From sequence record LR694611: a stretch of DNA of 64,000 nucleotides; one strand, 5' to 3'. Below the pieces are notes generated by a model. It was not told the origin of the DNA, ran no database searches, and saw only the letters and a list, made by a program, of their open reading frames with translations. Numbering within the stretch: position 1 is the stretch's first letter; each line of letters begins with the position of its first letter. The position numbers and the translations under genes were made by a program. Shown piece by piece: positions 1 to 64,000 of the stretch. The stretch comes from Escherichia phage rV5_ev158.

Positions 1-370
1 TATCACAAACACGACGAATAGCCTTGATGTCGAAAAAACCTGTGCGATACCACCCAAGAAAAAGGTTTCGTGCAGTGTCAACATCTACATTGATACCATC
101 AAGAACCTTATCTACAAGATAGCTGTCATCCTTTGGACCAGCGTCCTTAGTGCGAATGTAGTTGCCATCTTTTCCAGGCGACATCTCCTTCTCATCCCCA
201 ACCTGCAGGCCATCATTTGGCGGTGTTAGCCACTTATCCGGATGCTTACGATCACGAGCGTTAGAATGATTACGCTGGAAGCCTGGCTTCCACTTGAAAG
301 TTTTCTCCATCTGTTCTTCATTCTGATAACGTTTTGCAATCTTTTCACGGTCATCTTTGCGTGGACTCAT
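1..370 (-). CDS. hypothetical protein, 5' part only (gene runs off the window start)
   Basis: ATG at ~370 preceded by GGAGG; frame open for ~123 codons to position 1 (MSPRKDDREKIAKRY...); not in ORF track because no stop in window. Confidence 0.5.
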   Translation of the reverse strand, partial: MSPRKDDREKIAKRYQNEEQMEKTFKWKPGFQRNHSNARDRKHPDKWLTPPNDGLQVGDEKEMSPGKDGNYIRTKDAGPKDDSYLVDKVLDGINVDVDTARNLFLGWYRTGFFDIKAIRRVCD

Positions 371-874
371 AGCTGCCTCCTCTTCAAGTTATAGAAAAAC
401 TCACTGTATCACTTTGTAACGAGCTTTTCTATCAAACTGGTGCGATTGCCTTGCCTGGTATAGTTTATATAGCTGTGGAGCGATTTAGGGGCCTTCTTGT
501 ACGTTTCCACACATAAACTTCATCCAAGCTCGCGCGGGAGACTCTCAACCGACTCCTTACGGCGCTGGCAAGCTTTCGTCGGTGGTCCACATTAGTGCTC
601 GGCCTTTGGCCTGCGCTATCGCTTCGCTCCCACACATGATAACAGACCTGCATGTATGCACTTCTGTTATTGTGTGCACTGGGGAGGCCCGGCATCTCGC
701 CCCTCGTAGGCGAGTGCCAATGAAGGGCCGACACTACCAATAGTAAGTAATAAATTTAAAACATAGTACTTAGGATCTAGTATATTCTACATAAGTTAAG
801 TATATGTACTTAGTACCATAAGTACTAGATCTTTTATTTTTTATTATTTAGTTATTTTAGTTATATTCTTTATG

Positions 875-955
875 TGTCCGTATCACGGACAGTTAGTGTC
901 CGTATTACGGGCAGATGTGTCCGCGTGACGGACAGTAGTGTCCGTACCACGGACA
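875..955. promoter_or_regulatory. tandem array of four 17-bp palindromes TGTCCG-N5-CGGACA at 21-22 bp spacing; candidate operator or protein-binding array
   Basis: copies at ~875-891, 897-913 (one arm degenerate), 918-934, 939-955; read directly from sequence. Confidence 0.55.
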
Positions 956-1030
956 GTTAATAGTATCTGTTCCAGGGCGAACATAAAACATACGAATCCT
1001 TATAGTACAGATATTTAAGTTTTTGCTGGT

Positions 1031-1381
1031 CTAACCAGTTGTTGACATTCGAATAACTTCTTCTGGTGGCAAAACTTTGGAAAATGTGCATCTTTTACCT
1101 CTCCCTTGTGTGGATATTTCAACCACTCCTGCACATTCTAAAGTTTTAACGCACGCTGCTGCTTTTGTTTTCTTTATCCCAACATCTGCTGCAATTTTCC
1201 TTGTGCTGGGTGTGAAGCGTGAATTTCCTCCAAGCTTATACCAGTTGTGCAGGTAGCAGTATACGATCTTGTCATACAAGTCAAGAACAACAACCTCCCC
1301 AGTTGTGTCATTCAAAACTTTTGACATAGATAGTATTTCAAGGGGGACTTTAAGATATAGCAGCTTATCCCCATCTTTCAT
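1031..1381 (-). CDS. putative helix-turn-helix DNA-binding protein
   Basis: AGGAG-type RBS before ATG; segment STRKIAADVGIKKTKAAACVKTLECAGVV resembles an HTH/winged-helix motif. Confidence 0.5.
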   Translation of the reverse strand: MKDGDKLLYLKVPLEILSMSKVLNDTTGEVVVLDLYDKIVYCYLHNWYKLGGNSRFTPSTRKIAADVGIKKTKAAACVKTLECAGVVEISTQGRGKRCTFSKVLPPEEVIRMSTTG

Positions 1382-1428
1382 ATCTCCTGATTCTCCTTGT
1401 GTGGCAATTTTCTTTAAAATAGCAGGGA

Positions 1429-1983
1429 TTACTCCCCGCTGTCAATAGCAAGACTCATTGCAATACGGTATGCCTCTTCTAATGGTAAGAGTCTCCCCCA
1501 CACATCCCAACCGACATCAAACTGCCTGCCAAACAACTGCTGTGTGGTTCCGTGAGCATGACCGAACAGTTGGACCGATCCGTGAGGCTTTCTGTTCCAC
1601 TTTGCAAACTGGTAATGGCTCATACAGATCAAATTCTTGTTGTGGCGAAGCTCGTAATAATCTACAACCTCATGACCGAACTCTTTCATAATTCTGACAG
1701 TCGTCCTTGTGTCATGGTTACCACGAACAAGAATAATATGTCCGTTCAACATATTTAGAACATCTGGGAGCAATTTGTTAATATTCTTATCATTAGTGCA
1801 CGCAATATCTCCTAAGTGAAACACAGTGTCTGCAGGTGACACAACAGAGTTCCACTTGGTGATGATCCCCGCATTCATACTGTCAAGATTGTGATCATAC
1901 TGAGATCTGTGTTTTTGACATGAATCAAACTCCATGACCCGCTGGTGGAGAAAGTGTGTGTCGCTTGTTACAAAGTATTTCAT
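1429..1983 (-). CDS. calcineurin-like metallophosphoesterase (putative polynucleotide 3'-phosphatase)
   Basis: motifs SDTHF, HLGD, GNHD; start moved to internal ATG (MKYFVTSDTHF) with GAGGA RBS, in frame with ORF 1429..2088. Confidence 0.7.
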   Translation of the reverse strand: MKYFVTSDTHFLHQRVMEFDSCQKHRSQYDHNLDSMNAGIITKWNSVVSPADTVFHLGDIACTNDKNINKLLPDVLNMLNGHIILVRGNHDTRTTVRIMKEFGHEVVDYYELRHNKNLICMSHYQFAKWNRKPHGSVQLFGHAHGTTQQLFGRQFDVGWDVWGRLLPLEEAYRIAMSLAIDSGE

Positions 1984-1990
1984 ACATTCC

Positions 1991-2401
1991 TCATTTAAGT
2001 TTAATGCAGTTTTTAAGCTGGCGTTCCATACGATCCACAACCTTGTCTGGAACATCATGAATGCTTTTATTACCGTGGCGGTTTTCAACCACGATCACGG
2101 TATAACTATACCCATGACTGATTGCCATGTCAACATATTCCTGCACATGTTTTTCTTTTGTAAACGTATTACTTACCACGATACGGTCGTATCCCATACG
2201 CATCATATCTTCTACGTTATCTTTGCACCATTTTGCTGCGAGTGTTACTTTACTTGCATCCCAGTTGTAATTGCCGTCATCGTCATACCAGAACATGTCG
2301 TTCTCAAAATGTGGATACAGACCCTCTAAAGATAGCGCATTTGCCAGTGTTGATTTGCCAGACCCTGGTAGACCACGCACGATATATAGCATTTTAGACA
2401 T
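1991..2401 (-). CDS. P-loop polynucleotide kinase-like protein
   Basis: Walker A GLPGSGKST near N-terminus; start moved to ATG (MSKMLYIVRG) preceded by GGAGGG, in frame with ORF 1991..2557. Confidence 0.7.
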   Translation of the reverse strand: MSKMLYIVRGLPGSGKSTLANALSLEGLYPHFENDMFWYDDDGNYNWDASKVTLAAKWCKDNVEDMMRMGYDRIVVSNTFTKEKHVQEYVDMAISHGYSYTVIVVENRHGNKSIHDVPDKVVDRMERQLKNCIKLK

Positions 2402-2501
2402 AGTAACCCTCCGTTTTAATTTCAATGATAGTATACCTAACTGTTTTGTTAATTTCAAGTGTTGACACTGGGTTATTTGTGTGGCAGGATAAAGGGACAA
2501 A

Positions 2502-3437
2502 ATGACAAATGAGGAACGTATGATGAAGTATTTTAATGCAGACGACCTGGTTGACAAAGGTCTTGTAACCAGCAGATATTACCCAGATCTTGGGTTAAAG
2601 ATCTATAAATATGCCAGAAAAGTATTCTACAACAACTTATGGCATTTGTCTCCTCGATTACTGGAGTGCCGAGGCATTGTTGTCGGTAATGAAGGAAATG
2701 TTGTGGCATGGCCCTTCACAAAAGTGTTTAACTTGGGAGAAAACTCCACCAACCTGCCTGACAATAAGCTTGTGACGGCGGTAGAGAAAAAGAACGGATT
2801 CCTTGGTGTGGTGTCATCTCATAAAGGTGAACTATTGTTCTCAACAACCGGGTCTCTTGATTCCCCATATTGTAACCTTGCAAAGGAAACCATCCAGGAG
2901 CAATGCGGTAATTTAGATCTTATCAAGAAGGTTATGGGCAATGAAAACATGACATTCATGTTTGAAATTTGTCACCCTTCAGATCCGCATATTGTTCAGG
3001 AAGATCATGGCGCATATTTGATAGGTTGCAGATATAATGATTCTGGAATAATGCTACCAGAAGCCGCTTTAGATGGGATTGCCAAATACCTTGGTGCAAA
3101 ACGTCCTCACACTGTGCGTGAAATTCCGTTCAGCTATGCAAAAGAGTTAGCTGCAGAAACAAGAGGTGAAGGATATATGATTCGTAAGCCTTACTACCCT
3201 TATGATCTGCAGTTGAAGATCAAGTCTCCATACTATCTGGCACGAAAGGCCGTAATGAGGGGTAAAGCTTGGAAGATTTGGGATGATGATATCTTTAAAC
3301 GTGTTGACGAAGAGTTTTACGGCATGGTAAACTTCATTCGTAACAACTACACAGAGGATGTATGGAACTGCCTCCTGGAGCAGGAACGCCGTGAGATACT
3401 TGACTGCTATTTCCACAACGAGGACTATATGCAATGA
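2502..3437 (+). CDS. ATP-dependent RNA ligase-like nucleotidyltransferase
   Basis: ligase motifs I KKNGF (KxNG, no Arg), IV EGYMIRK, V LKIK; start may be the ATG ~18 nt downstream (MMKYF) with GAGGA RBS. Confidence 0.6.
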   Translation: MTNEERMMKYFNADDLVDKGLVTSRYYPDLGLKIYKYARKVFYNNLWHLSPRLLECRGIVVGNEGNVVAWPFTKVFNLGENSTNLPDNKLVTAVEKKNGFLGVVSSHKGELLFSTTGSLDSPYCNLAKETIQEQCGNLDLIKKVMGNENMTFMFEICHPSDPHIVQEDHGAYLIGCRYNDSGIMLPEAALDGIAKYLGAKRPHTVREIPFSYAKELAAETRGEGYMIRKPYYPYDLQLKIKSPYYLARKAVMRGKAWKIWDDDIFKRVDEEFYGMVNFIRNNYTEDVWNCLLEQERREILDCYFHNEDYMQ

Positions 3438-3784
3438 AGAAGTTGATTGTGTGGCTGGATGACTTGAGAGATCCGTCAAATTACGGGCTCCAAGACGCTG
3501 TTTGGCTAAAGAATTCCTCCGAGTTTATAGATTTTATTAACGATAATAGAAAGCTCTACAGACGCGTTTCTGAGTGGCACATGGACAACGACCTTGGAGA
3601 GTTGTTCGAAGGGTACGATTGCCTATCTATGTTGGAGGAAAAATTTGTATTTGGTAAGCCCCCTGTAGTTGACAACGTGAAGATTTTCGTGCATACTTCT
3701 AACCCATCAGCGGCTCGTAAATTCATGCTTGCAGCTGACTCGTTTAAAAAGTTTGGAATAGAGATTAAACAAAACATCTACTGA
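3434..3784 (+). CDS. hypothetical protein
   Basis: ATGA overlap with upstream gene; co-directional packed ORF. Confidence 0.5.
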   Translation: MKKLIVWLDDLRDPSNYGLQDAVWLKNSSEFIDFINDNRKLYRRVSEWHMDNDLGELFEGYDCLSMLEEKFVFGKPPVVDNVKIFVHTSNPSAARKFMLAADSFKKFGIEIKQNIY

Positions 3785-3792
3785 GGACACTT

Positions 3793-4554
3793 ATGCGACG
3801 ACTGATTATTATCTCCGGTGCTGGTTTGAGCGCTGAATCTGGTATTCCCACTTTCCGATCTGGTAGCACTGCAATGTGGGAGAATTTCAGCATCGATGAG
3901 GTGTGCAACATCCACACCTTTGCCAAGAACTACTACAAGGTGCATGACTTTTACAATGCACGTCGTGTAGCTCTAGGCGGTGTTGAGCCTAACCTTGCAC
4001 ATCTTCGGATCGCTGAGTGGTATTCCCGCTGGTCTGGTCGTGTGATCAACCTTACCACCAATGTAGATGATTTGCTGGAGCGTGCTGGTGTAAAACATGA
4101 AGATATTTTACATGTTCACGGGTATTTGCCAGAAATAGTCTATGAGGACGATGAAGGAAGTGACGTCATTAAGGACATTGGATACTCTGAGGTAGATGCA
4201 GGAAAGTATACCTGGGTTAAACCTAATGTGGTGTTCTTCGGAGAAGTAGCTCCGAAGTATACAGACATGTATGACCTGTTGACTTCTCTTACAAGCAATG
4301 ATATGGTTATCCTTGTAGGGTGTTCCAACACAGTTATCAATTTTAACTGGGAGCTATTCCCTGCCTGCAATAAGGGCACCAAACTGCTGATCGTTAACAA
4401 ATACGACTCACAGCATCTAGAGGAGAATGGCATTTCACGTAGTGATATTTACCAGTACGAGGATCGCGGCATCCCGGTTTGGTTTAACGGGGCGGTTGAC
4501 GCTTTCTCTGATAAAACATTCATTGAGACCGTAGAAAACTTTATGGAACTTTAA
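3793..4554 (+). CDS. Sir2-family (sirtuin-like) NAD-dependent enzyme
   Basis: GAGLSAESGIPTFR, TTNVDDLLERAG, HVHG and PNVVFFGE motifs typical of sirtuins; no zinc CxxC pair seen. Confidence 0.8.
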   Translation: MRRLIIISGAGLSAESGIPTFRSGSTAMWENFSIDEVCNIHTFAKNYYKVHDFYNARRVALGGVEPNLAHLRIAEWYSRWSGRVINLTTNVDDLLERAGVKHEDILHVHGYLPEIVYEDDEGSDVIKDIGYSEVDAGKYTWVKPNVVFFGEVAPKYTDMYDLLTSLTSNDMVILVGCSNTVINFNWELFPACNKGTKLLIVNKYDSQHLEENGISRSDIYQYEDRGIPVWFNGAVDAFSDKTFIETVENFMEL

Positions 4555-4567
4555 AAGGAGACCTTTA

Positions 4568-5281
4568 ATGCTGAATACTAAACTGATCGACAACCTGGAA
4601 AAACTGTCTCAGCCTGAAAACTACCTTTGGTCTGCCAACTGGGTGGAAAACTGGAACCGTGTGGCAGCTAAAGTGAAAAAATCATACACACCATTCGAAT
4701 TACAGCTTAGCTTCATTGAGGAAGAGTTCAATGAGGTTTTGGAAGAGCTGGAGAAAGGTGATGGTGGAGATCACCTGCTAAAAGAGGCCTGCGATCTTCA
4801 CGTTGTCACAAGTTATGCCGCTTATCTTGTTAATGATAATCACGAAAAGTGGTCAAACCTGTTTGATAATCCACGAGGTCTTAAGTTCAAGATCGGTGAG
4901 TTCTATGATACACTGATCGCTGCGAAAAACACATCCAAGCAAAGAGCGTCAGCTTACCGCTTAGCGGAGTTGTCAACAGCTTTGCTGTTCCAGCTTCGCG
5001 GCGATGTGTGTGGTATGATGCGGAAGGTTCTCAAATCTAATGACAGCAAGTTTGCACGGATCAACCATCTACGATATTCTCACGGTGCCAGTGCAGATAT
5101 GTCTACTGAATTGCTCATAGAGTTAGAGATTGAAGATCTTGAGCGTCGTTTTGGTGGTCGCTACGAAGGTTTCGTTGCTAAAGAGGAGTTCTACAACGGT
5201 AATAAAGTTATTATATTCCTTGACAGTAAAGGTAAGATTATGAAGCCTTCGAGCTTCAAGGATGTAACAGAGTATATTTAA
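4568..5281 (+). CDS. MazG-like nucleoside triphosphate pyrophosphohydrolase (putative)
   Basis: EEEFNEVLEELEKGD...LLKEACDLHVV fits the MazG/HisE EExxE...D acidic helix pattern; judged by eye. Confidence 0.45.
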   Translation: MLNTKLIDNLEKLSQPENYLWSANWVENWNRVAAKVKKSYTPFELQLSFIEEEFNEVLEELEKGDGGDHLLKEACDLHVVTSYAAYLVNDNHEKWSNLFDNPRGLKFKIGEFYDTLIAAKNTSKQRASAYRLAELSTALLFQLRGDVCGMMRKVLKSNDSKFARINHLRYSHGASADMSTELLIELEIEDLERRFGGRYEGFVAKEEFYNGNKVIIFLDSKGKIMKPSSFKDVTEYI

Positions 5282-5287
5282 CAACAT

Positions 5288-5311
5288 AGCCGGGATTACC
5301 CGGCTTTACTT
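5288..5311 (+). terminator. hairpin AGCCGGG-ATTA-CCCGGCT after the MazG-like gene (weak T-run)
   Basis: inverted repeat read from sequence. Confidence 0.35.
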
Positions 5312-5343
5312 ATTATGGAAAGTATGCAGTGAGGTAGTTAGTT

Positions 5344-5652
5344 ATGTACAAGCATTCCAGAGATCTTGAAAAAGATGCTGTGTTTGGCGACCAGATGAAG
5401 GAGCTGATCAAACTTATAGGTAGAATGGAAGATAAGTTTGACACTAAAATCTACATCGATAGCAAGATCTTCAACCACAAAATATGGACAAATGTGTGTG
5501 TTGGGCTACATGGTGATAAAGATATTGTAAATTTGGTTGTAATAAAGTTCATAGTGTGGCAGAATAGGACTATACGTTATTCCGATCCACACTTACTTGT
5601 TTATCCTATAAAAGACCTACTACAGAAGGAGGACTGCAATGCCGTTATTTAA
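5344..5652 (+). CDS. hypothetical protein
   Basis: ORF in plus-strand gene chain. Confidence 0.45.
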   Translation: MYKHSRDLEKDAVFGDQMKELIKLIGRMEDKFDTKIYIDSKIFNHKIWTNVCVGLHGDKDIVNLVVIKFIVWQNRTIRYSDPHLLVYPIKDLLQKEDCNAVI

Positions 5653-5908
5653 TCTTGCTAAACCTGTAGAAGCACACCAGTTTGATGGAAGCTCTTCATC
5701 AGTATCTGATCTGCAACGGTGGATTGATACAGGTGTGTTTACATCGTCACCTGTTCGGACCAGAGATATTCGTCGCATGTGTGAGCTTGTTGAGCCGTTT
5801 GGCAACTTGGTTTTGTACCAGGGAGATTGGTTAGTTGACTTTATGGGAGACTGGTTGGTAATGAGTAAAGAAGAGATGTTTAAAATTTTTAAGGAAGAGG
5901 CCGAGTAA
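5639..5908 (+). CDS. hypothetical protein
   Basis: ORF in plus-strand gene chain; ATGA-type coupling to the ligase gene. Confidence 0.45.
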   Translation: MPLFNLAKPVEAHQFDGSSSSVSDLQRWIDTGVFTSSPVRTRDIRRMCELVEPFGNLVLYQGDWLVDFMGDWLVMSKEEMFKIFKEEAE

Positions 5909-7191
5909 TGCATCAAATCAAAACAACACTGTACGCACTGAACAAAGATGGCAGCTACCAACAGTGGAAAGTATTCACTGATGGCGAAAAGGTTATCGTA
6001 GAGTTTGGCAAGCTTGACGGTAAATTGCAGTACAAAGAGACGGTATGTACACCTAAAAACGTAGGTCGTGCCAACGAGACTACAGCTGAGCAACAGGCCG
6101 AGCTTGAGGCTATCAGCAAGTGGGAAAAACAAGTCCGTCTGGGGTATGTTGAAAACATGGAAGATTGCGAGCAGGGTGTTGATCTTTTACCTATGCTGGT
6201 GCATGACTACCTGAAGCGTGGCAAGGCACTTAAATTACCTTGCTGGATCTTGCGTAAGTTAGATGGCCTTCGTCTGCTTGTTGTTTTCCAAAATGGTGAG
6301 CCTAAATTTATTTCCCGTGGTAATAAGTCCTACCCTATTCAAGGAAAGCTTTTAGAGCAACTTCGTTCTTTCCATTCTACCACTGGGATTAAACAACTTG
6401 ATGGGGAACTATACATTCATGGTCTTCCTTTGCAGAAAATAGTGTCTCTTGCTAAACGGTGGCGCACACAGGAAGAGATTCAGGCCGAGATCGATAAAGA
6501 CTATGAGGCAGATAAAAAACGCCGTCATGCAGCAATTAAGGCAGGCTTATCAACATACAAAAACTTCAACAAGGTAGATATTCCTGTCGATGTTGAGCCT
6601 GTTCGTGATGATTTGCGTTACGGTGGATACTGTAGCTACGATCTGGAGTATCACATTTTTGATATTCCTAGCGACAAGGTGTGGTGGGATCCAGAAACAG
6701 AGTCTGGACGCTGCAAGGATCTTATGGATGCAGAGGATACCGTTACCACTCTGCTGCTTGATCATATCAAGGTTGTTGACGCAGAGCTTGCGTACACAGT
6801 TGATCATTGCGAAGAATCTGTTGGTATATTCATGTCCGAAGGATATGAAGGTACTATCATGCGTAATTTCTGCGGTAAATATGAGTATGGTCAGCGAACA
6901 TCTGAAGCATTGAAATGGAAAAAGTTCAACGACGCAGAGGTGAAAGTTATTGACGTTGAGAAAGATAAGAATGATGAAGGTGTTCTTATCTGTGTTGACA
7001 AGGAAGGTGTTGTTGTTAAAATGAAGATGAAAGGCACGCACGAGGAGCGTAGCTATGACAGGATGCAGGAAATGATCGGCAAGTTTGTCACCTTCAAATA
7101 TCAAGCAAGGACAGAAGACAACAACTACCAATTCCCTGTCGGTATCTGCGTCCGAAATGTTAACCCAGATACTTGGGAGGTTCTGGAATGA
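5908..7191 (+). CDS. ATP-dependent DNA ligase
   Basis: motif I KLDGLR (KxDGxR), motif IV EGTIMR, motif V KWKKF. Confidence 0.8.
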   Translation: MHQIKTTLYALNKDGSYQQWKVFTDGEKVIVEFGKLDGKLQYKETVCTPKNVGRANETTAEQQAELEAISKWEKQVRLGYVENMEDCEQGVDLLPMLVHDYLKRGKALKLPCWILRKLDGLRLLVVFQNGEPKFISRGNKSYPIQGKLLEQLRSFHSTTGIKQLDGELYIHGLPLQKIVSLAKRWRTQEEIQAEIDKDYEADKKRRHAAIKAGLSTYKNFNKVDIPVDVEPVRDDLRYGGYCSYDLEYHIFDIPSDKVWWDPETESGRCKDLMDAEDTVTTLLLDHIKVVDAELAYTVDHCEESVGIFMSEGYEGTIMRNFCGKYEYGQRTSEALKWKKFNDAEVKVIDVEKDKNDEGVLICVDKEGVVVKMKMKGTHEERSYDRMQEMIGKFVTFKYQARTEDNNYQFPVGICVRNVNPDTWEVLE

Positions 7192-7315
7192 TGTAGGCTG
7201 GTTTAGTAGGTAACGGTAGCCAATTGAATGATGGTTTTTCAATTGGCACCTACATAACCACACTATGCAGTGTTGTTGATCGGGTTAGTTATGAGCAAAC
7301 TGGAGAGTATGAAAA

Positions 7316-7804
7316 ATGAAACTTGATAAAAATGTTCAACGAAAAGCTTTCTTGGATATGATCGCATATTCGGAAGGAACAGATAATGGTAGACAACCTA
7401 CCAAGGATCGGGGGTACGATGTCATAGTCGGCGGCAAGCTGTTCAGCGATTACAGCAAGCATCCAGGTGTTTACGTTAAGCTAAATGCTAAACTTACCTC
7501 CTCCGCTGCTGGTCGTTACCAGGTTTTGGAGAAGTTTGCTAAACACTACATGAAACAGTTAGGATTACCAGATTTTGGCCCTGCCAGTCAGGACAAGATT
7601 GCGTTGCAACTGATCCGTGAGTGCAAGGCTCTCGCCGACATTGATGAAGGGCGTATTCATCAGGCCATTTATAAATGCCGCAGCCGCTGGGCAAGCTTCC
7701 CACCACCGCCAGGGGCTGGAAAGCTGTACAATCAGCGAGCAGAAAGTATAGACAAGATGCTGGAGATCTTTAAGAAGGCAGGTGGAGTTGTTACAGATGA
7801 GTAA
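7316..7804 (+). CDS. endolysin, phage lambda R-type lytic transglycosylase
   Basis: QRKAFLDMIAYSEGTDNGRQ...GYDVIVGG...AGRYQ...AGG closely follows lambda R as recalled. Confidence 0.9.
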   Translation: MKLDKNVQRKAFLDMIAYSEGTDNGRQPTKDRGYDVIVGGKLFSDYSKHPGVYVKLNAKLTSSAAGRYQVLEKFAKHYMKQLGLPDFGPASQDKIALQLIRECKALADIDEGRIHQAIYKCRSRWASFPPPPGAGKLYNQRAESIDKMLEIFKKAGGVVTDE

Positions 7805-8480
7805 CGGGATTGACTGGTGGAGTGTCTTTAGATACGATACAGGCACTGGAAGGTTGTTTTGGAAGTCCCCGCCAAAAAACAAACCTCAACTGATGGGAAA
7901 GGAGGCTGGATGTACTAACATGGACGGGTACAGGGATATAATCTATCGCGGCGTGCATTACTACAGGCATAGATTGGTGTGGGAGATGCATTATGGACCA
8001 ATTCCAGAAGGGTACGAAGTTGATCACATAAAGCCACTTTTCTATTCCGATGGTGTTGCTGATGACAGGATAGAAAACCTACAACTGTTAACACCAGAAG
8101 AAAACGCAAAAAAGGCGGCAGATGACGGATGCCTGGCACGCAAGATACCTAAATCTAACACTGGACACTTGGGTGTATATTTTCATGCTAGAACTGGAAG
8201 GTATGCTGCTTTTGGTAAGGTAGGTCATTACTATAAGAAAGACCTAGGAGAATACGATACCTTAGAAGAGGCCCTTGCTGCTCAAAAGTCTTTTGAAAGT
8301 GGCACGTTTGTCAGGGAATATCGTGGACAGCCTTTAGGGAGGGATAAATCTAGAGGTGTCAGATTTGAAGCAGATAGGGGCAAATGGAAAGTAACTTTCA
8401 GAGGAAAAACGCTAGGCAGGTTTGACACCAAAGAGTCTGCTGAAGCGTGTTACGCAAAGGCTCTTGCTGAAAGATTGTAA
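7797..8480 (+). CDS. HNH homing endonuclease
   Basis: HRLVWEMHYGPIPEGYEVDHIKP...NLQLLTPEEN HNH motif; start set at ATG overlapping the endolysin stop. Confidence 0.8.
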   Translation: MSNGIDWWSVFRYDTGTGRLFWKSPPKNKPQLMGKEAGCTNMDGYRDIIYRGVHYYRHRLVWEMHYGPIPEGYEVDHIKPLFYSDGVADDRIENLQLLTPEENAKKAADDGCLARKIPKSNTGHLGVYFHARTGRYAAFGKVGHYYKKDLGEYDTLEEALAAQKSFESGTFVREYRGQPLGRDKSRGVRFEADRGKWKVTFRGKTLGRFDTKESAEACYAKALAERL

Positions 8481-8548
8481 CAGTATCATTGACATGACCA
8501 CACGGACGTGGTATTGTTACCTCATAAAATGTTAGGGAGGGTTTAACC

Positions 8549-8755
8549 ATGAAAGATTTTATGTTGGCAATTTTGTTCATGGTAGCATGTCTGTCCTGTG
8601 GTGTCGTGTTTGCAGGTGAAACAGCGTATCTTGTCGATGTATATCGGGACAATGGTAAACGTATTTGCCTTTATGAGACAAGTCAAGGTGAGCTCTACGA
8701 GCTTGTGAAACAAGGTGAGGCAGGTTCCTGCCCTCGCACCCATTTCTTTGAATGA
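8549..8755 (+). CDS. small protein with N-terminal hydrophobic signal-like segment
   Basis: MKDFMLAILFMVACLSCGVVFA hydrophobic N-terminus; promoter-like TTGACA upstream. Confidence 0.45.
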   Translation: MKDFMLAILFMVACLSCGVVFAGETAYLVDVYRDNGKRICLYETSQGELYELVKQGEAGSCPRTHFFE

Positions 8756-8783
8756 GGGAGAACACGTGGAAGACGGACGTTTA

Positions 8784-9230
8784 ATGAAGTCTGAACGCAG
8801 GCTTATTGTGCAACTGATCCCAGAAACAGCTTGGTATAATAACCTCCGAAACGCTGTGAAGAAGAGTGAGTGGGATAAGATACGTAAGAAGTGCTATAGA
8901 GAAGCCAACTACACTTGTGAGGTGTGCGGCGGTAAAGGCAGCAAACACCCAGTGGAGTGTCATGAACTTTACACTTTCGAAGAGGGAGTGATCCGGCTTG
9001 TCGGACTGATAGCACTGTGCCCGGATTGTCACACATCGGTGCATCCTGGGTTAGCAAATATCCGTGGAAAGTATGCTCAGGCAGTTAATCAGTTGGCTAA
9101 GGTGAATAAGATCACCAAGAGTATGGCAGAGGCGTATTACCGAGACTGCTTTGCAGAGTGGCGTGAGCTTAGTAAAGTTCCAGAATGGAAGACTGACTTT
9201 TCGTGGATAGAGGGTTACCTTGATGGCTAA
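8784..9230 (+). CDS. hypothetical Cys/His-rich protein (possible zinc-binding)
   Basis: CEVCGG...CHELY...CPDCH; start moved to ATG 8784 to avoid overlap with upstream gene. Confidence 0.45.
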   Translation: MKSERRLIVQLIPETAWYNNLRNAVKKSEWDKIRKKCYREANYTCEVCGGKGSKHPVECHELYTFEEGVIRLVGLIALCPDCHTSVHPGLANIRGKYAQAVNQLAKVNKITKSMAEAYYRDCFAEWRELSKVPEWKTDFSWIEGYLDG

Positions 9231-9513
9231 GAGACCTGTAAAAGAGAAATTCGATAAGACAGCTTTTGTATTCGATACACCTCTGGACGACATCATTAGA
9301 GGTATGCAATCATTGTATCGGAAGGCTGAATCTGAGCAGCTGTCGGAATCAGAACTTTACTGGCTCGGTTGGTGGGAGTTAAACCTGCCTAAAGCTGAAA
9401 GTTCTTCTCTGAGAACTGTTAAAACGTGCGCCCAAGAAAACGCTGCACTTGGAATCTACCACAAAAGGAAAAGATCAACAAAAAGCTCTCCAAGAAAGAC
9501 TAAAAAGTCTTGA
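9220..9513 (+). CDS. hypothetical protein
   Basis: ORF in gene chain. Confidence 0.4.
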   Translation: MMAKRPVKEKFDKTAFVFDTPLDDIIRGMQSLYRKAESEQLSESELYWLGWWELNLPKAESSSLRTVKTCAQENAALGIYHKRKRSTKSSPRKTKKS

Positions 9514-9539
9514 CAAAAATGTTATTAATCTGATATTAT
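9510..9539 (+). promoter_or_regulatory. sigma70-type promoter TTGACA-N17/18-TATTAT
   Basis: read from sequence upstream of 9573 gene. Confidence 0.55.
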
Positions 9540-9572
9540 CGGTCAGATATCTATAAACTAGGAGAACTAGAT

Positions 9573-9881
9573 ATGCTTAAAATTTTTATTGTTGAAGATA
9601 AAGATATTGTCCAGTTGTATGCAAACGAGAATCATAAAGGTATGATTCTGAAGAAGGCAAGCAACCTTCATGAAAACACAATTCAACCTGGCGATGTAAT
9701 TAAGATCTGTGGTTATATGATACCAGACTCCTTGATGAAAATAACCCACCACTGGGGGTCTAATCCGTTCCTTTTTGAAAAGTATTGGGATGTTGAGTCA
9801 CTTATTGCAGAGAGTGATGATGCATTCCATTACAGCATCCAACCATCTTGCAGAATAACTAACAGGAGGGTCTTTGAGTAG
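9573..9881 (+). CDS. hypothetical protein
   Basis: promoter plus AGGAG RBS upstream. Confidence 0.5.
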   Translation: MLKIFIVEDKDIVQLYANENHKGMILKKASNLHENTIQPGDVIKICGYMIPDSLMKITHHWGSNPFLFEKYWDVESLIAESDDAFHYSIQPSCRITNRRVFE

Positions 9882-11013
9882 AGAATATCCACTTATTGAG
9901 TCCATAGATTGTCTGGCTGATCTTCTTGAACCTGACGCTATAGTTTATTATGACTTCGATCAGGTTGCATATCAAGCTGCAGCAAGTTGTGAAAAAAGGA
10001 CAATTGAGGTAACACACAAAGCCTCCGGACGTAAGAAGATGTTTAAAACACGAACAGAGTTCTGGGGGCGGCAGAAGAACACCGTTGGTGGTTGGTTAAA
10101 AGCTGAGAATACCAACCGTGAAGCTGCATGTAAAAAGGCTGGCAAGGAGTTTATTCCGTGGACACGAGAAGATTTCGATGTCTTGGATATCCAAACCCCT
10201 GATCCTGTAGAGAACTGCTTGCACACAATTAAGTGTAAAGCTAATGCAGTCCTTAATTATCTCGGTATTCCGGAAGATCGGTGCGTGGGGGTACTTGGAG
10301 GCACAGGTAATTTCAGACTAGATCTTCCCATGCCGGAAAGATATAAAGCCAACCGTAACAATACTCTTCGACCACTGCTGCTTGGAGATGCAAGACAGTA
10401 TCTCCAAAAGCAGTATAATGCTCAAGTGATCAACGGTATCGAGGCTGACGACTGGTTAGCTATCCAGCAATTTGAAGGTTGGAACCACTACCAAAAAACA
10501 GGTAAGTTCAACAAGTTTATTATCTCTATTGATAAGGACCAAAGAACACTACCGGGGCTTGTGTTCGATCCCATGCGAAACGATAAGGGAGATTTTGTAA
10601 GGGAAACCCCTATGCTGATCGATAACGGTATGGGGAACATCTTCATGAAGCCTAATGGAGAGGTTGGCGGTTACGGGATGCTGTTCTTCGGATACCAAAT
10701 GCTGTGTGGTGACTCTGCTGACAACATCAAGCCGTATCAAGGACTTATCGGTAAGGGTAAGTTCGGGGATGCCTCAGCATTCTACCTACTGTCTCAGTGC
10801 AGCACTCCAAAGGAGATGTGGGTGGCTATTATTGATCAGTACAAGAAGTGGTTCCCGAAAGGTGTTGTTAAGTATACTGACTTCAATGGTATTGATCGTA
10901 GAATTTCCGTAGGTCAATGGATGAGTATAATTTTTGACTGTTTGTATATGAAGCGGACATTTAATGACCAGACAAAACTTGTTAACGTTCTTAGAAATGT
11001 TGGAGCAATCTGA
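9874..11013 (+). CDS. 5'-3' exonuclease / flap endonuclease (T4 RNase H-like)
   Basis: YYDFDQVAY and GIEADDWLA motifs of the FEN family; TTG start after AGGAGGG. Confidence 0.8.
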   Translation: MSREYPLIESIDCLADLLEPDAIVYYDFDQVAYQAAASCEKRTIEVTHKASGRKKMFKTRTEFWGRQKNTVGGWLKAENTNREAACKKAGKEFIPWTREDFDVLDIQTPDPVENCLHTIKCKANAVLNYLGIPEDRCVGVLGGTGNFRLDLPMPERYKANRNNTLRPLLLGDARQYLQKQYNAQVINGIEADDWLAIQQFEGWNHYQKTGKFNKFIISIDKDQRTLPGLVFDPMRNDKGDFVRETPMLIDNGMGNIFMKPNGEVGGYGMLFFGYQMLCGDSADNIKPYQGLIGKGKFGDASAFYLLSQCSTPKEMWVAIIDQYKKWFPKGVVKYTDFNGIDRRISVGQWMSIIFDCLYMKRTFNDQTKLVNVLRNVGAI

Positions 11014-11345
11014 TGACTAAAAATGCTGTAGATAACGCAATTATGGAAGCTGTTTTTGAGGATGATCACACAACAGGGACACTTAAAACAAAAAATACAT
11101 TCGTTGTTGCCACAGGTATGTGGCGGTTGTATGAAGATGACACCATTTCATACATCCTGTACACGGATGATTACGCAGATGACCGTGTATGGTCTGCTGT
11201 TTTAAAAGAGGATTGTGAGCTGATTGAGGGCGAGCGGTTATGCATGTTCACCAGTGTGGAAACAGATGTTAAGCTTTGCTCTCTCGTCTTGTTCAAAGAT
11301 AAGGCTTATGCTCCTGATGAAGGAGAGGAGGACGAGGAAGCATGA
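11013..11345 (+). CDS. hypothetical protein
   Basis: ORF in gene chain, acidic C-terminus. Confidence 0.5.
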   Translation: MTKNAVDNAIMEAVFEDDHTTGTLKTKNTFVVATGMWRLYEDDTISYILYTDDYADDRVWSAVLKEDCELIEGERLCMFTSVETDVKLCSLVLFKDKAYAPDEGEEDEEA

Positions 11346-11971
11346 GAGAGCGTCTATTATCCATAGACCAGTCGTTGACACACACAGCTTGCGTTGTATG
11401 GGACGATGGAAAGCCTGTTCATAAGGTTGTGTTACGAACTCAAAGCTCATCTGCAAAAGAGAAGAAACCAGGGACGGTTTCTTTTGCAACAGCTGCTGAG
11501 CGTATTGACTGGATCTGCAAACAGGTCAGATATTACATCCACACGCACGGCGTTGACACCGTGGTTATGGAAGGGCTTTCCTTTGGATCACGCGGGGATG
11601 CCACACGCGAACTGGCTGGGTTGTTTTACGGTCTTGAAGTTATGCTTTGGGATGCTTTAGCTGATTGTGAAAATGACGGCCTGTTTAAGGTTCACACAGT
11701 GACACCAACAACTGCCAAAAAGTTTGCTCGTAGTCATCTTCCTGAAGAACTTGCTTTTGAGGAGAAGAAAAAGCTTGACAAAAAGACAGGTAAAGAGCAT
11801 ACTGTGAAGAAACCTGTTACGATGGATAAAAAGTTGATGGTTAAGGCCTGCGAAGTATCTGAACCAGGGTTCCTAGATGGGATCAATTTGGTACAAGGTA
11901 AGGCCGATCTCGCAGATGCTTATTGGATAGGCAGGGCGCATCTGGAGGGGTTATCGCAAAGCGTAAAATAA
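11342..11971 (+). CDS. RuvC-like (RNase H-fold) nuclease, putative junction resolvase
   Basis: LSIDQSLTHTACVV and VVMEGLSFGSRGD acidic motifs; weak pattern match only. Confidence 0.4.
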   Translation: MRERLLSIDQSLTHTACVVWDDGKPVHKVVLRTQSSSAKEKKPGTVSFATAAERIDWICKQVRYYIHTHGVDTVVMEGLSFGSRGDATRELAGLFYGLEVMLWDALADCENDGLFKVHTVTPTTAKKFARSHLPEELAFEEKKKLDKKTGKEHTVKKPVTMDKKLMVKACEVSEPGFLDGINLVQGKADLADAYWIGRAHLEGLSQSVK

Positions 11972-12528
11972 GAAAGAAAGCTGTCAAAGCCCCCGTTCAT
12001 AGCGGGTGGCTAAAAGATTCTAAGGACATAGCCAACTTTCGAAAAGAATTGTCAGAGGAGCAGGATGGTCTTGATCCGATCTTGTGCGAGCCACTTCGTA
12101 AGCCTTGTTTAGATCATGATCATCTGACTGGTCGTTGCAGGGGTGTTTTGTCTCAGTGCACTAATACCTTTGAGGGGTATGTGCTTAAATACTGGATGAA
12201 ATACTGTAACGAGTATACAGATTGCAGTTTATCAGAGGCGTTGCGCCGGATGGCTGACTATCTGGAGAAAGACTACAGCGACTTCCCGCTCCACAAAAAC
12301 TACAGAGATGATATGACAAAGTTCTTGAGGAGATGCTCTAAAGCTACGATTATTGCACGAGCAGAATCAGATCTCAATCTTGTCATTAATCCAGAGTGCA
12401 CCAAGCATGAGGCTATTGAGTCCTACATGCAGGAGTTTATAAAGAAAACTGAGGAGAGAGATTTCTATGGGGATGAAAAAGGTATTCAATCCTTGCGACT
12501 CAGTCCTGATCAGGATGAAATACCGTAA
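11923..12528 (+). CDS. endonuclease VII-like (T4 gp49 family) protein
   Basis: CLDHDHLTGRCRGVLSQCTN matches endo VII LDHDHxxGxxRGLLCxxCN as recalled; start uncertain. Confidence 0.65.
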   Translation: MDRQGASGGVIAKRKIRKKAVKAPVHSGWLKDSKDIANFRKELSEEQDGLDPILCEPLRKPCLDHDHLTGRCRGVLSQCTNTFEGYVLKYWMKYCNEYTDCSLSEALRRMADYLEKDYSDFPLHKNYRDDMTKFLRRCSKATIIARAESDLNLVINPECTKHEAIESYMQEFIKKTEERDFYGDEKGIQSLRLSPDQDEIP

Positions 12529-12688
12529 CTGGAAAGGTGTTGTTGCAGATCGCTGCGTTACTGAGCCTAATTTATGGTTTGGCTCTACAGAGTATCATAA
12601 AGAAGAGCAGTGGTTGATGCATGCCTTTGATGTAGACAAGGGCGAATATCGTGACTTCGCTTTAAAAGACATTCTTCAGTTTTACTAA
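12467..12688 (+). CDS. hypothetical protein
   Basis: short ORF; start probably downstream of the track start. Confidence 0.35.
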   Translation: MGMKKVFNPCDSVLIRMKYRNWKGVVADRCVTEPNLWFGSTEYHKEEQWLMHAFDVDKGEYRDFALKDILQFY

Positions 12689-12694
12689 GGAATT

Positions 12695-13684
12695 TTGACG
12701 ATGATGACAAAGTTAACTCTTGAGCAAATTTTAACACTAAAGCAGCAGGGATACACTAATAGACAAATTGCTCGTGAATTTTTAGGCCGTGAGTCACGTG
12801 AGAGTTGGATCCGACTACAGCTTAAACGTGCACAAGAGAATATGTCAGAGATTGTAGGAGAAGCAACGGAGCGCTTCCTTGAAGAACACAAAGGAGCTAA
12901 AGTTTGGGTGTATGATACAGAAACATCACCAACAAACGGCTGGTTCTTTGGGCACTATAAGACCAACATTCAAACCTGCGGTATTGAAATTATGCCCTAT
13001 ATGCTAACTTTCGCAGGTAAGTGGTTAGACAGTCCTAGTGTGGTTGACTGCGCTCTTCCCGATTACAAAATGTGGGATGAGGATATTCACAATGACCTCG
13101 AATTGATTCAGGACTTGTGGTATTATCGGGATAAATGTGATGTCGCAGTAGCCCACAATTCAGGTTTTGACTGTGGGTGGGCAAACCAACGATTTGCATT
13201 TCACGGGTTGCCTCCAACAAGCCCATACAAAGAGGTTGACACCCTTAAAATGATCAAGAAGGCATTCCGTTTGAATGCAAACACTTTGGAGTATGCATGC
13301 AAATACTTCCAACTTGCCCGACAGAAACTGATTGACCACACATTTGAAATGTGGATCAAGTGTGTTCATGGTGATCTTGAGGCGTTTAAACAGATGCGGG
13401 AGTACAATGTTGGTGATATCCTATCTCTGGAAGGCCTGTATTTGCTGGCACGCCCGTTTGCTAAGCAGCACCCCAACATGTCATTGTACTACCAGGATGA
13501 GGAGCCAAAAGTTCGTTGCCCACGCTGCGGTGGAGAACACCTTCACGAGGAAGAAGCTTTGGCGTATACTCAACTGAGTGCATTTAAAACATATCGCTGC
13601 GAAGGTTGTGGATCTGTTGTTCGTGACCGTAACAACATCCGTACCAGAGAAGAAATGAAAAACACCCTGATTCAGATAATCTAA
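12695..13684 (+). CDS. DEDD-family 3'-5' exonuclease (DnaQ-like) with N-terminal HTH and C-terminal zinc ribbon
   Basis: VWVYDTETS and AHNSGFD exonuclease motifs; LTLEQILTLKQQGYTNRQIAREF HTH-like; CPRCGG...CEGCG. Confidence 0.7.
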   Translation: MTMMTKLTLEQILTLKQQGYTNRQIAREFLGRESRESWIRLQLKRAQENMSEIVGEATERFLEEHKGAKVWVYDTETSPTNGWFFGHYKTNIQTCGIEIMPYMLTFAGKWLDSPSVVDCALPDYKMWDEDIHNDLELIQDLWYYRDKCDVAVAHNSGFDCGWANQRFAFHGLPPTSPYKEVDTLKMIKKAFRLNANTLEYACKYFQLARQKLIDHTFEMWIKCVHGDLEAFKQMREYNVGDILSLEGLYLLARPFAKQHPNMSLYYQDEEPKVRCPRCGGEHLHEEEALAYTQLSAFKTYRCEGCGSVVRDRNNIRTREEMKNTLIQII

Positions 13685-13693
13685 TCAAGTATA

Positions 13694-13721
13694 GGGAGGC
13701 TTGCGCCTCCCTTTTCCTTTT
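13694..13721 (+). terminator. intrinsic terminator GGGAGGC-TTGC-GCCTCCC plus TTTTCCTTTT
   Basis: perfect 7-bp stem and T-run after the exonuclease gene. Confidence 0.6.
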
Positions 13722-13730
13722 GGAGGCACT

Positions 13731-14549
13731 TTGAGCAAGAAAGAGTCCAACGACAAATATTACACAAACCCTGAGTATGCAGAATATCTTGTTGGTAAAG
13801 TAAAAGATAAGTATGGAAATTGTGCATACGTTGAGCCTTCTGCTGGAAGGGGTTCTTTTTCAAAACTATTTTCAGAGATACTGTCTTACGATCTAGTACC
13901 AGATCCTGAATTTGAAGGACCAACACCGTGCATTCAGGCAAACTTCTTGGAGGTGCATCCCAAGGCAGATGTCTTCATAGGTAACCCACCATTTGGCAAG
14001 AATTCATCTTTAGCTTGCAAATTCTTTAACCATTGTGCATCATTGCTAGAGCTTGGAGGGGCTATAGCCTTCATCTTGCCACGGACATTTGAAAAAATAT
14101 TTTTTGCAAACAAACTGGACATGTCGATGCACCTTGTCTACAGTGAAAGGTGCCCTAAGAACTCGTTTCTACTTAATGGCAAACCTTATGACGTGCCGTG
14201 TGTTTTCCAAATTTGGGAGAAAAAGGCGTGCAACAGGGATCCTGTAGAGATTGGGGAGAATAAGTTATTTTCTTTTAGCACTCCAGATGACTACGACTTC
14301 TGTGTAAGACGTGTTGGGTATAATGCTGGAAAAGTATTGGGGGAGGATGACCCAAAATCTGAAGAATCAACATATTTCATAAAATCTTTAGTTGACGGTG
14401 TTGACAGAGTGTTTGCTGAATGCTATTCTTCTTTTCAAGAAGAAGCAGGTAAGACTGCCGGAATGAAGAGTATAGGTAAGAAAGAACTACAATACATTTT
14501 GGAGACTAGGTATGATCAAAAGCATAGACTTGACCAAAGAACTTACTGA
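13731..14549 (+). CDS. DNA N6-adenine methyltransferase
   Basis: YYTNPEY, VEPSAGRGSF (motif I-like), GNPPFG (motif IV); start moved to TTG after GGAGG, clear of the terminator. Confidence 0.7.
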   Translation: MSKKESNDKYYTNPEYAEYLVGKVKDKYGNCAYVEPSAGRGSFSKLFSEILSYDLVPDPEFEGPTPCIQANFLEVHPKADVFIGNPPFGKNSSLACKFFNHCASLLELGGAIAFILPRTFEKIFFANKLDMSMHLVYSERCPKNSFLLNGKPYDVPCVFQIWEKKACNRDPVEIGENKLFSFSTPDDYDFCVRRVGYNAGKVLGEDDPKSEESTYFIKSLVDGVDRVFAECYSSFQEEAGKTAGMKSIGKKELQYILETRYDQKHRLDQRTY

Positions 14550-14970
14550 TGCAAAAGCTTTTGGTGAGACAGCGGTACAAAGGGGGCAGGCGATGGGACT
14601 GGCACTACCTTTCGTATTAAAAGAGCACTTTACAGATTTTCAACTTATCAAGGGTGATAAGGGAATGCTTATCCTGGAGCATAAGTTGAGTAAGAAACGC
14701 TATAAAGTTGTTTTTAATTCTAAAGCTCCAACAAAACTGGGATTCAGAACTTACAATCTTAACCCATCCTACACTAAGGGTGTTGGAAGGGTAGAACAAC
14801 AGCATTTCAGTGCCAGAGCTTCTTTAGCCCCTTTGATGCTAAATTTCTCAGGGGTGGCTTTAGGATACCTTGATAAGAAAAGAGTTCTTCATGTCCGTTT
14901 CACAGACTTTGTAACGCTTCTAGCCAACAACGAGGTTGATGAAAAGGGACGTGTAAAAACAAACTTCTAA
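14512..14970 (+). CDS. hypothetical protein
   Basis: ORF in gene chain. Confidence 0.45.
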   Translation: MIKSIDLTKELTDAKAFGETAVQRGQAMGLALPFVLKEHFTDFQLIKGDKGMLILEHKLSKKRYKVVFNSKAPTKLGFRTYNLNPSYTKGVGRVEQQHFSARASLAPLMLNFSGVALGYLDKKRVLHVRFTDFVTLLANNEVDEKGRVKTNF

Positions 14971-14985
14971 TAACGCATAGTATGA

Positions 14986-15189
14986 TTGGAGAACGCAATG
15001 ACACTAAAGTTAACAATTCCAGACAGCTTTTCAGAAGACTTTATCCCAGAAATGATGGGTAAGATGCGATCATTGCTTGATCAGATCGAGGAAGCTGTTT
15101 GGGAAGACGATGCTGTAGTGGCTAACGAGCTGGTAGATAAGTGTAAAAGTATTATTGATGCAGTTGAAGAATACCACGGAGGTTTTTGA
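14986..15189 (+). CDS. hypothetical small acidic protein
   Basis: ORF in gene chain. Confidence 0.4.
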   Translation: MENAMTLKLTIPDSFSEDFIPEMMGKMRSLLDQIEEAVWEDDAVVANELVDKCKSIIDAVEEYHGGF

Positions 15190-15803
15190 TGGATATTATT
15201 GTTCTTAACGCCCCACCCAGCAGTGGTAAGGATCACATTGCAGATCTCTTGTTGGAAGCTATTCCTAACTCACACCACCGTGAGGTTAAGGAGATGCTCT
15301 TCAGTGTGGCAATTAAGGCAGCTGGTGTAACTCCTCAACTCTGGAATGCACTTTATGACCGCCACTACAAAGAAGAGCCTTGCCCTTTCTTAATGATAGA
15401 CGGTAAGCATGTTTCTCCGCGAGAATGGATGATCCATTGTAGTGAAAATCTGATTAAACCTATCTTTGGTGAAGATGCTTTCGGTAAAGCCGCAGTCGCA
15501 TCTTTGAAGAAAGATTTCCCTAAAGGTAAAGGGGTTGTTGTTTACTCCGATGGTGGATTCAAAGAGGAGCTGGCATGCCTTAGCGAGTACGCGTACAGCA
15601 CAGGTGGAGATCTGTTGTTGTTCCGTATTCACCGTGTCGGATATGACTGGGGAAATGATTCCAGAACCTATCTAAGTCTGGAAAAGAACGGAATAAAAGG
15701 AATTGAGTTCGATGTTGTAAACCCTGAAGGTGCACCTTGGGAATGTGCATCGGAGATTGTGTGCAAGTATATTGATGCTAAAGAGGCCCAAGAAGAATGT
15801 TAA
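15186..15803 (+). CDS. deoxynucleoside monophosphate kinase (putative)
   Basis: P-loop NAPPSSGKD near N-terminus, resembles T4 gp1 SGVKRSGKD. Confidence 0.55.
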   Translation: MMDIIVLNAPPSSGKDHIADLLLEAIPNSHHREVKEMLFSVAIKAAGVTPQLWNALYDRHYKEEPCPFLMIDGKHVSPREWMIHCSENLIKPIFGEDAFGKAAVASLKKDFPKGKGVVVYSDGGFKEELACLSEYAYSTGGDLLLFRIHRVGYDWGNDSRTYLSLEKNGIKGIEFDVVNPEGAPWECASEIVCKYIDAKEAQEEC

Positions 15804-16390
15804 TCGGTATTGATGTAGATTTGACACTGGTAGATTCAGGAACAGCATGGTGGGAGTGGTTGGAGCGTTTATATGGTCCAGCCAGTAAGACAGTCACTAA
15901 ACCTTCTAATGGGTTAATGTATTACGATCTGTCAAAGTATTGGCCTGATCGCCCCAAAGAAAACATCATAGGGCCTTTTGATTTCTGGAGTGACCCGTTC
16001 CTCTACGACTTTCTTAAGCCTGAAGATGGGGCTATTGAGGTTATGAAAGATTTGGTGGCTCGTGGTCACAAGCTTGCATTTATCTCGGTATGCAAGAAAG
16101 GTCACCTTGCATCTAAATCAAGGTTCTTAAAGCGTTGGACTAGTGATTTTATGGATCTGGACGATCACACCCAGGGTCACGGCTTCTACGCCACGCATTT
16201 CAAGGGAAATGTGGCTGTAGATGTTATAATTGACGACAGGCATGAATACCTGAACCAATTCGCTTCACGCCCTGAAGTTATTAAAATTCTAAAAGATACG
16301 CCTTATGAGCAATTTGAGGAGTTAAAGGTCAGTGTTGACTATACCGCTAATAGCTGGTATAAAATAGGAAAGTTTTTAGAAGGTATTTGA
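15797..16390 (+). CDS. HAD-superfamily hydrolase (putative 5'-nucleotidase)
   Basis: N-terminal IGIDVDLTLV DxDxT motif. Confidence 0.55.
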   Translation: MLIGIDVDLTLVDSGTAWWEWLERLYGPASKTVTKPSNGLMYYDLSKYWPDRPKENIIGPFDFWSDPFLYDFLKPEDGAIEVMKDLVARGHKLAFISVCKKGHLASKSRFLKRWTSDFMDLDDHTQGHGFYATHFKGNVAVDVIIDDRHEYLNQFASRPEVIKILKDTPYEQFEELKVSVDYTANSWYKIGKFLEGI

Positions 16391-16391
16391 A

Positions 16392-16592
16392 ATGGGCAGA
16401 TGTTCTAAAGGTGGCGATCCTGTAGTCAGATACGGTGACTGGCTAGAGGTGTATGATCTGGGAGGTAAGCTGGTGTATGCCTCCAGGATCACCCAAGACA
16501 TGTGCTCCGATATGTTCAACAGATACCTTGCATTTAAGGCCAACATAAACCCAGACGAAATTTCCAAAATTAAAACAAGGAGAGCTAAATAA
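16392..16592 (+). CDS. hypothetical protein
   Basis: ORF in gene chain. Confidence 0.4.
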   Translation: MGRCSKGGDPVVRYGDWLEVYDLGGKLVYASRITQDMCSDMFNRYLAFKANINPDEISKIKTRRAK

Positions 16593-17575
16593 TGCTAAAA
16601 CTGTGCACTGCAAAGATCATTGCTGACAGCATTTCCGAGAAAGGTAAGCGCATCACCACTTTTGAGCTAGAGTATCCTCGAATTATTCACTCAGAGCTTA
16701 TGACGCACCGAGTGTTCAGCCGAAACGCCATGTCTTCCCGTGCAGTGCCTGTCGGAAAGATGCTGCAACAGATTGTGGAGAATCCGGCAATGCCAGTTCG
16801 CTTCGGTGTAAATAAGCGAGGAATGGAAGATGGTGGGGAACACGATCAAAAGATCCGTGTAGAGTACACTGATATGGAGCTAACTCCGGAAGAGTTTTGG
16901 AAAGAAGCTGCAAAAAACGCCGCTTGGCATGCAGAGAAGTTTGCCCTTGCTGGTTACCATAAGCAAGTATGTAACCGCTTAGTGGAGCCTTTTCAGCGCA
17001 TGAAAACAGTTGTAACAAGCACCGAGTGGAATAATTTTTTCCACCTCCGTTGCTGGCACGATGCGGATCCTACGATTCAGATGTTAGCTAATTGTATGTG
17101 GGAGGCTCTTGTGAATAGCACTCCTGAAATCCTTAAACCGGGTCAATGGCACACTCCATATGTAGAGCACGTTTATTTGGACGGGGAGTTTAACTACGCT
17201 GTACGTGACACAGAAGGAAAGCTCTGCATTCTCGATACTAAAGAAGCTCTGGCTATCAGTGCTAGTTGCTGTGCACAAGTATCTTATCGAAATATTGACA
17301 GCACGTTTGAAAAGGCAGACAGTGTGGCTAAAAAATTGATTGGTGGGGATCGTATTCATGCAAGCCCTTACGAGCACCAGGCAACACCTATGGATCACGA
17401 TAACGCAATGGAACGTTTAAACTACTACCTGTCTTCATGTGAAATCACACAAGACATCAGTACTTGGCAGGAAGGTGTAACCCATCAAGACCGTGATGGT
17501 AAATTCTGGTCTGCCAACTTTTGTGGGTGGGTTCAGCACAGACAACTGCTTAATAACCACTTCGTGAAAGGTTAA
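16592..17575 (+). CDS. thyX: flavin-dependent thymidylate synthase ThyX
   Basis: ELMTHRVFSRNAMSSRAV matches ThyX RHRx7S signature, with Thr replacing the first Arg. Confidence 0.7.
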   Translation: MLKLCTAKIIADSISEKGKRITTFELEYPRIIHSELMTHRVFSRNAMSSRAVPVGKMLQQIVENPAMPVRFGVNKRGMEDGGEHDQKIRVEYTDMELTPEEFWKEAAKNAAWHAEKFALAGYHKQVCNRLVEPFQRMKTVVTSTEWNNFFHLRCWHDADPTIQMLANCMWEALVNSTPEILKPGQWHTPYVEHVYLDGEFNYAVRDTEGKLCILDTKEALAISASCCAQVSYRNIDSTFEKADSVAKKLIGGDRIHASPYEHQATPMDHDNAMERLNYYLSSCEITQDISTWQEGVTHQDRDGKFWSANFCGWVQHRQLLNNHFVKG

Positions 17576-17604
17576 TCCTATCACAGCGATAGGTAACTTT
17601 TGTG

Positions 17605-17633
17605 TTGACTAATAGTATTAGATAATCTATAAT
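17605..17633 (+). promoter_or_regulatory. sigma70-type promoter TTGACT-N17-TATAAT
   Basis: near-consensus boxes read from sequence. Confidence 0.6.
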
Positions 17634-17634
17634 A

Positions 17635-18135
17635 ATGGCTCACTTTGTTGGTGAGCCAGAAATGGAGACAGATATGAGTAATGTTATGATTCCTAAAAAG
17701 ACATTTATTTCAGTTACTTTGGATTTCCTATCTACCGTTCCCGGGTTTAACGTTCGCACACGAAACGGTCTCCGAGCTGCACTCTTTGCCGTAGGGTTTG
17801 ATTTAAAAAGTATTGATGTTCTTCGTGGAAAAAACGTTCGATGCAAAAATAAGCCAACACATTATCGAAAGGCAGATGTATTTGCTGGTGTCATGCGTGC
17901 AGACTTTAGATACCCGCAAATGTATAACGGTGTAGATATTTTAGATGTGGATAAAGCACCTGGTGAGGCAATGCTTGTTCAAGATCTTCCGTATGATATT
18001 CCTGTAGAGGATCGTGTTAATGTAAGAAAGTATACAAAACAATCTGAAAAGGCTGAAGATATTCATATTGTTGATGAACCTTTCAATTTTGAAGATCTGC
18101 ATCGCCTGGAAAAATTATTCGGTATTGAAAGCTAA
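17635..18135 (+). CDS. hypothetical protein
   Basis: ORF downstream of strong promoter; start may be internal ATG. Confidence 0.5.
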   Translation: MAHFVGEPEMETDMSNVMIPKKTFISVTLDFLSTVPGFNVRTRNGLRAALFAVGFDLKSIDVLRGKNVRCKNKPTHYRKADVFAGVMRADFRYPQMYNGVDILDVDKAPGEAMLVQDLPYDIPVEDRVNVRKYTKQSEKAEDIHIVDEPFNFEDLHRLEKLFGIES

Positions 18136-18145
18136 GGTGGTGAAG

Positions 18146-18376
18146 ATGAGTCATAACTCCAAGTGGAAGGATCTTGGTTTTGCAAGTCGGTCAGAGTATG
18201 TTGGTTGGCTTTGGTTCAACGGCCTGACAAACGATATTAAAATGTATGATGATGTTTATTATGACGAGTATACAGGCAAAATTATAAATATCTCTGTAGA
18301 AGAGGATACCTTTATCCAGCAAGATACTGATACCTGCCTTGATAAATACGTTGATGAAGTGGAGGAAGCAAATTGA
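18146..18376 (+). CDS. hypothetical protein
   Basis: start moved to ATG (MSHNSKW) with AAGGTGG RBS, in frame with ORF 18068..18376. Confidence 0.45.
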   Translation: MSHNSKWKDLGFASRSEYVGWLWFNGLTNDIKMYDDVYYDEYTGKIINISVEEDTFIQQDTDTCLDKYVDEVEEAN

Positions 18377-20688
18377 TCACCAAGGTAATTAAAAGCAACG
18401 GATGTGAAGTGGCATTCGATCCAGAACGTTTAAATAAGGCAGCTATTTTCGGTGACGACGGTAACGGCAATTGGTCACATATTGCACTGGATGCATACAA
18501 ACGACTGTATGATGGATGTACAACCAAAGAAGTTAACCAAGCTATCATAGACTCCTGTGTTAGCCGTAAAGACGAAGCACATTCCCGTATGGCTGGTCGT
18601 GTTCTTATTGGTCAGATTTATAAAGAGGCTTTTGGAGGGTTTACAAAGATCCCTTCCTTACCATCATTTTACAACGACATGGTTGAGAAAGGGTATTGGG
18701 AGGATATGGGATATAGCTTTACCGAGCTAAACACTTTAGACGCTGTTATTGACCACAGTAAAGATCTCGGTTATGGCTATGCAGTCCTTAAACAGTTTCG
18801 CGACAAATACGGGATCAAGGATACTCTTAAAGACACCTTGTTTGAATCTCCCCAGATGATGTTTATGGGGATAGCAATGGCTGTCATGAAGAATATGCCG
18901 AAAGAACGTCGTATCAACGATGTTGTAAAATTATACACTTATCTGTCCGACTTAAAGATCAATGCCCCGACACCGTACTTAAACGGGCTGCGCACAGGTA
19001 AGACAGGGTATGCATCTTGTTGTGTAATAAAAGCTGACGATACAGCAAAATCTATTGGTGTGGCACGTGAAGTTGCGTACACAATGACGGTTAACCAAGC
19101 AGGTATCGGCTACTATTTATCATCAAGATCTGCAGGTGATGGTGTTCGCGGTAACACTATTAAACACATGGGTAAGATTCCATATTATCGAGGTATTGAT
19201 GCTGGTGTTAAGGAGAACAGACAACAATCACGTGGCGGTTCTGCAACAGTATCATTCCTTGCACTGGACCCGCAGATTGATGAGCTAATCCGTTTGAGAA
19301 ACCCTATGACTGTTGCTTCAAAAAGAATCAACACCATGGACTACTCCATCGGTATTAATAGGTCGTTTATCAACCGTGTGGCTAAGAATTTAGATTGGAT
19401 GCTTGTTTCTTATAAGCACGCTCCTCAACTGCATGAGGGTATCTTCACCATGTCTATGGAGGAGTTCGATGCAGAGGTTGAGCGTATTGCTAAAGATGAC
19501 AGTATTCCTAAGACATGGATCCGGGCTAGAGATCTTGCTGTTGAGCTGATCACGCAGCGTACTGAGGTGGGAAGGCTGTACGTATACTGGACAGATGAGA
19601 TGAATAGACATACACCTTTTAAAGATGTGATCTATTCAAGCAACCTGTGTGCAGAAATAGCCCTCCCGACAAAAGGCTATTCAGATATGCGTAATATCTT
19701 CAAGTACGATGTTGATGATGGTGAGGTTGCATTGTGCTTCCTGTCATCTCTTGTAGCTGGGAGGGTTACTCCAGAGGAGTATGAGGATGTTGCATACTAT
19801 ACGGTGCTTATGATTGACAATGTTATGGAAATCATGACATATCCGTATGAAAATATGGAAAGCACAGTTAAAAAACGCAGATCCATCGGGGTTGGCCTTA
19901 CCAATGTTGCACATTTTATTGCCAGCCATAAGGTTACTTACGGGTCTCCTGAAAGTAAACAGCTTGTTCACGATCTTGCAGAACTTCACAGCTACAGCTT
20001 GCATAAGGCAAGTTTACGGTTGGCAAAAGAGCGTGGTGTCTGCGAGTGGATGCATAAAACAAAATATCCAGAAGGTTGGTTACCAATCGACACCTATAAC
20101 AAAGAGGTCGATAGCGTGGTGAAAGATCCTTCTCTTAAACAGGATTGGGAAGGGTTACGTAAAGAAATCATTGAGAATGGTGGGCTACGTAATAGCGTTC
20201 TTGAAGCATATATGCCTAATGAAAGCTCTTCGCTGGCAACAAACACCACTAACGGGGTTTATCCTGTCCGTGAGCACATTATCTTTAAAAAGTCGCCACA
20301 AGGGCAGGTGCTGTTTATCGTTCCTGACTATGATGGGTTGAAAGAGTATTACACCTCGGCTTGGGACGTTGATACTAACGACATGATCGATATGTACGCC
20401 GTGATTCAAAAATTCACAGGTCAGGCAATCAGCGCGGATTTATACATAGACTACACCAAGTTGAAAGATGGTAAAATTTCAATGAAGGAGCAGTTAGGGT
20501 ACCTTATCCGTGCCACTAAATTCGGGATGAAGACATGGTATTATTTAAACTCTAGGGTTGGTGCTGGTGACTCCTTGGCAGAGGAACTTCATGCCAAGAA
20601 ACAGGCTGAAGATGAAACCAGAAAGAACTATCCTTTGATTGCAGATAGTTCAGTTGAAGATCCGTATTGCGAAAGCTGTGCACTATAA
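18373..20688 (+). CDS. nrdA: ribonucleotide reductase class I large subunit
   Basis: N-terminal ATP-cone-like VIKSNGCEVAFDPERL; SNLCAEIALPT active-site region; 771 aa; TTG start after GGAGG. Confidence 0.9.
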   Translation: MITKVIKSNGCEVAFDPERLNKAAIFGDDGNGNWSHIALDAYKRLYDGCTTKEVNQAIIDSCVSRKDEAHSRMAGRVLIGQIYKEAFGGFTKIPSLPSFYNDMVEKGYWEDMGYSFTELNTLDAVIDHSKDLGYGYAVLKQFRDKYGIKDTLKDTLFESPQMMFMGIAMAVMKNMPKERRINDVVKLYTYLSDLKINAPTPYLNGLRTGKTGYASCCVIKADDTAKSIGVAREVAYTMTVNQAGIGYYLSSRSAGDGVRGNTIKHMGKIPYYRGIDAGVKENRQQSRGGSATVSFLALDPQIDELIRLRNPMTVASKRINTMDYSIGINRSFINRVAKNLDWMLVSYKHAPQLHEGIFTMSMEEFDAEVERIAKDDSIPKTWIRARDLAVELITQRTEVGRLYVYWTDEMNRHTPFKDVIYSSNLCAEIALPTKGYSDMRNIFKYDVDDGEVALCFLSSLVAGRVTPEEYEDVAYYTVLMIDNVMEIMTYPYENMESTVKKRRSIGVGLTNVAHFIASHKVTYGSPESKQLVHDLAELHSYSLHKASLRLAKERGVCEWMHKTKYPEGWLPIDTYNKEVDSVVKDPSLKQDWEGLRKEIIENGGLRNSVLEAYMPNESSSLATNTTNGVYPVREHIIFKKSPQGQVLFIVPDYDGLKEYYTSAWDVDTNDMIDMYAVIQKFTGQAISADLYIDYTKLKDGKISMKEQLGYLIRATKFGMKTWYYLNSRVGAGDSLAEELHAKKQAEDETRKNYPLIADSSVEDPYCESCAL

Positions 20689-20726
20689 TTTTAAAGGGGC
20701 TTCGGCCCCATTTTAGAGGTAGAATA

Positions 20727-21815
20727 ATGGCTGTATTTAATGCTGAGAACACCGCTCATAAAACTGGTGACTATCCGCTGTTTCTGGGACAGCAAATGGG
20801 TATGTACGACTCTATCAACAAAAAATATCCACAACTGTTTGAACTATACAAAAAACAAAAAGAGCAAGATTGGGCAGAGGATGAAGTGGATTTGTCGCAA
20901 TCTATTTCAGATTTTGTAACATGCTCAAAGTCAACTTATGACGTGATGGTGCAGACCTTGATGTGGCAATGGGAGGCTGATAGCGTTGCGGCAAGATCGA
21001 TCATCTGCCTCTTTTCACCATTCATCACTAATAGTGAGCTTTTCACTCTATTGATGAAACAGTCAGAGATTGAAGTTCTTCACGCACTAACTTACTCAGA
21101 GATTGTTAGACAATGCCTCCCCAATGCCCGTGAGATTATAGAAGAGATTCAGGAAAACCAAAACGTTCTGAGCAGATCCGTCGTTATTGTCAAATACATG
21201 CAAGAGCTTGAGGTTATTGGTGCAAAATACCGCCTGGATCCTTCTAGTGTTGAAGAAGATATTGTGCGGAAATGCATTCTTAGAGCGCTTTTTGCGCTTT
21301 TAGCTCTGGAAAGTATTGAGTTTATTGCAAGTTTTGCATGCACTTTCGCAGTAGCTGAACAGGGTATCTTTGTTCAGGTGGCGCAGCTTGTTCAAAAAAT
21401 CATGCTTGACGAAATGCTACATTCGAAAGGTGATTTTGCCATCATTGATATCTTGCTTAATGATCCCGCATGGGAGAAAAGCTTCCTTGAGATAAAGGGG
21501 GAGTTAAAAGAGATTCTTGATGAAGTACGAACCAAAGAGTACGGTTGGAGTGACTATATTTTCAGCGAAGGAAGAGCGATTATAGGTCTTAACTCACCGT
21601 TGCTTAAAGAGTGGGTTGACTATAACTGCTCACCGATTTATGATTACTACGACATCGACAAAGACTTTGTGCCGCCAACAAAGGACCCGCTACCGTTTAT
21701 GCAGGTGTGGATGAAACCTTCATTGCAACAGACGGCGAACCAAGAAATGTCGAACACTGACTACCGCGTCAACACAACTGTTAACGACGCTGAAGAAGAA
21801 ATTTGGGAGTTTTAA
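20727..21815 (+). CDS. nrdB: ribonucleotide reductase class I small subunit
   Basis: follows nrdA; R2-like length and helical E/H-rich core; start set at ATG after GAGGTAG. Confidence 0.8.
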   Translation: MAVFNAENTAHKTGDYPLFLGQQMGMYDSINKKYPQLFELYKKQKEQDWAEDEVDLSQSISDFVTCSKSTYDVMVQTLMWQWEADSVAARSIICLFSPFITNSELFTLLMKQSEIEVLHALTYSEIVRQCLPNAREIIEEIQENQNVLSRSVVIVKYMQELEVIGAKYRLDPSSVEEDIVRKCILRALFALLALESIEFIASFACTFAVAEQGIFVQVAQLVQKIMLDEMLHSKGDFAIIDILLNDPAWEKSFLEIKGELKEILDEVRTKEYGWSDYIFSEGRAIIGLNSPLLKEWVDYNCSPIYDYYDIDKDFVPPTKDPLPFMQVWMKPSLQQTANQEMSNTDYRVNTTVNDAEEEIWEF

Positions 21816-21818
21816 TAT

Positions 21819-22097
21819 ATGAGCTGCGAAAAATCTTTTTTCATCATCATTTACGGTAAGGATAACTGCCCACATTGTGTCAGAGCAAAAGAATTTGCAA
21901 TCAGCAAAGGTCTGCCTTTTGTATATAAGACACTTGGCGAGGGCTACACAAAAGAAGAGCTTATTGAGAAGTGTAGTCCAATCGTCCCCCGAACGTTGCC
22001 GCAGATCTTCTTAGAAAGCGATCTTGACAGTATCCATATAGGCGGTGCCGACGATTTCATCTCTTTTGTTAAGAATGGTTTTGGAGAGAAAAAGTGA
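21819..22097 (+). CDS. glutaredoxin/NrdH-like redoxin
   Basis: CPHC active-site motif in IIYGKDNCPHCVRAKEF. Confidence 0.75.
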   Translation: MSCEKSFFIIIYGKDNCPHCVRAKEFAISKGLPFVYKTLGEGYTKEELIEKCSPIVPRTLPQIFLESDLDSIHIGGADDFISFVKNGFGEKK

Positions 22098-24217
22098 AAG
22101 TTGTAAAACGGGACGGTAGAGAAGAGTTCTATAACGGAATTAAGGTGATCAAGGCGGCAGAGTCCGCCTTACTTGAGTCTGGACATACTGAAGAAGAAGC
22201 TTACCGGATCGCCTGCGCGGTTAATGAAGTTGTTGCTAACAATCTACCAACCGACCAGTGCACAATCTCTGTAAAAAATATCCATATCCTTGTTGAAGAT
22301 GCTCTTATGGATATGGGTTTAAAATGTGCAGCCAGAGAATACATCCAGTATAGACAGACAAGAGATAATAACAGAGAGGCAGGTGGAAAACTGCTTGCAG
22401 ATATTAGTGGCTTCTTGGATCGAACTTGTGATGAATTTACAAAAGAAAACGCAAATAAGCCTACTAATCATGTACACACTCATCGCGACCTGCTTGCAGG
22501 TATTCTTAGCAAACACCTTGCATCAACACAGATCCTGCCAGACCGTGTCTCCGAAGAGCACAATAAAGGCTTCATCCATGTGCATGATCTTGACTACTTG
22601 ATCAGTCCGTTAACAAACTGTTGTTTGGTAAATTATCCAGATATGTTGGAAAACGGATTCAACATTGGTAACGCCCATGTCAGTAAGCCGAAGTCAATAG
22701 GGGTTGCAACAACAATCCTTAGCCAAATTTCTAGTGCGGTAGCTAGTGCTCAATATGGTGGTCAGACTATGAGCCATATTGATCATTATCTGGCACAGTA
22801 TGCTGAAGCAACCTATGAGAAGAACCTTAAATTTTGCCAGGAACATTGGTTGCCAAATGCTGAGAGTGTTGCAATGCAAATGACAGATAAAGACGTATTT
22901 GACAGCATGCAGACTTTGCTCTATCAAATCAATACGTTAACTTCTGTCAACGGGCAAACTCCATTCATCACATTGAGTTTAGGACTGGATACCTCGGTCT
23001 TTGGTAGAATGATTACCAAAAACTACCTGAAAGTCCACAAAATGGGTCTTGGTGAAGAACGTATTACACCTGTGTTCCCTAAAGTGCTGTTCTTCCTAGA
23101 AGAGGGTGTCAACATGAACCCTGGGGATCCTAACTATGATTTGAAACGATTAGCTCTGGAATGCTGTGCAGAACGTATCTACCCTGACTTCGTATCTGTA
23201 CCACTAAATAGAAAAGTGACAGGCTCGACAGATGGCAAAGTAACTAGCATGGGTTGCAGGAGTTTTCTTAGCAAATACAATGACTTGGAAACAGGCGAGG
23301 AGAAATACCTTGGCAGATTTAACTTAGGCGTTGTTAGCCTTAACCTGCCAATGATTGCGGCAAAAGCCAAGACGGAAGGTGTTGATTTCTTTGCAGTTCT
23401 TGACGAATACTTGGATCTTGCATACGAGGCTCACCTTGTAAGGGTTAATCGTCTAAAAGGAACAAAGGCAGGGCAGAACCCCATCATGTGGTGTGAAGGC
23501 GCTCTTGCTCGCCTGGATCCTGAAGAGAGTATTGATAAACTCTTCTATGACGGGTACGCTTCCATCAGTATTGGGTATATCGGTGTGTATGAAACCTGTC
23601 AGATTTTGGGCAGAGAGGGTGACAAGGCTTTAGCTCTTGGAATCCTTCAGCACATGAGAGATGCTTGTGAGCGATACAAGAAGGAAAGTAGACTAGCATT
23701 TAGCTTGTACGGCACTCCTTCTGAGAGTCTATGCTATAAAGCTGCAACCTGTCTGGATCGTGAATATCCGGAAGTGTTGAAGCACGAGCATGAATATCTC
23801 ACCAACAGTTTCCATCAGCCAGTATGGATAAATAGCTCTCCTTTTGATAAGTGGGAGTATGAGGAAGGTTTTGCTATGATCTCCTCTGGTGGCAACATCG
23901 GATACGTAGAAACACCTAACCTGAAAAACAACCTGGATGCTTTAGAGGCTCTTGTTGACTTCGGGTATAAACACATTATGTATTTTGGTATTAACCAACC
24001 TGTGGATAAATGTCTCAAGTGTGGTTTCTCTGGTGAGTTCAGTGCAACAGCTAAAGGCTTTGTATGCCCAGAGTGTGGAAACCATGAAGAGGGAACGATC
24101 AGTGTAATTCGACGTGTGTCTGGATACCTTTCCAGTCCTAACTCCCGTCCTTACAATAAAGGTAAGCAAGCGGAAGTTATCGAGCGAGTTAAGCACTACG
24201 GAAGTTGTGGTTGCTGA
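22094..24217 (+). CDS. nrdD: anaerobic ribonucleotide reductase (class III)
   Basis: C-terminal glycyl-radical motif RRVSGYLS and zinc ribbon CLKCG...CPECG; 707 aa. Confidence 0.9.
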   Translation: MKVVKRDGREEFYNGIKVIKAAESALLESGHTEEEAYRIACAVNEVVANNLPTDQCTISVKNIHILVEDALMDMGLKCAAREYIQYRQTRDNNREAGGKLLADISGFLDRTCDEFTKENANKPTNHVHTHRDLLAGILSKHLASTQILPDRVSEEHNKGFIHVHDLDYLISPLTNCCLVNYPDMLENGFNIGNAHVSKPKSIGVATTILSQISSAVASAQYGGQTMSHIDHYLAQYAEATYEKNLKFCQEHWLPNAESVAMQMTDKDVFDSMQTLLYQINTLTSVNGQTPFITLSLGLDTSVFGRMITKNYLKVHKMGLGEERITPVFPKVLFFLEEGVNMNPGDPNYDLKRLALECCAERIYPDFVSVPLNRKVTGSTDGKVTSMGCRSFLSKYNDLETGEEKYLGRFNLGVVSLNLPMIAAKAKTEGVDFFAVLDEYLDLAYEAHLVRVNRLKGTKAGQNPIMWCEGALARLDPEESIDKLFYDGYASISIGYIGVYETCQILGREGDKALALGILQHMRDACERYKKESRLAFSLYGTPSESLCYKAATCLDREYPEVLKHEHEYLTNSFHQPVWINSSPFDKWEYEEGFAMISSGGNIGYVETPNLKNNLDALEALVDFGYKHIMYFGINQPVDKCLKCGFSGEFSATAKGFVCPECGNHEEGTISVIRRVSGYLSSPNSRPYNKGKQAEVIERVKHYGSCGC

Positions 24218-24280
24218 TTCTTGACAAAAGCCACAAGGATGTGGCATATTATTGACACACAGTGAGCTAGGAGGTGCAGT

Positions 24281-24397
24281 ATGTCATCAGGTATTTATAA
24301 AATTTGCAAGTGCGGCTGTAGTTGTAATCTTCGTTGGTGCAAGGCACTAGACGATTTTATTTGGCATTGCCCTAAATGTGATGCGGAGTATCTATGA
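24281..24397 (+). CDS. small Cys-rich protein (38 aa), possible zinc ribbon
   Basis: MSSGIYKICKCGCSCNLRWCKALDDFIWHCPKCDAEYL; strong RBS AGGAGGTG; stop overlaps nrdG ATG; below ORF-track size cutoff. Confidence 0.45.
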   Translation: MSSGIYKICKCGCSCNLRWCKALDDFIWHCPKCDAEYL

Positions 24398-24867
24398 ACA
24401 TTGCTGGATACACAGAAATATCTTACACCGAAGGACCAGGTATTAGAACTGCCTTGTGGGTATCTGGGTGCCCACACGCTTGCCATGGTTGCTTTAATCA
24501 GGCATTTTGGTCAAAAGATAAGGGGAGGAAGTTCACTGAAGAAGACTTGCAAAAAATCTTGTCAGATTTAGATAACCCGTCTGTGTGCGGTATCTCTCTA
24601 CTGGGTGGAGAACCCTTAGCATACTATAATGAGCCAGATATTATTAGCCTGATGGAGAAAATTAAGGAAAAATTTGGTGACAAGAAAACTATTCTTGTAT
24701 ATACTGGGTTCACATTTGACCATATCTCTAGTGATGTTCTTAAACTGGCTGATATCATCATTGACGGTAAGTATGTAAAAGATTTACCAACCAAGAAACC
24801 GTTCCGAGGCAGTGATAACCAAAGAATGTTTAAAAAAGTATCAGGCGGTTGGGTTCAGGTAGACTAG
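24394..24867 (+). CDS. nrdG: anaerobic ribonucleotide reductase activating protein (radical SAM)
   Basis: CPHACHGC CxxxCxxC cluster; follows nrdD. Confidence 0.85.
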   Translation: MNIAGYTEISYTEGPGIRTALWVSGCPHACHGCFNQAFWSKDKGRKFTEEDLQKILSDLDNPSVCGISLLGGEPLAYYNEPDIISLMEKIKEKFGDKKTILVYTGFTFDHISSDVLKLADIIIDGKYVKDLPTKKPFRGSDNQRMFKKVSGGWVQVD

Positions 24868-24870
24868 TTG

Positions 24871-24900
24871 TTGACAAAGCTTTGTTGAGTTGGTTATAAT
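24871..24900 (+). promoter_or_regulatory. sigma70-type promoter TTGACA-N17/18-TATAAT
   Basis: read from sequence just after the nrdG stop. Confidence 0.6.
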
Positions 24901-24929
24901 TGCCGTAATGAAAGCAGAGGAGGTGCCAA

Positions 24930-25043
24930 ATGGCTAAAAAAGCCTTGAAGAAGGCGTACAAGAAAGAGATTGCGCTTGAGCTTAAGAAAAAACACAAGCG
25001 TGAAAAGAAACATCATGAAGATGAAGAGGGGGTGCAACAGTGA
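24930..25043 (+). CDS. small highly basic peptide (37 aa)
   Basis: MAKKALKKAYKKEIALELKKKHKREKKHHEDEEGVQQ; RBS AGGAGGTG; stop overlaps GTG start of next gene. Confidence 0.45.
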   Translation: MAKKALKKAYKKEIALELKKKHKREKKHHEDEEGVQQ

Positions 25044-25390
25044 CACAAGAACGTATCGATTTGGCTAATAAGTTTGTAGATCTCATTTTGCCACGGTTAG
25101 TTACTCAACATGCAGATGCTATTTCTACTAATCTTGATGGCTTACGCCTAATGCTGAATCGCACAGATGACCCTCGTATTCGGGCTGATTTAGAAGCCTC
25201 TGCCAACAAACTGGAAAAGTTCTTGCAAGTAGACACGCAAGAAGCCTTGCACAAGATTATGGTGGAAGGTTTCTCTAAAGAATTTACCATTAAAGAGCTT
25301 AAGGAGCTGATCCACCAAGAAGAGATGAATATCCGAGTTCAGGCTGTTGCAAGCAGCATGGAAGCGGCTATTGAAAAACTGTTGCAGTAA
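25040..25390 (+). CDS. hypothetical protein
   Basis: GTG start coupled to upstream small ORF. Confidence 0.5.
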   Translation: MTQERIDLANKFVDLILPRLVTQHADAISTNLDGLRLMLNRTDDPRIRADLEASANKLEKFLQVDTQEALHKIMVEGFSKEFTIKELKELIHQEEMNIRVQAVASSMEAAIEKLLQ

Positions 25391-25428
25391 AAGTACTTGG
25401 CACATCTCAATCTGAAAGGAGTCCCAAC

Positions 25429-26217
25429 ATGGGTCGAGCTAAAGAAACAAAACGCATGCGTGATGAAGCTAGAGAGGCTCGCAAATCTGATCGCCTGCGT
25501 AAGGCTGCTGAGAAATTTGCTGACGAAAGAGAGCACACCGCTCCAGCTCTCCGACCAATGAATAAGAAGCAGCAAAAGTATCTTGATTATCTAGGGTCAC
25601 GTAAGATTATTATTGTAAACGGTGTGTTTGGATCCGGTAAGACATTTATGGCATCTGCATATGCAGGTGATCTTCTGCGTAAGAACGAGATTGATAAGAT
25701 CATTGTTGCACGTCCTTACGTCCAGACAGGAAAGACTTCAGGATTTAAACCCGGAAATGCAATGCAGAAACTGTGGCCCTATCTTCGAAGCATGATGGAC
25801 ACGATTTGTCGTCGTGTTGGCAAAGGTGCTTTTGCCGCAATGCTGGGAGACGGTCAGAACAGTCGTATCGAGATTTGTGAAGTTGAAAGCATTCGTGGTC
25901 GTAGTTTCGATGAGCGATGCTTTGTCCTGATTGACGAGGCACAGCAAACTAACCCTGAAGAAATGTTGTCAATTATCACAAGGATCTCTGATCAAGCCAC
26001 CCTTGTAATTATGGGTGATAATAGCCAACGTGACATCCCTGGTAAATCTGGCCTTGCATGGGTGACGGATTTCTTTACTCGTCATCCAGATCCTGAGGTT
26101 GGAATGATCAGCTTTGATAGTCCAGACGATGTCGTTCGTTCCGGGTTGGGTCGTCAAATCGCACTCAATCTTATTGAGGATCGTGCAAATCATATTTGGA
26201 CCCCTGTTTCCGAGTAA
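25429..26217 (+). CDS. phoH: PhoH-like ATPase
   Basis: Walker A GVFGSGKTFMA and PhoH-like length. Confidence 0.85.
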   Translation: MGRAKETKRMRDEAREARKSDRLRKAAEKFADEREHTAPALRPMNKKQQKYLDYLGSRKIIIVNGVFGSGKTFMASAYAGDLLRKNEIDKIIVARPYVQTGKTSGFKPGNAMQKLWPYLRSMMDTICRRVGKGAFAAMLGDGQNSRIEICEVESIRGRSFDERCFVLIDEAQQTNPEEMLSIITRISDQATLVIMGDNSQRDIPGKSGLAWVTDFFTRHPDPEVGMISFDSPDDVVRSGLGRQIALNLIEDRANHIWTPVSE

Positions 26218-26261
26218 TACAGAAGGGTGGTTATTCCACCCTTAAATATCTAAAACAGTTG

Positions 26262-26290
26262 TTGACAAATAGGCAAGCTTTAGATATTAT
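26262..26290 (+). promoter_or_regulatory. sigma70-type promoter TTGACA-N17-TATTAT
   Basis: read from sequence after the PhoH stop. Confidence 0.6.
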
Positions 26291-26318
26291 TATCGGACAA
26301 AACAAAGAGAAGGACAGT

Positions 26319-26630
26319 ATGGCTACAATACAAGAGAAACTGAATAAAATATACTGCCTATTTGTCTATAACGGTGAGACAATTTTGGCAAATAAAGGAT
26401 CCAAGAATGTGTGGACCAAGGACAGCGGTGGTAATATAATCAACTTAGCGTTGCTACGTGAGCGCCGACACAGATTCTTTATCGAGTCTCGAATTATTGA
26501 AAGCAGCACTTGCTACAGAACAGGCGATAAAGTAATTGTTGACAATGATACGTGGTATGTGGTAGATTGGCAATCATTGAGTTGTGATGCTTCTGACAAT
26601 CGTAAGTACTCCATAGTGATTGCTAAATAA
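26319..26630 (+). CDS. hypothetical protein
   Basis: start moved to ATG after AGAAGGA RBS, downstream of promoter; in frame with ORF 26196..26630. Confidence 0.5.
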   Translation: MATIQEKLNKIYCLFVYNGETILANKGSKNVWTKDSGGNIINLALLRERRHRFFIESRIIESSTCYRTGDKVIVDNDTWYVVDWQSLSCDASDNRKYSIVIAK

Positions 26631-26690
26631 AGGTAAATGTGAATCAGGTTTAAATAAATAGCTTTCAACTTCCAATATTAAGGATTTCTC

Positions 26691-27740
26691 ATGAATTTAA
26701 CACCTCGCAGCACCATGGTACACGGCATGAAAGAGAAACAGAACGGTTTCGAACCTATGAGTAATAAAATGTTTGGTATGCCGGGCGGTATCATGGAAAC
26801 ATACAGCTACCCAACACCTGTTGTTGACCACGTTCTTTATATCGACGATTTGGAAGACCTGCAGGATCATATGTCTCGCCTGCAGACGATCCGTATGGCT
26901 CAGCCTGAAGAAAGCATTCGAGTGATCATTAACAGCCCTGGTGGTTGCGTGCACATTGCGATGGCTTATCTGCAGGCATTCCGCGAGTCTCAGGCAAGCG
27001 TTGTTGCACATGCGGAAGGGATGTGCTGCTCTGCGGGAACAATCTTATGGCTGGGTTGCAAAGAACGTACTGTGGCTCCGGACACAGAGTTTATGTTCCA
27101 CTACTATCAAGGTGGCACTTATGGTAACGGTGTGAACATGAATACTCAGGTCAGCTACTGGAAAAAACGTTTTGAACGCCTGATCGAAAAATACTACGGT
27201 GGGGTGCTGACAGAAGATGAGATCGCATCCATCACAGCTGGTGGCGAAGTGTGGTTGGACGGAGAAGAGCTGGCAGCACGCACTGGAGCTATTATTCTGG
27301 ATGAAGGCAACATACAACGCATCCAGAACGGACAAAAACCGAAAAAGCTTCTGGCAAAAGGTGATGAAGAAGGCGTGTTAGGTGAAGCAGGTCTTCCGGA
27401 GATTCACCAGTGCACATCTTTAGATGAGTTAGTTCATGCTGTTGAATCTGCAAAAGCGGGTGGTTCGAAAGGTGATGTTCACACTGTGTTCCTGAATCTG
27501 CAGATGGAAAGTGGCGAGACCGTCAGAATTGCCCTGAGTGAGATTACTTCAGAAGATCTGCAGCGATTCTCTGTCGTTGAACTTCAAGACATTCTGTCCC
27601 AATTGAAGACAACCCTGAACGGCGGTGAAGAGGTTAAGGTAAAAGATAAGACTCGCAAGCGTCTGGTGGACAATATTATTAAAACAGCAAAAGAGCTCAA
27701 TGAAAAAATCCTGGGTGCAGGAATTGTCGAAGAAGCTTAA
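26691..27740 (+). CDS. ClpP-like serine protease with C-terminal extension
   Basis: INSPGG and GMCCSAGTILWLG...MFH motifs resemble the ClpP/S14 fold; ~150 extra C-terminal residues. Confidence 0.7.
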   Translation: MNLTPRSTMVHGMKEKQNGFEPMSNKMFGMPGGIMETYSYPTPVVDHVLYIDDLEDLQDHMSRLQTIRMAQPEESIRVIINSPGGCVHIAMAYLQAFRESQASVVAHAEGMCCSAGTILWLGCKERTVAPDTEFMFHYYQGGTYGNGVNMNTQVSYWKKRFERLIEKYYGGVLTEDEIASITAGGEVWLDGEELAARTGAIILDEGNIQRIQNGQKPKKLLAKGDEEGVLGEAGLPEIHQCTSLDELVHAVESAKAGGSKGDVHTVFLNLQMESGETVRIALSEITSEDLQRFSVVELQDILSQLKTTLNGGEEVKVKDKTRKRLVDNIIKTAKELNEKILGAGIVEEA

Positions 27741-27752
27741 ACATTAATTCTA

Positions 27753-27776
27753 AAGCCCTCTTCGGAGGGCTTTTAT
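27753..27776 (+). terminator. intrinsic terminator AGCCCTC-TTCG-GAGGGCT plus TTTAT
   Basis: 7-bp stem after the ClpP-like gene. Confidence 0.55.
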
Positions 27777-27791
27777 GATCTGGAGATTTGC

Positions 27792-28325
27792 ATGACTTGT
27801 GCTAGAAAACCTGATGAACAACGTAACGCCTACGATGAGTATGTGACACCGGAGTGGTGTGCAGAAGGGCTGTATGACCTTATTCCGTTCCCAGAAGACT
27901 GGACCTACTTAGAGCCTTGCAGGAATAGTGCCTCAGGTGTGTTCTACTCACGTATGCCGTTAGGATCTGCATGGGGAGAAATCCAAGAAGGTGTTGACTA
28001 TCTGAATACAGAATACAACCATGTTGACTGTATTATCACCAACCCACCATACAGCCTGGCTCGTGAGTTTGTAGACAAGGCGTTGAAAGATGCTGACGTA
28101 GTTATTATGCTTTTGCGTCTTAATTTTCTGGAAAGCAAAGCCAGATTTGAATGGTGGCTTGATAATGCACCTACTACTGTGATCACAATATCTAAGCGTC
28201 CATCATTTCAATCAAATGGCAGAACTGACGGGCAAGCATATGCATATTTTGTGTGGGATAAGAAAAACCGTTTAGACTTGCCGCCGTTTATGTGGTTGGC
28301 ACCCCCAGAGGTAGACCTGAAATGA
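27792..28325 (+). CDS. phage Dam-like DNA N6-adenine methyltransferase (small)
   Basis: DEYVTPEW, LEPCRNSASG and ITNPPYS motifs. Confidence 0.65.
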   Translation: MTCARKPDEQRNAYDEYVTPEWCAEGLYDLIPFPEDWTYLEPCRNSASGVFYSRMPLGSAWGEIQEGVDYLNTEYNHVDCIITNPPYSLAREFVDKALKDADVVIMLLRLNFLESKARFEWWLDNAPTTVITISKRPSFQSNGRTDGQAYAYFVWDKKNRLDLPPFMWLAPPEVDLK

Positions 28326-28606
28326 AAATGAGTGCTAAGGACAAATTACACCAGTTAGCGCTAAAACGTCCTGTAACGCTTCCTGACGAGCTTAACTCCA
28401 TTTATGATGCGATTGTAGGGGAGATACAAAATAAAGCGTTAGCAGGCTTTCTGGGGTGCGGATTTTCGATAAATCTACCCTCGCATCTCTCAGATTACTT
28501 CCCGCACATTGTTGGAGATTTAAGGGCAGGAGGTCTGCAGGTAGATGTTGTTGGCATCTCCCCAGAGAAAAATAATACGGTTGCCTACTTGACAGTAACC
28601 TGGTAG
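28322..28606 (+). CDS. hypothetical protein
   Basis: start set at ATG overlapping methyltransferase stop, in frame with ORF 28292..28606. Confidence 0.4.
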   Translation: MKMSAKDKLHQLALKRPVTLPDELNSIYDAIVGEIQNKALAGFLGCGFSINLPSHLSDYFPHIVGDLRAGGLQVDVVGISPEKNNTVAYLTVTW

Positions 28607-28882
28607 TTGTGTATTGTTGTTTTCAACAAGAGGGGGTCATTTATGTACAAGTCATTTTCAATCTACTCAAGACAGGCGAAACACTACACAGAGATCCTGA
28701 TCACTCAGAAAAAATCTGTGGAAGGTGAGTGGGAATATCACCATAAAATGTTGCGTCCAGACTGGGTTTTTGATAGACTTATTGCTATGATCCCTCTCGG
28801 AGAAGTATACCCTCTGACAGCCCATCGCGATGCTTGGGATTTAATTGATTACATAGATTCATTTAAGGAGCCTAGATTATGA
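28607..28882 (+). CDS. hypothetical protein
   Basis: ORF in gene chain. Confidence 0.45.
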   Translation: MCIVVFNKRGSFMYKSFSIYSRQAKHYTEILITQKKSVEGEWEYHHKMLRPDWVFDRLIAMIPLGEVYPLTAHRDAWDLIDYIDSFKEPRL

Positions 28883-29277
28883 AGATTGAGATTACTAAAG
28901 AAGGTAAGAAAGTGTCCGGCAACTATGCAACAGTAATTCGGGATTTAATGTTTGAAGCCACCAAGATCGGTACATCTAAAGTTGGTCAAACTGTTAGTGT
29001 GAAAAGTAATATCGCCACAGGAGAGAAGGTATTCATTGTGGTCAAAGGGCAGGATCCCGTGGAAGGAACAGTGGGCCGAGGTGGCTACCTATGCATTTCT
29101 GAAGAGCCGCGTATGTTAGTGGCTGACGCTACTATGGGTGGGAAACGTGTGTGCGAGGCGGATGAGGTAATGATTATCCAACCTGTTGATCCAGATGACC
29201 CAGCAACTTGGGTGGTAGGAAATGAAATCTTCTCTTTAGAAGAGTTATCCTTCCCAGCACCGCGCTCTGTTCAGTAA
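28879..29277 (+). CDS. hypothetical protein, possible small-paralogue family member (MKIEIT N-terminus)
   Basis: N-terminus resembles 34243, 36392 and 39837 ORFs. Confidence 0.5.
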   Translation: MKIEITKEGKKVSGNYATVIRDLMFEATKIGTSKVGQTVSVKSNIATGEKVFIVVKGQDPVEGTVGRGGYLCISEEPRMLVADATMGGKRVCEADEVMIIQPVDPDDPATWVVGNEIFSLEELSFPAPRSVQ

Positions 29278-29314
29278 TAATTTATCTTACCGGGGACGGT
29301 AGGTAGGAGGTAGC

Positions 29315-29548
29315 ATGAAAGTTAAATTTCTTACAGATTTAGGGTACCCTTCCTTGGTTGACTGTGTTGGTAAAATTGTGGAAGCAAAACGGCTATCTGC
29401 AAACGAGAATGTTGTCCTGGTTAAAGGGAAGGATTTACTAGCTGCAGGTGCAGAGTCTGGCAGGATCTCTCCTGATTATATGTATTACCTATCTTTAAGT
29501 AATCTGCCAGAGCGAGGCGGTAAAGGCCTTGAAGTTGTGGAGGAGTGA
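29315..29548 (+). CDS. small acidic paralogue-family protein
   Basis: MKVKFL...VLVKGKDLLAAGA...LEVVEE shared with 32970 and 33187 ORFs. Confidence 0.5.
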   Translation: MKVKFLTDLGYPSLVDCVGKIVEAKRLSANENVVLVKGKDLLAAGAESGRISPDYMYYLSLSNLPERGGKGLEVVEE

Positions 29549-30078
29549 CAGGTATGCTTCTGATTAACTGGGAAGACCTCTATGGGGACAAAGACCCTGT
29601 TGCGTTTGTTGATCGTAGGTGGAGATACACTGAAGAACAACTGGCGGCAAAAAATTTAACTGCAAAACGCAGAAAGATCATCCAGTGCAAGTACAAATAC
29701 GCACAGTTTGCTGCAAAAGTGTCTCCACAAATCGAGAGCTTTGTGCTTAAATTGTATGACGAGTACCTCAAATTCAAATTGGATTTTGTGCAGGTGTACC
29801 GTGCACAGGTACGACCAGATACCAACATATGTAGATGGAAGGTTGTTTGTGAAGGTAAAGATTTGCCGCTCAGCTTGACAATTGAGTGGCGTTATGGGTA
29901 TCATGAGTGTGGTCTGTATGATATTTGGGATGTCATTGTAGATCCTGCTAAGCATCTGAACACAGAGGAGCTGGAATATATCAATAAGGTTATTCTCGAT
30001 ATGTTTTTCAGCTACACACATGAAAACTCTGAGAAAGAACGGGATAATTTTCTTGACACCCTCAGCGACCATTTGTAG
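29545..30078 (+). CDS. hypothetical protein
   Basis: ORF in gene chain. Confidence 0.5.
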   Translation: MTGMLLINWEDLYGDKDPVAFVDRRWRYTEEQLAAKNLTAKRRKIIQCKYKYAQFAAKVSPQIESFVLKLYDEYLKFKLDFVQVYRAQVRPDTNICRWKVVCEGKDLPLSLTIEWRYGYHECGLYDIWDVIVDPAKHLNTEELEYINKVILDMFFSYTHENSEKERDNFLDTLSDHL

Positions 30079-30108
30079 TATACAATTTAACCTACAAAGG
30101 GAGGACCA

Positions 30109-30336
30109 ATGAGTATAAATGTTGTGCTAATAGGTTACCTGGTAATGTCCGTTATAACAGCGGTATTCTTGACAGGTGTATGCATCGTGTCCAGACGAAG
30201 GGTGAAGTTTGATGATTTTATCACCATCATCACTGCTGCACCTTTTTGGCCTGTTGTTATCTTCATCGTAATAATGTGCCTAGTTGATTACTACAAGAAT
30301 ATCAGGAAGGAGAGTAGGGATGGAGACCGCACCTAA
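30109..30336 (+). CDS. small membrane protein (two hydrophobic helices)
   Basis: VVLIGYLVMSVITAVFLTGVCIV and AAPFWPVVIFIVIMCLV segments. Confidence 0.5.
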   Translation: MSINVVLIGYLVMSVITAVFLTGVCIVSRRRVKFDDFITIITAAPFWPVVIFIVIMCLVDYYKNIRKESRDGDRT

Positions 30337-30472
30337 AACTATCTATACTGTTCTTAAAGATATTGCGTTCTACGCAGATCTTAGCCAGGCACCTTTATGG
30401 GAAAAGAGCATGTATTTAAAATGGTGCGTTAATTTAGGGAGACCTTCCAGTGTTTCAAGCCATGTTTATTGA
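30320..30472 (+). CDS. hypothetical small protein
   Basis: ATG after AGGAAGGAG RBS, in frame with ORF 30284..30472. Confidence 0.35.
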   Translation: METAPKTIYTVLKDIAFYADLSQAPLWEKSMYLKWCVNLGRPSSVSSHVY

Positions 30473-30555
30473 GATGCTATCTGGGATATTGTTACTGGTA
30501 GCCATCTTAGGTGGTGCAGTTCTGATGTATAACTATCTTGAAAAAGGAGACAGCA

Positions 30556-30741
30556 ATGGTAAAAAATAAATCTTTAGAGCAGGCTGAAAACCTTCTCCAC
30601 GAGCTGGTAAAGGAGTGGAAAGTTGAATACTCAGATTTTAATGCACGAGAGGGTGAAGATTATTGGCCTACGGAGCGCTCAGAGGGAGAATGGTATCAAG
30701 ATTTTATAGAGTGGTTATATCAGACGTGCGATGAGGGGTGA
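30556..30741 (+). CDS. hypothetical small protein
   Basis: ATG after AAGGAGA RBS, in frame with ORF 30538..30741. Confidence 0.4.
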   Translation: MVKNKSLEQAENLLHELVKEWKVEYSDFNAREGEDYWPTERSEGEWYQDFIEWLYQTCDEG

Positions 30742-31208
30742 CGATGTTTGTTAAATATGTAAAAACGTGCCTCAACAGTCTTGGCAGAGAGCATTGGTAC
30801 ACCTTGCTTGAAAAAGGGGAAATTTTAACAAAATCTGGAAAGATAACTTTGATACCTCTTGATAGTAAAGGTAAAGACCCGTCACGACTTGTTATAGATG
30901 ATTACGTTACAGGTGTGACGTTCGAGGTCTCTGTGGAGAGGTTAATACGCAGAGCTGGCGGCCCTTATGACCGAAGAGAGTATGTTTTCGATTCCGTTAC
31001 AGAGATGGGGGAGCATCCGTCTTTAATGTTCAGGATGGTAATCAGAGATATGAGGTCATCTATAGATAGGATCGTAAAGGACATTAAGGAACCTTTTAGA
31101 GTAAAAGTTAAGAAGTTTTTCGATTCTAAGATTAACATACTCGCCGTTGCACTAGGTGTAGTTCAACTTCTGTTAATTTTGCACTATTTTGAACTACTAT
31201 TTAAGTAG
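30738..31208 (+). CDS. hypothetical protein with C-terminal hydrophobic segment
   Basis: C-terminal ILAVALGVVQLLLILHYF. Confidence 0.5.
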   Translation: MTMFVKYVKTCLNSLGREHWYTLLEKGEILTKSGKITLIPLDSKGKDPSRLVIDDYVTGVTFEVSVERLIRRAGGPYDRREYVFDSVTEMGEHPSLMFRMVIRDMRSSIDRIVKDIKEPFRVKVKKFFDSKINILAVALGVVQLLLILHYFELLFK

Positions 31209-31270
31209 TAGTTGAGATATGGCACAAAGGATGTGCCATAGTGAAATAAACTAAGAAAGAGGTAGAGAGA

Positions 31271-31618
31271 ATGCCAAAGATTAAAACGTTATTACTGTGG
31301 GTGGCTGTTTTAGCTTTTATAGGGTACTGGACTTGGGAAACTGAATTAAAAGATATCGGATATACCAGTCTTGAGAGCAAGGCGTGCATTGGCATAACCG
31401 ATGCGTTCAGGCAAAATGCTATGGATCACGAATGTGTTGATGCAGATATAGATGAGAAACTGTCTAAGGACAAAGATTTTTACCATGGGCATGCTTTACT
31501 TGATAGTGGTGACACTGTAGAGTTCTGGTCGTGGTTTCGTGAAGATGGAACAATAAAAACAGCAGTAAAGATCTCTAACAAAGAGTTAATGCTGTTGCAG
31601 CAAAAGGAGGCTCAATGA
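31271..31618 (+). CDS. hypothetical protein with N-terminal signal/anchor
   Basis: N-terminal KTLLLWVAVLAFIGYW hydrophobic segment. Confidence 0.5.
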   Translation: MPKIKTLLLWVAVLAFIGYWTWETELKDIGYTSLESKACIGITDAFRQNAMDHECVDADIDEKLSKDKDFYHGHALLDSGDTVEFWSWFREDGTIKTAVKISNKELMLLQQKEAQ

Positions 31619-31902
31619 TCTGGATATCCTATGCTGATGGCACCATGCTGTATACTGCAGGTACCAGATATGAAGTTCAGGAGAACGATAAAAAATTTAT
31701 CGTAAAAACATTTGACAAGGACGACAACCTTTTGCTAGAATTGACTTACAAGGTTGGAGAGGTATCCAATATCCAATTGGATTGTGGTTATAAAGATAAT
31801 CCACTCAAAAAACCTGGAATAGGCAAGGCTTCAGAAGAACGTTTGTCTCGTATTGCAGAAAGCGTTTCTACACAAAAATCTAAGAAGGGGACTAGAAAAT
31901 GA
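31615..31902 (+). CDS. hypothetical protein
   Basis: ORF in gene chain. Confidence 0.45.
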   Translation: MIWISYADGTMLYTAGTRYEVQENDKKFIVKTFDKDDNLLLELTYKVGEVSNIQLDCGYKDNPLKKPGIGKASEERLSRIAESVSTQKSKKGTRK

Positions 31903-32093
31903 AAAACTTACGTTTTAACACTTATTACTACAACACATTGAATGATTTGTACTATATTGTTCGAAGTAAAAGTCCTGAAACAGTCCTATTCTGCCGTGAA
32001 CCTTTCAAAGGGGAGGAAGTAGAGTCTGAGATGAATGTTAGCCAAATCACCTCTTTGTTGCTCTCAGGCGCAATGGAAGAAGCAATATTCTAA
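31899..32093 (+). CDS. hypothetical protein
   Basis: ORF in gene chain. Confidence 0.4.
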   Translation: MKNLRFNTYYYNTLNDLYYIVRSKSPETVLFCREPFKGEEVESEMNVSQITSLLLSGAMEEAIF

Positions 32094-32111
32094 ACCAGGC
32101 GGGAGGGTTTT

Positions 32112-32297
32112 ATGAAGCACTATTGCCTGTCTGGTAGAATGGGTGCAGATTGTGATTGGGTTTTCTTAAAACTTGTCAGCATTCGAGAGTTCATCCCAGA
32201 GGAAGAGCAAGAAAGCGAGCTGATGTCATGGATCAACCATTACGGTAACACTTTTCGGCATGTTAAGGTAGAAGAGTTGCCAAGCGAGGCTGATTGA
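32112..32297 (+). CDS. hypothetical protein
   Basis: ORF in gene chain. Confidence 0.4.
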   Translation: MKHYCLSGRMGADCDWVFLKLVSIREFIPEEEQESELMSWINHYGNTFRHVKVEELPSEAD

Positions 32298-32392
32298 CTA
32301 TGATTGCATCAATATTAACGTTTATGGGTGGCGTGGCATTCGGATTCATTGTTTGCCTGTTTATAGTGATTATGTCTATGCGAGGCTGAATT

Positions 32393-32689
32393 ATGAAACT
32401 TTTTGAGTGGTTTAAAAAGTTTAAATATAAAGCTGTAGCCATCGTGCCGTGGTCCATTCAGTGGGTTGATGAAGGTGGTCTACCGATACCTGGTGACAAA
32501 GATACTGGGTACTGGATTATGATGGAGAACGGGTTTGGAAAGCGAAAGTATACGTGCACAAACTCTACTCGATCTGCACTTAATAGAGTTCCTGGTTACA
32601 AACTTATGGTTGTGTGGAAAATGTCAGGCGTGCCTCCAGCCAATGCTCAATTTCTTACTGACAATCCTACCACGGTAGAGGAAGATTGA
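32393..32689 (+). CDS. hypothetical protein
   Basis: ORF in gene chain. Confidence 0.45.
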   Translation: MKLFEWFKKFKYKAVAIVPWSIQWVDEGGLPIPGDKDTGYWIMMENGFGKRKYTCTNSTRSALNRVPGYKLMVVWKMSGVPPANAQFLTDNPTTVEED

Positions 32690-32973
32690 TAATGAAAAAG
32701 ATTAACAGTAGTGAAGTCGAGTTTAAACTTGTCGGAAAAGGCACTTACTGGGAAGTTCGTCAAAAGGTATATTTGTTCGGTCTTATTCCTTACTGGTCTA
32801 AATTCTACTGGGGAGCTAACGAGTGGGGAAGATACGCCACCAAATCAATGGCACTTATTGGTATAGCAGAGTACATTGCAGCCAGAGATAGGGTTGAAGA
32901 CACTTATTACTATACTGCGGACGATATTCGTAACAGTGTTTACGTCCCACAACCACCTGATGGAGACCGTTGA
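32686..32973 (+). CDS. hypothetical protein
   Basis: ORF in gene chain. Confidence 0.45.
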   Translation: MIMKKINSSEVEFKLVGKGTYWEVRQKVYLFGLIPYWSKFYWGANEWGRYATKSMALIGIAEYIAARDRVEDTYYYTADDIRNSVYVPQPPDGDR

Positions 32974-33197
32974 TGAAAGTTAAAGTTTTAGATTCAAGCT
33001 TCTATATTGGTCAGGAGCCCTTAGTGGGGAAAGTGTTTACTGCTGTCCCTAACGAAGATTACCCCGACCTTTTAAAAATAAAAGGGGCAGATCTTATTGC
33101 CGCTGGTGCATCTCAGGAATGCTTTGACAGTCAGTGGACCTACAACTTTGCCCTAGGTGAGGATGTAGAGATAGTGGAGGACAATCATGAAGGTTAA
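32970..33197 (+). CDS. small acidic paralogue-family protein
   Basis: MMKVKVLDS...KIKGADLIAAGA...VEIVED. Confidence 0.5.
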   Translation: MMKVKVLDSSFYIGQEPLVGKVFTAVPNEDYPDLLKIKGADLIAAGASQECFDSQWTYNFALGEDVEIVEDNHEG

Positions 33198-33441
33198 AAT
33201 TCTTGATTCTAACGTCTACTTGGGACAATCCTTCCTGAAGGGAAAGGTCGTTCCTGCGGTATACTTTGAAGGGTTGCCGTGGGATGATCCTGTTCGGCAA
33301 CATCACAGTTATGTAGGCCACAACGTAGTGTTTATCTTAGGAGCAGACCTGATCACCGCTGGTGCACCTGAATATTATTTCGGGGAAGAGTCCTATTATG
33401 CCTTTGGGGTAGGGTCAGATGCAGATATTGTAGAGCTGTGA
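33187..33441 (+). CDS. small acidic paralogue-family protein
   Basis: MKVKILDS...ILGADLITAGA...ADIVEL. Confidence 0.5.
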   Translation: MKVKILDSNVYLGQSFLKGKVVPAVYFEGLPWDDPVRQHHSYVGHNVVFILGADLITAGAPEYYFGEESYYAFGVGSDADIVEL

Positions 33442-33453
33442 TGGGCAACCGTT

Positions 33454-33852
33454 GTGAAAAATAAACTGTTCAAAGTTACAATGAAAATTCGCGGAGCTTG
33501 GAGCGTAAAGCAAGGGCGTATTCCAGAATTTGAGAAAGACTTCTACGTAGTCTCCACCTCGGAGGAGGCTGCATGCTGGCAAGCTGGCTATGCCTATGCA
33601 AGAACCTGGTACGAAGGATACCAGACTGGGGGCTATGACGGAGAAATTATCAGCAAGGGTGTAGAAGAAATTAATGTGTTGACAAGTGAAAAAGTTTTTG
33701 TTATAGTGCATCCAGATTCCAGAGTGAAGCATTACTGGAATGCCAGAACAAAAACTTGGACACCGTTTGCAGATTCTGCTACACCACTTTTAAACCAGAA
33801 AGCTCTTGACTCTGTCCCGAGCTATGGGGTTGTTGAAGAAAAGCTAAACTGA
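33454..33852 (+). CDS. hypothetical protein, paralogue of the 35659..36054 product
   Basis: shared HPxS..YW....WTP....TPxL segment with the 35659 ORF. Confidence 0.5.
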   Translation: MKNKLFKVTMKIRGAWSVKQGRIPEFEKDFYVVSTSEEAACWQAGYAYARTWYEGYQTGGYDGEIISKGVEEINVLTSEKVFVIVHPDSRVKHYWNARTKTWTPFADSATPLLNQKALDSVPSYGVVEEKLN

Positions 33853-33869
33853 AACAGTGGGGTACTAAC

Positions 33870-34160
33870 ATGATGGATTTAGTTCTGGACACTGATAACA
33901 CCGGAGCGTTTAAAAAGGGTGGTGTAACAAGCGTTGACCAATCCTTCCCTGCCAAGATTGACTCAAAATGGACCTACAAGTTTGATGGAGAGATCTTCGC
34001 AAATGATGAGAAGGTTGTAGATGCTGCAGCCATTTTGAACGCTCTAGGGTACGACCCTGTGAATTCTTTGATCAAGGATCCTGTTGAGTTTGCAGAGTAT
34101 GTTCGAAAAATGGCAGATCTTGCTGTGGATATTTTAAAAACTATCGACAACAATCTGTAA
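33870..34160 (+). CDS. hypothetical protein
   Basis: ORF in gene chain. Confidence 0.45.
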   Translation: MMDLVLDTDNTGAFKKGGVTSVDQSFPAKIDSKWTYKFDGEIFANDEKVVDAAAILNALGYDPVNSLIKDPVEFAEYVRKMADLAVDILKTIDNNL

Positions 34161-34166
34161 AAACTG

Positions 34167-34195
34167 TTGACACAACGCTTCAGATTTAGTATCAT
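34167..34195 (+). promoter_or_regulatory. sigma70-type promoter TTGACA-N17-TATCAT, followed by a short GC hairpin
   Basis: read from sequence. Confidence 0.5.
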
Positions 34196-34242
34196 TGTTT
34201 TCAAAGAGGGTTTGGTTCCCTCTTCTTTAAAAGGAACACGTT

Positions 34243-34560
34243 ATGCAAATTGAAATCACTGGCAACGTAGAAATCACTGAAGGTATGGTGTCTTTCATTT
34301 CCAACAAAATGTCTAAACTGGAGCGTTTGCACCCCTCTGCCAACTATGCACGTGTGAGTGTAAAAGTTGAAAATGATCACCAGGAAGTTATGGCGTTCAT
34401 TTTTGACAATTCTGGAAAAGAAGTTATTGCCAAGGCTAAAGGTAGTGATGCTTACGAGGCAACTGACCGTATGGTAGATGTTGCAGCACGTCAGCTGGCT
34501 AAATGCGGTGGAAAGAAAGGTAAGGGGAAAGGCAAAGTAAAGATTGACTTTGGAGAATGA
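34243..34560 (+). CDS. hypothetical protein (MQIEITG N-terminus, Lys/Gly-rich tail)
   Basis: ORF downstream of promoter. Confidence 0.5.
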   Translation: MQIEITGNVEITEGMVSFISNKMSKLERLHPSANYARVSVKVENDHQEVMAFIFDNSGKEVIAKAKGSDAYEATDRMVDVAARQLAKCGGKKGKGKGKVKIDFGE

Positions 34561-34697
34561 GGTGCTACAACGGGTGTGATTAAGAAATTAGTCCCAAATG
34601 TAGAGATTGCATGCTTTGAAATTATGTTTGCAATCGCAGTTGTAGTTAATGTGTTAGGTTACGGCTATTAATATCAAATAATTGAGGAGACCTCTAA

Positions 34698-34967
34698 ATG
34701 AAAATTAAATTATTCAAAACTGAGCTGGCAGACAAAAACTGTGGACTGGTTGAAGGCATGATTGTTGAAGCACAACCAGTGGACTATATGAAGGTGGTTC
34801 GTGATGCCCTGGGTGAAGGTTTTGATCTGATGGAGCCAGCTCTGCGAGAAGATGTTATCGAGATGGCTAAAAAGCACACACCTGAAGGTTTGGTGGTGTT
34901 TGTTGCACCGGGTAACGGAGAAGAATTGATTGTAACTCCTGATGTGTATGAGATTGTAGAGGAATAA
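34698..34967 (+). CDS. small acidic paralogue-family protein
   Basis: MKIKLF...LVVFVAPGNGEELI...YEIVEE. Confidence 0.5.
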   Translation: MKIKLFKTELADKNCGLVEGMIVEAQPVDYMKVVRDALGEGFDLMEPALREDVIEMAKKHTPEGLVVFVAPGNGEELIVTPDVYEIVEE

Positions 34968-35058
34968 TCCTGCTTGGATTAGCATACTTCCTCGATAAGG
35001 AAGATTTGTAATTATTTGTGGGAAAGGAATCCCAATCTCTTACCAGAGGTGATACTAT

Positions 35059-35322
35059 ATGATTGTTTATTTTAAAACTTCAGGTGGATACCCTGATTCT
35101 CAAAGCTTGATCGGAAAAACGTGCACAGCATACTCACCTCTTGATGAGGAGGTAAGCGATATTCTACGAAATATGTATCGGATTGACCCCCAAGAAGCCT
35201 TTGATCAAAACCTTGTATTTGTCAAGGGCTCAGATATGAAGTCTTTGGGAGCATTCCCTGAAGCAGATGATGATGCCGTTTATTCGTTCATGACTCCTTT
35301 TGAAGCTATGGTTGTTGGGTGA
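35059..35322 (+). CDS. small acidic paralogue-family protein (divergent)
   Basis: LVFVKGSDMKSLGA core. Confidence 0.45.
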   Translation: MIVYFKTSGGYPDSQSLIGKTCTAYSPLDEEVSDILRNMYRIDPQEAFDQNLVFVKGSDMKSLGAFPEADDDAVYSFMTPFEAMVVG

Positions 35323-35326
35323 TAAT

Positions 35327-35659
35327 ATGAAAGTACGCTTTATTGGTGAAACAATTCCTGTGCATCTCCGGTCTCCTGAGGATTCTGCAGATCTTGCATC
35401 TCAAAAGGCGAGAGGTTATGATAAGAAAGTAACCTCAACCGATGTAGTGCTTGAGGCTACCAGTCTACCTGACCCTGCTGCATTCTTTAATCATTATGGG
35501 TACTATTTCAGCAATCTGATGAATATCGGTGAGCTTGTGTTTATTAGTGGTGGAGAGATTGTTAGCAAGCTTGGCGGCGATCCAGATGTCTTTCATGAAA
35601 CCTGTCCTTTTGCATTTGTGGTAGGTTCAGATGTGGAAGTTATTGAGGAGGTGCGGTAA
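35327..35659 (+). CDS. small acidic paralogue-family protein
   Basis: MKVRFIGE...VEVIEEVR; start set at internal ATG, in frame with ORF 35300..35659. Confidence 0.45.
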   Translation: MKVRFIGETIPVHLRSPEDSADLASQKARGYDKKVTSTDVVLEATSLPDPAAFFNHYGYYFSNLMNIGELVFISGGEIVSKLGGDPDVFHETCPFAFVVGSDVEVIEEVR

Positions 35660-36054
35660 TGGTAAGCCTATACCGTGTTGAGTATAGCTCAGATACTGTA
35701 TACAACGTAAGAAGCAAAGATCGCAGCGACAGAGTGCAAGAAATGTATGTTCTTGCCGACAGTCCGTTATCTGCAGCGTTCAAGGCAGGGGCTCTTGCAT
35801 CTCGTTGGAAATTTGAAGGGGGATCTTTCTATGAAGAAACCCTTGAAGATTCTGTTGTTATTTCTTCTGTAGAGGTTTCAGACGACTACGAAGGGAAAAA
35901 GTTCGTAATGCGGCACCCACACAGCAACATTGCGTACTACTGGGATGTTCTGAACAACGAGTGGACCCCAGATCTTCAGAAGGCTACTGTGCTAACACCG
36001 TTTTTGGCAGATAAGTTCCCACCAGAAGGTAATTTATCCGCACTGTTTCAGTAA
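35659..36054 (+). CDS. hypothetical protein, paralogue of the 33454..33852 product
   Basis: RHPHSNIAYYWDVLNNEWTP matches HPDSRVKHYWNARTKTWTP. Confidence 0.5.
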   Translation: MVSLYRVEYSSDTVYNVRSKDRSDRVQEMYVLADSPLSAAFKAGALASRWKFEGGSFYEETLEDSVVISSVEVSDDYEGKKFVMRHPHSNIAYYWDVLNNEWTPDLQKATVLTPFLADKFPPEGNLSALFQ

Positions 36055-36072
36055 TTTTCTTGCACACAGGTG

Positions 36073-36101
36073 TTGACAACGCCAACCCTGTGTGAAATAA
36101 T
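36073..36101 (+). promoter_or_regulatory. sigma70-type promoter with -35 TTGACA embedded in an 8-bp inverted repeat CACACAGG/CCTGTGTG
   Basis: read from sequence. Confidence 0.5.
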
Positions 36102-36130
36102 ACCTTCATCTTAACAAGACAGGAGACCGA

Positions 36131-36391
36131 TTGATGAAGATTAAATTGAAAAACCTTGAAACGGCAGAGATTCAGGACGGTGTTGATTTCCGTTCTAAAG
36201 ATGGTGACATCTTAGATGTAAATATTCCAACCTACGAGCTGATTAAAGGTTTTGGCAACGTTCCGGAAGAGGATATTACAGAAATTCTTATGATGTTGAT
36301 TCTTGACGGAACTGTGTTTGCAGGTGAAGGTGAGAACGCTATTGCAATCCCAGGCCATTTTTATGAAGTAGTTGACGAAGAGGTGCTGTAA
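36131..36391 (+). CDS. small acidic paralogue-family protein
   Basis: MMKIKLK...YEVVDEEVL. Confidence 0.5.
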   Translation: MMKIKLKNLETAEIQDGVDFRSKDGDILDVNIPTYELIKGFGNVPEEDITEILMMLILDGTVFAGEGENAIAIPGHFYEVVDEEVL

Positions 36392-36742
36392 ATGAAAGTA
36401 GAAATTACCGGTTTTGATGTGAATGTGGTTCCGGAAGATATTTTAGCTAAACTTCCAGAAGGTTTTGGTAACGGCGTTGTGGTGGATGCTGTTCCTCCTA
36501 CCAAAGACATTCTGCTGCAGTATGGTGTAGCAGAGGAAGATGTCGATAAAGTTCTTACAATGATGGCAATCGATCGTGTTGTCGTTGTTAAAGGTCTCGA
36601 TAATTTTGAGAGTGATCCCCTGATTATTCGTGGAGATGACTACAAAATCATCGATAATGAAGGCCAAGAGTTCTATGAGCCTTGTGCAGAAGATATTCTT
36701 AACTTATTACTGGAAGCAGGCACCGAAGAGGAGGACGAATAA
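36392..36742 (+). CDS. small acidic protein (MKVEITGF N-terminus)
   Basis: ORF in gene chain, acidic tail. Confidence 0.5.
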   Translation: MKVEITGFDVNVVPEDILAKLPEGFGNGVVVDAVPPTKDILLQYGVAEEDVDKVLTMMAIDRVVVVKGLDNFESDPLIIRGDDYKIIDNEGQEFYEPCAEDILNLLLEAGTEEEDE

Positions 36743-37071
36743 TGAAGATTGACCCGTTACTGAAGGCTCGTGCAGAAAAAGCGTACACCATTAAGTTGAC
36801 CAACCTGGTTCCTACTTGTCATCCGGATGTAGGTTGGCCCGAAGGTTTGGTGGAGGGAACTGTAACAGCTGCATACCTTCCTAACATCAAATACCTTATG
36901 GAAATCTTGGAGCTGGATGAGGAAACTGCAGAACAGTTCCAGTTGGATATGAAACAAAGTGGGACTCTGGTTATTCACGGGTGGTACAATACTAAAGATG
37001 CAGAAGACCCTCTGGTAACTTCTAATCTGGCATATGAAATCTTAGGACCTTTGAACCTGGAGAAAGACTAA
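36742..37071 (+). CDS. small acidic protein
   Basis: ORF in gene chain. Confidence 0.5.
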   Translation: MKIDPLLKARAEKAYTIKLTNLVPTCHPDVGWPEGLVEGTVTAAYLPNIKYLMEILELDEETAEQFQLDMKQSGTLVIHGWYNTKDAEDPLVTSNLAYEILGPLNLEKD

Positions 37072-37358
37072 TGAAAGATCTGGTTAAGATTAAGATTAAA
37101 GATACCAATGGAGAACTCAGTCATTTTGGAATTAATGATGGTGACGAGCTGATCGCACACCTGCCTACCAAGGAAGTTGTAAGCAAAGCAGTTGCCGGAG
37201 AAGAAGATGCAATGCAGGCTGCAGGTGTGGATGAAAACTATGTAGCCATGTGCATGTGCCGAGATCAGGTTGTTCTGTATAAAGCGTATCGACCAAACGG
37301 AGCCACGGAGTGGCTTGTATTCCGACCCGAAGGATATGAAATCTTAGAGGCACTATGA
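37071..37358 (+). CDS. small acidic paralogue-family protein
   Basis: MKDLVKIKIK...YEILEAL. Confidence 0.5.
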   Translation: MKDLVKIKIKDTNGELSHFGINDGDELIAHLPTKEVVSKAVAGEEDAMQAAGVDENYVAMCMCRDQVVLYKAYRPNGATEWLVFRPEGYEILEAL

Positions 37359-37438
37359 TAAATCTTGCCAAGGTTGCAACGGCACTGTTAATTATTTGCT
37401 GGTCAGTAACCTTAACACTGTGTCTTGTATTTCAGTAA
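37355..37438 (+). CDS. small hydrophobic peptide (27 aa)
   Basis: MINLAKVATALLIICWSVTLTLCLVFQ; ATGA overlap with upstream stop; below ORF-track cutoff. Confidence 0.3.
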   Translation: MINLAKVATALLIICWSVTLTLCLVFQ

Positions 37439-37447
37439 GGTGCTTAT

Positions 37448-37711
37448 ATGAACATCCTGATGTGGGTTGTAGCAGTGGCGTTTGTTGCATGTTTTTGCTG
37501 CTGGGTTGCGGTGAGGATTTCTGTAGCTACCCTTCGGAAGTTGGGGTTCTCAGAGTGGGATATTAATATCCTTTCTTTTCGCAATGAAACAATCTCAGCC
37601 GCCCTGCTCTGTAAGAAATTCAAGTGGGAACCTTGCGAGGTCATGAACTATCTAAGAACGGGAGATATCCCTGAAAGATTTAAAAAAGTTCTTGACGACA
37701 AGGATAAATGA
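37448..37711 (+). CDS. hypothetical protein with N-terminal transmembrane segment
   Basis: MNILMWVVAVAFVACFCCWVAV; AAGGTG RBS. Confidence 0.45.
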   Translation: MNILMWVVAVAFVACFCCWVAVRISVATLRKLGFSEWDINILSFRNETISAALLCKKFKWEPCEVMNYLRTGDIPERFKKVLDDKDK

Positions 37712-37739
37712 TAGTATAGTGACTAACAAGAGGTGAGGA

Positions 37740-37880
37740 ATGACTAATTTTACTGAAGCTTTAATGATGGCCTTGTCTGTTTTAGCGCTATCGGTGTGTT
37801 TTGGGGCGTTATTCACATCTCTGGTTAAAGTTTTACATACAGTATTATTACCCAAGGAGCGCAGTAATGACGAAGATTGA
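37740..37880 (+). CDS. small membrane peptide (46 aa)
   Basis: MTNFTEALMMALSVLALSVCFGALFTSLVKVL...; RBS AAGAGGTGAGGA; below ORF-track cutoff. Confidence 0.35.
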   Translation: MTNFTEALMMALSVLALSVCFGALFTSLVKVLHTVLLPKERSNDED

Positions 37881-38118
37881 CTTAAATGCTGGAGACCATG
37901 TTGTTGTCAAATGCATCGGAGATTATCTTGGATTCACAATCGGCAATACTTACGAGGCGGTAGTGGCGAAGGTTTACCATGATAAAGTCCTCAGTCTTGT
38001 ATTTGACTGCGATGATGATGGGGATGACCGATACGTCTGTGAGGTGCTGGCACGAGACGATAGTGAAGACCAGAAATTCCTGGTTATTGAACTGAACGGT
38101 ATTTTTGTAGAACGTTAA
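37867..38118 (+). CDS. hypothetical protein
   Basis: ATG (MTKIDLNAG) after AAGGAG RBS, in frame with ORF 37801..38118. Confidence 0.45.
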   Translation: MTKIDLNAGDHVVVKCIGDYLGFTIGNTYEAVVAKVYHDKVLSLVFDCDDDGDDRYVCEVLARDDSEDQKFLVIELNGIFVER

Positions 38119-38146
38119 TTTAAAACAACATAAGGAGACTCTTACT

Positions 38147-38452
38147 ATGGCTAAATCTAAAGTTGAACTGTTCACCTCTCTTCCTTCTGACACTGCAGAG
38201 CGTGATCGCCTTCGCAAAACAATCGAAGAACTGGTAGAACTCCAACTTCAGATTAAAGATCTGAAAGATGCCATTAAGGATATCATTCTCGTTGAGAAGC
38301 AGGATCACCTGTATTCTCCTAAATTCATCAAATCTCTGGTGGCTACCGAGTTCGATATTCGCTATGAGGCTGAAAAACGTCGCGCTAAAATCGAAGAAGA
38401 GGTTGAGCACATGTCTGAGGCAGACATTCTGTTCAAACGCTCTGTAGAATAA
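38147..38452 (+). CDS. hypothetical protein (predicted helical, charged)
   Basis: AGGAG RBS before ATG. Confidence 0.5.
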   Translation: MAKSKVELFTSLPSDTAERDRLRKTIEELVELQLQIKDLKDAIKDIILVEKQDHLYSPKFIKSLVATEFDIRYEAEKRRAKIEEEVEHMSEADILFKRSVE

Positions 38453-38458
38453 TGACAA

Positions 38459-38486
38459 AGAGGGGGGCTTGGGCCCCTCTTTTTAC
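38459..38486 (+). terminator. intrinsic terminator, GC-rich hairpin AGAGGGG...CCCCTCT plus TTTTT
   Basis: read from sequence after 38452 stop. Confidence 0.6.
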
Positions 38487-38507
38487 TATCTATGAAGGAG
38501 ATTTGAG

Positions 38508-38834
38508 ATGGGTATACCGATTACTGTAAAAGAGCTAAATGAACGTGATGCAGGTGGTCTATGGCCTGCACGAAAAATCCGCTGCGTCTATATGAAAGAG
38601 AATCTTGAACATCTTGATCAACAGATAAAGGTCGGCGATATTTTCGAGGTCTTCTATTCCAATCGGCGCAACTGGGAAACCATTCAGCCTTCTGGTTTTG
38701 TTCTTGCCAAACTTGACACTGGAGAAGTGATTATCCCTGGGTTGGATATTGTCTTCGAAATTATCCAAGAGTGGGATCCGGATAAGATTAGATACGAAGA
38801 ATTATTCGGTAAAGGTATTATCAAACCTGTGTGA
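38508..38834 (+). CDS. hypothetical protein
   Basis: AGGAG RBS before ATG. Confidence 0.5.
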   Translation: MGIPITVKELNERDAGGLWPARKIRCVYMKENLEHLDQQIKVGDIFEVFYSNRRNWETIQPSGFVLAKLDTGEVIIPGLDIVFEIIQEWDPDKIRYEELFGKGIIKPV

Positions 38835-39142
38835 GGTGGATTATGTCTACAAAGGCGGCTAAATACTCCTATATGCCATCAACCTCTGCAGAGGTAGACT
38901 TTAGTTTCGATGTGTTTCCACTGTTTGAGGTGATTCTGGCATACCCAACAATACTATCTACTCCTGAATCACTTGTACCTGTTAAGTTGCAGAACGCTAT
39001 GCATTCTATGCACTACAACAACAAATGTAGGCACAGATGGTGTCAGGACGAGGAAAAAGATTTGGATAGTTTGAGGGATTTTGACAGTCACCTTTTGACA
39101 CCTTTCAGCTACTCCAACCTTGATAAGCCCTCATGGGTATAG
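38831..39142 (+). CDS. hypothetical protein
   Basis: ATGA coupling with upstream gene. Confidence 0.45.
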   Translation: MRWIMSTKAAKYSYMPSTSAEVDFSFDVFPLFEVILAYPTILSTPESLVPVKLQNAMHSMHYNNKCRHRWCQDEEKDLDSLRDFDSHLLTPFSYSNLDKPSWV

Positions 39143-39166
39143 CAAAATATCAAATTTAAGACACCT

Positions 39167-39193
39167 AGGACGCTCTGTGGCGTCCTTTTCTTT
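39167..39193 (+). terminator. intrinsic terminator AGGACGC-TCTGTG-GCGTCCT plus TTTCTTT
   Basis: read from sequence. Confidence 0.6.
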
Positions 39194-39355
39194 ATCTGGT
39201 GCACGATTGCATACCTTGGACAGATAATCTCGTTACAGAGCGTTTAAGAGCTTTCTACAAACAAGTCTCTCTTTCGAGCGTAGCGAGAACGCACGTCCGT
39301 TTTGACCCAAATCACCATACGCTCGGATTTTAACCAAACCCTCGCGGCGTTGCTG

Positions 39356-39384
39356 TTGACACATTACCGCTCCCGTGATAGTAT
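39356..39384 (+). promoter_or_regulatory. sigma70-type promoter TTGACA-N17-TAGTAT
   Basis: read from sequence. Confidence 0.55.
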
Positions 39385-39404
39385 CCACACACAGTTTGGA
39401 GAAT

Positions 39405-39506
39405 ATGGAATACACAATGAGAACATTGTCTGAAGTTTTAGTGGTGATCCTGATGATCATTACTTCCATAGCGGCTGTTGCCGGAATACTCACGGGTGGA
39501 ACATGA
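39405..39506 (+). CDS. small hydrophobic peptide (33 aa)
   Basis: MEYTMRTLSEVLVVILMIITSIAAVAGILTGGT; stop overlaps ATG of next ORF; below ORF-track cutoff. Confidence 0.35.
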   Translation: MEYTMRTLSEVLVVILMIITSIAAVAGILTGGT

Positions 39507-39715
39507 TCAACACACATGCATCTGAAGAGACATCCGAAGGAGTGACCATATGTCCCTTGGATGAGCCAGTTAAAGAGGAAAACTTAGATTCTGAGGACTC
39601 TTCATCTTCGTCCCAGACAGATCCTGAGGCTGATGACCTGACGTGGGAGGACATCGTAGATATCTGGTTCTCTATTATGCCTGAGCACGAAGAGTTCAGA
39701 GGTGGTAGACTATGA
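39503..39715 (+). CDS. small very acidic protein
   Basis: Asp/Glu/Ser-rich ORF coupled to upstream peptide. Confidence 0.4.
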   Translation: MINTHASEETSEGVTICPLDEPVKEENLDSEDSSSSSQTDPEADDLTWEDIVDIWFSIMPEHEEFRGGRL

Positions 39716-39836
39716 AGCACCGAGCCCACACAGGTTCCTCATGCTAAAGCATGGCCTGAAGAGGCAAACGTGTATAATTCTTGTGCATTGGAACGTATAA
39801 AACCCTGTTCACACTCTCATTCCCAGAGGAGATTTT

Positions 39837-40052
39837 ATGAAGATAGAGATATTTGGTGGAGCTGACAACACTCGTGGCCTGATTTACCTTGAATTCGATG
39901 AATCATACCTGCCAGAGGTGTTAAATATAGACTCTGTTGCTGAGGCTTTGGGAGTAAACCCTAAAGAACTCCACTCTTGTGCTGAGATCGATGGTTGGGA
40001 AGAGACCATGAACATTGATTTCAGTGAAGTAGAGGATGAACCGCTAGACTGA
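39837..40052 (+). CDS. small acidic protein (MKIEIFGG N-terminus); last plus-strand gene
   Basis: GAGGAG RBS; acidic tail EVEDEPLD. Confidence 0.45.
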   Translation: MKIEIFGGADNTRGLIYLEFDESYLPEVLNIDSVAEALGVNPKELHSCAEIDGWEETMNIDFSEVEDEPLD

Positions 40053-40748
40053 CACACAATCAGCTGCCCGGCTAAAGTGCTGGAAGCGCACCTATAACAC
40101 ATCTTTCAACTAAATTTCCTACCACCACAATCACTTACCTACCACACATGACTGTTTGCTTGTTTAGTGAGCAGTCATGCCTTGACATTCTTGCCTATCC
40201 TGATAAAATTAAGTTCTTCTCTTTTCTTTTACCGAGTAATTCGGGTTTTCTGTTCTCTTCGGTTTGAAGGGGTATGGAGATACACCTGAGTGAACAGGGT
40301 GAACAACCGAACCATTGGCTATGGCATTAGCATGGCGAAGCGGACGGGTGACGAAAGAGGGGCCGGAGGACACCAGTCACTGCCATATGATATATGGGTG
40401 ATAACCTGAAGAGTCTGAATAAGTGTTTAAGTACCAGTCAGAGGAAAAGGTGAATGGTAGCCGAAGGGGGATGGGGGGTTTCTTGTATCTTTAATTTGTA
40501 TATTATGTATACACTTGTAAACCAATCTCATCTGAATCTGTTTACCACACAAAGCGGATAGAGACAAATATCACCTATTAAACTTGAATTATTTATAGAA
40601 AATACCACAACACCACTTAAGTCTTTGATTTTACACACAAATCCTACAGATATTCAACCTCCATATTTAACATACTTGTAACATATTCCATACTCTACCT
40701 GTCTGATCAATTTCCCCAACTACATTCTCATATTTTCCCTGTCTGTAC

Positions 40749-40946
40749 TACCCCTGCCCCGCCGGGAGTCCCGTCATATCTGGCTTTCCAGCAAATATCA
40801 CACCCACAAATATCATTGCCTGAAGAGGGTTTCATCCCATAATACCTGCCTTACCTGAAGAGCGCTTCATACACCACGTAAATTTTTTAATTGACCTCCC
40901 CCTGCCCCGCCGGAGAGGTTGGCTTTTCCCACACAGACCTGAAGAG
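40749..40946. repeat. imperfect direct repeats, each starting CCCCTGCCCCGCCGG and ending CCTGAAGAG
   Basis: 9-mer CCTGAAGAG occurs five times between ~39755 and ~40946. Confidence 0.6.
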
Positions 40947-41522
40947 TCAGCCAGAAATATCTGAACAGGCCCAATTCTACCACGATTTTGACCTGACCTA
41001 CAGGGAGGCCCGAAGGGTCTAGCTTTCAGCTAGAGTCCTTGCAGGACCTACAGGAGCGCTGCCAGGCGGACGGAATGGGAATACTTCTCATTCTTATAAC
41101 AATTCTCAAATATCGAGACAGTGAGAGAAATTAATAGGCCAGGCCGTTCACACAGTGGCACAACATTTGCAACCTATTTTGGGTGGATGAATGAGAATAC
41201 CTATCATTGTGAGAACTGTTATCATTACGGGCAATTTAACATAATACCCATTATGCGCACCACCGGCGATACATACAGGGATTGATAACATGGGTTACTG
41301 TTTACGCACATAACAATTATATTTCTTACTATTTGTGTGGGATATAGTTAGCAGCCGATAGATTAGATATTAACCTGCAGACTTCTGACCGTCCAGACGT
41401 CTAAACGCCCACACACCAAGGATTATACATACACTCCTGAATGTAAACAGGGCCGCAAAAATGCTACCATACAAGCTTGTAAATTTTTCATGCAGCACTT
41501 GACAAAGAGGAGAAAAACTTGT

Positions 41523-41648
41523 CTGACATAATGTGACCTAACTGACACAACATGACACTTTTACACACCTATTAGTTTACACACTGGATTGTTTACATTC
41601 CTGATTGTTCACATGCTAACCATTTACATGATTGACTGTTTACACACC
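41523..41648. repeat. iteron-like short repeats: four TGACA-type at ~10 bp spacing, then five TGTTTACA-type at ~16 bp spacing
   Basis: read directly from sequence in ORF-free region. Confidence 0.5.
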
Positions 41649-41656
41649 GATAATCA

Positions 41657-41950
41657 GCCATGCCATTCGTTTGCATGAAAACAATTAACAAGATAACAAT
41701 CGACAAGTTAATAATCTTTCGCTGGCTATGCCAGGTGACTAGGTCACCCCTTCGGGCGTTCCTATGACATAATATAAAAGCAGGGCAACTATTAGCAGAT
41801 CTATAGTTGCCTTGCTTGTTATGTCATGATTAACTAAATACAAGGCAACTATGATCTGATTAATAGTTTGCAGACAAACTATCACGGGGGTGATGGTTAC
41901 TGCTTTTATATTATGTCGCGACTCCGTCGCGCCATGCCATTCGTTTGCAT
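41657..41950. repeat. composite dyad-symmetry element: 20-bp direct repeats flanking an 18-bp perfect inverted repeat and internal palindromes
   Basis: GCCATGCCATTCGTTTGCAT at ~41657 and ~41931; GACATAATATAAAAGCAG (41766-41783) inverted at 41901-41918; internal hairpins GGCAACTAT/ATAGTTGCC, GGTGAC-TAG-GTCACC, CGCGAC-TCC-GTCGCG. Confidence 0.6.
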
Positions 41951-42558
41951 AGTTGCCTTATTGTTACGAATAAAACAATTGCATTGTTAATGATTTCTTA
42001 TCTTTCTCTTAGTCATCTAATGATTCCAGTCAGTATAGTAATGTACAGTAAACATTAGACGACTAAAGATTTCTCTGTTTATGATAACTCATCTTGATAA
42101 TTTCGGACTGTTTACGAAAAATGTTGACACCTGAGCTGATTTATGTTATGCAGTTTACACGAATAATTATTTTATGCAGGTATTGACTATTCCGTTATTC
42201 TGTGGTTGGAATAAATACTTTGCAGGCTATAGAATGGCGTGCGTACGTGAATTCTGAGATCTGGCGGCTATAGTTATACTCGATTTTTCGCGTAGAACAC
42301 GCTTTCGATGCTGTGTAAGTGTATGACTTATAAAGATTTTTAGTTGTTGACAAGATATTGGAGATGTGCATCAGGTTAAAATTTGTGCAATAGCGGCATT
42401 ACGTGCACTTTTGGGAGAGAAAACGGGTAAAAATGGACTTGCTACCACACAATGAAAAATTATGCAATAGTTATTTTCCATGTATATTTGTACAGTATGT
42501 GGGATTGATGGCTAGTCAATTATTCCACTTGCCAGGTAGGGCCGTTTATGGTAGGAGA

Positions 42559-42590
42559 AGAGCAGACAAAAAGAAAGGGGCCTAAGCCCC
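42559..42590 (-). terminator. intrinsic terminator for the minus-strand block (GGGGC-TTAG-GCCCC then T-run on minus strand)
   Basis: hairpin ~20 nt beyond the stop of gene 42611..43030. Confidence 0.55.
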
Positions 42591-42610
42591 TTGATAATTC
42601 AGTTAAAAAA

Positions 42611-43030
42611 TTATAATGATTCGTATATTTCAAAAATCCGATTTGCCAGGTCGTTACGGTAGCGGAATTTTTCCTCACGTTTGATCATAAGATCTTTATA
42701 GCCGTACTCTTTAAGCACTTCATTAACTTTATGGCGGCATACTTTCATATTATCCTGCGCGTCACCAATAAATCTGTTGCTATGGTGCATGGCTTTAATT
42801 TCTTCTTCCAGGACCAGGGCAACTATGCGGACCGGATCAAGCTGATAGGCGGTAACATCCATGCGGCATTGTAAACGGCTTTTTACGTCTGCCACCGGAT
42901 ATACTGCAACCTCTTCCCCGTCAACATTGATAATAATTAGTTTACCATCGATTTCGAATCCTTTCGCCGCCGGACCGTGACAAAAAGCGTTATCAAAGCT
43001 ATATGCCGGATTATTAGATTTAATGTTCAT
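42611..43030 (-). CDS. hypothetical protein
   Basis: minus-strand ORF; TTGACA-N17-TATATT promoter-like sequence upstream on minus strand. Confidence 0.5.
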   Translation of the reverse strand: MNIKSNNPAYSFDNAFCHGPAAKGFEIDGKLIIINVDGEEVAVYPVADVKSRLQCRMDVTAYQLDPVRIVALVLEEEIKAMHHSNRFIGDAQDNMKVCRHKVNEVLKEYGYKDLMIKREEKFRYRNDLANRIFEIYESL

Positions 43031-43174
43031 GGTGTTTTTACCTCTTAGTTAATTTTCTTACAACTTCCCTTCAAAAAAGAATATAGCAAAACTGCCGATC
43101 CCTGTCAACCAGGGATAGCATAATTTTTATGTGATCAAGGGGCTTTATTGCCCCTGACCATGTAACTTGTTGTA

Positions 43175-43438
43175 TTATTTGTTGCTCATCCAGTTTTCCC
43201 AAGCTGCCTGATAATCTGCCTCACTACGGCGGATCTCTTCTTGCTCTTCAAGGCGGATCTCTTCTTCCAGGTACCCCAAGATGTCAGCCTTTTTAGTCTG
43301 GCGTAGCATCCAGTCATCTTTTTTGCGAGTGAAGATCTTATAAGCTTTCTCGCAAACCTCTTTTTTGCTACCTTTCTGGACTTCAAGAACACGATAAGCC
43401 ATATATTGAACTAATTTGAGCTGATCAAGACGTTTCAT
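43175..43438 (-). CDS. hypothetical protein
   Basis: minus-strand ORF with upstream GC hairpin. Confidence 0.45.
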   Translation of the reverse strand: MKRLDQLKLVQYMAYRVLEVQKGSKKEVCEKAYKIFTRKKDDWMLRQTKKADILGYLEEEIRLEEQEEIRRSEADYQAAWENWMSNK

Positions 43439-43498
43439 GATGTTTACCTCTTTGTGCGGTTCTGATTAGTGGGCCTTTTGGCCCGTGTCATTATCTTA

Positions 43499-43771
43499 TT
43501 ACTTATGGCGGCAGAATTCAAGCGTTTTTAATTGATAATCTTCCTCAGCCTGGAGTACAACCGCCTCGATCATTTCGTTGGCATTGTTGAAGCCATACCC
43601 TTTAGCGAACTCGTCCGCACCACCTTCGTGATCATGTTCTGCGTTCATCGCTTCCACAAAATGGAATTCCAAATTGTTGAGGTAGGGGCTTGATGTGCCG
43701 TCTTCTTTTTCGATGAGATCCCAAATAGCATTAAAACGTGATTCGACTTCTTGATTAATCCAGCTTGACAT
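43499..43771 (-). CDS. hypothetical acidic protein
   Basis: minus-strand ORF. Confidence 0.45.
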   Translation of the reverse strand: MSSWINQEVESRFNAIWDLIEKEDGTSSPYLNNLEFHFVEAMNAEHDHEGGADEFAKGYGFNNANEMIEAVVLQAEEDYQLKTLEFCRHK

Positions 43772-43989
43772 AGTGTTTTCCTCTCTTCTGGTTGTTGTGT
43801 GGGCACCTTTGCCCCTTCAAGATAAATGTTACCCCACCCCCTGGCAGATGTCAACGGTTTTTATAGTTCTTATATGACAGGCAGGCCTGGTGATTGTCTC
43901 CCCCTGTTCCCAAGTGCCGCCCGTTTAATAAGAATAGCAAAAGGGGCCGAACAAGTCAACCCCAAAATCAGTACCAAAACACTTTTTAT

Positions 43990-44301
43990 TTATACGGTCC
44001 GGTCATTGGCCTTTGTCCAGGACCTGGCGATCCGTTTCCCAGTCACCTGGAACGGAGACTGCATTGTGTGTAATGAATCCAGCGTAAGGGAGGACCGTTT
44101 ACGGCGTATCTTCAGGATCGCCAATGTATTGTCCATCTCACGGCCAGGTCCTGGGCGGTATGGTGTGCCTCCAGCGTTAAGGTTGATGATCTCATGTATT
44201 GAGATCCGGCGTTGTTTTGCTTCCGCATCTTTGAAGATAGCCAGTGGAGGCGCTATGCGTTGCCGATACCAATCTAAAACGGTTGGCGTAATAGCGATCA
44301 T
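43990..44301 (-). CDS. hypothetical protein
   Basis: minus-strand ORF. Confidence 0.45.
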   Translation of the reverse strand: MIAITPTVLDWYRQRIAPPLAIFKDAEAKQRRISIHEIINLNAGGTPYRPGPGREMDNTLAILKIRRKRSSLTLDSLHTMQSPFQVTGKRIARSWTKANDRTV

Positions 44302-44489
44302 ATTTTACCCCCTATGTAGTCCGGTCGGTTTTTCTCTGTCATGCGTTTTAGCAATTCTTGAATAATCCCTATTGCGGTTAATGTCTCATCTTCACGCTTT
44401 GAGTCAACATACCCGGGATCGTTTATAACTTTTGTCTGATTATGATATCTCAATACCGCCAACACTTTTACAGCTTCATCAGTGGTCAT
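44298..44489 (-). CDS. hypothetical protein
   Basis: ATGA-type coupling to 43990..44301. Confidence 0.4.
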   Translation of the reverse strand: MTTDEAVKVLAVLRYHNQTKVINDPGYVDSKREDETLTAIGIIQELLKRMTEKNRPDYIGGKI

Positions 44490-44497
44490 TATCGCAC

Positions 44498-44632
44498 CTA
44501 AAACAATGAGTTAATATATAACACCAGATCGCTGACCACTAGAACAACACTGATCAGCACATACCTAACCATAAGGGTAAAGAGCGCCAATATTGACACC
44601 ACAATCCCCAAGGTGGTGATTATCTTTTTCAT
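44498..44632 (-). CDS. small hydrophobic membrane peptide (44 aa)
   Basis: MKKIITTLGIVVSILALFTLMVRYVLISVVLVV...; fills the gap between flanking genes; below ORF-track cutoff. Confidence 0.35.
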   Translation of the reverse strand: MKKIITTLGIVVSILALFTLMVRYVLISVVLVVSDLVLYINSLF

Positions 44633-44634
44633 GG

Positions 44635-44919
44635 TTAACGGTTCACGTAAGCTTTACCGTTTACCGTCATCGGCAAATCTTCCAGGTCTGGATCTTCCTT
44701 AAGGTCACGAGCAAGCTCACCGCACCGGATACCCTCGAATCCGTAGTACTCTGTTGTACCGTCATTAAAAGTTTTAGTGGCAAGGCATAAGCGATAAGTA
44801 ACCCCGATTCGATTGACGGCATGAATATCCGTTAGATTAACCTCTTTTGCCAGCTCATTAGCCATTGCAGGCGCATTAAGTCCAACAACCAGGGTAACCG
44901 CTGCGATCATCTTTTTCAT
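44635..44919 (-). CDS. secreted/periplasmic small protein (signal peptide)
   Basis: MKKMIAAVTLVVGLNAPAMA then ANE: signal-peptide-like N-terminus. Confidence 0.5.
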   Translation of the reverse strand: MKKMIAAVTLVVGLNAPAMANELAKEVNLTDIHAVNRIGVTYRLCLATKTFNDGTTEYYGFEGIRCGELARDLKEDPDLEDLPMTVNGKAYVNR

Positions 44920-45010
44920 TGTGTCTATCCTCTTTCTGCTACGTTTAAGGCGGCGGTAACCGCCTGTTTATGCTTTGTTGGTTAATTTTCAGGTATCTGT
45001 ATAAATTAAA

Positions 45011-45226
45011 CTATGCTGTACGCTCAACTATAACAACGGTTTGGGGGATCTCCCCTTCCACCACTAGTAAGGCCTTTTTCTGCGTGATAGATATCTTTAC
45101 CCGTTGCAGCGTGGCGGTGAAGTCTTTCATTTCGTCACGCGGTGTTTTAGTGCAGTACCAGATCTCAGGCTTGCCGATCTGTAAGTTGCGTAAAAATTCT
45201 GTTTTGCCTGTTTTGTTAGTGATCAT
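45011..45226 (-). CDS. hypothetical protein
   Basis: GGTGAGG RBS upstream on minus strand. Confidence 0.4.
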   Translation of the reverse strand: MITNKTGKTEFLRNLQIGKPEIWYCTKTPRDEMKDFTATLQRVKISITQKKALLVVEGEIPQTVVIVERTA

Positions 45227-45410
45227 TTGTCAACCTCACCCGATACCGTTGGAAGACAAGATCACATTAGCCATGGTTGCAATCAGGCCAATACCCAGGG
45301 CAATAACCGGGATCACAGCATCAATTAATTTTTGTTTCATGGTGTTTATTCTCTTCTGTTAGTAACCTTATTCATAGGGCCGCTGCCACGGCCCCAGGGT
45401 AAGGCGGCTA

Positions 45411-45656
45411 TTAGTGTTTCATTCCAACCATAGCGGCGCGGATCGCCGTAGTGCTGTACTTGAAGCCGTCCGGGGTCTTATCTTGTCCGGTTAGCTCCAG
45501 AAAAAGCATCATATCCCGCGCCGCATCATTACGATTAGCATTAGCGTTAATAAAGCCTTGGGCCAACCGGTACAATGACTCATCGTTATTAATCCAAAGG
45601 CTTACATTCCAATGAGTTTTGTTTTTGTAACCGTTATAACCTTTATTGCTTTTCAT
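45411..45656 (-). CDS. hypothetical protein
   Basis: minus-strand ORF. Confidence 0.45.
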   Translation of the reverse strand: MKSNKGYNGYKNKTHWNVSLWINNDESLYRLAQGFINANANRNDAARDMMLFLELTGQDKTPDGFKYSTTAIRAAMVGMKH

Positions 45657-45747
45657 GGTGTTTACCTCTTCTTTGTTCCGGGTGGCGGATCATTCTACCA
45701 CCTTATGTATTATGCTTTGTTAGATGGTTGTTTGTTGTCAAACTATT

Positions 45748-45927
45748 TTAACGATAATCATCGTACGCTTTATTAACCTGGCGAATATAACATTCAAAAG
45801 CTAGATCAATAGATTCATATTCACGGATATACTCACCATAGGAAACCACATACATTTCTATAGCTTCCTCATATGCGAGGAGAATAGAATCTAAGCCTAC
45901 GATCTCGGTCTTTGCAATAATAGCCAT
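45748..45927 (-). CDS. hypothetical protein
   Basis: start set at internal ATG (MAIIAK) with AAGAGGA RBS; in frame with ORF 45748..45969. Confidence 0.4.
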   Translation of the reverse strand: MAIIAKTEIVGLDSILLAYEEAIEMYVVSYGEYIREYESIDLAFECYIRQVNKAYDDYR

Positions 45928-46002
45928 GATTTTTATCCTCTTTGTGGTTGGTGGGGCTTGTTGCTCCATTTTATTTATATATTACAGTTTTATATGGTCA
46001 TG

Positions 46003-46236
46003 TCAACTATTTTCAAAAAATTTTTCTGCTGTGATATTCTTTCCGGTAGGGTTCGCTACTTTCAAAATTCTATCATGCACCGGACGCCCGAAAGAATAAG
46101 ATCCGTATACAGTAAACCAATAATCACCGTCAGGCTGTACTATTACCGCCGCATAGGGTACGCCTTTTTCGTTTTTGCTGACAAAATAGATCACATTGCC
46201 ATTAATAGCCTCAGTGCGTTTAATTTGTTCCATCAT
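46003..46236 (-). CDS. hypothetical protein
   Basis: minus-strand ORF with 5' GC hairpin upstream. Confidence 0.45.
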   Translation of the reverse strand: MMEQIKRTEAINGNVIYFVSKNEKGVPYAAVIVQPDGDYWFTVYGSYSFGRPVHDRILKVANPTGKNITAEKFFENS

Positions 46237-46291
46237 GATGATTTACCTCTCTTTATTTTCATAATTGGGGGCCTTTTCGGCCCCGCCAGGT

Positions 46292-46576
46292 TTATTTATT
46301 GATAGCGTGCAGCGGGAAAGCTACGCCAGGTTGATAAATAACCTTTACAACCTCATCAGGACAAAAGAAGTTGCAGAACTCACCGCAATAGGCCTCATCC
46401 TCTTTCAACTCTTCATCAACATACTCAAAAAAGTAGTCGATGCTTGGATAATCCTGGCCGGGATTATAGTCAACCATCGTTAATAATAACTCTTGATCAT
46501 TCCGTAGGATGTGCATACCCGCTTTTAAGTATTTTGCTTCCATTTCTACTACATCGCCAGCGGTAACAATAGCCAT
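46292..46576 (-). CDS. hypothetical acidic protein
   Basis: minus-strand ORF; TTGCAT-N17-ATAATA promoter-like sequence upstream. Confidence 0.45.
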   Translation of the reverse strand: MAIVTAGDVVEMEAKYLKAGMHILRNDQELLLTMVDYNPGQDYPSIDYFFEYVDEELKEDEAYCGEFCNFFCPDEVVKVIYQPGVAFPLHAINK

Positions 46577-46778
46577 GATTTTAACTCCTATCTATCTGGT
46601 CAACGATTGGGGGCCTCCCCCTCGACAACTCTTATTATCCATATTGTCGGGAATGATGCAAGTACTTCTTTAAAAATTTTTTAAGCGCCCCGTATGCCGT
46701 TGTAACGCCAAAATAATAAAGGCCATGCAACCGCATGGCCTTTATGTGATTATATTGCTGCAGGCCCTGCTAGGGGCC

Positions 46779-47129
46779 TTATTTTGCATTCTTGCCTGTA
46801 TTGCCGCCACGGTACCAGCGTTTGCGGTGAAAATGGTAATAATCACCCTCGGCATTAAACATCAGATGATTTTCAATAACCAGCTTACGAAGGTGGGCCG
46901 GATCTTGTTCCATTCTTGCCAGATTCCGGCGGCTGTTACGTAAGCGTATAAATTCCATATTCAGGCCGTTGATTGCAGCATGGATGTTAAAGTAACCACC
47001 TTTGAGACGTTCACGCATGGCGTTAAGCTCAACACAATATACAGATTTCTCACAAATCAAGGTATTAGCTAGGGCGCGGACCTGGGCAAGGGGGTTAAGC
47101 TCATTAAAGTAATATAGTTTGACTTTCAT
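46779..47129 (-). CDS. hypothetical protein
   Basis: minus-strand ORF followed by hairpin terminator (~46721-46742). Confidence 0.5.
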   Translation of the reverse strand: MKVKLYYFNELNPLAQVRALANTLICEKSVYCVELNAMRERLKGGYFNIHAAINGLNMEFIRLRNSRRNLARMEQDPAHLRKLVIENHLMFNAEGDYYHFHRKRWYRGGNTGKNAK

Positions 47130-47146
47130 AAAATCGCCTGCTGAAA

Positions 47147-47446
47147 TTAGTTTGAGAAAACATCGTTCACAATAGCGATCACAATGCCGCCCACCTTGTC
47201 ACGGTCAACAATGCACAAATCACCATAGATCATGTGGTAGTCTGGATGATCTTTCACAGAATAGTCAATAAGTGTTTTCTTGTCATCCAGCTTCGTAACT
47301 TCCATTCTCATAACGATATGAGAATCATCAAAGGCATTATTCCGAAAAGTCATAGCCTGACCGCCAGGGCACCCGGTGATCTCCACTTCCACACCATCTA
47401 CGATCTGACCATCAAAGAAATAAAGATTATTAGCCTGGATAAACAT
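47147..47446 (-). CDS. hypothetical protein
   Basis: start set at internal ATG (MFIQANN) with AGGAG 8 nt upstream; track GTG start sits directly on the RBS. Confidence 0.45.
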   Translation of the reverse strand: MFIQANNLYFFDGQIVDGVEVEITGCPGGQAMTFRNNAFDDSHIVMRMEVTKLDDKKTLIDYSVKDHPDYHMIYGDLCIVDRDKVGGIVIAIVNDVFSN

Positions 47447-47493
47447 GTCTATCACTCCTTGTTAACTGCGTGGTATTTTAACAGGGTTTAAAT

Positions 47494-47536
47494 TTACTTT
47501 ATTGATGGCCCTGGAGTCAAGGCCATCTAAAAATAA
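47494..47536 (-). promoter_or_regulatory. conserved 43-bp intergenic element, copy 1: hairpin GATGGCC...GGCCATC with TTGACT in the loop
   Basis: near-identical copies at 51231-51273 and 51852-51896. Confidence 0.5.
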
Positions 47537-47539
47537 ATT

Positions 47540-47740
47540 TTACAGGCCTACAATCTCTTTGATTCGTTTAACCGCTGCCTCAGCGCCTTGGGGGTAAAAA
47601 TTATGGTAACCAATCACGCGAGTGATACTAATCGCCGTTTGATGATCTTCATAGTCGCCCTTGAAGATTTCTTGACCGTCAATCAGCACGGCAATTTTTT
47701 CTTCTTTTTTGAAGTTAATAACGCGGATATTGTTGCTCAT
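47540..47740 (-). CDS. hypothetical protein
   Basis: minus-strand ORF. Confidence 0.45.
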   Translation of the reverse strand: MSNNIRVINFKKEEKIAVLIDGQEIFKGDYEDHQTAISITRVIGYHNFYPQGAEAAVKRIKEIVGL

Positions 47741-47879
47741 TTTGTTTCTCCTTTCTGGTTTTTGTGGTGGTGGGGATTAGCTCCCCGTTGATTGTTATTA
47801 TCCACATTCCGGACCGGATTGCAACACCACGGAAGAAAAATTTTTTAAAAAGATAGGCCCCCATGATCGGGGGCCGTTC

Positions 47880-47999
47880 CTAGTTACTTACAGCGATAAA
47901 GTACATCCCTACGCCTAGCAATATTTCAAGGGCGATAATCTCAAGCCATACCATAACGCGGCGCACCTTATCGGTGCATGGCTTATCCTTGGTTGTCAT
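47880..47999 (-). CDS. small hydrophobic membrane peptide (39 aa)
   Basis: MTTKDKPCTDKVRRVMVWLEIIALEILLGVGMYFIAVSN; GGAGGAAA RBS; followed by hairpin plus T-run; competes with overlapping track ORFs. Confidence 0.3.
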   Translation of the reverse strand: MTTKDKPCTDKVRRVMVWLEIIALEILLGVGMYFIAVSN

Positions 48000-48218
48000 C
48001 GTCTCCCCCTTTCCTCCGGGTAGTAGTGACGCGATCTACAATGGCCCCCAGGAGTCCTATCACGACACACACCACAAGAAAAATTATCTCCGCTGTTGTT
48101 CGATCCATTGTTATAAAATTCCTCAAGATCAGGCCTGAAAATAAAGCGTTCGTTATTGAATCCGTCACGCCAGGCGGCTGGCTTCAAATCTTCACTAAAG
48201 GGATTAATTAACGTGGCA

Positions 48219-48590
48219 TTATTTAAACGGTTGGCCCACATATTTTCTATTCCTCTCAAATAGGCGATCCGCCTCAGTTAAACATATCTCATGGGCTTGA
48301 TCTCTGGTTTTAGCCTCATCAAAAACCTGTTGTGCCAGGCTGCAGCGTAGGGAGACTGGAAGATCACTATAATAGGCGTTGACAAACGTTTGAGCGTCGT
48401 ACAGGTCTGAAAATACTTTACCCTTTCTATTATTCCCCTTGTCAACAATTGCAAGGATAACCAATACAATAGTTGCAACCACCCCCAGGAAAATAGATAT
48501 AATAAACCATAAAAAGGCGGATCTGCCCATCTTGCCAGCGATCCAGGCGTTAAACAAGGAAACCAATACAGCCAAAATAATAAATTCCAT
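48219..48590 (-). CDS. membrane protein (two hydrophobic helices)
   Basis: start set at ATG (MEFIILAVLVSLF) with AAGAGG RBS; in frame with ORF 48219..48623. Confidence 0.5.
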   Translation of the reverse strand: MEFIILAVLVSLFNAWIAGKMGRSAFLWFIISIFLGVVATIVLVILAIVDKGNNRKGKVFSDLYDAQTFVNAYYSDLPVSLRCSLAQQVFDEAKTRDQAHEICLTEADRLFERNRKYVGQPFK

Positions 48591-48654
48591 TCTATGTACC
48601 TCTTTTGCAGTTCTGTTTAACAATAAGGCGGCAAATATGCCGCCTGTTACCTGA

Positions 48655-49035
48655 TTAAAAATTATCGCCGTAAATCTTTCCGCTTTCTGCCCATACCACC
48701 ACGCGGGGCATACTATCCCACACGTCTTGTTTTAGATTGAGCGCGTGCAATTCTTCGGTGGTGCCCATACCAGGCACGGGCTGATTGTATACTGCAAAAC
48801 GACCACCTGCATAATCGTAGGCCAGAGTTAAATCACACTGGATCATCTTTTTGATCATGGCGTTGAGCATAGCGTTAGCCGCATACTGGTCACGTTTTAA
48901 AGGCAACTCTTTGATTAGTTTGCGATAGTTTTCAATGTGATCGCACACTGTTTCACGTGGAAGATCTTTCATGTCCTCGCGAAAGGTAACCAGGTTAAAC
49001 ATAACGGTGTCAATAGCTTTAGTAGTGTTTTTCAT
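48655..49035 (-). CDS. hypothetical protein
   Basis: minus-strand ORF. Confidence 0.5.
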   Translation of the reverse strand: MKNTTKAIDTVMFNLVTFREDMKDLPRETVCDHIENYRKLIKELPLKRDQYAANAMLNAMIKKMIQCDLTLAYDYAGGRFAVYNQPVPGMGTTEELHALNLKQDVWDSMPRVVVWAESGKIYGDNF

Positions 49036-49124
49036 AATGTTTACCTCTTTGTTTTGTGTGGGGGCAAACGTCTTGCCCCTTGAGTTTTAATATAGCAGGT
49101 TTTTAGGTTATTGCAACACTTTAT

Positions 49125-49748
49125 TTATGAAAAAGTCATCTCGCCATATTCATCCACATCAAACCGCCAATCATTGGCCTCGATAAGGCCGATCAGGTTT
49201 TCGGTGGTGAATTGTTCAAGATAGGCTTGCTCCAGGTCTACGTAAACCTTGCGGGATAACTCCCGTACCGTCTCGGTGATCAGCTCTTCCAGCTCTTCAA
49301 CTTTATCCTCTTGCTTGGTGGTCAGGTCTAGCCAATTGGTATCGATGCACCCGCCTATTGTGTTTTCGTGATGATAATGGCTAAACGGGATACGTTCAAC
49401 GCTGGCTGACAGTTCGCCATCATGCATTGTGCCGAACAAGTGTCTAATTAAGCGGAATTTTGTAAGCGCTTTAACCTTACGCAAGAATTTTTCTAAGTTT
49501 ACATTTTCAGCACTAATTGATGCGCCGTCGCCTTGACACCAAAAGCCGGACCAATGTACTTCGGTATCTTCAAGGCCGTACTCTGGAAAAACATATTCTT
49601 TATAGTATTCAATTACACTTTCTGCGAAAAAATCCTCTCCGCTGTGTTCTTCTCTTTCGCGGACCATTTCAATAGCCTTTTCTTTTTGTTCGTCGGTCAG
49701 CACGTCGAAAGATAAATTGCAACCTGTGGTAATGTTAACGGTGGTCAT
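49125..49748 (-). CDS. hypothetical acidic protein
   Basis: consensus promoter and 5' hairpin upstream; conserved-looking WSGFWCQGDGASI segment, family not recognised. Confidence 0.55.
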   Translation of the reverse strand: MTTVNITTGCNLSFDVLTDEQKEKAIEMVREREEHSGEDFFAESVIEYYKEYVFPEYGLEDTEVHWSGFWCQGDGASISAENVNLEKFLRKVKALTKFRLIRHLFGTMHDGELSASVERIPFSHYHHENTIGGCIDTNWLDLTTKQEDKVEELEELITETVRELSRKVYVDLEQAYLEQFTTENLIGLIEANDWRFDVDEYGEMTFS

Positions 49749-49805
49749 GATATTTTCTCCTGTTTTCTTTGTTAGTGGCGGGAAGTTTTCCCGCCTGTGT
49801 TTTTA

Positions 49806-49833
49806 ATTATACTTATTGAGATTTACTTGTCAA
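49806..49833 (-). promoter_or_regulatory. sigma70-type promoter TTGACA-N16-TATAAT on minus strand
   Basis: read as reverse complement upstream of gene 49125..49748. Confidence 0.6.
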
Positions 49834-50083
49834 CACTATTTTTTAAATTATTGTGGCGCAAAATGTTTAAAATCTCCTCAACGTCATCAACACGGCGGCA
49901 ATTTTTAAACGCTACCAATTGCCCCATGATTTTAATCACTGGGCGGCCTTGCCAGTGCCCCTGGAGAAAGCGCGCCTTGACTTTATCGGTGGAACTATCA
50001 CGCCACCAAATGGCCTTGTTGTTGCAGTAGTAAAAATTATTCAGGACAACATCAACTTTATCAAAATTTTTTAATTTACGCAT
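49823..50083 (-). CDS. hypothetical protein
   Basis: minus-strand ORF. Confidence 0.45.
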   Translation of the reverse strand: MRKLKNFDKVDVVLNNFYYCNNKAIWWRDSSTDKVKARFLQGHWQGRPVIKIMGQLVAFKNCRRVDDVEEILNILRHNNLKNSVDK

Positions 50084-50324
50084 GGCGTTTACTCCTTTCT
50101 CTCTTTGATGTGGTTAGTATAGCTAACCTGTTTAAGATGTCAAGCTTTAAATAAAATCACTGTCAATGATATTTTTAACGCCATAAAACGGCCCTAAGCG
50201 ATGTTTTCAGGTTAAAGGGGGGCGATTGCATAGGTGGGGCCTTTTTGGCGCTTACAGGGCCAACCAGGGGCGCTATTCGTAGGATAGAAATAAAAAGCCC
50301 CGCACAATGGCGGGGCGTTGGTTG

Positions 50325-50522
50325 TTATTTGTCTTTATGGCGGTATCGTTCTGCCTGTCGTTCACGTTCCAAAAGTAGGCCAGGCAATTTACGATCATAA
50401 TGATTTCGCCAGATCTTTCCAAATCTTTTTGGCTTATTCAGTTTATTGTTACGCTGGCGTCGTTCCGGCAGCTCTTCGGAATCATGAGATCGCTTTACAA
50501 TCTTCTCAAAATTAATCTTCAT
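50325..50522 (-). CDS. small basic protein
   Basis: start set at ATG (MKINFEK) with AGGGGGG RBS; in frame with ORF 50325..50546; hairpin terminator after stop. Confidence 0.4.
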   Translation of the reverse strand: MKINFEKIVKRSHDSEELPERRQRNNKLNKPKRFGKIWRNHYDRKLPGLLLERERQAERYRHKDK

Positions 50523-50883
50523 ATATTCCCCCCTTGCTAACTTCAATATTGGCCTGAATAGCCCGGATACGCCGTTTTATAACCTCCTGATCCTTGCAAT
50601 CATATCCCCAAAAGTCTACGATTTTTGCGCCTCCAGCCTTTAGGCGGTATAGTGTTTCTTGCATCTTGTAGGCCGGGATCGGTCGCGGTGTTACCTGGTC
50701 GCCCTTCTCATTCTTGTACTTGATAATGTAGTCTTCATTGTCGTTGAATATCCAAAATGGGTATTCTGTGAGCGCGTTGCTCTCTTTTTCGTTTTTAGAT
50801 TGGATCTTGTTTACAATTAAAGCCGTAGCAATAGCGCCAATAATAAAACTTGCCCCACTGATCATGTTACTTTCTCCTTTCAT
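50512..50883 (-). CDS. hypothetical protein with N-terminal membrane anchor
   Basis: ISGASFIIGAIATALIV hydrophobic segment. Confidence 0.45.
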   Translation of the reverse strand: MKGESNMISGASFIIGAIATALIVNKIQSKNEKESNALTEYPFWIFNDNEDYIIKYKNEKGDQVTPRPIPAYKMQETLYRLKAGGAKIVDFWGYDCKDQEVIKRRIRAIQANIEVSKGGIYED

Positions 50884-50941
50884 TGTATTGATAAACTATC
50901 TTTATAGATGGCCCTGCTACCAGGACCACCGAAAAAACAGT

Positions 50942-51187
50942 TTATTTGACGATACCGACAAAACAGATCCCGCCTTCCCCTATATAGGCAATATCGGTAA
51001 TTTTATAATTTGTCAAGATCCGCGTGTTCAGCTCATTAATAAAATCTGTCATCGCGTTGGTGTAGTTGTCTTCCGTGTCTAAGGCATAATCCCAGGTGTA
51101 AACCTTTTTACGTCCGAAGCCTTTTACCATGATACGGGCGCTTTTGGTGTTGGTAGGGGCATAATATTTGGTGATTAGTGCTGCCAT
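50942..51187 (-). CDS. hypothetical protein
   Basis: ~44 nt downstream of conserved element copy 2. Confidence 0.45.
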   Translation of the reverse strand: MAALITKYYAPTNTKSARIMVKGFGRKKVYTWDYALDTEDNYTNAMTDFINELNTRILTNYKITDIAYIGEGGICFVGIVK

Positions 51188-51230
51188 GGTTTTAACTCCT
51201 ATGCATTAGTTCAGTGTTAACAGTATAAAG

Positions 51231-51273
51231 TTTACTTTATTGATGGCCCTGGAGTCAAGGCCATCTAAAAATA
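51231..51273 (-). promoter_or_regulatory. conserved 43-bp intergenic element, copy 2
   Basis: TTTACTTTATTGATGGCCCTGGAGTCAAGGCCATCTAAAAATAA on plus strand. Confidence 0.5.
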
Positions 51274-51276
51274 ATC

Positions 51277-51618
51277 TTACTCGTTTTCTTCCAGCTCCGC
51301 AAGCTCTTCTTTTGCTTCTTCTAACTCTGTCTGTAATTCCTGGTATTCTTCATCGTCCTCAATATCCAGGCTGTCGATGTAGTCGCTAAATCCGCAGCGG
51401 TAAGCGATAGGATCTAGCTCCTTGAGGATACGCGACGGAAGAAAAGAAATGTTTCCGATCATGATTTCGCCGTAGATCTCGTCTAACCATTCATCATAGT
51501 TTTCGTCGTACTTGTCCTCGTCGATTTCAAAGGTATCGATCTTGTTCTCAAGGTCTGCGATCTGTTTTTTCAGTGCGGCAACCTGAATAGCTTTTTCTGC
51601 GGCGGTCATAGTAGTCAT
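51277..51618 (-). CDS. hypothetical acidic coiled-coil-like protein
   Basis: minus-strand ORF with 5' GC hairpin upstream. Confidence 0.5.
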   Translation of the reverse strand: MTTMTAAEKAIQVAALKKQIADLENKIDTFEIDEDKYDENYDEWLDEIYGEIMIGNISFLPSRILKELDPIAYRCGFSDYIDSLDIEDDEEYQELQTELEEAKEELAELEENE

Positions 51619-51851
51619 GGTGTTTTCTCCTTTTGTGTGTTCTGGGAAGTTTTCCCGTTTACGGGTTTAAGTATACCGATCTAAGTTAGCTTGTCAATTA
51701 AAAATTTAAGAAAAATTTTGCAAAACTGTTAGCGCTACTCATTAACATTTGCGCCAGGATGTAACCGACAACGCAGACGATAATAGTTACCTTTGTGTAT
51801 TGGCGTGTAGTGCCCATCTTAAAGCCCCCTTTTTCGCTTAACTGAGATTAG

Positions 51852-51896
51852 TTTACTTTATCGATGGCCCTGGAGTCAAGGCCATCTAAAAATAAA
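51852..51896 (-). promoter_or_regulatory. conserved 43-bp intergenic element, copy 3
   Basis: differs from copies 1 and 2 at a few positions only. Confidence 0.5.
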
Positions 51897-51897
51897 C

Positions 51898-52302
51898 TCA
51901 ATAAGTTTTTAGTACTTTCCCGTCCAACCTGTCTAGCTGGATCTCAATGGCTGCAGAAAACCTATTATAAACCACGTCGCCCATGGAATCCAACCAGTCT
52001 ATGACGTTATACACTTGCTCTTTGTTCTTGCAGGTCCGGATCCGTTTCATGATGTAAGCCGGATCAATATTGGTACTCTCGTTGGTGTTCCCCTGTACCT
52101 GGTTTGCCGTATTAGCCACATCTTTAATGGCCTTTACCACCACCTGGAAGGGCTTTAAGGTGCCTTTTGCGTTCATCTCACGCGCTTTTGCGGCGCGGTT
52201 GTTATAGGTTACACAACGGCGGCAAATGTTCACTAAGTGCATGTCAATAATTTTTTCATCGTTTGCCAGTTCGTTCATGATGCGGCGTACGTTCTTATTC
52301 AT
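51898..52302 (-). CDS. hypothetical protein
   Basis: TTGACA-N16/17-TAAACT promoter-like sequence and GGCGGGA...TCCCGCC hairpin upstream. Confidence 0.5.
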   Translation of the reverse strand: MNKNVRRIMNELANDEKIIDMHLVNICRRCVTYNNRAAKAREMNAKGTLKPFQVVVKAIKDVANTANQVQGNTNESTNIDPAYIMKRIRTCKNKEQVYNVIDWLDSMGDVVYNRFSAAIEIQLDRLDGKVLKTY

Positions 52303-52384
52303 GATCTTTTTCCTTTGTGCTGGCGGGAAACATTCCCGCCTTTTGTGTCTAGTTTACTTAAATTTTGCAGCGTGTCAATGATTT

Positions 52385-52783
52385 TTATTCGTGGGCGCAT
52401 GTCACAATGTGCTTTTTATAGCCCAGGTGGTCAGCAAGTGCCGACAAAAACTCTTCTTCGTAGATCCAGCCGTCGGCAGTGATCCCCATAGCATTTAATG
52501 CACTCTCAAGTGCTGCGTTAGCTTTATCGTAACCGTGACCGCTCGCCTTGCCGCCAGTATAACCGTACTTATTGTTCTTGTTGTCGTGAATCCAAAACAC
52601 GCAGTAGTGAGTGTTACCACTGGCGGCGGCATAATACCGGATCTCAGCTACTTCGTGCAAATTATTGTCATCATCCAGGCCCACCAGATTATAAGCCTTG
52701 TAAAATCCACGATCACGGCGGCAGTTCTTGACATCAGAAAAAGAAAAGTCCGCATTATCAAAATTAAAGGTAGTGGTTTTCAT
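52385..52783 (-). CDS. hypothetical protein
   Basis: minus-strand ORF. Confidence 0.5.
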   Translation of the reverse strand: MKTTTFNFDNADFSFSDVKNCRRDRGFYKAYNLVGLDDDNNLHEVAEIRYYAAASGNTHYCVFWIHDNKNNKYGYTGGKASGHGYDKANAALESALNAMGITADGWIYEEEFLSALADHLGYKKHIVTCAHE

Positions 52784-52846
52784 GATTTTATCCTCTTAGT
52801 GTCTTTTGCGATTTCAGTGTATTTTGTGTCAGACCATATGTCAACA

Positions 52847-53044
52847 TTATTTTTTATTAAACCAGTGGTTGATCTGACCTTTTGTCAGGGCGCAACGGTT
52901 AAGCTGTTGCAGGGTATAGCTATGACCGCGACGAAATTTATAAAGGCCTTGCCCGTTGTTGATGGTTACATCCACCCGGCAAATCACTTGATTGGTGACC
53001 ACCTGGCGAGTGTTGCGACGTACTTTAATTCCGTAGGCGTTCAT
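52847..53044 (-). CDS. hypothetical protein
   Basis: minus-strand ORF. Confidence 0.4.
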   Translation of the reverse strand: MNAYGIKVRRNTRQVVTNQVICRVDVTINNGQGLYKFRRGHSYTLQQLNRCALTKGQINHWFNKK

Positions 53045-53139
53045 GATTTTTTATCCTCTCTGTTAATTGGTGTGGTGTTGTTCACCTTGCGAGGATAAGA
53101 ATAACAAGAACTGTCCGAGCTGTCAACCATTAGTTAAAA

Positions 53140-53307
53140 TTATTTTTTTGGGTAGAATTCTCCAGCCGCCGCCCCTGCCAGGTTAACCATCATTTTTTCG
53201 TACTCTTCTTTATGTTCCAACGCTCCCGCCATAGCCTTTTCAACCAGGGCGATAGCCTCAGCGTCATTAATAGCTACATTTTCCAGGGGGATCATATTAC
53301 CTTCCAT
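53140..53307 (-). CDS. small protein (55 aa)
   Basis: MEGNMIPLENVAINDAEAIALVEKAMAGALEHKEEYEKMMVNLAGAAAGEFYPKK; RBS GAAGAGGAGG; below ORF-track cutoff. Confidence 0.4.
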   Translation of the reverse strand: MEGNMIPLENVAINDAEAIALVEKAMAGALEHKEEYEKMMVNLAGAAAGEFYPKK

Positions 53308-53519
53308 TTTTGTACCTCCTCTTCAATTGTTACCTATCCTATAGCATAGGCCCACCAGGTTTGCAAGCCTTCATTCTCTCCTACCTGGTCAGTTAGGCCC
53401 TGCCAGGCTGGCCCCGCCAGGTTGCAGCGGTCAGCGCATCAGGTTAGAATTTTTTTTTTTGAAAAGTGTTGACAGCGGCCCCGCCAGGTGGCAAAATATA
53501 CCTATCGAAAGGACGGCAG

Positions 53520-53700
53520 GCACCGGTGACGGGGGAGACAACCACCGGGGATGGGCGCTGCATGAAATGAGAACGATTATCATTATCGTCTAAAAATTTA
53601 TGCAAAAACTTCTTGCTTTCTTTGTCCTGTGTGTTACTATAATAACAAGCCGGGGCAGTAGGGGCCGGGAGACAATCACCGGGCCTGCCCGTTATTCTGC
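53520..53700. repeat. two ~60-bp direct repeat units, each with GC-rich core GGGAGACAAYCACCGGG and GAGAAYGATTATCATT
   Basis: read from ORF-free region. Confidence 0.5.
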
Positions 53701-53844
53701 AAACGAGAATGATTATCATTCAAAATTCTAAATGAGAACTCCTCGCATTTAATAAATTTAATTAGCACGCTAATTACCCTACGTAACAATTTCCTATAAA
53801 ATAGTATCCACTAAAATATTCCCATATAGAAATTTTAAAAATCC

Positions 53845-54020
53845 ATTTCTGAAAACGAAAAATCGATTTCGTCCCCAAAAATTTCAGGTCGAGAGCCGGA
53901 ACGATTTCCGGAAAATCCGATTCAGAAAACGAAAAACAGATCGAGTACTGAGAAATTTATCGAGAAAAATTTTCAGAAAATTCAATCTTTGAAACGAAAA
54001 ACAGATCGAGTACTTGGAAA
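53845..54020. repeat. three tandem AT-rich ~65-75 bp repeats; core GAAAACGAAAAACAGATCGAGTACT exact twice, degenerate once
   Basis: read from ORF-free region. Confidence 0.55.
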
Positions 54021-54324
54021 GCTGCGCCACAACTTCAAGGTAGTGGTTGGATTATTACTATAAAAGGTCAAGGGTAAGTGGGGGAAGTTCTAGTAGAAGG
54101 GTGTGAGCATGTGCGGGAAATCTGTAATGGTGGTCTGGAATATGGTGCAGACGATAGGATGAGTGGTTCATCTCGTCGTGCCTGCTCTGAAAAATCCATT
54201 TTAGTTTTCGATCCATTTTCTGATTTTCTAAGGATTTTAAAATATCCTGGTAGGTAAAATATCAAAAGGAGGAAATCCATTTTAGAAATCCTCCTGATCT
54301 CTGGCAACCTGATAACTTAAAATA

Positions 54325-54657
54325 TCAGGCTCCCAGTGTGTTCTTTCCTTTATACAACCGTAAGGGTATAGTTTTTGTAACAGTCCATCTCCCCAGCCCT
54401 TCCCAGTTCCAGTTGTAGGCATGGTACCCGGTTACGCATGCACTGCTGGAGTGATCATAGGCATAAGAGAACGCTATACGCACCAAATGAAACCAGTCTT
54501 TCCACGGTTGTGGTCCGTAAGCTTTTCTCCAACACCGACACAAGCTAAATGTCTCAAGAATAGGCAGGATAACAAATCCATACACCGCCACCAGAATAGC
54601 CAACGCAATGATTGTCAGGAATACATACCCTGCAGTTGAAACGATGATCTCTGTCAT
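54325..54657 (-). CDS. membrane protein
   Basis: VFLTIIALAILVAVYGFVILPIL hydrophobic segment. Confidence 0.5.
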   Translation of the reverse strand: MTEIIVSTAGYVFLTIIALAILVAVYGFVILPILETFSLCRCWRKAYGPQPWKDWFHLVRIAFSYAYDHSSSACVTGYHAYNWNWEGLGRWTVTKTIPLRLYKGKNTLGA

Positions 54658-54857
54658 TTGTCGTCCCCTTTCTTATGGATATAGATGTGAGAGCCTGCCT
54701 GTATATAAATTTCTCGACCATCTTCTGCAAAGATATGAAATACACGATCACCTTCATACTCGATACGTGATATCTTCATAATGGTCTTTCCACCTGGGAT
54801 GCGGATCTCGTCCCCCACAGCGATGTTCCATGCAGATTTAAGCTTAAACATCTGCAC
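54654..54857 (-). CDS. hypothetical protein
   Basis: coupled minus-strand ORF. Confidence 0.45.
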   Translation of the reverse strand: MQMFKLKSAWNIAVGDEIRIPGGKTIMKISRIEYEGDRVFHIFAEDGREIYIQAGSHIYIHKKGDDK

Positions 54858-55089
54858 CCTCCTTTGGGAGCTCTAACTCTGGCATAGCCATATACGCCAC
54901 AACAGGGTTGTAATCAAAGTAGAAATGACCGTTAATTATCCCAGTTTTGTGCACATGGTCACCAGATCCTGCAAGAACAATCTCGCAAGCTCCGAAATCA
55001 ACCTTGCCATTCTCATCTGCCATGGCTACAATATACTTTCCTAGAGGCATGTTTTCAACGCCGTCTACAAATGTCCACCCTTTGTTCAT
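54844..55089 (-). CDS. hypothetical protein
   Basis: coupled minus-strand ORF. Confidence 0.45.
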   Translation of the reverse strand: MNKGWTFVDGVENMPLGKYIVAMADENGKVDFGACEIVLAGSGDHVHKTGIINGHFYFDYNPVVAYMAMPELELPKEGADV

Positions 55090-55109
55090 ACTTTATCTCC
55101 TGCACTTTC

Positions 55110-55445
55110 TTAAGGTAACCAGTAAACAATCTCGCCTTTCAGCTTCATGTCATTTCCAACATAAATTTGCCAGCCATCCATCGTTTTGGCAACTGCAGGC
55201 CCAAAGTCATCCGCACCCCTTACCTCTTTCCAGGTCCCGTAGTCAGGTTGCCAGATATAAAATCCACCTTCTTTGTCCCATGCTCCATACACCACGTTTG
55301 ACAGGTTTCCCATTGCAACAATAGTGGGCCGTGGGAATAATGCATCTACAGATGCGCCACAATATCGGGTATCTTTTAAATTGCACTCCCAAAAGATGTC
55401 TGCCAGTGTGGCGGCGATAGCTTTACGTCTTTCTAATGTTACCAT
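55110..55445 (-). CDS. hypothetical protein
   Basis: minus-strand ORF. Confidence 0.45.
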   Translation of the reverse strand: MVTLERRKAIAATLADIFWECNLKDTRYCGASVDALFPRPTIVAMGNLSNVVYGAWDKEGGFYIWQPDYGTWKEVRGADDFGPAVAKTMDGWQIYVGNDMKLKGEIVYWLP

Positions 55446-55452
55446 ATCATAC

Positions 55453-55644
55453 TCACTTGTTGTTAATAAGTTCTAAAACTTTCTGTCTTACTTTGTCAAG
55501 ATCTGTTGATTCAAAAACTGTACGATATCCCCAACTTTGCCCATATGAGTGATTGCAATCCCCGTAGCACCATTGCTCAATTTGATAGTATTCAAGGAAC
55601 GGGTGCTGTCTAACTATGATACCATCCCGGTTAAAAATTACCAT
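55453..55644 (-). CDS. hypothetical protein
   Basis: minus-strand ORF. Confidence 0.4.
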   Translation of the reverse strand: MVIFNRDGIIVRQHPFLEYYQIEQWCYGDCNHSYGQSWGYRTVFESTDLDKVRQKVLELINNK

Positions 55645-55707
55645 AATACATCGCTCTCTGTTAGTTTATGCGTATATTATACACTGCAGTTTTCAGATGT
55701 CAACCTC

Positions 55708-55959
55708 TTACAGATTGCTCCAGTACAATCGGCATTTACATTTTGGGCAATGAGGTTCTTTTATGTAATAACCATCAGTCTTTGGAACACTTTTTGGTGC
55801 AGTTTTAAGATTGTACCTGGTAAAACATCTGAAGCAGGTTACCTCTCCCACCTGTTGATCGTTGATCCACTCACCAGAGTAAAGCTCTTTCTTGTTTCTC
55901 ATAATTCTCTCCCAAATCCTCTGCAATCTTATACCAAAATCTCCAGCCAGAAAGCACAC
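55708..55959 (-). CDS. small zinc-ribbon-like protein
   Basis: CFRCF...CPKCKC Cys pairs; start may be internal. Confidence 0.45.
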   Translation of the reverse strand: MCFLAGDFGIRLQRIWERIMRNKKELYSGEWINDQQVGEVTCFRCFTRYNLKTAPKSVPKTDGYYIKEPHCPKCKCRLYWSNL

Positions 55960-56153
55960 GGGAACACTTTGAGGATTGAATCTTTACTTGGCTCGGAAGT
56001 TCTTTTTCCGTATGGTAGGTAGAAATACCCTCCTGCAGATTCGAATATAGCTCCTTCGGTTGTATCTACCACAGCAAGAATTAAGATTTTAGTCTCCACA
56101 GTGCTCTCCTCTCTTAGTTGTCGTGGAAACTATATCACCTCAGAAGATGGTCG

Positions 56154-56693
56154 TCAACACTTTTTGTACTCCACCACGACAATATCTATGTCGAAAGTGG
56201 CAAGTTTAATAACGTCCTCTACGTGTTCCCACTTCAAACCGCCTATGCCGCACCCGATCTTAGGGATGTAGAATGGTAAAGTCGATCCGCTAAATACTTC
56301 ATTGACTAGCTCAAAGCCTTTCAGGATTGAGAAATACTCAGCATTAGGTCCTGGGTAGAACTGGGTATATAGATTGATTCCGTAGACAATACCTATCGGA
56401 GATAAGTGCTCCCATCGGGAGAACGCACCCAGTTTACTTAGGCAACCGTATCTAGTCTCTTTGTCGGCTGACAGTGCTTGAGGAAACTCACGGGCAATCT
56501 GTTTTGCTATACCCTTGCCCATTGTGTGGAAGCAGTTACAACCGTGGATCAGGTGACCAGCACCGCTCTTAAAAAGGGAGATTAAATCTCCCTCTACAGT
56601 ATCAATAATCACGGTAGGCCAGCTCCTCTTCCGCAATTTCAAAAAACTCAGTCCAGCACTGTGGCATATTGGAGTTACCGAAGTGGCTTTCAT
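56154..56693 (-). CDS. macro domain protein, TARG1/DarG-like ADP-ribosyl hydrolase (putative)
   Basis: GDLISLFKSGAGHLIHGCNCFHTMGKGIA and IPKIGCGIGGLKWEHV align with human TARG1 ([43 protein letters not shown]) as recalled; start may be the GTG at ~56612. Confidence 0.75.
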   Translation of the reverse strand: MKATSVTPICHSAGLSFLKLRKRSWPTVIIDTVEGDLISLFKSGAGHLIHGCNCFHTMGKGIAKQIAREFPQALSADKETRYGCLSKLGAFSRWEHLSPIGIVYGINLYTQFYPGPNAEYFSILKGFELVNEVFSGSTLPFYIPKIGCGIGGLKWEHVEDVIKLATFDIDIVVVEYKKC

Positions 56694-57027
56694 AGTAAAG
56701 GTTCTTACCGCTAGGAAGGTAGAAATCTGTTACCTCATAAAATCCACAATCGTCGCACTCACCTTCTTCAAACTTGGCCTTAACCTTAATACCGAGGAAG
56801 GTGAAAAGTTTATGGACATCTTCAGTTTCGAACTCCCAGGGAATGTTGTTTTCCGCATCGGTGTAGAACTGGATCAGCAGACCATTGTCCAGTTTACCAA
56901 AATACTCTGTGAAGTAACTTCCTTCCCAGAAATCTTTATGACAAATAATATCCATGCGTTTGCCCATAATAATGGTGTGAGCGTTTTGGGCATCGTCACG
57001 AATCAGTTTTGGCATTTCATAGATCAT
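56602..57027 (-). CDS. hypothetical protein
   Basis: stop overlaps the macro-domain gene. Confidence 0.5.
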   Translation of the reverse strand: MIYEMPKLIRDDAQNAHTIIMGKRMDIICHKDFWEGSYFTEYFGKLDNGLLIQFYTDAENNIPWEFETEDVHKLFTFLGIKVKAKFEEGECDDCGFYEVTDFYLPSGKNLYYESHFGNSNMPQCWTEFFEIAEEELAYRDY

Positions 57028-57095
57028 CTTAGTTCTCCGGGTTCAACAGGTGGTGGTGCTACAGGAAGATCATAAAACATGGCTATCACAGTCTC

Positions 57096-57293
57096 TTACA
57101 CAGGAATTGCTTCAAACAGGCCGTTATCTATACCGTCCTTCAGATAGAGATTATATTCTATGTCGGTATCTGTATAAAGGGCAGCATCCAGCATTCTATC
57201 TGTGAGTCCATCCATTGGGTGGAGAAACCACCACCCACGCCAGTCAAAGTAACAGCCTGGTGCATCTTCTCTTACACGGATTCGATAAATCAT
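57096..57293 (-). CDS. hypothetical protein
   Basis: minus-strand ORF. Confidence 0.4.
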   Translation of the reverse strand: MIYRIRVREDAPGCYFDWRGWWFLHPMDGLTDRMLDAALYTDTDIEYNLYLKDGIDNGLFEAIPV

Positions 57294-57389
57294 GGGCAGT
57301 GGCCTCCTGTTAGTTATACATCCCAGTTTTCTTCGTTCATCACGTCCTCCCGTTCTATGAAGTTATAATTGCACACCTTTCCACCTGTG

Positions 57390-57806
57390 TCAACAGAAAA
57401 CTTCAACAAACTCTTCCACAGTTTTAATGTCGTGGGAAAAAGGTTTACGGCTATAACGGGCAATAGCACTATCAACCACCACCCGGTACTCCAAATCTTC
57501 AGAATATTTCATGAAGCATTGCAGCGTCTCTGGGCAGATAGCTAAATAGCTCCACCACCCTTCTTCAGATTGGTAGTCGAATCCCATACTCTCCAACCAT
57601 GAAGCATATACGCCTGCACCCTCAAGCCAGTGAGTATTTTCATCCAGAAACTTGTTAATAGACATGTGAGCTTCTAAGCATTTATCCAGCTCTTTTCCGT
57701 TAACCAGCCACGCACTGACCGTGGCGCATCCAAAGTCTACAGATTGAGTTGACAGGTTGTATTGGTCATAGTTCTCAGGTTTAACAATGATATCTTCTAA
57801 TGTCAT
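57390..57806 (-). CDS. hypothetical protein
   Basis: minus-strand ORF. Confidence 0.5.
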   Translation of the reverse strand: MTLEDIIVKPENYDQYNLSTQSVDFGCATVSAWLVNGKELDKCLEAHMSINKFLDENTHWLEGAGVYASWLESMGFDYQSEEGWWSYLAICPETLQCFMKYSEDLEYRVVVDSAIARYSRKPFSHDIKTVEEFVEVFC

Positions 57807-57867
57807 TTTCAGATCTCCTTATACAAAAATGCCCCACCCTTTCGGGCAGGGCTATGTTAACTAGGTG

Positions 57868-58491
57868 CTAAAAGTATTCGTAGAGGTATCCATCGGGGGC
57901 TGGAATTTTTTCATGAATGTAGTAATCAACACATATTCCGGTTTCTCTTCTACAAGAATTGTGGGATACCCATTCTTTAAGAACGTTTCCATTCATGTCC
58001 AGCCTTCTTACATTTTTACACCGTCTACCGCTGGTGCTTCTATGCAACAGAATATCCTCCGTCTGCTTGTCTTTATTTTCTCCCCAGGTAGTTAAACGGA
58101 TATTATCAAAAGAGTACCCTTTGAAATCATCTATCCTGTCACAAGAAGGCTTTTTCCTTTTGTCGTATCCGCTGGCTACCCACTGATCATACAACTCTTT
58201 GTAACCGTTCAGGTATAGCCACTCCTTAAACTCTTTTTTGGTGTAAGTCGGAGGAGGGTGGCCTCTTTGCTTGCTGTTGCACTTTTGAGCCTTGTACAGC
58301 ACGCGTATTACACCTTTTTCTGAAGAGTCGTGGGAAAATTGGTCAGCCTCCTTGCTGGCCTTCTTGCAACACTCTTTGCACTTATTAAGATGACCGTCAG
58401 ACATCTTTGGGTGTTTGTAGAACTCGGAGAGGTTTTTCACCTCTCCGCACTTTATGCACCTCTTACAATGCGTGGATTCTGCTTTTGCCAT
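57868..58491 (-). CDS. putative homing endonuclease-like protein (N-terminal zinc ribbon)
   Basis: CKRCIKCGEVKNLSEFYKH...CKEC N-terminus typical of phage mobile endonuclease-associated zinc ribbons; catalytic motif not securely identified. Confidence 0.4.
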   Translation of the reverse strand: MAKAESTHCKRCIKCGEVKNLSEFYKHPKMSDGHLNKCKECCKKASKEADQFSHDSSEKGVIRVLYKAQKCNSKQRGHPPPTYTKKEFKEWLYLNGYKELYDQWVASGYDKRKKPSCDRIDDFKGYSFDNIRLTTWGENKDKQTEDILLHRSTSGRRCKNVRRLDMNGNVLKEWVSHNSCRRETGICVDYYIHEKIPAPDGYLYEYF

Positions 58492-59734
58492 ATTGCAAAC
58501 CTACCGGAGCGAAAGGTATGTCATCACAGAAGTCATACTGCGCCGGATTCTGACCCATCGGGTCATCTTCCTCATCATTTACAGGAGGAGCGTCTACAGT
58601 GTTTTGCTGTGGAGCTGCTTCCTGTTTGGCAGCCTGAGGTTCTTGATGGTCAGTTGACCCAGCACCGTTCTTGATCCAATCGTACAACGGCTCAGCCAGA
58701 TTAGTCAAGACATCTTTTGCTTCTGCAGTAATTGCCGCTGCAAAATCATCAACTTTCGTTTTCTTGTCAATACGGCGACAAGCGTTCAACACCGCATTAC
58801 CGACACTGGCACCTACTTCATCTTCAGTTCGGTTGGTGGCTTGAGCATACTCTTTCTTAAGCTCAATGGTGACTACGTGCAGTGTTTTAGCCACACCTAG
58901 TGGGTCGTCTACCTTAAACCCGCGATCCAGGATGATTTGCAACGCATTGATGCTATGTCCCGTCTCCACACCAATAGGGTCGTAAGAGGATTTACGCTTG
59001 CCACCAGAGCCTTGAGTGCCGTTCTCTGCCTTAGGTGGATAGGCTTTGAAACCGCTGATAATGTTTCCGGTGTCTTTGTCAACAATGGCTGCAACACGAC
59101 CACCTACCACCAGGTCTTTAAGCTGCTCATCAGTAACAACCATGGCACCTTCGCCAATCTTGTGGTCATTAACAGTAACCACGTTGCCAACAATCTGAGT
59201 CACATCGCCATAGATGCGTAAAACGTCCTGATTGGCATTCTGCTGAGGTTTCTGCTTCTGGCCTTGTGATTGTGCACCTTGTTGCTGTTTTTGCTGCTGA
59301 GTCGCTGCTGGAGCCTCTCCTGCACCCAGCTTGACCATCTTAGCCAGTGAGCCTTTGTAATAGGTCTTACCGTTATGCTCGTTTGCCTTCAAAGGGATAT
59401 TTACGATCCATCCCGGCGTTACGGTTTCCCACTTGTCATCAATTTTAACAGAGACAGAGTCTTGATGACCAGGTTTAAGCAGCTTATCACCCATACTGAT
59501 CCAAACTTCTTCACCACCTTGAAGCAGGTTATCAGAGGAATCCAGTTCAGAAATCAGTAAAGAGATGGTGTGGCTGGATTCAATTTTCTTACCTTGCCAC
59601 ACAGTGGTTTTAATACCTGTTGTAGGATCAGCACCTTTGATAGGTTTGATGCTGACACGTTTAATCATGCCGTGAGCCAGTAAAACAGTTTCACGCGGAT
59701 TCATCGGGTTAGCGAATTGTTGAATAACGCTCAT
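58463..59734 (-). CDS. putative ssDNA-binding protein-like
   Basis: Gln-rich linker and acidic DFCDDIPF near the C-terminus resembling the SSB DDDIPF tip, but followed by 15 more residues. Confidence 0.4.
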   Translation of the reverse strand: MSVIQQFANPMNPRETVLLAHGMIKRVSIKPIKGADPTTGIKTTVWQGKKIESSHTISLLISELDSSDNLLQGGEEVWISMGDKLLKPGHQDSVSVKIDDKWETVTPGWIVNIPLKANEHNGKTYYKGSLAKMVKLGAGEAPAATQQQKQQQGAQSQGQKQKPQQNANQDVLRIYGDVTQIVGNVVTVNDHKIGEGAMVVTDEQLKDLVVGGRVAAIVDKDTGNIISGFKAYPPKAENGTQGSGGKRKSSYDPIGVETGHSINALQIILDRGFKVDDPLGVAKTLHVVTIELKKEYAQATNRTEDEVGASVGNAVLNACRRIDKKTKVDDFAAAITAEAKDVLTNLAEPLYDWIKNGAGSTDHQEPQAAKQEAAPQQNTVDAPPVNDEEDDPMGQNPAQYDFCDDIPFAPVGLQYGKSRIHAL

Positions 59735-60099
59735 TATTTGTCTCCTTGTTCTTCGTTAGTGTTCGCCGTGTGTGCAAACCCTGCCTGAATTAATTTGTCC
59801 TGAACTTGAGCCAACAGGCCCATTGCAAAACTTGTGGTCCCAGAGAGAGCCATCAGCATATCTCGTTGTTGAGCTACCCAACCTAAGGCATAGTCCAAAC
59901 GACGATATTTTTCTTCTTCGCGCAGAGCCTGAAATAATTGTTCAGCCTCCGGTTGTTGTGTGAGCTCCTGAAGTCTTCCCATGAAAGAAGAAAGCACTAG
60001 CAAAAGAGACACTTGATCTTTACTTAACCCTAAGAAAAATTCTTGAGGTTGTTCTTGCTCGTTCATCGCAACCGACGCTTGATCGTTCATTTGTTCCAT
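59734..60099 (-). CDS. hypothetical protein
   Basis: ATGA-type coupling to downstream gene. Confidence 0.5.
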   Translation of the reverse strand: MEQMNDQASVAMNEQEQPQEFFLGLSKDQVSLLLVLSSFMGRLQELTQQPEAEQLFQALREEEKYRRLDYALGWVAQQRDMLMALSGTTSFAMGLLAQVQDKLIQAGFAHTANTNEEQGDK

Positions 60100-60182
60100 T
60101 ATGGAATCTCCGATTTTATTTGAACAACATAGAAGGAGACACTATTTTAGCATCCCCTTCTGTAAATTACAATAGGTATTTG

Positions 60183-60428
60183 TTAGCCAATCACTTCAAA
60201 AGTTCCCCAATTCCCGTCCAGCAGGCAGGTGATCGGATCCCCATCGTCGTCAAAGATTTCAAAGTTTTCAGCATCCAGGATGTGGCCCTCGAACACAATA
60301 CTTTCGTCGCCACCACCAGAAATAACAGCGTATTCCTTACCTTGAGTCAAGTTTTGACACCCTTTGCCACCAAAACCTACTTCCACACAACGTACTTTCT
60401 GTCCTGCGCGAGCAACTACTTCAGCCAT
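60183..60428 (-). CDS. hypothetical protein
   Basis: minus-strand ORF. Confidence 0.45.
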   Translation of the reverse strand: MAEVVARAGQKVRCVEVGFGGKGCQNLTQGKEYAVISGGGDESIVFEGHILDAENFEIFDDDGDPITCLLDGNWGTFEVIG

Positions 60429-60445
60429 CTTAAGGTCTCCTGATA

Positions 60446-60766
60446 TTAATCGTCAAGTTCAAAATAGATTTTAACAGCTTCATCAAAGATTGGGATCCCG
60501 ATGTTGTTGATAAGCTGCCAAACTACCATATCTTTACCTGGGTCTGGGAGAATGTCAACCTTCCTCCATGCGCTGTATATCCAGTTTGGACCACCTTCTG
60601 CACTAACTGGCAGATTTTCACCAGCCTCCTGCAGATACTTATACAGCAAAAGATATTCTGGATACTCTAGAACACTGTCCTCTGTAGTATATAGCAGTTC
60701 ACGGTATACTTTTAAGAACCCTGCTGGGGTAATGTTTTCAGTCTTCATTTGCCGCTTCTCCTGCAT
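60446..60766 (-). CDS. hypothetical protein
   Basis: minus-strand ORF. Confidence 0.45.
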   Translation of the reverse strand: MQEKRQMKTENITPAGFLKVYRELLYTTEDSVLEYPEYLLLYKYLQEAGENLPVSAEGGPNWIYSAWRKVDILPDPGKDMVVWQLINNIGIPIFDEAVKIYFELDD

Positions 60767-61127
60767 TCATCAGGTCTGCCATGGCGTCACCCACGAAGAG
60801 AACAACCACATCGTTGACAGCGTCAGCATCATCTTTGTTGACGTTGCTGAATTTAGGACACACAGCGATGATCATATAGACACCGTTACCAACCTGGACT
60901 GTCCGTGTGGTGCACATCATGGCGGTATTTGTGCCTTCTTTGAAGGCGAAGCCTTGAAGACGCTCCTCTAAAGTGTTACCGGTAGATTTCAGAAGCGCCA
61001 GCTCGTCCAAGGCATAGATGATATCTCCGGAAGTTAGTGTTGCCTTGCCATCAGACACCATAATCACTCCATCAGCACCGTCAAGCTTAGAGGCTTCAAA
61101 GATATCAATATCCCAAATATTTTTCAT
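60738..61127 (-). CDS. hypothetical protein
   Basis: minus-strand ORF. Confidence 0.45.
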   Translation of the reverse strand: MKNIWDIDIFEASKLDGADGVIMVSDGKATLTSGDIIYALDELALLKSTGNTLEERLQGFAFKEGTNTAMMCTTRTVQVGNGVYMIIAVCPKFSNVNKDDADAVNDVVVLFVGDAMADLMNAGEAANED

Positions 61128-61459
61128 TACGCTTCCTCGTCGTCTAAGTAATCATCAAGAGAGGTGAAGATTTCACCGAAGTATTCTAAGATTTCTAGCT
61201 CACGTGTGGTGCAGCAAACATAATCGCCTTGGTCGTCCTTAATAGTGGCCTCTTTACCCAGAACATCTACTTCAAATTCATCGTTCAGCAGGACGGCCCC
61301 TGTGTAAACTTTGTCAGCTGTGCAGTCCCGAAAAGCAGAGTCCTTTTCCAGATAGTCTGGCTTAACCTTGGCTTTAATTCGTTGATATTGTTTGGTCATT
61401 GCTGTGGTCCCCTTTCGTTTTGATAGGGCCATTATATTAGGCCCCATCACTGTTGTCAA
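61127..61459 (-). CDS. hypothetical protein, paralogue of the 61463..61717 product
   Basis: shared AFRDCT/AFKDCT and DDQGDYVCCTTRE/DDEGDSVWCTVNE segments. Confidence 0.45.
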   Translation of the reverse strand: MTTVMGPNIMALSKRKGTTAMTKQYQRIKAKVKPDYLEKDSAFRDCTADKVYTGAVLLNDEFEVDVLGKEATIKDDQGDYVCCTTRELEILEYFGEIFTSLDDYLDDEEA

Positions 61460-61462
61460 GTA

Positions 61463-61717
61463 TTAATGTTCAGGTTTTACAAAAACTACTTCATTAACAG
61501 TGCACCAGACAGAGTCTCCTTCGTCATCTTTAAAGGTAAGGCACTGTGCTGAGTTTTCCAGCTCATCAATCTCTTCTTGTGATAAAGGGGCCCCTTCTTC
61601 CAGAAGGGCTTTTACCAGAGGGTTCTCACAAAACTCTGCTTCATAAATTGCACCGACTGTGCAGTCTTTAAAAGCTCGGTCATTTGCAACGCATTCTGGC
61701 TTCAAAGTAATTTTCAT
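61463..61717 (-). CDS. hypothetical protein, paralogue of the 61127..61459 product
   Basis: see paired ORF. Confidence 0.45.
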   Translation of the reverse strand: MKITLKPECVANDRAFKDCTVGAIYEAEFCENPLVKALLEEGAPLSQEEIDELENSAQCLTFKDDEGDSVWCTVNEVVFVKPEH

Positions 61718-61794
61718 CTTGGCAGTCTCCTTAGTTATTTAAAAAATCAACGCTTTGTTTGTGTGAAGCATCTTATATCTAATCTGACTTCTTG

Positions 61795-62166
61795 TCAATG
61801 GCTATTTTCAATCAGCCACACAGGGTCTAGGTAGATTTGTTGACGTCTTGCCCAATGACAAACTTCATTATACATCTGAATCTCTTTGTCTGTCAATTCA
61901 CGAATAGGCTCATCTATACCCTCATTTTTGTGGTAATCCCATTCTGCGTCTATCTCCCACAGCCATGACTTGTTGTCACCACGCTTACGCACACAGAAGT
62001 CACCAGGGCGGCCTGCCAATGCATTTAAGAACTCGTTCTCCGCTCGCTCCTGGAGAATACTAAGGAGCAAAACGTTGGAACATGACCGTAAAATATGCTT
62101 CAGCTCGCAGTCATCGATCTCAACTTCGATACGTTGTTTGACTGTGTGAGTACCTTTTACTAACAT
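61795..62166 (-). CDS. hypothetical protein
   Basis: start set at ATG (MLVKGTHT) after GAGGAGG RBS; in frame with ORF 61795..62193. Confidence 0.45.
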   Translation of the reverse strand: MLVKGTHTVKQRIEVEIDDCELKHILRSCSNVLLLSILQERAENEFLNALAGRPGDFCVRKRGDNKSWLWEIDAEWDYHKNEGIDEPIRELTDKEIQMYNEVCHWARRQQIYLDPVWLIENSH

Positions 62167-62176
62167 TCTACCTCCT

Positions 62177-62371
62177 CTAAACAAACTCTGCAAGGGTTGT
62201 GTTGTTCACTGCACCACAGTAAATGGAGTATCCCAGCCCATTAGGGTGCAGAAACCACGGCGTGCCGAAATTATCTTTCACGTAGACATCGCCGTTGCTT
62301 GTAAAGGGCCAATATTCTTCACCAAGGGTGAAATACCTACTCATACCCTCAGCCAGATACTTTACTTTCAT
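62177..62371 (-). CDS. hypothetical protein
   Basis: minus-strand ORF. Confidence 0.4.
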   Translation of the reverse strand: MKVKYLAEGMSRYFTLGEEYWPFTSNGDVYVKDNFGTPWFLHPNGLGYSIYCGAVNNTTLAEFV

Positions 62372-62595
62372 AGGTCCTCTTCAACAGCTACAAACTTGGC
62401 AAGCAGGGTGGTTCCGTAGATATGATACTCACCGTTTGCCAGATGGGAGATAAACCAGGCAATCCCTTCCTCGTCTTTAATCATCTTGTTTGCACGAGCT
62501 TTATCGTAATAAACCTCGTAGGTCTTTCCTTCTTTAAAGAATGACAGGTCTGTCATCTTTTCTTCTACAAAGGTAGCTTTAACCAAAGTCGTCAT
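62368..62595 (-). CDS. hypothetical protein
   Basis: coupled minus-strand ORF. Confidence 0.4.
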   Translation of the reverse strand: MTTLVKATFVEEKMTDLSFFKEGKTYEVYYDKARANKMIKDEEGIAWFISHLANGEYHIYGTTLLAKFVAVEEDL

Positions 62596-62909
62596 TGATC
62601 AGTCTCCTTCTTGTTAAGTCTGAATACTGCAATAATAGCATTCCCAAGGTGCAGTGTCAAATCATTTCCAAGATACCACAGCATTCCACGGTCATCTTTG
62701 ATGAAAGGGTAGCAATTTGGTGCCTTCTCTTTAATGAAAGGGTGACAATCTGGTGCCTTCCAGACATTGTACACTTTCCCAACCTGAAAGAAATCAGGCC
62801 CTGTTGGGATTTTAGTGCCTGGCCACACTTGAGATACCTGAACACACTCCACCTGCATAATAACAGGGATAGTCATGGATGTAAATGTTTTTGTTGGTTC
62901 TACTACCAT
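62592..62909 (-). CDS. hypothetical protein
   Basis: start set at ATG (MVVEPTK) after AAGAGGAG RBS; in frame with ORF 62592..62999. Confidence 0.4.
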   Translation of the reverse strand: MVVEPTKTFTSMTIPVIMQVECVQVSQVWPGTKIPTGPDFFQVGKVYNVWKAPDCHPFIKEKAPNCYPFIKDDRGMLWYLGNDLTLHLGNAIIAVFRLNKKETDQ

Positions 62910-62958
62910 AAAAGTCTCCTCTTTGCTCAACAACACTTCCATGTGTTGATAGTTTACA

Positions 62959-64000
62959 TTAGTGACAATCACCCCAATTACGACCACACAGGTATTCACC
63001 TGTGATCTGGAACGGGACGCCCATCATTTTAGAAGCTTGCCAGAAGCAATGCACCACCATTTCACCCACAGGGCTCCAGATAAGTTCAAGCTTTCCGTCA
63101 TCGTTCAGGATAGGATCGTACACCGTGTTTCCGTCTCTGTCAACCACTTCGTTTCCGTCCTCATCCTTGCGTGCCTTTTTGTACTTATGACCGTCGAACA
63201 CATGAAGTTTGGCCTCCTGCTCTGCCTTAAATGCTTCCAGTTCTTCGATTGTGTCGAAGGTGTACACAGTCTTATACTTCGGTGTGTCAGGGACTTGAAG
63301 CTGATATTCGTCATGGTAATAGATAATACGACGAACACCTTCATCGTACCACCCACGCTTCACCATTTGATGGTGCATGAGTATCCCAACTAAGTCACAC
63401 AACGATGCGCCGCCATTTTGTTGGTATGCATTAAGTAAAGAGTGTTTAGATCGGGTCCAGATAGCATGACCATCAAAAGAGTAGATAAACTTCTTACCCG
63501 TTGCTTCCCAGAATTTCTCCAGATCTTCTTTACGCCCCTTAAGACCAGGGTTGGCATCCCAGAGTGCATCGATTACCCTTTGTCCCAACTCTGGAGAGAT
63601 GTCCAGCATATCTGCAACTTTATCTTTTTGTGCCCCATACATAACCCCATACGTGATAGGTTTACCGTCGTTACGAGACACCTCTCTACCTGCTACTTTT
63701 GTATATGCCTCAGCATTGTTTTGGTGTGCGTCCCCGTTACTTACAACATCGTAATACAGGCCGTTGTCGAACTCAAAGGCACCCCAAGCCCCGATAAGCT
63801 GCTCTAAGTTGGACCCGTCAATACCGATCTCAAAGTATCCTGGAGGAACACCCCACAGACTACGCATCTCTTTACCCATAACCACTTTAGGAGATGGTTT
63901 AGGCATGTTTGCACAAATACTGTGTTTCTGTCGGGAAGTGTTTGTTAATCCAGAACTTTTAGCAGGAAGCTTATGGTCAATCTTCAAACGTGGGTGATTA
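62959..64000 (-). CDS. family A DNA polymerase, C-terminal palm/fingers portion (gene runs off the window end)
   Basis: motif A IGIDGSNLEQL, motif B RNDGKPITYGVMYG, motif C YYHDEYQLQV; frame stays open to position 64000. Confidence 0.8.
   Translation of the reverse strand, partial: NHPRLKIDHKLPAKSSGLTNTSRQKHSICANMPKPSPKVVMGKEMRSLWGVPPGYFEIGIDGSNLEQLIGAWGAFEFDNGLYYDVVSNGDAHQNNAEAYTKVAGREVSRNDGKPITYGVMYGAQKDKVADMLDISPELGQRVIDALWDANPGLKGRKEDLEKFWEATGKKFIYSFDGHAIWTRSKHSLLNAYQQNGGASLCDLVGILMHHQMVKRGWYDEGVRRIIYYHDEYQLQVPDTPKYKTVYTFDTIEELEAFKAEQEAKLHVFDGHKYKKARKDEDGNEVVDRDGNTVYDPILNDDGKLELIWSPVGEMVVHCFWQASKMMGVPFQITGEYLCGRNWGDCH

Follow-up and report, generated by a model that had tools for sequence, protein, structure and literature searches.

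Described systems close to the locus

In Escherichia coli and phage mRNAs, stem-loops at the very 5' end can stabilise the transcript, and in E. coli they are established to confer resistance to RNase E. This protection, known for example from the ompA 5' UTR, requires that the 5' end carry no unpaired tail. Cis-acting antitermination RNAs, such as lambda nut/boxB and HK022 putL and putR, are located just downstream of phage early promoters. In the primary origin of T7, an AT-rich region lies behind tandem promoters, T4 oriF and oriG combine a promoter with a DNA-unwinding element, and lambda ori is built of iterons. To our knowledge, the transcription-dependent origins lack both Fur boxes and a conserved RNA hairpin at the 5' end. 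Promoter-early stem-loop (PeSL) cassettes are a feature of T4-type phages (PMC2839356, PMC4122927), for which promoter-cassette recombination has also been described (PMC4122927).

A GC-rich motif of about 24 nt was reported in an earlier note on Escherichia phage rV5_ev158 (LR694611), in a stretch of 64,000 nucleotides referred to here as the window. The window is 100% identical to record LR694610.1 (rV5_ev168, genus Vequintavirus), and window positions equal the record positions minus 63948. The reading preferred here, which has about an even chance of being correct, is that the motif constitutes the apical loop GGAGACAAWCACC and the 3' arm of a GC-rich 5'-terminal RNA stem-loop heading non-coding early transcripts into a probable origin or control region.

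By analogy, the element appears to come closest to a stem-loop at a transcript 5' end whose loop is sequence-specific, mixing features of the mRNA-stabilising hairpins and of nut/put sites. Similar to the 5' stabilisers, the rV5-type helix is GC-rich and begins at the predicted +1 in most lineages. Unlike the stabilisers, which need no specific loop, the phage element has a 13-nt loop that hardly varies between genera, implying a further role that depends on its sequence. As with nut and put sites, there are several copies per genome on the promoter-facing strand, each a stem-loop with conserved unpaired nucleotides lying in the transcript downstream of an early promoter (predicted promoters only). 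However, the element has no sequence or Rfam similarity to nut or put, forms a single hairpin instead of the two-hairpin put fold, and in units B and C heads no long operons. On the plus strand, no strong terminators were predicted by the terminator scan behind either B or C.

The element is not a PeSL. Both combine a repeated sigma70-like early promoter (found by scan for A and B and through the orthologues for C) with a GC stem-loop amid small early ORFs, and both show recombination junctions at the cassettes. However, the PeSL stem-loop is a terminator joined to the promoter, whereas the motif hairpin lies downstream of the -10, inside the transcript, with no fused terminator. PeSLs are present in many dispersed copies, whereas the motif hairpin has only three in 138 kb and its loop is conserved across genera.

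The module of promoter, hairpin, Fur-box-like operator and iterons is undescribed and is conserved across a group of large enterobacterial phages. The genome papers on rV5 and CB7 list promoters and terminators without this element (PMC3606486, PMC7344957). In the literature searched, no description of the element was found, nor were transcriptomes, origins or Fur boxes for these phages. The coordinates of the features are collected in Table 1.

Table 1. Features of the three units and of the adjoining region (window positions)
Feature	Position	Strand	Description and basis
Unit A promoter	43931..43959	-	TTGACT, 17-nt spacer, TATTCT, TG before -10; promoter and terminator scans
Hairpin A	43877..43924	-	ACGGGCGGCACUUGGGAACAGGGGGAGACAAUCACCAGGCCUGCCUGU; 43880-43902 motif is loop end and 3' arm
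Second promoter, between hairpin A and first downstream gene	43826..43854	-	TTGACA, 17-nt spacer, TAACAT; promoter scan
nhmmer copy A	43926-43865	-	E = 2e-10 to 9e-11
Unit B promoter	53469..53497	+	TTGACA, 17-nt spacer, CAAAAT, TG and upstream A/T tract; promoter scan
Hairpin B	53513..53561	+	Diverged paralogue; core GGGAGACAACCACC at 53533-53546
nhmmer copy B	53512-53572	+	E = 2e-8 to 9e-9
Near-consensus Fur box after unit B	53569..53587		GATAATGATAATCGTTCTC on minus strand; 17/19 matches to E. coli consensus GATAATGATAATCATTATC
Unit C promoter	53613..53640	+	TTGCTT, 16-nt spacer, TACTAT; read from sequence
Hairpin C	53653..53690	+	GGGCAGUAGGGGCCGGGAGACAAUCACCGGGCCUGCCC; motif at 53667-53689; copy with orthologues in other genera
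nhmmer copy C	53642-53708	+	E = 6e-18 to 2e-18
Fur-box-like palindrome after unit C	53704..53723		CGAGAATGATTATCA; 12/14 matches to 7-1-7 Fur motif TGATAATnATTATCA
AT-rich iteron region	53825..54020	+	57-nt repeat family D2, core GAAAACGAAAAACAGATCGAGTAC

Copies of the motif

The 23-mer GGCAGGCCYGGTGATTGTCTCCC was found as exact copies at 43880-43902 (plus strand) and 53667-53689 (minus strand), while zero exact matches are expected by chance (100 dinucleotide shuffles). With the inverted-repeat finder, the match between the two lengthens to 29 nt at 90% complementarity. Read in the direction of transcription at each copy, the motif is GGGAGACAAYCACCRGGCCUGCC. Searching with the 14-nt core (GGGAGACAAYCACC) gives a third site beyond the two exact copies. 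This core is all that unit B (53530-53560) has in common with them, its 3' arm having diverged to GGGGATGGGCGCTGC. The loop core is intact in all three copies. The nhmmer profile, made of 27 non-identical elements, detected exactly three copies in the whole rV5_ev168 genome (138 kb), all of them within the window. The next-best match in the genome had E = 14, and the gap between the copies and the background exceeds nine orders of magnitude.

The motif therefore recurs far beyond chance, as the earlier note had proposed. Two of the copies listed there are exact, and that at 53530-53560 is confined to the core, with a significant profile match (E = 2e-8). The "looser copy" placed at ~40361-40385 did not hold, since the profile gives no match there even at E <= 100 and the best ungapped alignment to the 23-mer has 10 mismatches in 23 positions, which about 95 other sites in the window equal or better. 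Nearby, AGGGGCCGGAGGACA at 40357-40371 matches the unit C 5' arm at 13 of 15 positions. It is among the best 0.4% of 1586 windows, a rank that loses its significance once multiple testing is taken into account. The surrounding block 40053-42611 is labelled "non-coding" in the rV5 paper (PMC3606486).

The alternative that the motif is coding sequence, i.e. part of ORF 53444..53719 (minus strand; ORF198 of rV5) and ORF 43826..44365 (plus strand), is highly improbable. Both ORFs exist and share the peptide TGRPGDCLP, and GenBank records list ORF198 as well as a 39-aa remnant, but the common peptide is a trivial outcome of the DNA repeat. The minus-strand ORF is interrupted in two related contigs (L007 and L023) and missing from three others (L018, L026 and L030), and the C-terminus of ORF198 shifts with the length of a poly-T run. 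Orthologous elements of other genera lack such an ORF, and ORF 43826..44365 runs antisense to three annotated genes. It is the promoter, hairpin and box units that are conserved, not codons. The coding potential of ORF 53444..53719 was rejected because the frame is broken or absent in relatives. Both ORFs are spurious, as had been suspected, and ORF198 can be removed from the annotations.

The three promoter-hairpin units

Unit A (43877-43959, minus strand) is located in a variable early-gene region, where positions 42611-53563 are occupied by small early genes on the minus strand. Copy A is surrounded by ordinary early genes, with no iterons or boxes nearby, and the first gene downstream of hairpin A is 43499..43771 (minus strand). 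The second promoter of this locus is conserved in the A-locus alignment. A short GC stem with a T run behind it (43963-43943) holds the unit A -35 hexamer in its loop, forming a PeSL-like terminator/promoter composite. The first paired base of hairpin A is 7 nt past the -10 hexamer, i.e. at the predicted +1. The sense strand folds with -18.1 kcal/mol (z = -2.2; antisense z = -0.9).

Units B and C lie in the second long gap without credible genes (53300-54320) and occur together in at least 113 genomes. The unit B promoter fits AAAA-N3-TGTTGAC, the early-promoter consensus of Certrevirus (PMC7344957). The unit C promoter has 8 of 12 consensus matches, just under the scan threshold, and its equivalent is conserved in position in all related genera, with TTGCAA/TTGATC/TTGACC, a 17-nt spacer and TATATT/TATTCT/TATTAT. 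In both of these rV5 units the predicted +1 is separated from the hairpin start by 5-10 nt (~10 nt for B), so that the two do not coincide. The sense fold is -21.7 kcal/mol for hairpin B (z = -1.4; antisense z = -1.2) and -27.4 kcal/mol for hairpin C (z = -2.6; antisense z = -0.2). Since the hairpin follows immediately downstream of sigma70-type early promoters, the stem-loop would be at or very near the transcript 5' end. The preferred reading comprises three paralogous promoter-hairpin cassettes, A at 43959-43877 (minus strand), B at 53469-53561 and C at 53613-53690 (both plus strand).

Copies A and B are paralogues of C, which is the ancestral copy. Related genomes diverge upstream of ~43942, immediately upstream of the unit A -10 hexamer, which indicates a recombination junction inside the unit A promoter. 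Together with the PeSL-like stem at the -35, this divergence points to spread by promoter-cassette recombination. The Salmonella phage SSBI34 has an A-type hairpin adjoining a box and links the A and C types.

In the other genera, the upstream tandem promoter is followed by a different, highly conserved RNA, designated RNA-1, not by a B-type hairpin. RNA-1 contains a 31-nt block identical across five lineages, and its consensus fold has 16 pairs, one of which is split between GC (10) and AU (9). This clean GC-AU covariation shows that structured RNAs are encoded at the locus. RNA-1 is without a match in Rfam. It is absent from rV5, where unit B stands at its place, so unit B has replaced RNA-1 in Vequintavirus.

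These relationships also bear on the possibility that copies A and B are functionless by-products of PeSL-type shuffling of promoter cassettes, in which the repeated promoter alone would count and the hairpin would have hitch-hiked with it. The early regions of rV5 do contain PeSL-like composites (family D1 at 47491, 50894, 51229 and 51850, as well as the unit A promoter). The divergence of related genomes next to the unit A -10 hexamer, the position of unit B where other genera have a different RNA, and the degenerated 3' arm of B are all consistent with such an origin. However, hairpin A is kept across Vequintavirus genomes with pairing-preserving changes only, B and C have been retained together, the loop core is intact in the three copies, and the deep conservation of unit C would be left unexplained. 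This explanation is therefore regarded as distinctly unlikely.

Conservation across phages

The blastn search with 53380-53830 returned 250 phage records. Outside Vequintavirus, only ~53665-53756 aligns, comprising the loop, the 3' arm and the following palindrome. The identity of this block is 78-88% in Certrevirus (phiTE, CR3), Seunavirus (SSE121, EC152), Mydovirus (BIS47), Serratia and Klebsiella phages and an Aeromonas phage, and ~72% in Phapecoctavirus (ukendt). Copy C is the orthologue of a promoter-hairpin-operator block found in Vequintavirinae, Stephanstirmvirinae and a few other phages of 115-153 kb. In IMG/VR and the JGI metagenomes, the pattern GAGACAANCACC-N24-30-AATGATTNTCATT retrieved only phage contigs of 137-153 kb or short fragments, while a scan for the box only adds phages of 115-123 kb and unrelated contigs with ordinary Fur-type boxes.

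In all relatives, the element lies within a non-coding gap of 0.9-1.2 kb. The order of its parts is conserved: -35, 17-nt spacer, -10, six nucleotides, hairpin, loop GGAGACAAWCACC, 3' arm ..CCUGCCYGYYAU, UCUGNAAAY and palindrome GAGAATGATTMTCATTC. In 11 lineages (phiTE, ukendt, SSE121, Kashira, L017, L020, BIS47, EC152, rV5 A, L006 and SSBI34) pairing starts at the predicted +1, on the 7th nucleotide past the -10 hexamer. Neighbouring genes vary by genus and include genes of unknown function, HNH endonuclease and NADAR; they were rejected as a functional clue, since the flanking genes are not conserved between genera. The earlier suggestion of a recognition site or small RNA module is borne out by the fixed position and orientation of the motif behind promoters, by its place as loop and 3' arm in a hairpin with variable yet complementary stems, and by its retention across genera with differing flanking genes. 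The orientation relative to the promoters, the hairpin, the Fur-box-like operator and the deep conservation are additions to that first description.

Several possible origins of the element were rejected. A host origin was dismissed, as blastn gave no match in 5,426 E. coli genomes. With respect to known RNA families, Rfam 15 gave no match at the gathering score in the window, none over the element at E <= 5 (39500-54500) and none at E <= 1 in seven orthologous loci. A pseudo-ToxI lead, which arose from the phiTE orthologue lying in a repeat-rich non-coding gap, was abandoned, the published escape locus being elsewhere, at 106.7 kb (PMC3475682).

Structure of the predicted transcript

The loop is nearly invariant, whereas the 5' arm is clade-variable yet complementary to the conserved 3' arm. 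The 5':3' arm pairs of the clades are AUAGCGGG:CCCGCUAU, GGGCAG:CUGCCC, AUGGCA:UGUCAU and AUGGCG:CGUCAU. Variable complementary arms around a conserved loop are the opposite of the pattern of a dimeric DNA-binding site.

The A-type helix, scored in eight orthologues, comprises 15 pairs and a 2-nt bulge and is 89% paired, compared with 21-59% when the partners are slid. Five of its pairs vary, the changes being only G-C to G-U, A-U to G-U, C-G to U-G or U-G to U-A in either direction, and no pair in these eight sequences is changed on both sides. The two hypervariable positions of the A-type hairpin (CC, GG or UG) fall within the predicted bulge. The wobble-type changes pair on the sense strand only and, together with the fixed distance from the -10, favour an RNA made from these promoters.

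The RNAalifold program, applied to the alignment of 29 orthologues, recovered the palindromic box alone and no consensus hairpin, because indels of the 5' arm spoil the alignment; named structures were therefore scored instead. In the same 29 orthologues, the outer helix is 79% paired, and one of its pairs exchanges AU and GC (13 and 7 sequences). Its covariation is 0.18 versus 0.115 in shuffles, and none of the 500 shuffles is as high. Sliding the outer helix by +1 or +3 gives similar covariation scores with only 42-50% of the cells paired. The register of the inner helix shifts between clades. The covariation support is modest, and on these comparisons the hairpin structure may be regarded as supported, not proven. 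Strand asymmetry of folding was rejected as a test for RNA, since in 36 elements the mean fold does not differ between the sense (-16.25 kcal/mol) and antisense strands (-16.08 kcal/mol), the sense being favoured in 22 of the 36.

A part of these results would fit an element acting at the DNA level as well. The 13-nt core and the 3' arm could be the site of a replication, packaging or transcription protein, or a single-stranded DNA origin hairpin for primosome or helicase loading, the adjacency to promoters being incidental to a transcription-activated origin. This is consistent with the primary sequence of loop and 3' arm being more conserved than the pairing, with the operator-like palindromes and iterons adjoining the element, with the equal average folding energies of the two strands and with the missing RNAalifold consensus hairpin. 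However, the conserved part is asymmetric and flanked by variable complementary arms, unlike the sites of dimeric proteins. Neither the distance from the -10, fixed to the nucleotide in the 11 lineages, nor the G-U type of the stem substitutions, which retain pairing on the sense strand only, is expected of such an element, and copy A stands among early genes without iterons or boxes close by. A DNA-level element is regarded as rather unlikely.

Another alternative is a promoter-proximal attenuator or tiny RNA, in which the hairpin and the following YUAUUCU (AAUAUAUUUU in one lineage) would act as a weak intrinsic terminator releasing an RNA of ~50-60 nt. The released RNA would serve as a trans-acting sRNA or primer, and read-through would occur only with alternative pairing or a factor. 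Most orthologues do have a U-rich segment after the stem (AAUAUAUUUU in contigs L018, L026 and L030), and an alternative helix that could form with part of the 3' arm, YYAUUCUS:SAGAAUGR, has 76% of its positions paired. However, that helix shows no two-sided change and is lost in L018, L026 and L030. The terminator scan flags none of the three copies on either strand, the apical loops measure 9-19 nt, other bases break up the U tract, and copies A and B lack the U-rich tail. The tails following the hairpins (GUUAUUCUG, UCAUAUAAG and AUGAAAUGA) are not those of intrinsic terminators. Attenuation is accordingly considered unlikely.

Other structural candidates were also rejected. Four G runs suitable for a G-quadruplex are present in rV5 unit C alone and, from reading the sequences, are not conserved. 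In the 133 kb of the genome scanned, no other site is complementary to the loop GGAGACAAUCACC beyond chance, and an antisense target was rejected. A kissing interaction with the RNA-1 segment GGUGRAUCGCC, judged by reading the sequences, shows no covariation. The alternative helix between the 3' arm and the box pairs, but without covariation, and is lost in one lineage.

Under the preferred reading of a 5'-terminal RNA stem-loop, base-pairing from +1 would give the transcript a stable, RNase-E-resistant 5' end, and the invariant loop would serve as a sequence-specific contact for a phage or host factor. The rV5-type phage with this early-transcript element encodes an Srd-like protein (PMC3606486).

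Fur-box-like palindromes and iterons

The Fur box at 53569-53587 differs from the E. coli consensus at two positions, and 0.04 such matches are expected by chance in the consensus search. The palindrome after unit C (53705-53723), read from the sequence, agrees with the same consensus GATAATGATAATCATTATC at 14 of 19 positions. With 12 of 14 matches to the 7-1-7 motif for unit B as for unit C, the two palindromes are the best 7-1-7 Fur-like boxes in the 133 kb scanned (record positions 50001-63948 were outside the scan). In rV5, phiTE and ukendt, GAGAAT starts 26 nt after the end of the loop motif as counted by eye, which agrees with the N24-30 scans. The palindrome columns are invariant in the alignment of orthologues, and relatives have 2-4 Fur-like boxes in a row. 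In the extent of the matches and in these arrays, the boxes are like those of Enterobacteria. Unlike these, they are located downstream of the promoter (~+55 to +75), not over it, and in the genome of a virulent phage. The preferred box variant TGAGAATnATTCTCA may belong to a phage protein rather than to Fur.

Downstream of the boxes, between +140 and +450, five lineages carry 3-6 copies of the repeat core (C)GATCGAGA(A/C)C, all pointing the same way; in the relatives these were counted as RTCGAG. The lineages with the iteron core CGATCGAGA(A/C)C are Vequintavirus, Certrevirus, Seunavirus, Mydovirus and an unclassified Serratia phage. In rV5, the same-orientation direct repeats adjoin an AT-rich segment (53825-54020), as is usual for iteron origins. 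The boxes and iterons belong to the single large non-coding region that these phages have in common, which from its sequence features is most probably a replication origin or control region. Similar to the transcription-activated or transcription-primed phage origins, the locus has two tandem promoters pointing into an AT-rich region with 3-6 direct iterons, and the rV5-type non-coding module, unlike the genes around it, is conserved. From the resemblance of tandem promoters facing AT-rich iterons to the T7, T4 and lambda origins we infer an origin role. The skew analysis in the rV5 paper failed to place the replication origin (PMC3606486).

In the proposed mechanism, unit C would head a non-coding early transcript running into the array of Fur-box-like operators and then into the iterons. 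Host Fur, or else a phage protein that recognises similar sites, would bind directly behind the hairpin and decide whether transcription enters the iterons. A more specific version assumes an undescribed non-coding RNA of Vequintavirinae-like phages, with the hairpin as its 5' domain, which activates or primes replication at the adjacent iteron origin, entry being gated by host Fur. This version is speculative and should be considered improbable. If true, it would make this an iron-responsive, transcription-dependent phage origin, with other genera making RNA-1 from the tandem promoter.

Collections for phage therapy and biocontrol frequently include rV5-like and related phages (Vequintavirinae, Phapecoctavirus). 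The present analysis delimits the one non-coding module that their genera share, in which tandem promoters and one or two structured RNAs are combined with Fur-like operators and iterons, and supplies exact coordinates for testing it. Should the RNA or the origin reading be true, the module would offer origin and early-promoter parts for phage engineering and new RNA families for Rfam, and a virulent phage would possibly sense the host iron status via Fur.

The conservation of the 3' arm and the following AUUCU may instead reflect a DNA-level constraint, these positions belonging to the operator hexamer array.

A Candidate Structured RNA in Related Genera

A candidate second conserved structured RNA, RNA-1, was recognized by sequence comparison in phages related to the rV5-like group. 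In Certrevirus, Seunavirus, Mydovirus, Phapecoctavirus and Serratia phages, a tandem promoter located upstream of the hairpin unit is predicted to drive RNA-1. In addition to phiTE (L002), it is present in the comparison loci L005, L009-L015, L019, L021, L024, L027, L031, L032, L036, L041, L042, L045-L047 and L049-L051. A 31-nt block of this RNA, CGCCACCCCACGGCGWAAAGGCGGGGCTAAC, shows no differences among the lineages bearing it. The consensus fold comprises 16 pairs, one of which is split between GC (10) and AU (9). RNA-1 had no match in Rfam and was not found in the window; its place in the rV5-like phages is occupied by unit B, one of the promoter-hairpin cassettes sharing the GC-rich motif.

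ORF198 of the original rV5 annotation (DQ832317) is probably a spurious gene call. It overlies hairpin units, its counterpart in the annotation of rV5_ev168 is a 39-aa 'Phage protein', and in related genomes it is interrupted or missing.

Iterons and a Late-Promoter-Like Motif

Direct iterons follow further along, and in L002 and L010-L015 they lie at +140 to +450. GAAAA-rich spacers and A5T6 palindromes stand ahead of the iterons. Four named genera and one unclassified Serratia phage, five lineages in all, keep the iteron core, although the genes around it are not conserved. The iteron region is a candidate for an origin or for a packaging site. A late-promoter motif, TggTAaAAtA, has been reported for rV5 (PMC3606486), and TGGTAGGTAAAATATC, within 54250-54300, is similar to it. 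After TGGTAGGTAAAATATC comes an AGGAGGA..TCCTCCT hairpin, located at the end of the non-coding region. Motifs of the AAATATCA type recur as well, both within 40540-40960 and distally in the orthologous regions.

Promoter-Associated Motifs and Possible Operator Sites

The cassettes resembling PeSL, the promoter-early stem-loop of T4-type phages, carry TTGACT in the loop of a GC stem (GATGGCC..GGCCATC), followed by a -10-like TAAACT. The pairwise identity among the four copies is 65-96%. The promoter of hairpin unit A (43963-43931) has the same layout. The GC-rich motif GGCCCNGCCAGGT(T/G)GCA may be a regulator site overlapping the early promoters, and the related CTGCCAGGGGG lies in a promoter spacer at locus A. 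The GTGTCCGTAnnACGGACAG palindromes, 70-150 bp past the 3' end of a gene with the annotation of putative transcriptional regulator (1032-1382, minus), look like an operator array.

Two boxes, a near-consensus E. coli Fur box and a second, Fur-like one, were found downstream of the hairpins; both are sequence matches carried by a virulent phage. A cluster of weaker boxes sits within the 2.5-kb non-coding block.

The 2.5-kb Block

The 40053-42611 stretch, labeled 'non-coding' in the rV5 paper (PMC3606486), is 2.5 kb without ORFs and opens with a strong predicted promoter. The identity of 40150-40520 is 97-100% in all of the Vequintavirus records (118/118), exceeding the conservation of the adjacent early genes, and this sequence had no occurrence outside the genus Vequintavirus. 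Internal repeats are abundant throughout the block.

Features of the window and RNA-1 of phiTE
Feature	Position	Strand	Description
GTGTCCGTAnnACGGACAG palindromes	874-959		four tandem units, 21-22 bp
Predicted strong promoter	40182-40209	plus	TTGACA, 16-nt spacer, TAAAAT, with TG
Weaker Fur-like boxes	41076-41224		four, 2 mismatches each; two pairs 18 nt apart
TGTTTACA-type repeats	41560-41644		16-nt period
ACCTGAAGAG	40053-42611 block		3 copies
CCCCTGCCCCGCCGG	40053-42611 block		2 copies
GCCATGCCATTCGTTTGCAT	40053-42611 block		2 copies
Inverted repeat	41766/41900		perfect, 18 nt
CTGCCAGGGGG	43835-43850		spacer of second promoter, locus A
PeSL-like composite cassettes	47491-47539, 50894-50942, 51229-51277, 51850-51898		between minus-strand early genes
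GGCCCNGCCAGGT(T/G)GCA	53349-53490, also 53165-53185		upstream of unit B and within its promoter spacer
ORF198	53444-53719	minus	overlies units B and C
Fur-like box	53569-53587		near-consensus E. coli Fur box, 17/19 matches
Second Fur-like box	53704-53723		7-1-7 type
Iterons	53825-54020		core CGATCGAGA(A/C)C, 3-6 copies, single orientation
TGGTAGGTAAAATATC	within 54250-54300		
RNA-1	2356-2462 in L002 (phiTE)

Follow-up and report, generated by a model that had tools for sequence, protein, structure and literature searches.

Gene context and copies of the elements

Three near-identical elements lie in minus-strand intergenic gaps of the analyzed window, a 64,000-nucleotide stretch of DNA from Escherichia phage rV5_ev158 (LR694611). 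The phage is an rV5-like E. coli phage of the genus Vequintavirus. The initial annotation had described these elements as 43 bp long; all three copies are real, but the repeated string spans 44 nt, occupying 47493-47536 (one base before the position first given), 51231-51274, and 51852-51895, with a single mismatch in copy 3 (C for T at 51862). The 24-nt core, GATGGCCCTGGAGTCAAGGCCATC, occurs on the plus strand exactly three times, at 47504, 51242, and 51863, compared to 0 occurrences expected by chance (100 dinucleotide shuffles). Each of these three main copies begins 1-3 nt past the stop codon of the previous gene, and a minus-strand gene start follows in all three cases, as originally noted, at a distance of 34-47 nt rather than approximately 40-50 nt.

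The genome-wide search for additional copies suggested by the initial annotation identified a fourth, diverged member at 50891-50945 and none in the rest of the 138-kb genome. Together, the four members (43-55 nt each) constitute a family of predicted hairpins that Vequintavirus phages carry in their early transcripts (sense, minus strand). All four start at or just past the stop codon of a small early gene, with the next gene about 35-47 nt on, and all are found in the same orientation within a 4.4-kb stretch of a variable small-gene region. Copies 3 and 2 bound a 621-bp module (51275-51895, minus strand) that consists of one repeat, a 39-aa membrane ORF, a canonical promoter (51697-51670), and a 113-aa gene. 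The copies are not remnants of a repeated gene end, the outcome that would have undermined a regulatory interpretation: the flanking proteins are unrelated, and the similarity ends at the hairpin edges.

Predicted RNA fold and its conservation

On the minus strand, the elements are predicted to adopt a common layout, in which a 10-bp upper stem closed by a 4-nt loop is separated from an A-U lower stem of 7-13 bp by a 2x3 internal loop. The 7-bp stem GATGGCC/GGCCATC noticed previously exists but is only the top of this larger RNA hairpin, and TTGACT does not fit in the loop because, in RNA, the stem comprises 10 bp, so that the loop holds only ACUC. In the three main copies, the upper stem (GAUGGCCUUG/CAGGGCCAUC) is G+C-rich and includes one U.G pair, whereas the A-U lower stem (7-11 bp) begins at the upstream stop codon and takes in the box previously labeled "-10."

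In copy 1 (47490-47540, minus strand), positions 47540-47530 pair with 47500-47490 in the lower stem and 47527-47518 pair with 47513-47504 in the upper stem, with the ACUC loop at 47517-47514 and the 3' side of the internal loop at 47503-47501. The predicted folding energy of this copy is -23.6 kcal/mol compared to -9.2 for shuffled sequences (z = -5.6), and the covariance model scores 80.9 bits on the sense strand against 38 on the antisense strand. Copy 2 (51232-51274, minus strand; -22.3 kcal/mol, z = -5.1; 83.4 bits) combines a 7-bp lower stem with the 10-bp upper stem, outer pairs beyond these being optional, and copy 3 (51850-51898, minus strand; -26.2 kcal/mol, z = -6.3; 82.5 bits) has 10 bp in each stem. 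The fourth, diverged copy (50891-50945, minus strand; -28.2 kcal/mol, z = -7.8; 74.1 bits) has the upper stem GGUGGUCCUG/CAGGGCCAUC with two G.U pairs, a GUAG loop, and a 13-bp lower stem that contains the stop codon of an 81-aa gene. Thus, the sense-strand folds are alike in all four copies (-22 to -28 kcal/mol compared to about -9 for shuffles; z-scores of -5 to -8), whereas the plus-strand folds, calculated for copy 1 and the fourth copy only, reach -16 and -12.7 kcal/mol (z of about -2.5); the covariance model likewise gives 74-83 bits for the sense strand vs 29-38 for the antisense strand. No Rfam family matched; the best overlapping model, rhtB sRNA, stayed at 23 bits (E = 1.7), below its gathering score of 55. 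From these predictions, we infer that the hairpin forms in vivo.

About 20 related genomes and contigs were compared. Alignment A1 included 32 distinct variants from 14 genomes or contigs, to which Vequintavirus variants from four further metagenome contigs were added. All 32 variants take the common fold, as do the added ones, and the substitutions among relatives either fall in loops or preserve pairing, partly through changes on both sides. Paired cells amount to 92.5%, compared to 35-55% with the partner column slid. Two-sided changes were detected in six pairs, for example, columns 13-57 (U-A to C-G) and 16-54 (A-U to U-A), and columns 12-58 hold G-C, A-U, or G.U. For covariation, the score of 0.189 exceeded the slid controls (at most 0.068) and was reached in none of 500 shuffles; the structure scored was itself derived from the aligned sequences, all of which belong to one genus with identity of at least 90%, and part of the signal stems from one ancient divergence, that of the main and fourth types. 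The 17 core pairs form in 99.8% of cases in the sense orientation but in 85.7% in the antisense orientation because 14% of them are G.U, and these G.U pairs make the fold strand specific. Within the main type, 4 of the 9 unpaired columns are variable compared to 2 of the 35 paired columns (Fisher p = 0.011), and in two relatives, 1-nt insertions occur at unpaired positions (loop or internal loop), so that the hairpin is kept while the spacing between the -35 and -10 boxes becomes 19 or 20 nt.

The fourth copy lacks TTGACT but keeps the fold, with compensatory changes among its orthologs. In the upper stem and loop, the main type shares 19 of 24 positions with the variant from phage Murica and 17 of 24 with the window's own; judging by these matches, the promoter-less copy is clearly homologous to the main type. 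Diversity of the hairpin among orthologs (0.02-0.07) is below that of most flanking coding sequence. The 3' arm CAGGGCCAUC and the AAAG are invariant, a degree of conservation beyond the needs of double-stranded RNA recognition that could reflect gene conversion among paralogs or a sequence-specific binding protein. As sequence comparison shows, evolution has maintained a long RNA hairpin located between early genes.

Promoter, terminator, operator, and repeat interpretations

The promoter-like boxes reported on the minus strand, TTGACT followed by an 18-nt spacer and TAAACT or TAAATT, are indeed present in copy 1 (47491-47520; TTGACT at 47520-47515 and TAAATT at 47496-47491), copy 2 (51229-51258; TAAACT), and copy 3 (51850-51879; TAAACT). 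These sites match the sigma-70 consensus at 9 of 12 positions, and the fourth copy lacks a -35 box altogether. The combination of a 9/12 match with an 18-nt spacer represents the weakest class in the region, where accepted promoters show 10-12 matches and 16-17-nt spacers. The "-35" part is the most variable portion of the element, with TTGACT/A/C/G, TTGATT, TTGATA, and TTTACT found in relatives, whereas the "spacer" and "-10" are invariant because both are stem strands. The earlier observation that the spacer is as conserved as the boxes holds and marks the element as more than an ordinary promoter, but a dedicated promoter dependent on a phage factor is disfavored by the variable "-35," the promoter-less fourth copy, the tolerated 19-20-nt spacings, and the 9/12 match. 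The evidence favors the other option offered originally, a processing site. A weak sigma-70 promoter may nevertheless be embedded in the three main copies, and selection may act on promoter function as well, given that TTGAC is kept in most copies and that the perfect TTGACA is frequent in relatives.

A primary role as a promoter, whether of the ordinary early sigma-70 kind or phage factor dependent, with the palindrome being incidental or a DNA-level tuning feature (a cruciform or a factor-binding site), appears unlikely. This interpretation would account for the T-rich stretch upstream of TTGACT-N18-TAAAYT in three copies, for the perfect TTGACA in many relatives, and for the lack of any other consensus promoter in the three gaps, when most neighboring gaps have one; moreover, the PhagePromoter prediction marks the orthologs of copies 1 and 2 in phage Gotham as promoters. 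Apart from the poor consensus match, however, it leaves unexplained why variation concentrates in the -35 region rather than in the spacer, why relatives tolerate degenerate boxes and longer spacings, and why the fold without the -35 is conserved in the fourth copy; the G.U pairs also indicate an RNA rather than a DNA palindrome. The same property weighs on the very improbable possibility of an operator function, with the palindromic DNA bound by a dimeric protein of phage or host origin (an early-gene repressor or a site-specific recombinase, for example). The arms of the inverted repeat GATGGCC...GGCCATC are invariant and overlap the promoter-like boxes, as an operator might, but in the fourth copy, they are asymmetric as DNA (8/10) and fully paired as RNA via G.U. 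Furthermore, a short operator would have no use for the conserved A-U lower stem and its compensatory changes, and the centers of the half-sites are 17 bp apart, that is, off helical phase.

Intrinsic transcription termination can hardly be the function of these elements, although the orthologs of copy 1 and the fourth copy in Murica (KT001917) are labeled as 45-bp terminators and each copy does place a stable G+C-rich hairpin right behind a stop codon. There is no U-tract past the stem on either strand, the flanks being U-rich on the 5' side and A-rich on the 3' side in both orientations; a terminator scan reports none of the four copies, yet finds genuine terminators nearby; and the four copies are missing from the list of 20 terminators in the rV5 paper. 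The hairpins lie inside operons, the canonical promoters and U-tract terminators of which are located elsewhere. Being direct repeats of 45-50 bp, the copies undergo homologous recombination with one another, through which gene modules are deleted or inserted. Three relatives lack precisely the 621-bp module bounded by copies 3 and 2, namely ECP26, phiWec189, and IMG contig 2051223002_000007; the junction falls inside the repeat, where two BLAST segments overlap by 61 bp corresponding to the element, and the hybrid copies at the junction combine the 5' flank of copy 3 with the 3' flank of copy 2. It is distinctly unlikely that such shuffling of small early genes is the sole real effect of mainly selfish or neutral repeated palindromes (similar to REP or PeSL) kept by gene conversion. 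The location of the direct repeats in a variable small-gene region, the module loss with its junction in the repeat, and the near-identity of the three main copies within each genome are all compatible with this scenario, the latter being expected from gene conversion. Conversion, however, does not explain the diverged fourth copy, in which every pair is kept, compensatory changes included, and the low diversity of the hairpin among orthologs relative to most flanking coding sequence, the presence of only four copies, and their constant orientation and distance from the stop codon also argue against it.

A candidate RNase III-type hairpin and related systems

The explanation that we favor, at about even probability and on comparative grounds, is that the elements are intercistronic hairpins of the RNase III type that serve mRNA processing or stabilization, three of them optionally containing a weak sigma-70 promoter. 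Under this model, polymerase reading through from an upstream promoter would produce RNA that folds into a helix of about two turns and is recognized after transcription, with host RNase III, which acts at the T7 intercistronic sites, as the most likely enzyme. If the enzyme cleaved once, in the internal loop, the downstream cistron would be set free and the upstream one would end in a protective 3' hairpin; in a close alternative, the 3' hairpin would be purely protective, without cleavage. The sequence TTGAC(T/A)-N18-TAAA(C/T)T, which all but the fourth copy contain, may have weak internal sigma-70 promoter activity without being what selection maintains.

Substrates of E. coli RNase III span about two helical turns, and internal loops limit the enzyme to one bond, leaving a protective 3' hairpin (PMC1540722). 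The predicted fold, with 10 bp, the 2x3 loop, and 7-13 bp, has this two-turn extent. Good reactivity requires a minimum of 11 bp from the cleavage site to the loop, and a G-C pair beside the internal loop is a possible catalytic antideterminant (PMC1540722); permissive base pairs in the proximal and distal boxes are also expected of such a site. The upper stem of 10 bp is one pair under this minimum, although non-canonical pairs in the internal loop are possible, and a G-C pair adjoins the internal loop. We infer that RNase III, or some nuclease, acts on the hairpin, but RNase III might bind without cutting or might not act at all. In a Keio-collection screen of the rV5-like phage LL12, only LPS genes were required, and therefore, any dependence on RNase III is not essential for plaque formation. 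The literature searched contained no transcript-end, RNase III, or reporter results for any Vequintavirus. We consider it improbable that the hairpin is instead the specific RNA target of an early phage-encoded protein (an endoribonuclease or a regulator of translation or stability) that would form one switch with the embedded promoter. In that case, the downstream genes would be expressed from read-through RNA before the factor appears and would afterward depend on the weak internal promoter, and the recognition sequence would consist of the invariant 3' arm CAGGGCCAUC, the internal loop, and the AAAG.

The closest parallels of the proposed RNase III-type hairpins are the T7 RNase III signals such as R1.1 and R1.3, which, like the rV5 elements, separate early cistrons of a lytic coliphage and form hairpins of about two helical turns. 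When T7 R1.1 was run through the same folding tool, its upper stem measured 10 bp and its lower stem about 9 bp, with an asymmetric internal loop and a tetraloop. This is also the layout predicted in rV5, where a similar cleavage may occur. The T7 signals are also promoter adjacent, the expected outcome being a 3' hairpin that shields the upstream mRNA (PMC1540722). There is, however, no sequence similarity between the two; compared to T7, rV5 has a smaller internal loop (2x3), a lower stem made almost entirely of A-U pairs, and promoter-like boxes within the hairpin instead of next to it.

The PeSL cassettes of T4-like phages (PMC2839356, PMC4122927) are likewise short conserved composite motifs between small early-region ORFs that combine a sigma-70-like promoter with a stem-loop, and their copies bound indels between close relatives, as do the rV5 elements, with four copies in 4.4 kb and a module absent from three relatives. 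In PeSL, however, a distinct stem-loop with a terminator role immediately precedes the promoter (PMC4122927), a layout not found in rV5, where a much longer hairpin without a U-tract encloses the boxes and one copy is promoter-less; PeSL also occur in dozens of copies, compared to four, and in a different phage lineage. Bacterial REP elements and other intercistronic hairpins that stabilize mRNA resemble the rV5 elements in being repeated extragenic imperfect palindromes after stop codons within operons. REP-type hairpins can protect upstream mRNA and serve as recombination substrates. The rV5 elements differ from these in their tiny copy number, restriction to one phage genus, lack of an associated transposase, and a longer, two-part hairpin.

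The finding is modest, involving one genus, four copies, a non-essential accessory region, and a mechanism of a familiar kind. Public labels for these elements are inconsistent (terminators in Murica, promoters in Gotham, and unlabeled in the rV5 paper), and the recognition of a structured RNA as the conserved feature corrects the annotation across over 100 Vequintavirus genomes, including several phage-therapy candidates. The direct-repeat copies mark spots where modules of small early genes are lost or gained, which is useful in phage engineering. Should the hairpins prove to be sites of the RNase III type, early polycistronic mRNAs of rV5-like phages would be cut into segments in the manner of T7, and the elements would provide an entry point into gene regulation in Vequintavirus.

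Copies and genomic setting

The three near-identical intergenic repeats reported in the initial annotation were borne out by a motif search: their 24-nt core is present three times and no more, where chance predicts none, and a 44-nt string around it lies at 47493-47536 (copy 1), 51231-51274 (copy 2) and, with one mismatch, 51852-51895 (copy 3). Each of these main-type copies occupies the interval between two minus-strand genes, starting 1-3 nt past the stop codon of one and ending 34-47 nt before the start codon of the next. With the conserved 3' half of the element, CAGGGCCATCWATAAAG, as the query, a fourth, diverged element was picked up at approximately 50891-50945 on the minus strand; the same 3'-half search and a covariance model yielded no further copies in the other 74 kb of the genome.

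The elements are embedded in a minus-strand block of small genes of unknown function that, according to the rV5 genome paper, belongs to one long leftward transcription unit with sigma-70-type promoters (PMC3606486). Given the genuine terminators and canonical promoters nearby, each hairpin is placed between cistrons inside an operon. For example, a promoter at 51697-51670 is followed by a 113-aa gene, the hairpin of copy 2, an 81-aa gene, the hairpin of the fourth copy, two further genes, and a terminator at 50316-50297. The 6-kb stretch around the elements shares 100% identity with Escherichia phage rV5_ev168 (LR694610.1) and 94-96% with more than 100 other Vequintavirus genomes; going by the rV5_ev168 match, the window spans bases 63949-127948 of that record. 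The 6-kb stretch also matches 17 GenBank MG0656xx records entitled "Campylobacter phage," whose host is entered as C. jejuni or simply Campylobacter; the nine listed are about 94% identical over 6 kb to this E. coli Vequintavirus, and a mislabelled host or contamination is the probable cause.

Several other features of the region were recorded. A 39-aa hydrophobic ORF, MGTTRQYTKVTIIVCVVGYILAQMLMSSANSFAKFFLNF, is located directly downstream of copy 3 (51698-51817, minus strand), and the most distant relative carries a sequence-diverged small ORF in the same position. The 81-aa gene (50942-51187, minus strand) has tblastn homologues with 35-47% identity in unrelated phages, including Seuratvirus-like coliphages and Pseudomonas, Klebsiella and Roseobacter phages, a distribution that suggests horizontal movement of this gene and is of no help in understanding the element. 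Two near-identical palindromes, GGCGGGAA(NN)TTYCCCGCC, at 49777-49795 and 52322-52340, score as terminator-like hairpins on the plus strand. Both are preceded, about 10 nt upstream, by a canonical TTGACA promoter and would thus sit at the 5' end of the sense transcript; other promoters of the region are also followed by similar G+C-rich 5'-UTR hairpins. The 761 bp at 53564-54324 contain no ORFs and correspond to the "non-coding" box of the rV5 paper. This stretch includes three 57-nt iterated repeats (53825, 53899 and 53964, spaced by 65-74 bp) and several shorter repeat families, and may serve as a replication origin or as some other array of protein-binding sites.

Predicted fold and its conservation

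RNA folding of the four copies predicts that the sense strand of each forms one long hairpin, much larger than the 7-bp stem originally proposed. In the main type, the upper stem consists of 10 bp (GAUGGCCUUG/CAGGGCCAUC, with one U.G pair) capped by a 4-nt loop, and is separated by an asymmetric internal loop of 2 nt (5' strand) and 3 nt (3' strand) from an A-U lower stem, the 5' strand of which reaches the upstream stop codon; over all four copies the lower stem measures 7-13 bp. The fourth copy retains this layout with different letters: its upper stem is GGUGGUCCUG/CAGGGCCAUC with two G.U pairs, the loop is GUAG, the lower stem has 13 bp, and TTGACT is absent. Across the 24-nt upper region, the fourth copy matches the main type at 17 of 24 positions in the window and at 19 of 24 in the phage Murica variant, which marks it as a homologue rather than a coincidence. 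Sense-strand free energies range from -22 to -28 kcal/mol, compared with about -9 for shuffled sequences (z of -5 to -8); the opposite strand, folded for copy 1 and the fourth copy, reaches only -16 and -12.7 kcal/mol (z of about -2.5).

For comparative analysis, elements were gathered from 14 Vequintavirus genomes or contigs, with four metagenome contigs added later. The same fold was predicted for all 32 distinct variants of the first set and for the Vequintavirus variants added subsequently. In the ungapped alignment of the 32 variants, standard pairs occupy 92.5% of the cells, compared with 35-55% after sliding of the 3' partner by 1-3 columns, and the covariation score of 0.189, compared with at most 0.068 in the slid controls, is reached by none of 500 shuffles; these statistics come from a single genus, and the structure tested was derived from the same sequences. 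Two-sided changes, including U-A to C-G and A-U to U-A, affect six pairs of the lower stem, with much of this signal coming from the old split between the main and fourth types. Set against these caveats are changes among the fourth-copy orthologues alone, in which columns 13-57 show a compensatory U-A to C-G replacement and columns 15-55 show three pair types.

The comparison also shows the fold to be specific to the sense strand. In the 17 core pairs, 99.8% of the cells pair on the sense strand versus 85.7% on the antisense strand, because 14% are G.U, and the covariance model assigns 74-83 bits to the sense strand and 29-38 bits to the opposite one. Within the main type, variation is confined to the loop and the pair that closes it and to the first base on the 3' side of the internal loop, that is, four of nine unpaired versus two of 35 paired columns (p = 0.011). 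Among orthologues, the hairpins have a nucleotide diversity of 0.02-0.07, and the flanks one of mostly 0.06-0.26.

All detected homologues come from Vequintavirus-like phages. A blastn search with the element against 50,697 phage records matched 120, only Vequintavirus-like genomes; IMG/VR pattern and protein scans returned two Vequintavirus contigs among chance matches; and one metagenome scan yielded four more such contigs, besides one already known from IMG/VR and unrelated chance matches. The covariance model found no match in the first 50 kb of phi92.

Recombination at the repeats

Exactly 621 bp between copies 3 and 2 are missing from phages ECP26 and phiWec189 and from one IMG contig. 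For both ECP26 and phiWec189, the pair of BLAST segments shares 61 bp corresponding to the element, and in all three relatives the surviving copy combines the 5' flank of copy 3 with the 3' flank of copy 2. The PeSL (promoter-early stem-loop) cassettes of T4-like phages show the same recombination behavior but differ in architecture, with a terminator stem-loop just upstream of a promoter (PMC4122927). The repeats do not account for every rearrangement: rV5_ev146 is missing the 134-aa gene and copy 3 of the hairpin (in the part corresponding to 51805-52316), and its deletion junction falls outside the repeat, in an overlap of about 10 bp between the two flanking alignments. Within 44000-56000, this phage no longer matches the window below 50377, and the region thus varies by more than one mechanism.

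Candidate functions

Existing annotations of the elements disagree. None of the four is among the 33 promoters and 20 terminators of the rV5 paper; in the phage Murica record, the counterparts of copy 1 and the fourth copy are entered as 45-bp terminators, the phage Gotham record labels copies 1 and 2 as promoters (PhagePromoter prediction), and an Rfam scan of 46500-52500 with E up to 10 produced only sub-threshold chance matches, with no fitting family. The elements are thus undescribed, and their labels conflict. An intrinsic terminator would require a U-tract, which is missing from both strands; on each strand a U-rich run precedes the hairpin and an A-rich run follows it, the opposite of a terminator, and the terminator scan reported none of the four elements while finding genuine ones at 46745-46716, 47875-47856, 48645-48626 and 50316-50297. 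Nor are the copies remnants of a repeated gene end, the case envisaged in the initial annotation as refuting a regulatory role: the upstream and downstream proteins of the four copies are mutually unrelated, and similarity stops at the base of the hairpin. Short plus-strand ORFs starting from the ATGGCC of the element were set aside, being antisense to real genes, with variation that follows the hairpin, not codons.

The promoter consensus scan recovered the boxes described previously (TTGACT, 18 nt, TAAACT or TAAATT), scoring the three copies at 9/12 with a spacer at the upper limit of the scan; promoters accepted for the region reach 10-12/12 with spacers of 16-17 nt. Judged from the alignments, the variation is distributed in the opposite way to that expected of a promoter. 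The "-35" box falls within the most variable part, with TTGACT, TTGACA, TTGACC, TTGACG, TTGATT, TTGATA and (twice) TTTACT among relatives; the "spacer" shows no change, being the 3' arm of the stem; and the "-10" box is the 3' strand of the lower stem. In phage VB-EcoM-WM, copy 1 has 1 nt inserted in its internal loop, which extends the spacing to 19 nt, and insertions in the loop and internal loop of copy 3 of a divergent sewage contig extend it to 20 nt, with the hairpin kept in both. Still, TTGAC is kept in most copies, and the three gaps contain no other consensus promoter, whereas most neighboring gaps have one, so that a weak internal promoter is plausible as a secondary role of the three main copies. 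The proposal of a dedicated element therefore stands for a structured, probably processing, signal and falls for a special promoter.

We favor, with some reservation, a sense-strand RNA hairpin that would act post-transcriptionally as a processing or stabilizing signal. Its layout matches that of the RNase III sites of phage T7, helices of about two turns with a small asymmetric internal loop, located between early cistrons. In the same folding program, T7 site R1.1 forms an upper stem of 10 bp capped by a GCAA loop and, across an asymmetric internal loop, a lower stem of about 9 bp. According to Pertzev and Nicholson, two helical turns are the typical span of substrates for E. coli RNase III, and internal loops restrict cleavage to one bond, leaving a 3' hairpin that protects the upstream RNA (PMC1540722). 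However, for good reactivity the loop must lie at least 11 bp from the cut, and a G-C pair beside the scissile bond can block catalysis (PMC1540722); the rV5 upper stem has 10 bp, and a G-C pair adjoins its internal loop. With these two doubts, the specific assignment as an RNase III site is tentative, and we would sooner bet against it than for it. A host-gene screen for the rV5-like phage LL12 identified only LPS genes as required, and is silent on RNase III because the region is accessory; a literature search found no transcript mapping of rV5-like phages.

The original observation thus holds, and to it are added a fourth copy and a far larger hairpin. As modeled here, the elements would constitute a new, small family of signals of a familiar kind, restricted to one genus.

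Follow-up and report, generated by a model that had tools for sequence, protein, structure and literature searches.

A conserved non-coding kilobase of rV5 phages that poorly tolerates transposon insertions: a candidate replication start site or RNA locus

Why would a lytic phage keep a kilobase that appears to encode no protein, and what does that kilobase do? The window, by which we mean the whole 64,000-nucleotide stretch of DNA analysed, is Escherichia phage rV5_ev168 (Vequintavirus). An initial annotation, made from the sequence alone, described positions 53310-54320 as an ORF-free kilobase between minus-strand genes, with two units of about 60 bp sharing two sequences, a T11 tract and three tandem AT-rich repeats of about 65-75 bp, and suggested an origin or a regulatory/small-RNA locus. 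We found the observation to be real, with each feature at its place and only small corrections needed. The shared sequence GGGAGACAAYCACCGGG lies at 53533 and 53667, and a third copy with 1 mismatch lies on the minus strand at 43886-43902, whereas the chance expectation with up to 3 mismatches is 0.14. The second shared sequence, GAGAAYGATTATCATT, lies at 53569 and 53705. The three direct repeats are spaced by 74 and 65 bp, and the outer copies are 63% and 77% identical to the middle copy.

The corrections are as follows. The 25-mer GAAAACGAAAAACAGATCGAGTACT, said to be exact twice, is exact once, as the second copy differs at its first two bases and 23 of 25 are shared. The kilobase is not literally ORF-free, since ORFs of 34, 48 and 91 aa on the minus strand and 59 aa on the plus strand exist, and some records annotate them, inconsistently. 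All four, however, are interrupted by stops or frameshifts in at least 2 of 12 Vequintavirus relatives, so the stretch is non-coding. Three things had been missed: both units begin with a predicted plus-strand promoter, GAGAAYGATTATCATT is part of a 19-bp Fur-type palindrome, and the T tract is the A/T tract upstream of an early-type promoter. The tandem units, each a sigma-70 early-type promoter, a G-rich hairpin with loop GAGACAAnCACC and a 19-bp Fur-family box, lie on the strand opposite the flanking early genes. The features, as read from the sequence, are listed below. L026 and L027 are relatives, and L003, L005 and L013 are loci of three other lineages.

53349-53426, plus strand: GC-rich repeats GGCCC(C/T)GCCAGG at 53349, 53396 and 53410, with a fourth copy at 53477 inside the P1 spacer; the least conserved part (19% invariant columns), with 53352-53398 lacking in L026 and L027.
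53450-53460, plus strand: T11 tract just upstream of promoter P1, varying in length and composition among relatives (T11, AT9, A3T6, A4T5); the family early-promoter consensus is AAAA-N-TGTTGAC-N17-TATAAT (PMC7344957).
53469-53497, plus strand: predicted promoter P1, TTGACA, 17-nt spacer, CAAAAT with an upstream TG, carrying the GTGTTGACA early-promoter signature and pointing away from the direction of the flanking genes; the hexamers are conserved, with the -10 reading CACAAT or CATAAT in relatives.
53515-53561, plus strand: hairpin 1, a G-cluster-rich imperfect stem-loop enclosing GGGAGACAACCACCGGG (53533-53549), with MFE -20.1 kcal/mol (z -1.9), runs of G5, G4 and G3 and no C runs.
53566-53584: Fur-family box 1, AATGAGAACGATTATCATT, with 1 mismatch to the 9-1-9 family consensus (Xanthomonas Fur consensus AATGAgAATcATTctCATT and related consensuses, PMC1790865).
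53613-53643, plus strand: candidate promoter P2, TTGCTT, 19-nt spacer, TATAAT; the spacing is non-canonical and the promoter scan did not call it, but it is the positional homologue of TTGCAA-17-TATATT in other genera, called in L003, L005 and L013.
53651-53691, plus strand: hairpin 2, enclosing GGGAGACAATCACCGGG (53667-53683) and followed by the conserved TGCCCGTTATTC.
53702-53720: Fur-family box 2, AACGAGAATGATTATCATT, the most widely conserved piece of the locus.
53730-53750: degenerate box 3, AAATGAGAACTCCTCGCATTT; other genera carry 2-4 such boxes.
53759-53776: palindrome TAATTAGC-AC-GCTAATTA, which in most relatives is the perfect 18-bp form TAATTAGCATGCTAATTA.
53762-53790, plus strand: weak candidate promoter P3, TTAGCA, 17-nt spacer, AACAAT (8 of 12 matches), sitting where other genera have a strong extended -10 promoter that reads into the three repeats (homologues called in L005 at 1595-1623 and L013 at 4114-4143).
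53774-53878: AT-rich core (28.6% G+C) that received no transposon insertion in phage Bas54, where it is annotated as the 'essential gene' bas54_0101, although the ORF is not conserved (stops in 3 of 12 relatives).
53825-54020, plus strand: three tandem repeats, a (53825-53881), b (53899-53955) and c (53964-54020), each holding AAATCC(A/G)ATT.., GAAAACGAAAAA and a (G/A)TCGAG core; the plus strand is 60% purine.
54021-54189: variable spacer with substitutions and 1-2-nt indels among close relatives (26% invariant columns).
54190-54261: conserved right-hand block (80% invariant columns) with two ATCCATTTT motifs (54192, 54213), the third copy (54273) lying in the loop of the adjacent terminator hairpin; AAAATATC occurs twice, flanking 8 variable bases.
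54267-54295, minus strand: terminator-like hairpin AGGAGGA / TCCTCCT of the upstream minus-strand operon, followed on the minus strand by TTTTGATATTTT, with a compensatory change to AGGAGA / TTCTCC in L026 and L027.
43870-43965, minus strand: third copy of the promoter-plus-hairpin module (TTGACT-17-TATTCT, loop GGGGGAGACAATCACCAGG), without a Fur box, ahead of minus-strand gene 43499-43771; the only other copy in the 125 kb of the genome examined.

Is the stretch under selection? The initial annotation had named lack of conservation in relatives as a ground for refutation, and this clearly does not hold. Among 11 Vequintavirus genomes the functional blocks are 72-87% invariant, against 26-30% for the spacer and the left ORF and 54% for the neighbouring gene. 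One relative, AlexBoehm, has a clean 134-nt deletion that fuses the two units. The architecture recurs in Certrevirus, Mydovirus, a Serratia phage and Phapecoctavirus, and thus across Vequintavirinae and Stephanstirmvirinae, always in a roughly 1-kb gap. Plus-strand promoters are followed by boxes, an A/T-rich stretch and three repeats at 63-78 bp spacing in the four lineages checked for repeats, whereas the repeat cores are lineage-specific: GATCGAG(A/T)AC, CCTCTCAAGTCC or AAACTTTAAAT. A search through a flanking protein added only two more Vequintavirus loci in IMG/VR. The sequence does not appear to be captured from the host, as there is no E. coli match and only one hit, on a 4-kb metagenome-assembled contig, was found among one genome each of 185,579 species.

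Functional importance is indicated by published HIDEN-SEQ transposon sequencing of phage Bas54/MaxBurger, which is 99.3% identical here. The gene identifiers were mapped by counting TA sites per ORF, and 53310-54320 holds 65 TA sites. None of 11 TA sites was hit in 53774-53878, 5 of 15 were hit in the promoter units (53443-53719), with about 13 reads against about 200, and 1 of 3 was hit in 53884-54030. In contrast, the flanking genes were hit at 18 of 21, 12 of 14 and 13 of 13 sites. Since the transposon has no terminator and the next early promoter, at 52846, serves the genes further downstream, polarity is an unlikely cause. Lack of insertions could nonetheless reflect poor transposition into protein-bound or unusual DNA rather than lethality, and these counts do not separate cis from trans function, or replication from other roles. 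Taken with the conservation, the locus is a real functional non-coding element, and the published 'essential gene of unknown function' bas54_0101 and its poorly tolerated neighbour bas54_0102 are relabelled here as parts of it.

What, then, is the element? The interpretation in the initial annotation is partly supported: an origin-type or an RNA-type function remains the best pair of readings, between which the evidence does not decide, and the locus is probably one or the other. The 'iterons', however, are three long repeats rather than a classical iteron array next to an initiator gene. We tentatively favour, at somewhat less than even confidence, a cis-acting replication start region of the transcription-activated kind. 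In this view, host RNA polymerase would fire early from P1 and P2, and perhaps from the weak P3, all pointing against the flanking genes. The G-cluster-rich 5' end of the transcript and the purine-rich RNA made across the 29% G+C core and the repeats would favour a stable RNA-DNA hybrid or local opening, from which the phage's T7-like DNA polymerase would extend and where its gp4-like primase-helicase would load. The three repeats would be binding sites for a phage-specific protein, and the Fur-type boxes between promoter and core would bind a conserved host factor, most likely Fur, which gates or shapes the complex. What our analysis establishes is the sequence anatomy, its conservation, the lack of coding capacity and the insertion intolerance in the 99.3%-identical phage, whereas transcription from these promoters, hybrid formation, priming, the start of DNA synthesis there and binding by Fur (with any iron dependence) or by any phage protein are inferred.

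Several properties are consistent with this view. P1 is called by the promoter scan and homologous promoters are called in three other lineages, although these are sequence predictions only. G+C is 29% in 53726-53878, against 43% for the window. The genome encodes a T7-like DNA polymerase and a helicase/primase, as also given in the rV5 paper. The plus strand is 55-60% purine here, against 45% in the flanks, and three to four runs of G3 or longer follow each promoter. No plus-strand intrinsic terminator follows any of these promoters in four lineages, nor the repeats in L003, L005 and L013, which fits transcription into a DNA element better than discrete RNA genes. In an unrelated viral contig the same boxes are interleaved with perfect DnaA boxes, about 2 kb from a primase-helicase gene. 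On the other hand, there is no change of GC-skew sign across the locus, and the rV5 paper found skew changes only where transcription direction changes. A search for TTWTNCACA found no DnaA box in 53310-54320 and no enrichment in the window. The neighbouring genes are not conserved between lineages and have no known domains, apart from NADAR in ukendt, so that no conserved initiator gene lies next to the locus. A second insertion-free non-coding region, at about 40060-42600 of the window, looks at least as origin-like, with GTTTACA iterons and large inverted repeats, and could be the origin instead; the k-mers it shares with the present locus do not exceed the control level.

The main rival, which we regard as unlikely but only slightly less likely than the origin, is an essential non-coding RNA locus, in which P1 and P2 would each make a small RNA starting with the conserved hairpin, its loop GAGACAAnCACC acting as a seed or a protein-binding site, while a downstream promoter would make a repeat RNA from the three purine-rich units to titrate or guide a protein. 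The RNAs would act in trans, and the DNA would have no role beyond encoding them. The conserved plus-strand promoters, the sense-like purine richness and the spread of insertion intolerance over about 600 bp are in line with this, and the hairpin, whose loop is conserved, would sit at the very 5' end of the transcript. A hand-drawn 6-bp closing helix of hairpin 2 is 97% paired in 11 other lineages with 2 compensatory positions, although 27-33 of 500 shuffles reach the observed values. In other genera the same gap carries a further roughly 100-nt structured-RNA candidate on the same strand, with its own promoter and a pair that covaries GC:5 / AU:5; a covariance model of RNA-A, the upstream structured-RNA candidate of other genera, found no homologue in the window. 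Besides the missing terminators, RNAalifold found no consensus hairpin in 15 sequences, and folding energies are mostly no better than shuffles, with z of +0.1 to -3.0 for single hairpins and -1.7 for the 380-nt plus strand, against -0.8 for the minus strand. Rfam searches at gathering and permissive thresholds, on the window and on six related loci, gave nothing credible, and no tRNA or tmRNA was found. The untouchable core is low-complexity A/T sequence, the third hairpin module tolerates insertions (bas54_0131, 11 of 12), and the repeat cores differ completely between two E. coli phage lineages, rV5 and ukendt, which argues against a shared host RNA-binding target.

Two other readings are much less likely. 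The locus could be another essential cis-acting DNA site, such as the headful packaging start (pac) or a nucleoprotein organising site, with the three repeats and phased A/T tracts recognised by the small terminase or another phage protein and the promoters incidental. The insertion intolerance of a non-coding stretch, the regularly spaced repeats with lineage-specific cores and A5-6T6 tracts, and the circularly permuted, terminally redundant genomes of related phages (PMC3475682) would suit this, and the second non-coding region could then be the origin. However, the locus lies in the early region, about 12 kb beyond the end of the plus-strand structural-gene block of the window, the conserved promoters, 5' hairpin and Fur-type boxes have no role in this reading, and only about 2 of 40 records start within 2 kb of the locus, close to chance. 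Alternatively, it could be an ordinary intergenic control region, possibly Fur-regulated, with antisense promoters that tune the two small minus-strand genes downstream, its conservation reflecting regulation only. It does sit between a terminator and the next genes, it holds promoters and operator-like palindromes, and the other copy of the promoter-plus-hairpin module lies ahead of an ordinary gene. Yet the downstream genes are dispensable or nearly so (12 of 14 and 13 of 13 sites hit), the genes after them have their own early promoter at 52846, no convincing minus-strand promoter was found inside the region, and a kilobase that is near-invariant in its blocks is far more than such control needs.

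The Fur-type boxes deserve a closer look. Fur boxes are 19-bp 9-1-9 inverted repeats (Xanthomonas AATGAgAATcATTctCATT, Shewanella AATGATAATAATTATCATT, B. subtilis aaTGAtAATnATTaTCAtt; PMC1790865), and boxes 1 and 2, at 53566 and 53702, match the family consensus at 17 of 18 specified positions. The window holds four matches, against 0.19 expected, and the four matches in the 125 kb of genome examined all lie in the two non-coding regions. Unlike a typical operator, the boxes do not overlap the promoter hexamers, as they begin 69 nt (box 1) and 59 nt (box 2) after the -10 hexamers of P1 and P2; they lie about 65-85 nt downstream of the predicted plus-strand start sites, and no scan-called minus-strand promoter overlaps them. 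They sit in a lytic phage, occur in arrays of 2-4, and the left half-site is always GAGAAT rather than the enterobacterial GATAAT. A more far-reaching possibility, which we consider improbable although it would be of high interest if true, is that two subfamilies of large lytic enterobacterial phages share an essential, host-polymerase-transcribed non-coding module of early promoter, G-rich 5' hairpin, Fur boxes, A/T core and three repeats that starts DNA replication through an RNA-DNA hybrid and is gated by the host iron regulator Fur. The phage would then time or license its replication by the iron status of the cell, and the same Fur-type boxes beside DnaA boxes or iterons in unrelated viral contigs would point to a wider, unrecognised use of Fur as an origin-associated host factor.

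Literature searches for an origin, a transcriptome, replication data, Fur boxes in lytic phages or the motif strings themselves found no description of this locus among the papers searched. The rV5-like phages (Vequintavirinae) and their Phapecoctavirus relatives are widely isolated and used as therapy and biocontrol candidates, yet neither their origin of replication nor any non-coding function has been defined. If the element is the origin, it supplies the cis element needed for engineering, for plasmid-based propagation and for understanding host dependence, whereas if it is an RNA locus, it would be a rare case of an essential non-coding RNA in a lytic phage. Either way, the confinement of Fur-type boxes to the two non-coding regions that take few or no insertions suggests an unexplored link between host iron regulation and lytic phage development.

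How does the element compare with described systems? The T7 primary origin consists of tandem promoters phi1.1A and phi1.1B followed by an AT-rich stretch, and T4 oriF/oriG of a promoter plus a downstream unwinding element with an R-loop primer. Here too tandem promoters read into an AT-rich segment, and transcription is presumed to open or prime the DNA. However, the promoters are of host sigma-70 type, because the phage has no RNA polymerase of its own, and three long repeats, Fur-type boxes and a conserved 5' hairpin are added. T4 origins are dispensable, whereas this region tolerates insertions poorly. Like iteron origins (lambda ori, P1 oriR, plasmids R6K and pSC101; P4 ori plus crr), the locus has direct repeats with lineage-specific cores next to an A/T-rich stretch, with putative host-factor sites nearby, and, as with P4 ori plus crr, the genome has two separate non-coding regions that take few or no insertions. 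It differs in having only three repeats with a 65-74 bp period rather than 17-22 bp iterons, and in lacking an adjacent initiator gene and DnaA boxes. The pseudo-ToxI repeat RNA of phage phiTE (PMC3475682) is also a non-coding repeat locus in a related phage, but it lies at a different locus, its period is 36 nt, there is no sequence similarity, and no ToxI-like sequence is found in the phiTE homologue of this region. An identity as a type III antitoxin mimic, which would call for near-identical tandem repeats of about 34-40 nt, was therefore rejected. The promoter-stem-loop cassettes of T4-type phages (PeSL) are likewise repeated modules of an early sigma-70 promoter joined to a stem-loop. 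Here the stem-loop follows the promoter and has a conserved loop, and only three copies were found in the 125 kb of genome examined, but both kinds of module can recombine, as the fusion of two copies in AlexBoehm illustrates.

The stretch 53310-54320 matches the Escherichia phage rV5_ev168 genome (LR694610.1, Vequintavirus) at 100% identity, with the window coordinate equal to the record coordinate − 63948. It lies inside a long run of small minus-strand early genes, between the 110-aa gene at 54325-54657 and the 55-aa ORF at 53140-53307. Although this 55-aa minus-strand ORF matches PHROG 21957, it is frameshifted in 5 of 12 Vequintavirus relatives. It may not be a stable gene, in which case the non-coding stretch would extend to about 53045.

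The initial annotation described this kilobase as ORF-free, with two duplicated GC-rich units, a T11 tract and three tandem AT-rich repeats. The observation held: the motifs are where they were placed and are far above chance. Two corrections apply. The 25-mer, which was described as exact twice, is shared at 23 of 25 positions, and the kilobase holds ORFs of 34-91 aa that several GenBank records annotate, inconsistently. In an alignment of 12 Vequintavirus genomes, each of these ORFs carries stops or frameshifts in at least 2 genomes, and phage AlexBoehm has a clean 134-nt deletion that fuses the two GC-rich units into one. The stretch is therefore non-coding. Read on the plus strand, opposite to the flanking genes, it has the following order of parts.

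Left part: GC-rich GGCCC(C/T)GCCAGG repeats, poorly conserved, then a variable A/T tract (the T11 tract).
Predicted promoter P1 (plus strand): TTGACA-17-CAAAAT with an upstream TG, carrying the GTGTTGACA signature of the early promoters of this phage family.
Unit 1: a G-cluster-rich hairpin around GGGAGACAACCACCGGG, then the 19-bp palindrome AATGAGAACGATTATCATT.
Unit 2: a second predicted promoter (TTGCTT-19-TATAAT), a second hairpin and the box AACGAGAATGATTATCATT, followed by a degenerate third box.
Core: an 18-bp palindrome and a 29% G+C segment.
Repeats: three repeats 65-74 bp apart, each with AAATCC(A/G)ATT.., GAAAACGAAAAA and a (G/A)TCGAG core.
Right part: a poorly conserved 170-bp spacer, then a conserved block rich in ATCCATTTT.
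Terminator: the terminator hairpin of the upstream minus-strand operon, which closes the region and shows a compensatory change in two relatives.

The plus strand is 55-60% purine from 53466 to 54189, against 45% in the flanking genes, and three to four runs of G3 or longer follow each promoter.

We compared 11 Vequintavirus genomes. In the promoter, hairpin, box, core, repeat and right-hand blocks, 72-87% of columns are invariant, whereas the figures are 26% in the spacer, 30% in the left ORF and 54% in the neighbouring gene. BLAST against phage records showed that the unit 2 core is conserved at 72-88% identity in distant phages that share no other DNA here. These include Certrevirus (phiTE, CR8), Mydovirus, Serratia phage Kashira, Enterobacter and Salmonella phages, and Phapecoctavirus of the separate subfamily Stephanstirmvirinae. 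In each of the five distant records whose annotation was inspected, the element lies on the opposite strand within a minus-strand gene cluster, in a gap of roughly 0.8-1.3 kb without minus-strand genes. A pattern scan of IMG/VR added 14 loci with the same sequence layout. The shared order is an early promoter, a hairpin with loop GAGACAAnCACC, TGCCYGYYATTC, one to four boxes, usually a further extended -10 promoter, and then three repeats at 63-78 bp spacing in the four lineages checked for repeats. The repeat cores are lineage-specific, GATCGAG(A/T)AC, CCTCTCAAGTCC or AAACTTTAAAT, whereas the boxes and the hairpin loop are nearly identical everywhere. This pattern suggests a phage-specific binder for the repeats and a conserved factor, probably a host factor, for the boxes.

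The box sequence AATGAGAATnATT(A/C)TCATT equals the published Xanthomonas Fur-box consensus AATGAgAATcATTctCATT and belongs to the 9-1-9 Fur-box family of Shewanella and Bacillus (PMC1790865). In the 125 kb of the rV5_ev168 genome examined, only four sites match the family consensus within three mismatches, against 0.19 expected in the window, and all four lie in the two large non-coding regions. Binding by Fur is an inference from sequence, and the boxes do not overlap the plus-strand promoter hexamers. The same box occurs in many unrelated viral contigs, often in arrays. In one of these, a 5.8-kb contig (L040, about 1180-1340), two Fur-family boxes are interleaved with three to four perfect DnaA boxes (TTATCCACA) about 2 kb upstream of a Toprim-plus-DnaB primase-helicase gene, and the region looks like an origin.

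Each lineage can form a GC-rich stem-loop that would begin at the predicted 5' end of the transcript. RNAalifold found no common structure in 15 sequences, and folding energies were mostly no better than shuffles. A six-pair closing helix drawn by hand on 11 lineages is 97% paired and has two compensatory positions. It is reached by 27-33 of 500 shuffles and clearly beats the slid controls. We count this as modest support for pairing, in RNA or in single-stranded DNA. Only three copies of the promoter-plus-hairpin module exist in the 125 kb of genome examined. The third, at 43870-43965 on the minus strand, has no Fur box and lies ahead of an ordinary gene, being followed by a second promoter (TTGACA-17-TAACAT) and gene 43499-43771. 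The corresponding Bas54 span tolerated insertions at 11 of 12 sites.

An experimental link is provided by phage Bas54 of the HIDEN-SEQ preprint (10.1101/2025.11.20.689424), which is MaxBurger and is 99.3% identical to the window here. Its gene identifiers were matched to window coordinates by counting TA sites.

Table. Published transposon insertions in Bas54 at the locus and its flanks (Bas54 identifier; window span; what it covers; TA sites hit; notes).
bas54_0101; 53774-53878; AT-rich core and repeat a; 0 of 11; classed 'essential'
bas54_0102; 53443-53719; the two promoter units; 5 of 15; about 13 reads against about 200
bas54_0100; 53884-54030; repeats b and c; 1 of 3; 5 reads
bas54_0099; 54325-54657; upstream flanking gene; 18 of 21
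bas54_0103; 53140-53307; downstream ORF; 12 of 14
bas54_0104; 52847-53044; next downstream gene; 13 of 13

The transposon carries no terminator, and the authors argue against widespread polarity. The genes further downstream have their own early promoter at 52846. The two 'genes' with the strongest phenotypes, the 'essential gene' bas54_0101 and the 'strong fitness defect' gene bas54_0102, are therefore pieces of one non-coding element. They correspond to ORFs that are not conserved as coding sequence and should be re-annotated as non-coding. The authors separately note that the roughly 2.5-kb gap at window 40060-42600, between bas54_0134 and bas54_0135, takes no insertions. This first large non-coding region holds GTTTACA(C) iterons at about 41540-41650 and large inverted repeats at 41740-41930, flanked by two copies of ATGCCATTCGTTTGCAT. 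It also holds two Fur-family boxes (41074, 41190) plus a weaker one at 41210, and two copies of CCCTGCCCCGCCGG. Plus-strand early-type promoters at 42122 and 42345 face minus-strand genes.

We tentatively favour a transcription-activated replication start region, a reading held at less than even confidence. The proposal of the initial annotation, an origin or a regulatory/small-RNA locus, is in part supported. What the analysis itself establishes is the sequence layout, its conservation, the lack of coding capacity and, from the published counts, the insertion intolerance in a 99.3%-identical phage, whereas transcription from the promoters, hybrid formation, priming, and binding by Fur or by a phage protein are inferred. 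The layout of tandem promoters, A/T-rich core and repeats resembles the T7 primary origin and T4 oriF/oriG. The phage encodes a T7-like polymerase and a gp4-like primase-helicase but no RNA polymerase, and host sigma-70 promoters would therefore have to do the priming. In this view, the G clusters just after the start sites and a purine-rich transcript would favour RNA-DNA hybrids. No plus-strand terminators delimit RNA genes in the four lineages scanned, and lineage-specific repeat cores are typical of an origin and its binding protein evolving together. On the other hand, there is no skew switch at the locus, no neighbouring initiator gene and no DnaA boxes, and the other insertion-free region, with its GTTTACA iterons and large inverted repeats, may be the true origin.

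The main rival, somewhat less likely, is an essential non-coding RNA locus. It gains weight from a conserved, covarying structured-RNA candidate of about 100 nt that sits with its own early promoter in the same gap and on the same strand in other genera, just upstream of the hairpin promoter (loci L003 1353-1462, L005 1307-1416, L013 3857-3966 and, in ukendt, L007 1368-1472). Its sequence runs ACGCCACCCCACGGCGAAAAGGCGGGGCUAAC(G/A)UACC, a variable hairpin, then GGU(C/U)GGAAGGUGGAUCGCCGGUAG, and one pair covaries GC:5 / AU:5. A covariance model finds it in 20 loci, including four lineages not used to build the model, but it has no Rfam family and no homologue in rV5. A packaging or other cis site, and an ordinary control region, are each considered unlikely. 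Nothing in Rfam matches the locus, and in the literature searched no paper apart from the HIDEN-SEQ gene-level table describes the locus, the motifs or an origin for these phages. The rV5 genome paper marks a 'non-coding' box and reports that skew analysis did not locate an origin. In our reading, the locus resembles known promoter-driven, repeat-bearing cis regions and differs from them in its unusual set of added parts.

Between repeats b and c, at 53954-53963 on the minus strand, lies an exact copy of TCGATAAATT, the high-affinity H-NS nucleation motif, which is invariant in all 12 Vequintavirus genomes. In Certrevirus, Mydovirus and L013, a direct repeat GTAAA-N5-GTAAA, the CpxR-type consensus, abuts the -35 hexamer of the hairpin promoter (L003 about 1463-1480; also L005 and L006), whereas in ukendt (L007) it sits 10 bp, about one helical turn, further upstream, and the rV5 units lack it. 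A jumbo-size viral contig of 347 kb (L009, 1245-1291) carries only the 3' half of the element, CACC..TGCCTGCTATTC, a short gap and the Fur-type box, directly behind a TGTGTATAAT promoter and without a 5' hairpin arm. Fur-family boxes also occur as tandem arrays in several unrelated viral contigs (L048 1808-1885; L057; L052; L066; L083), one example having three identical copies 30 bp apart, and ukendt has four boxes at 29-bp spacing (L007 1591-1699).
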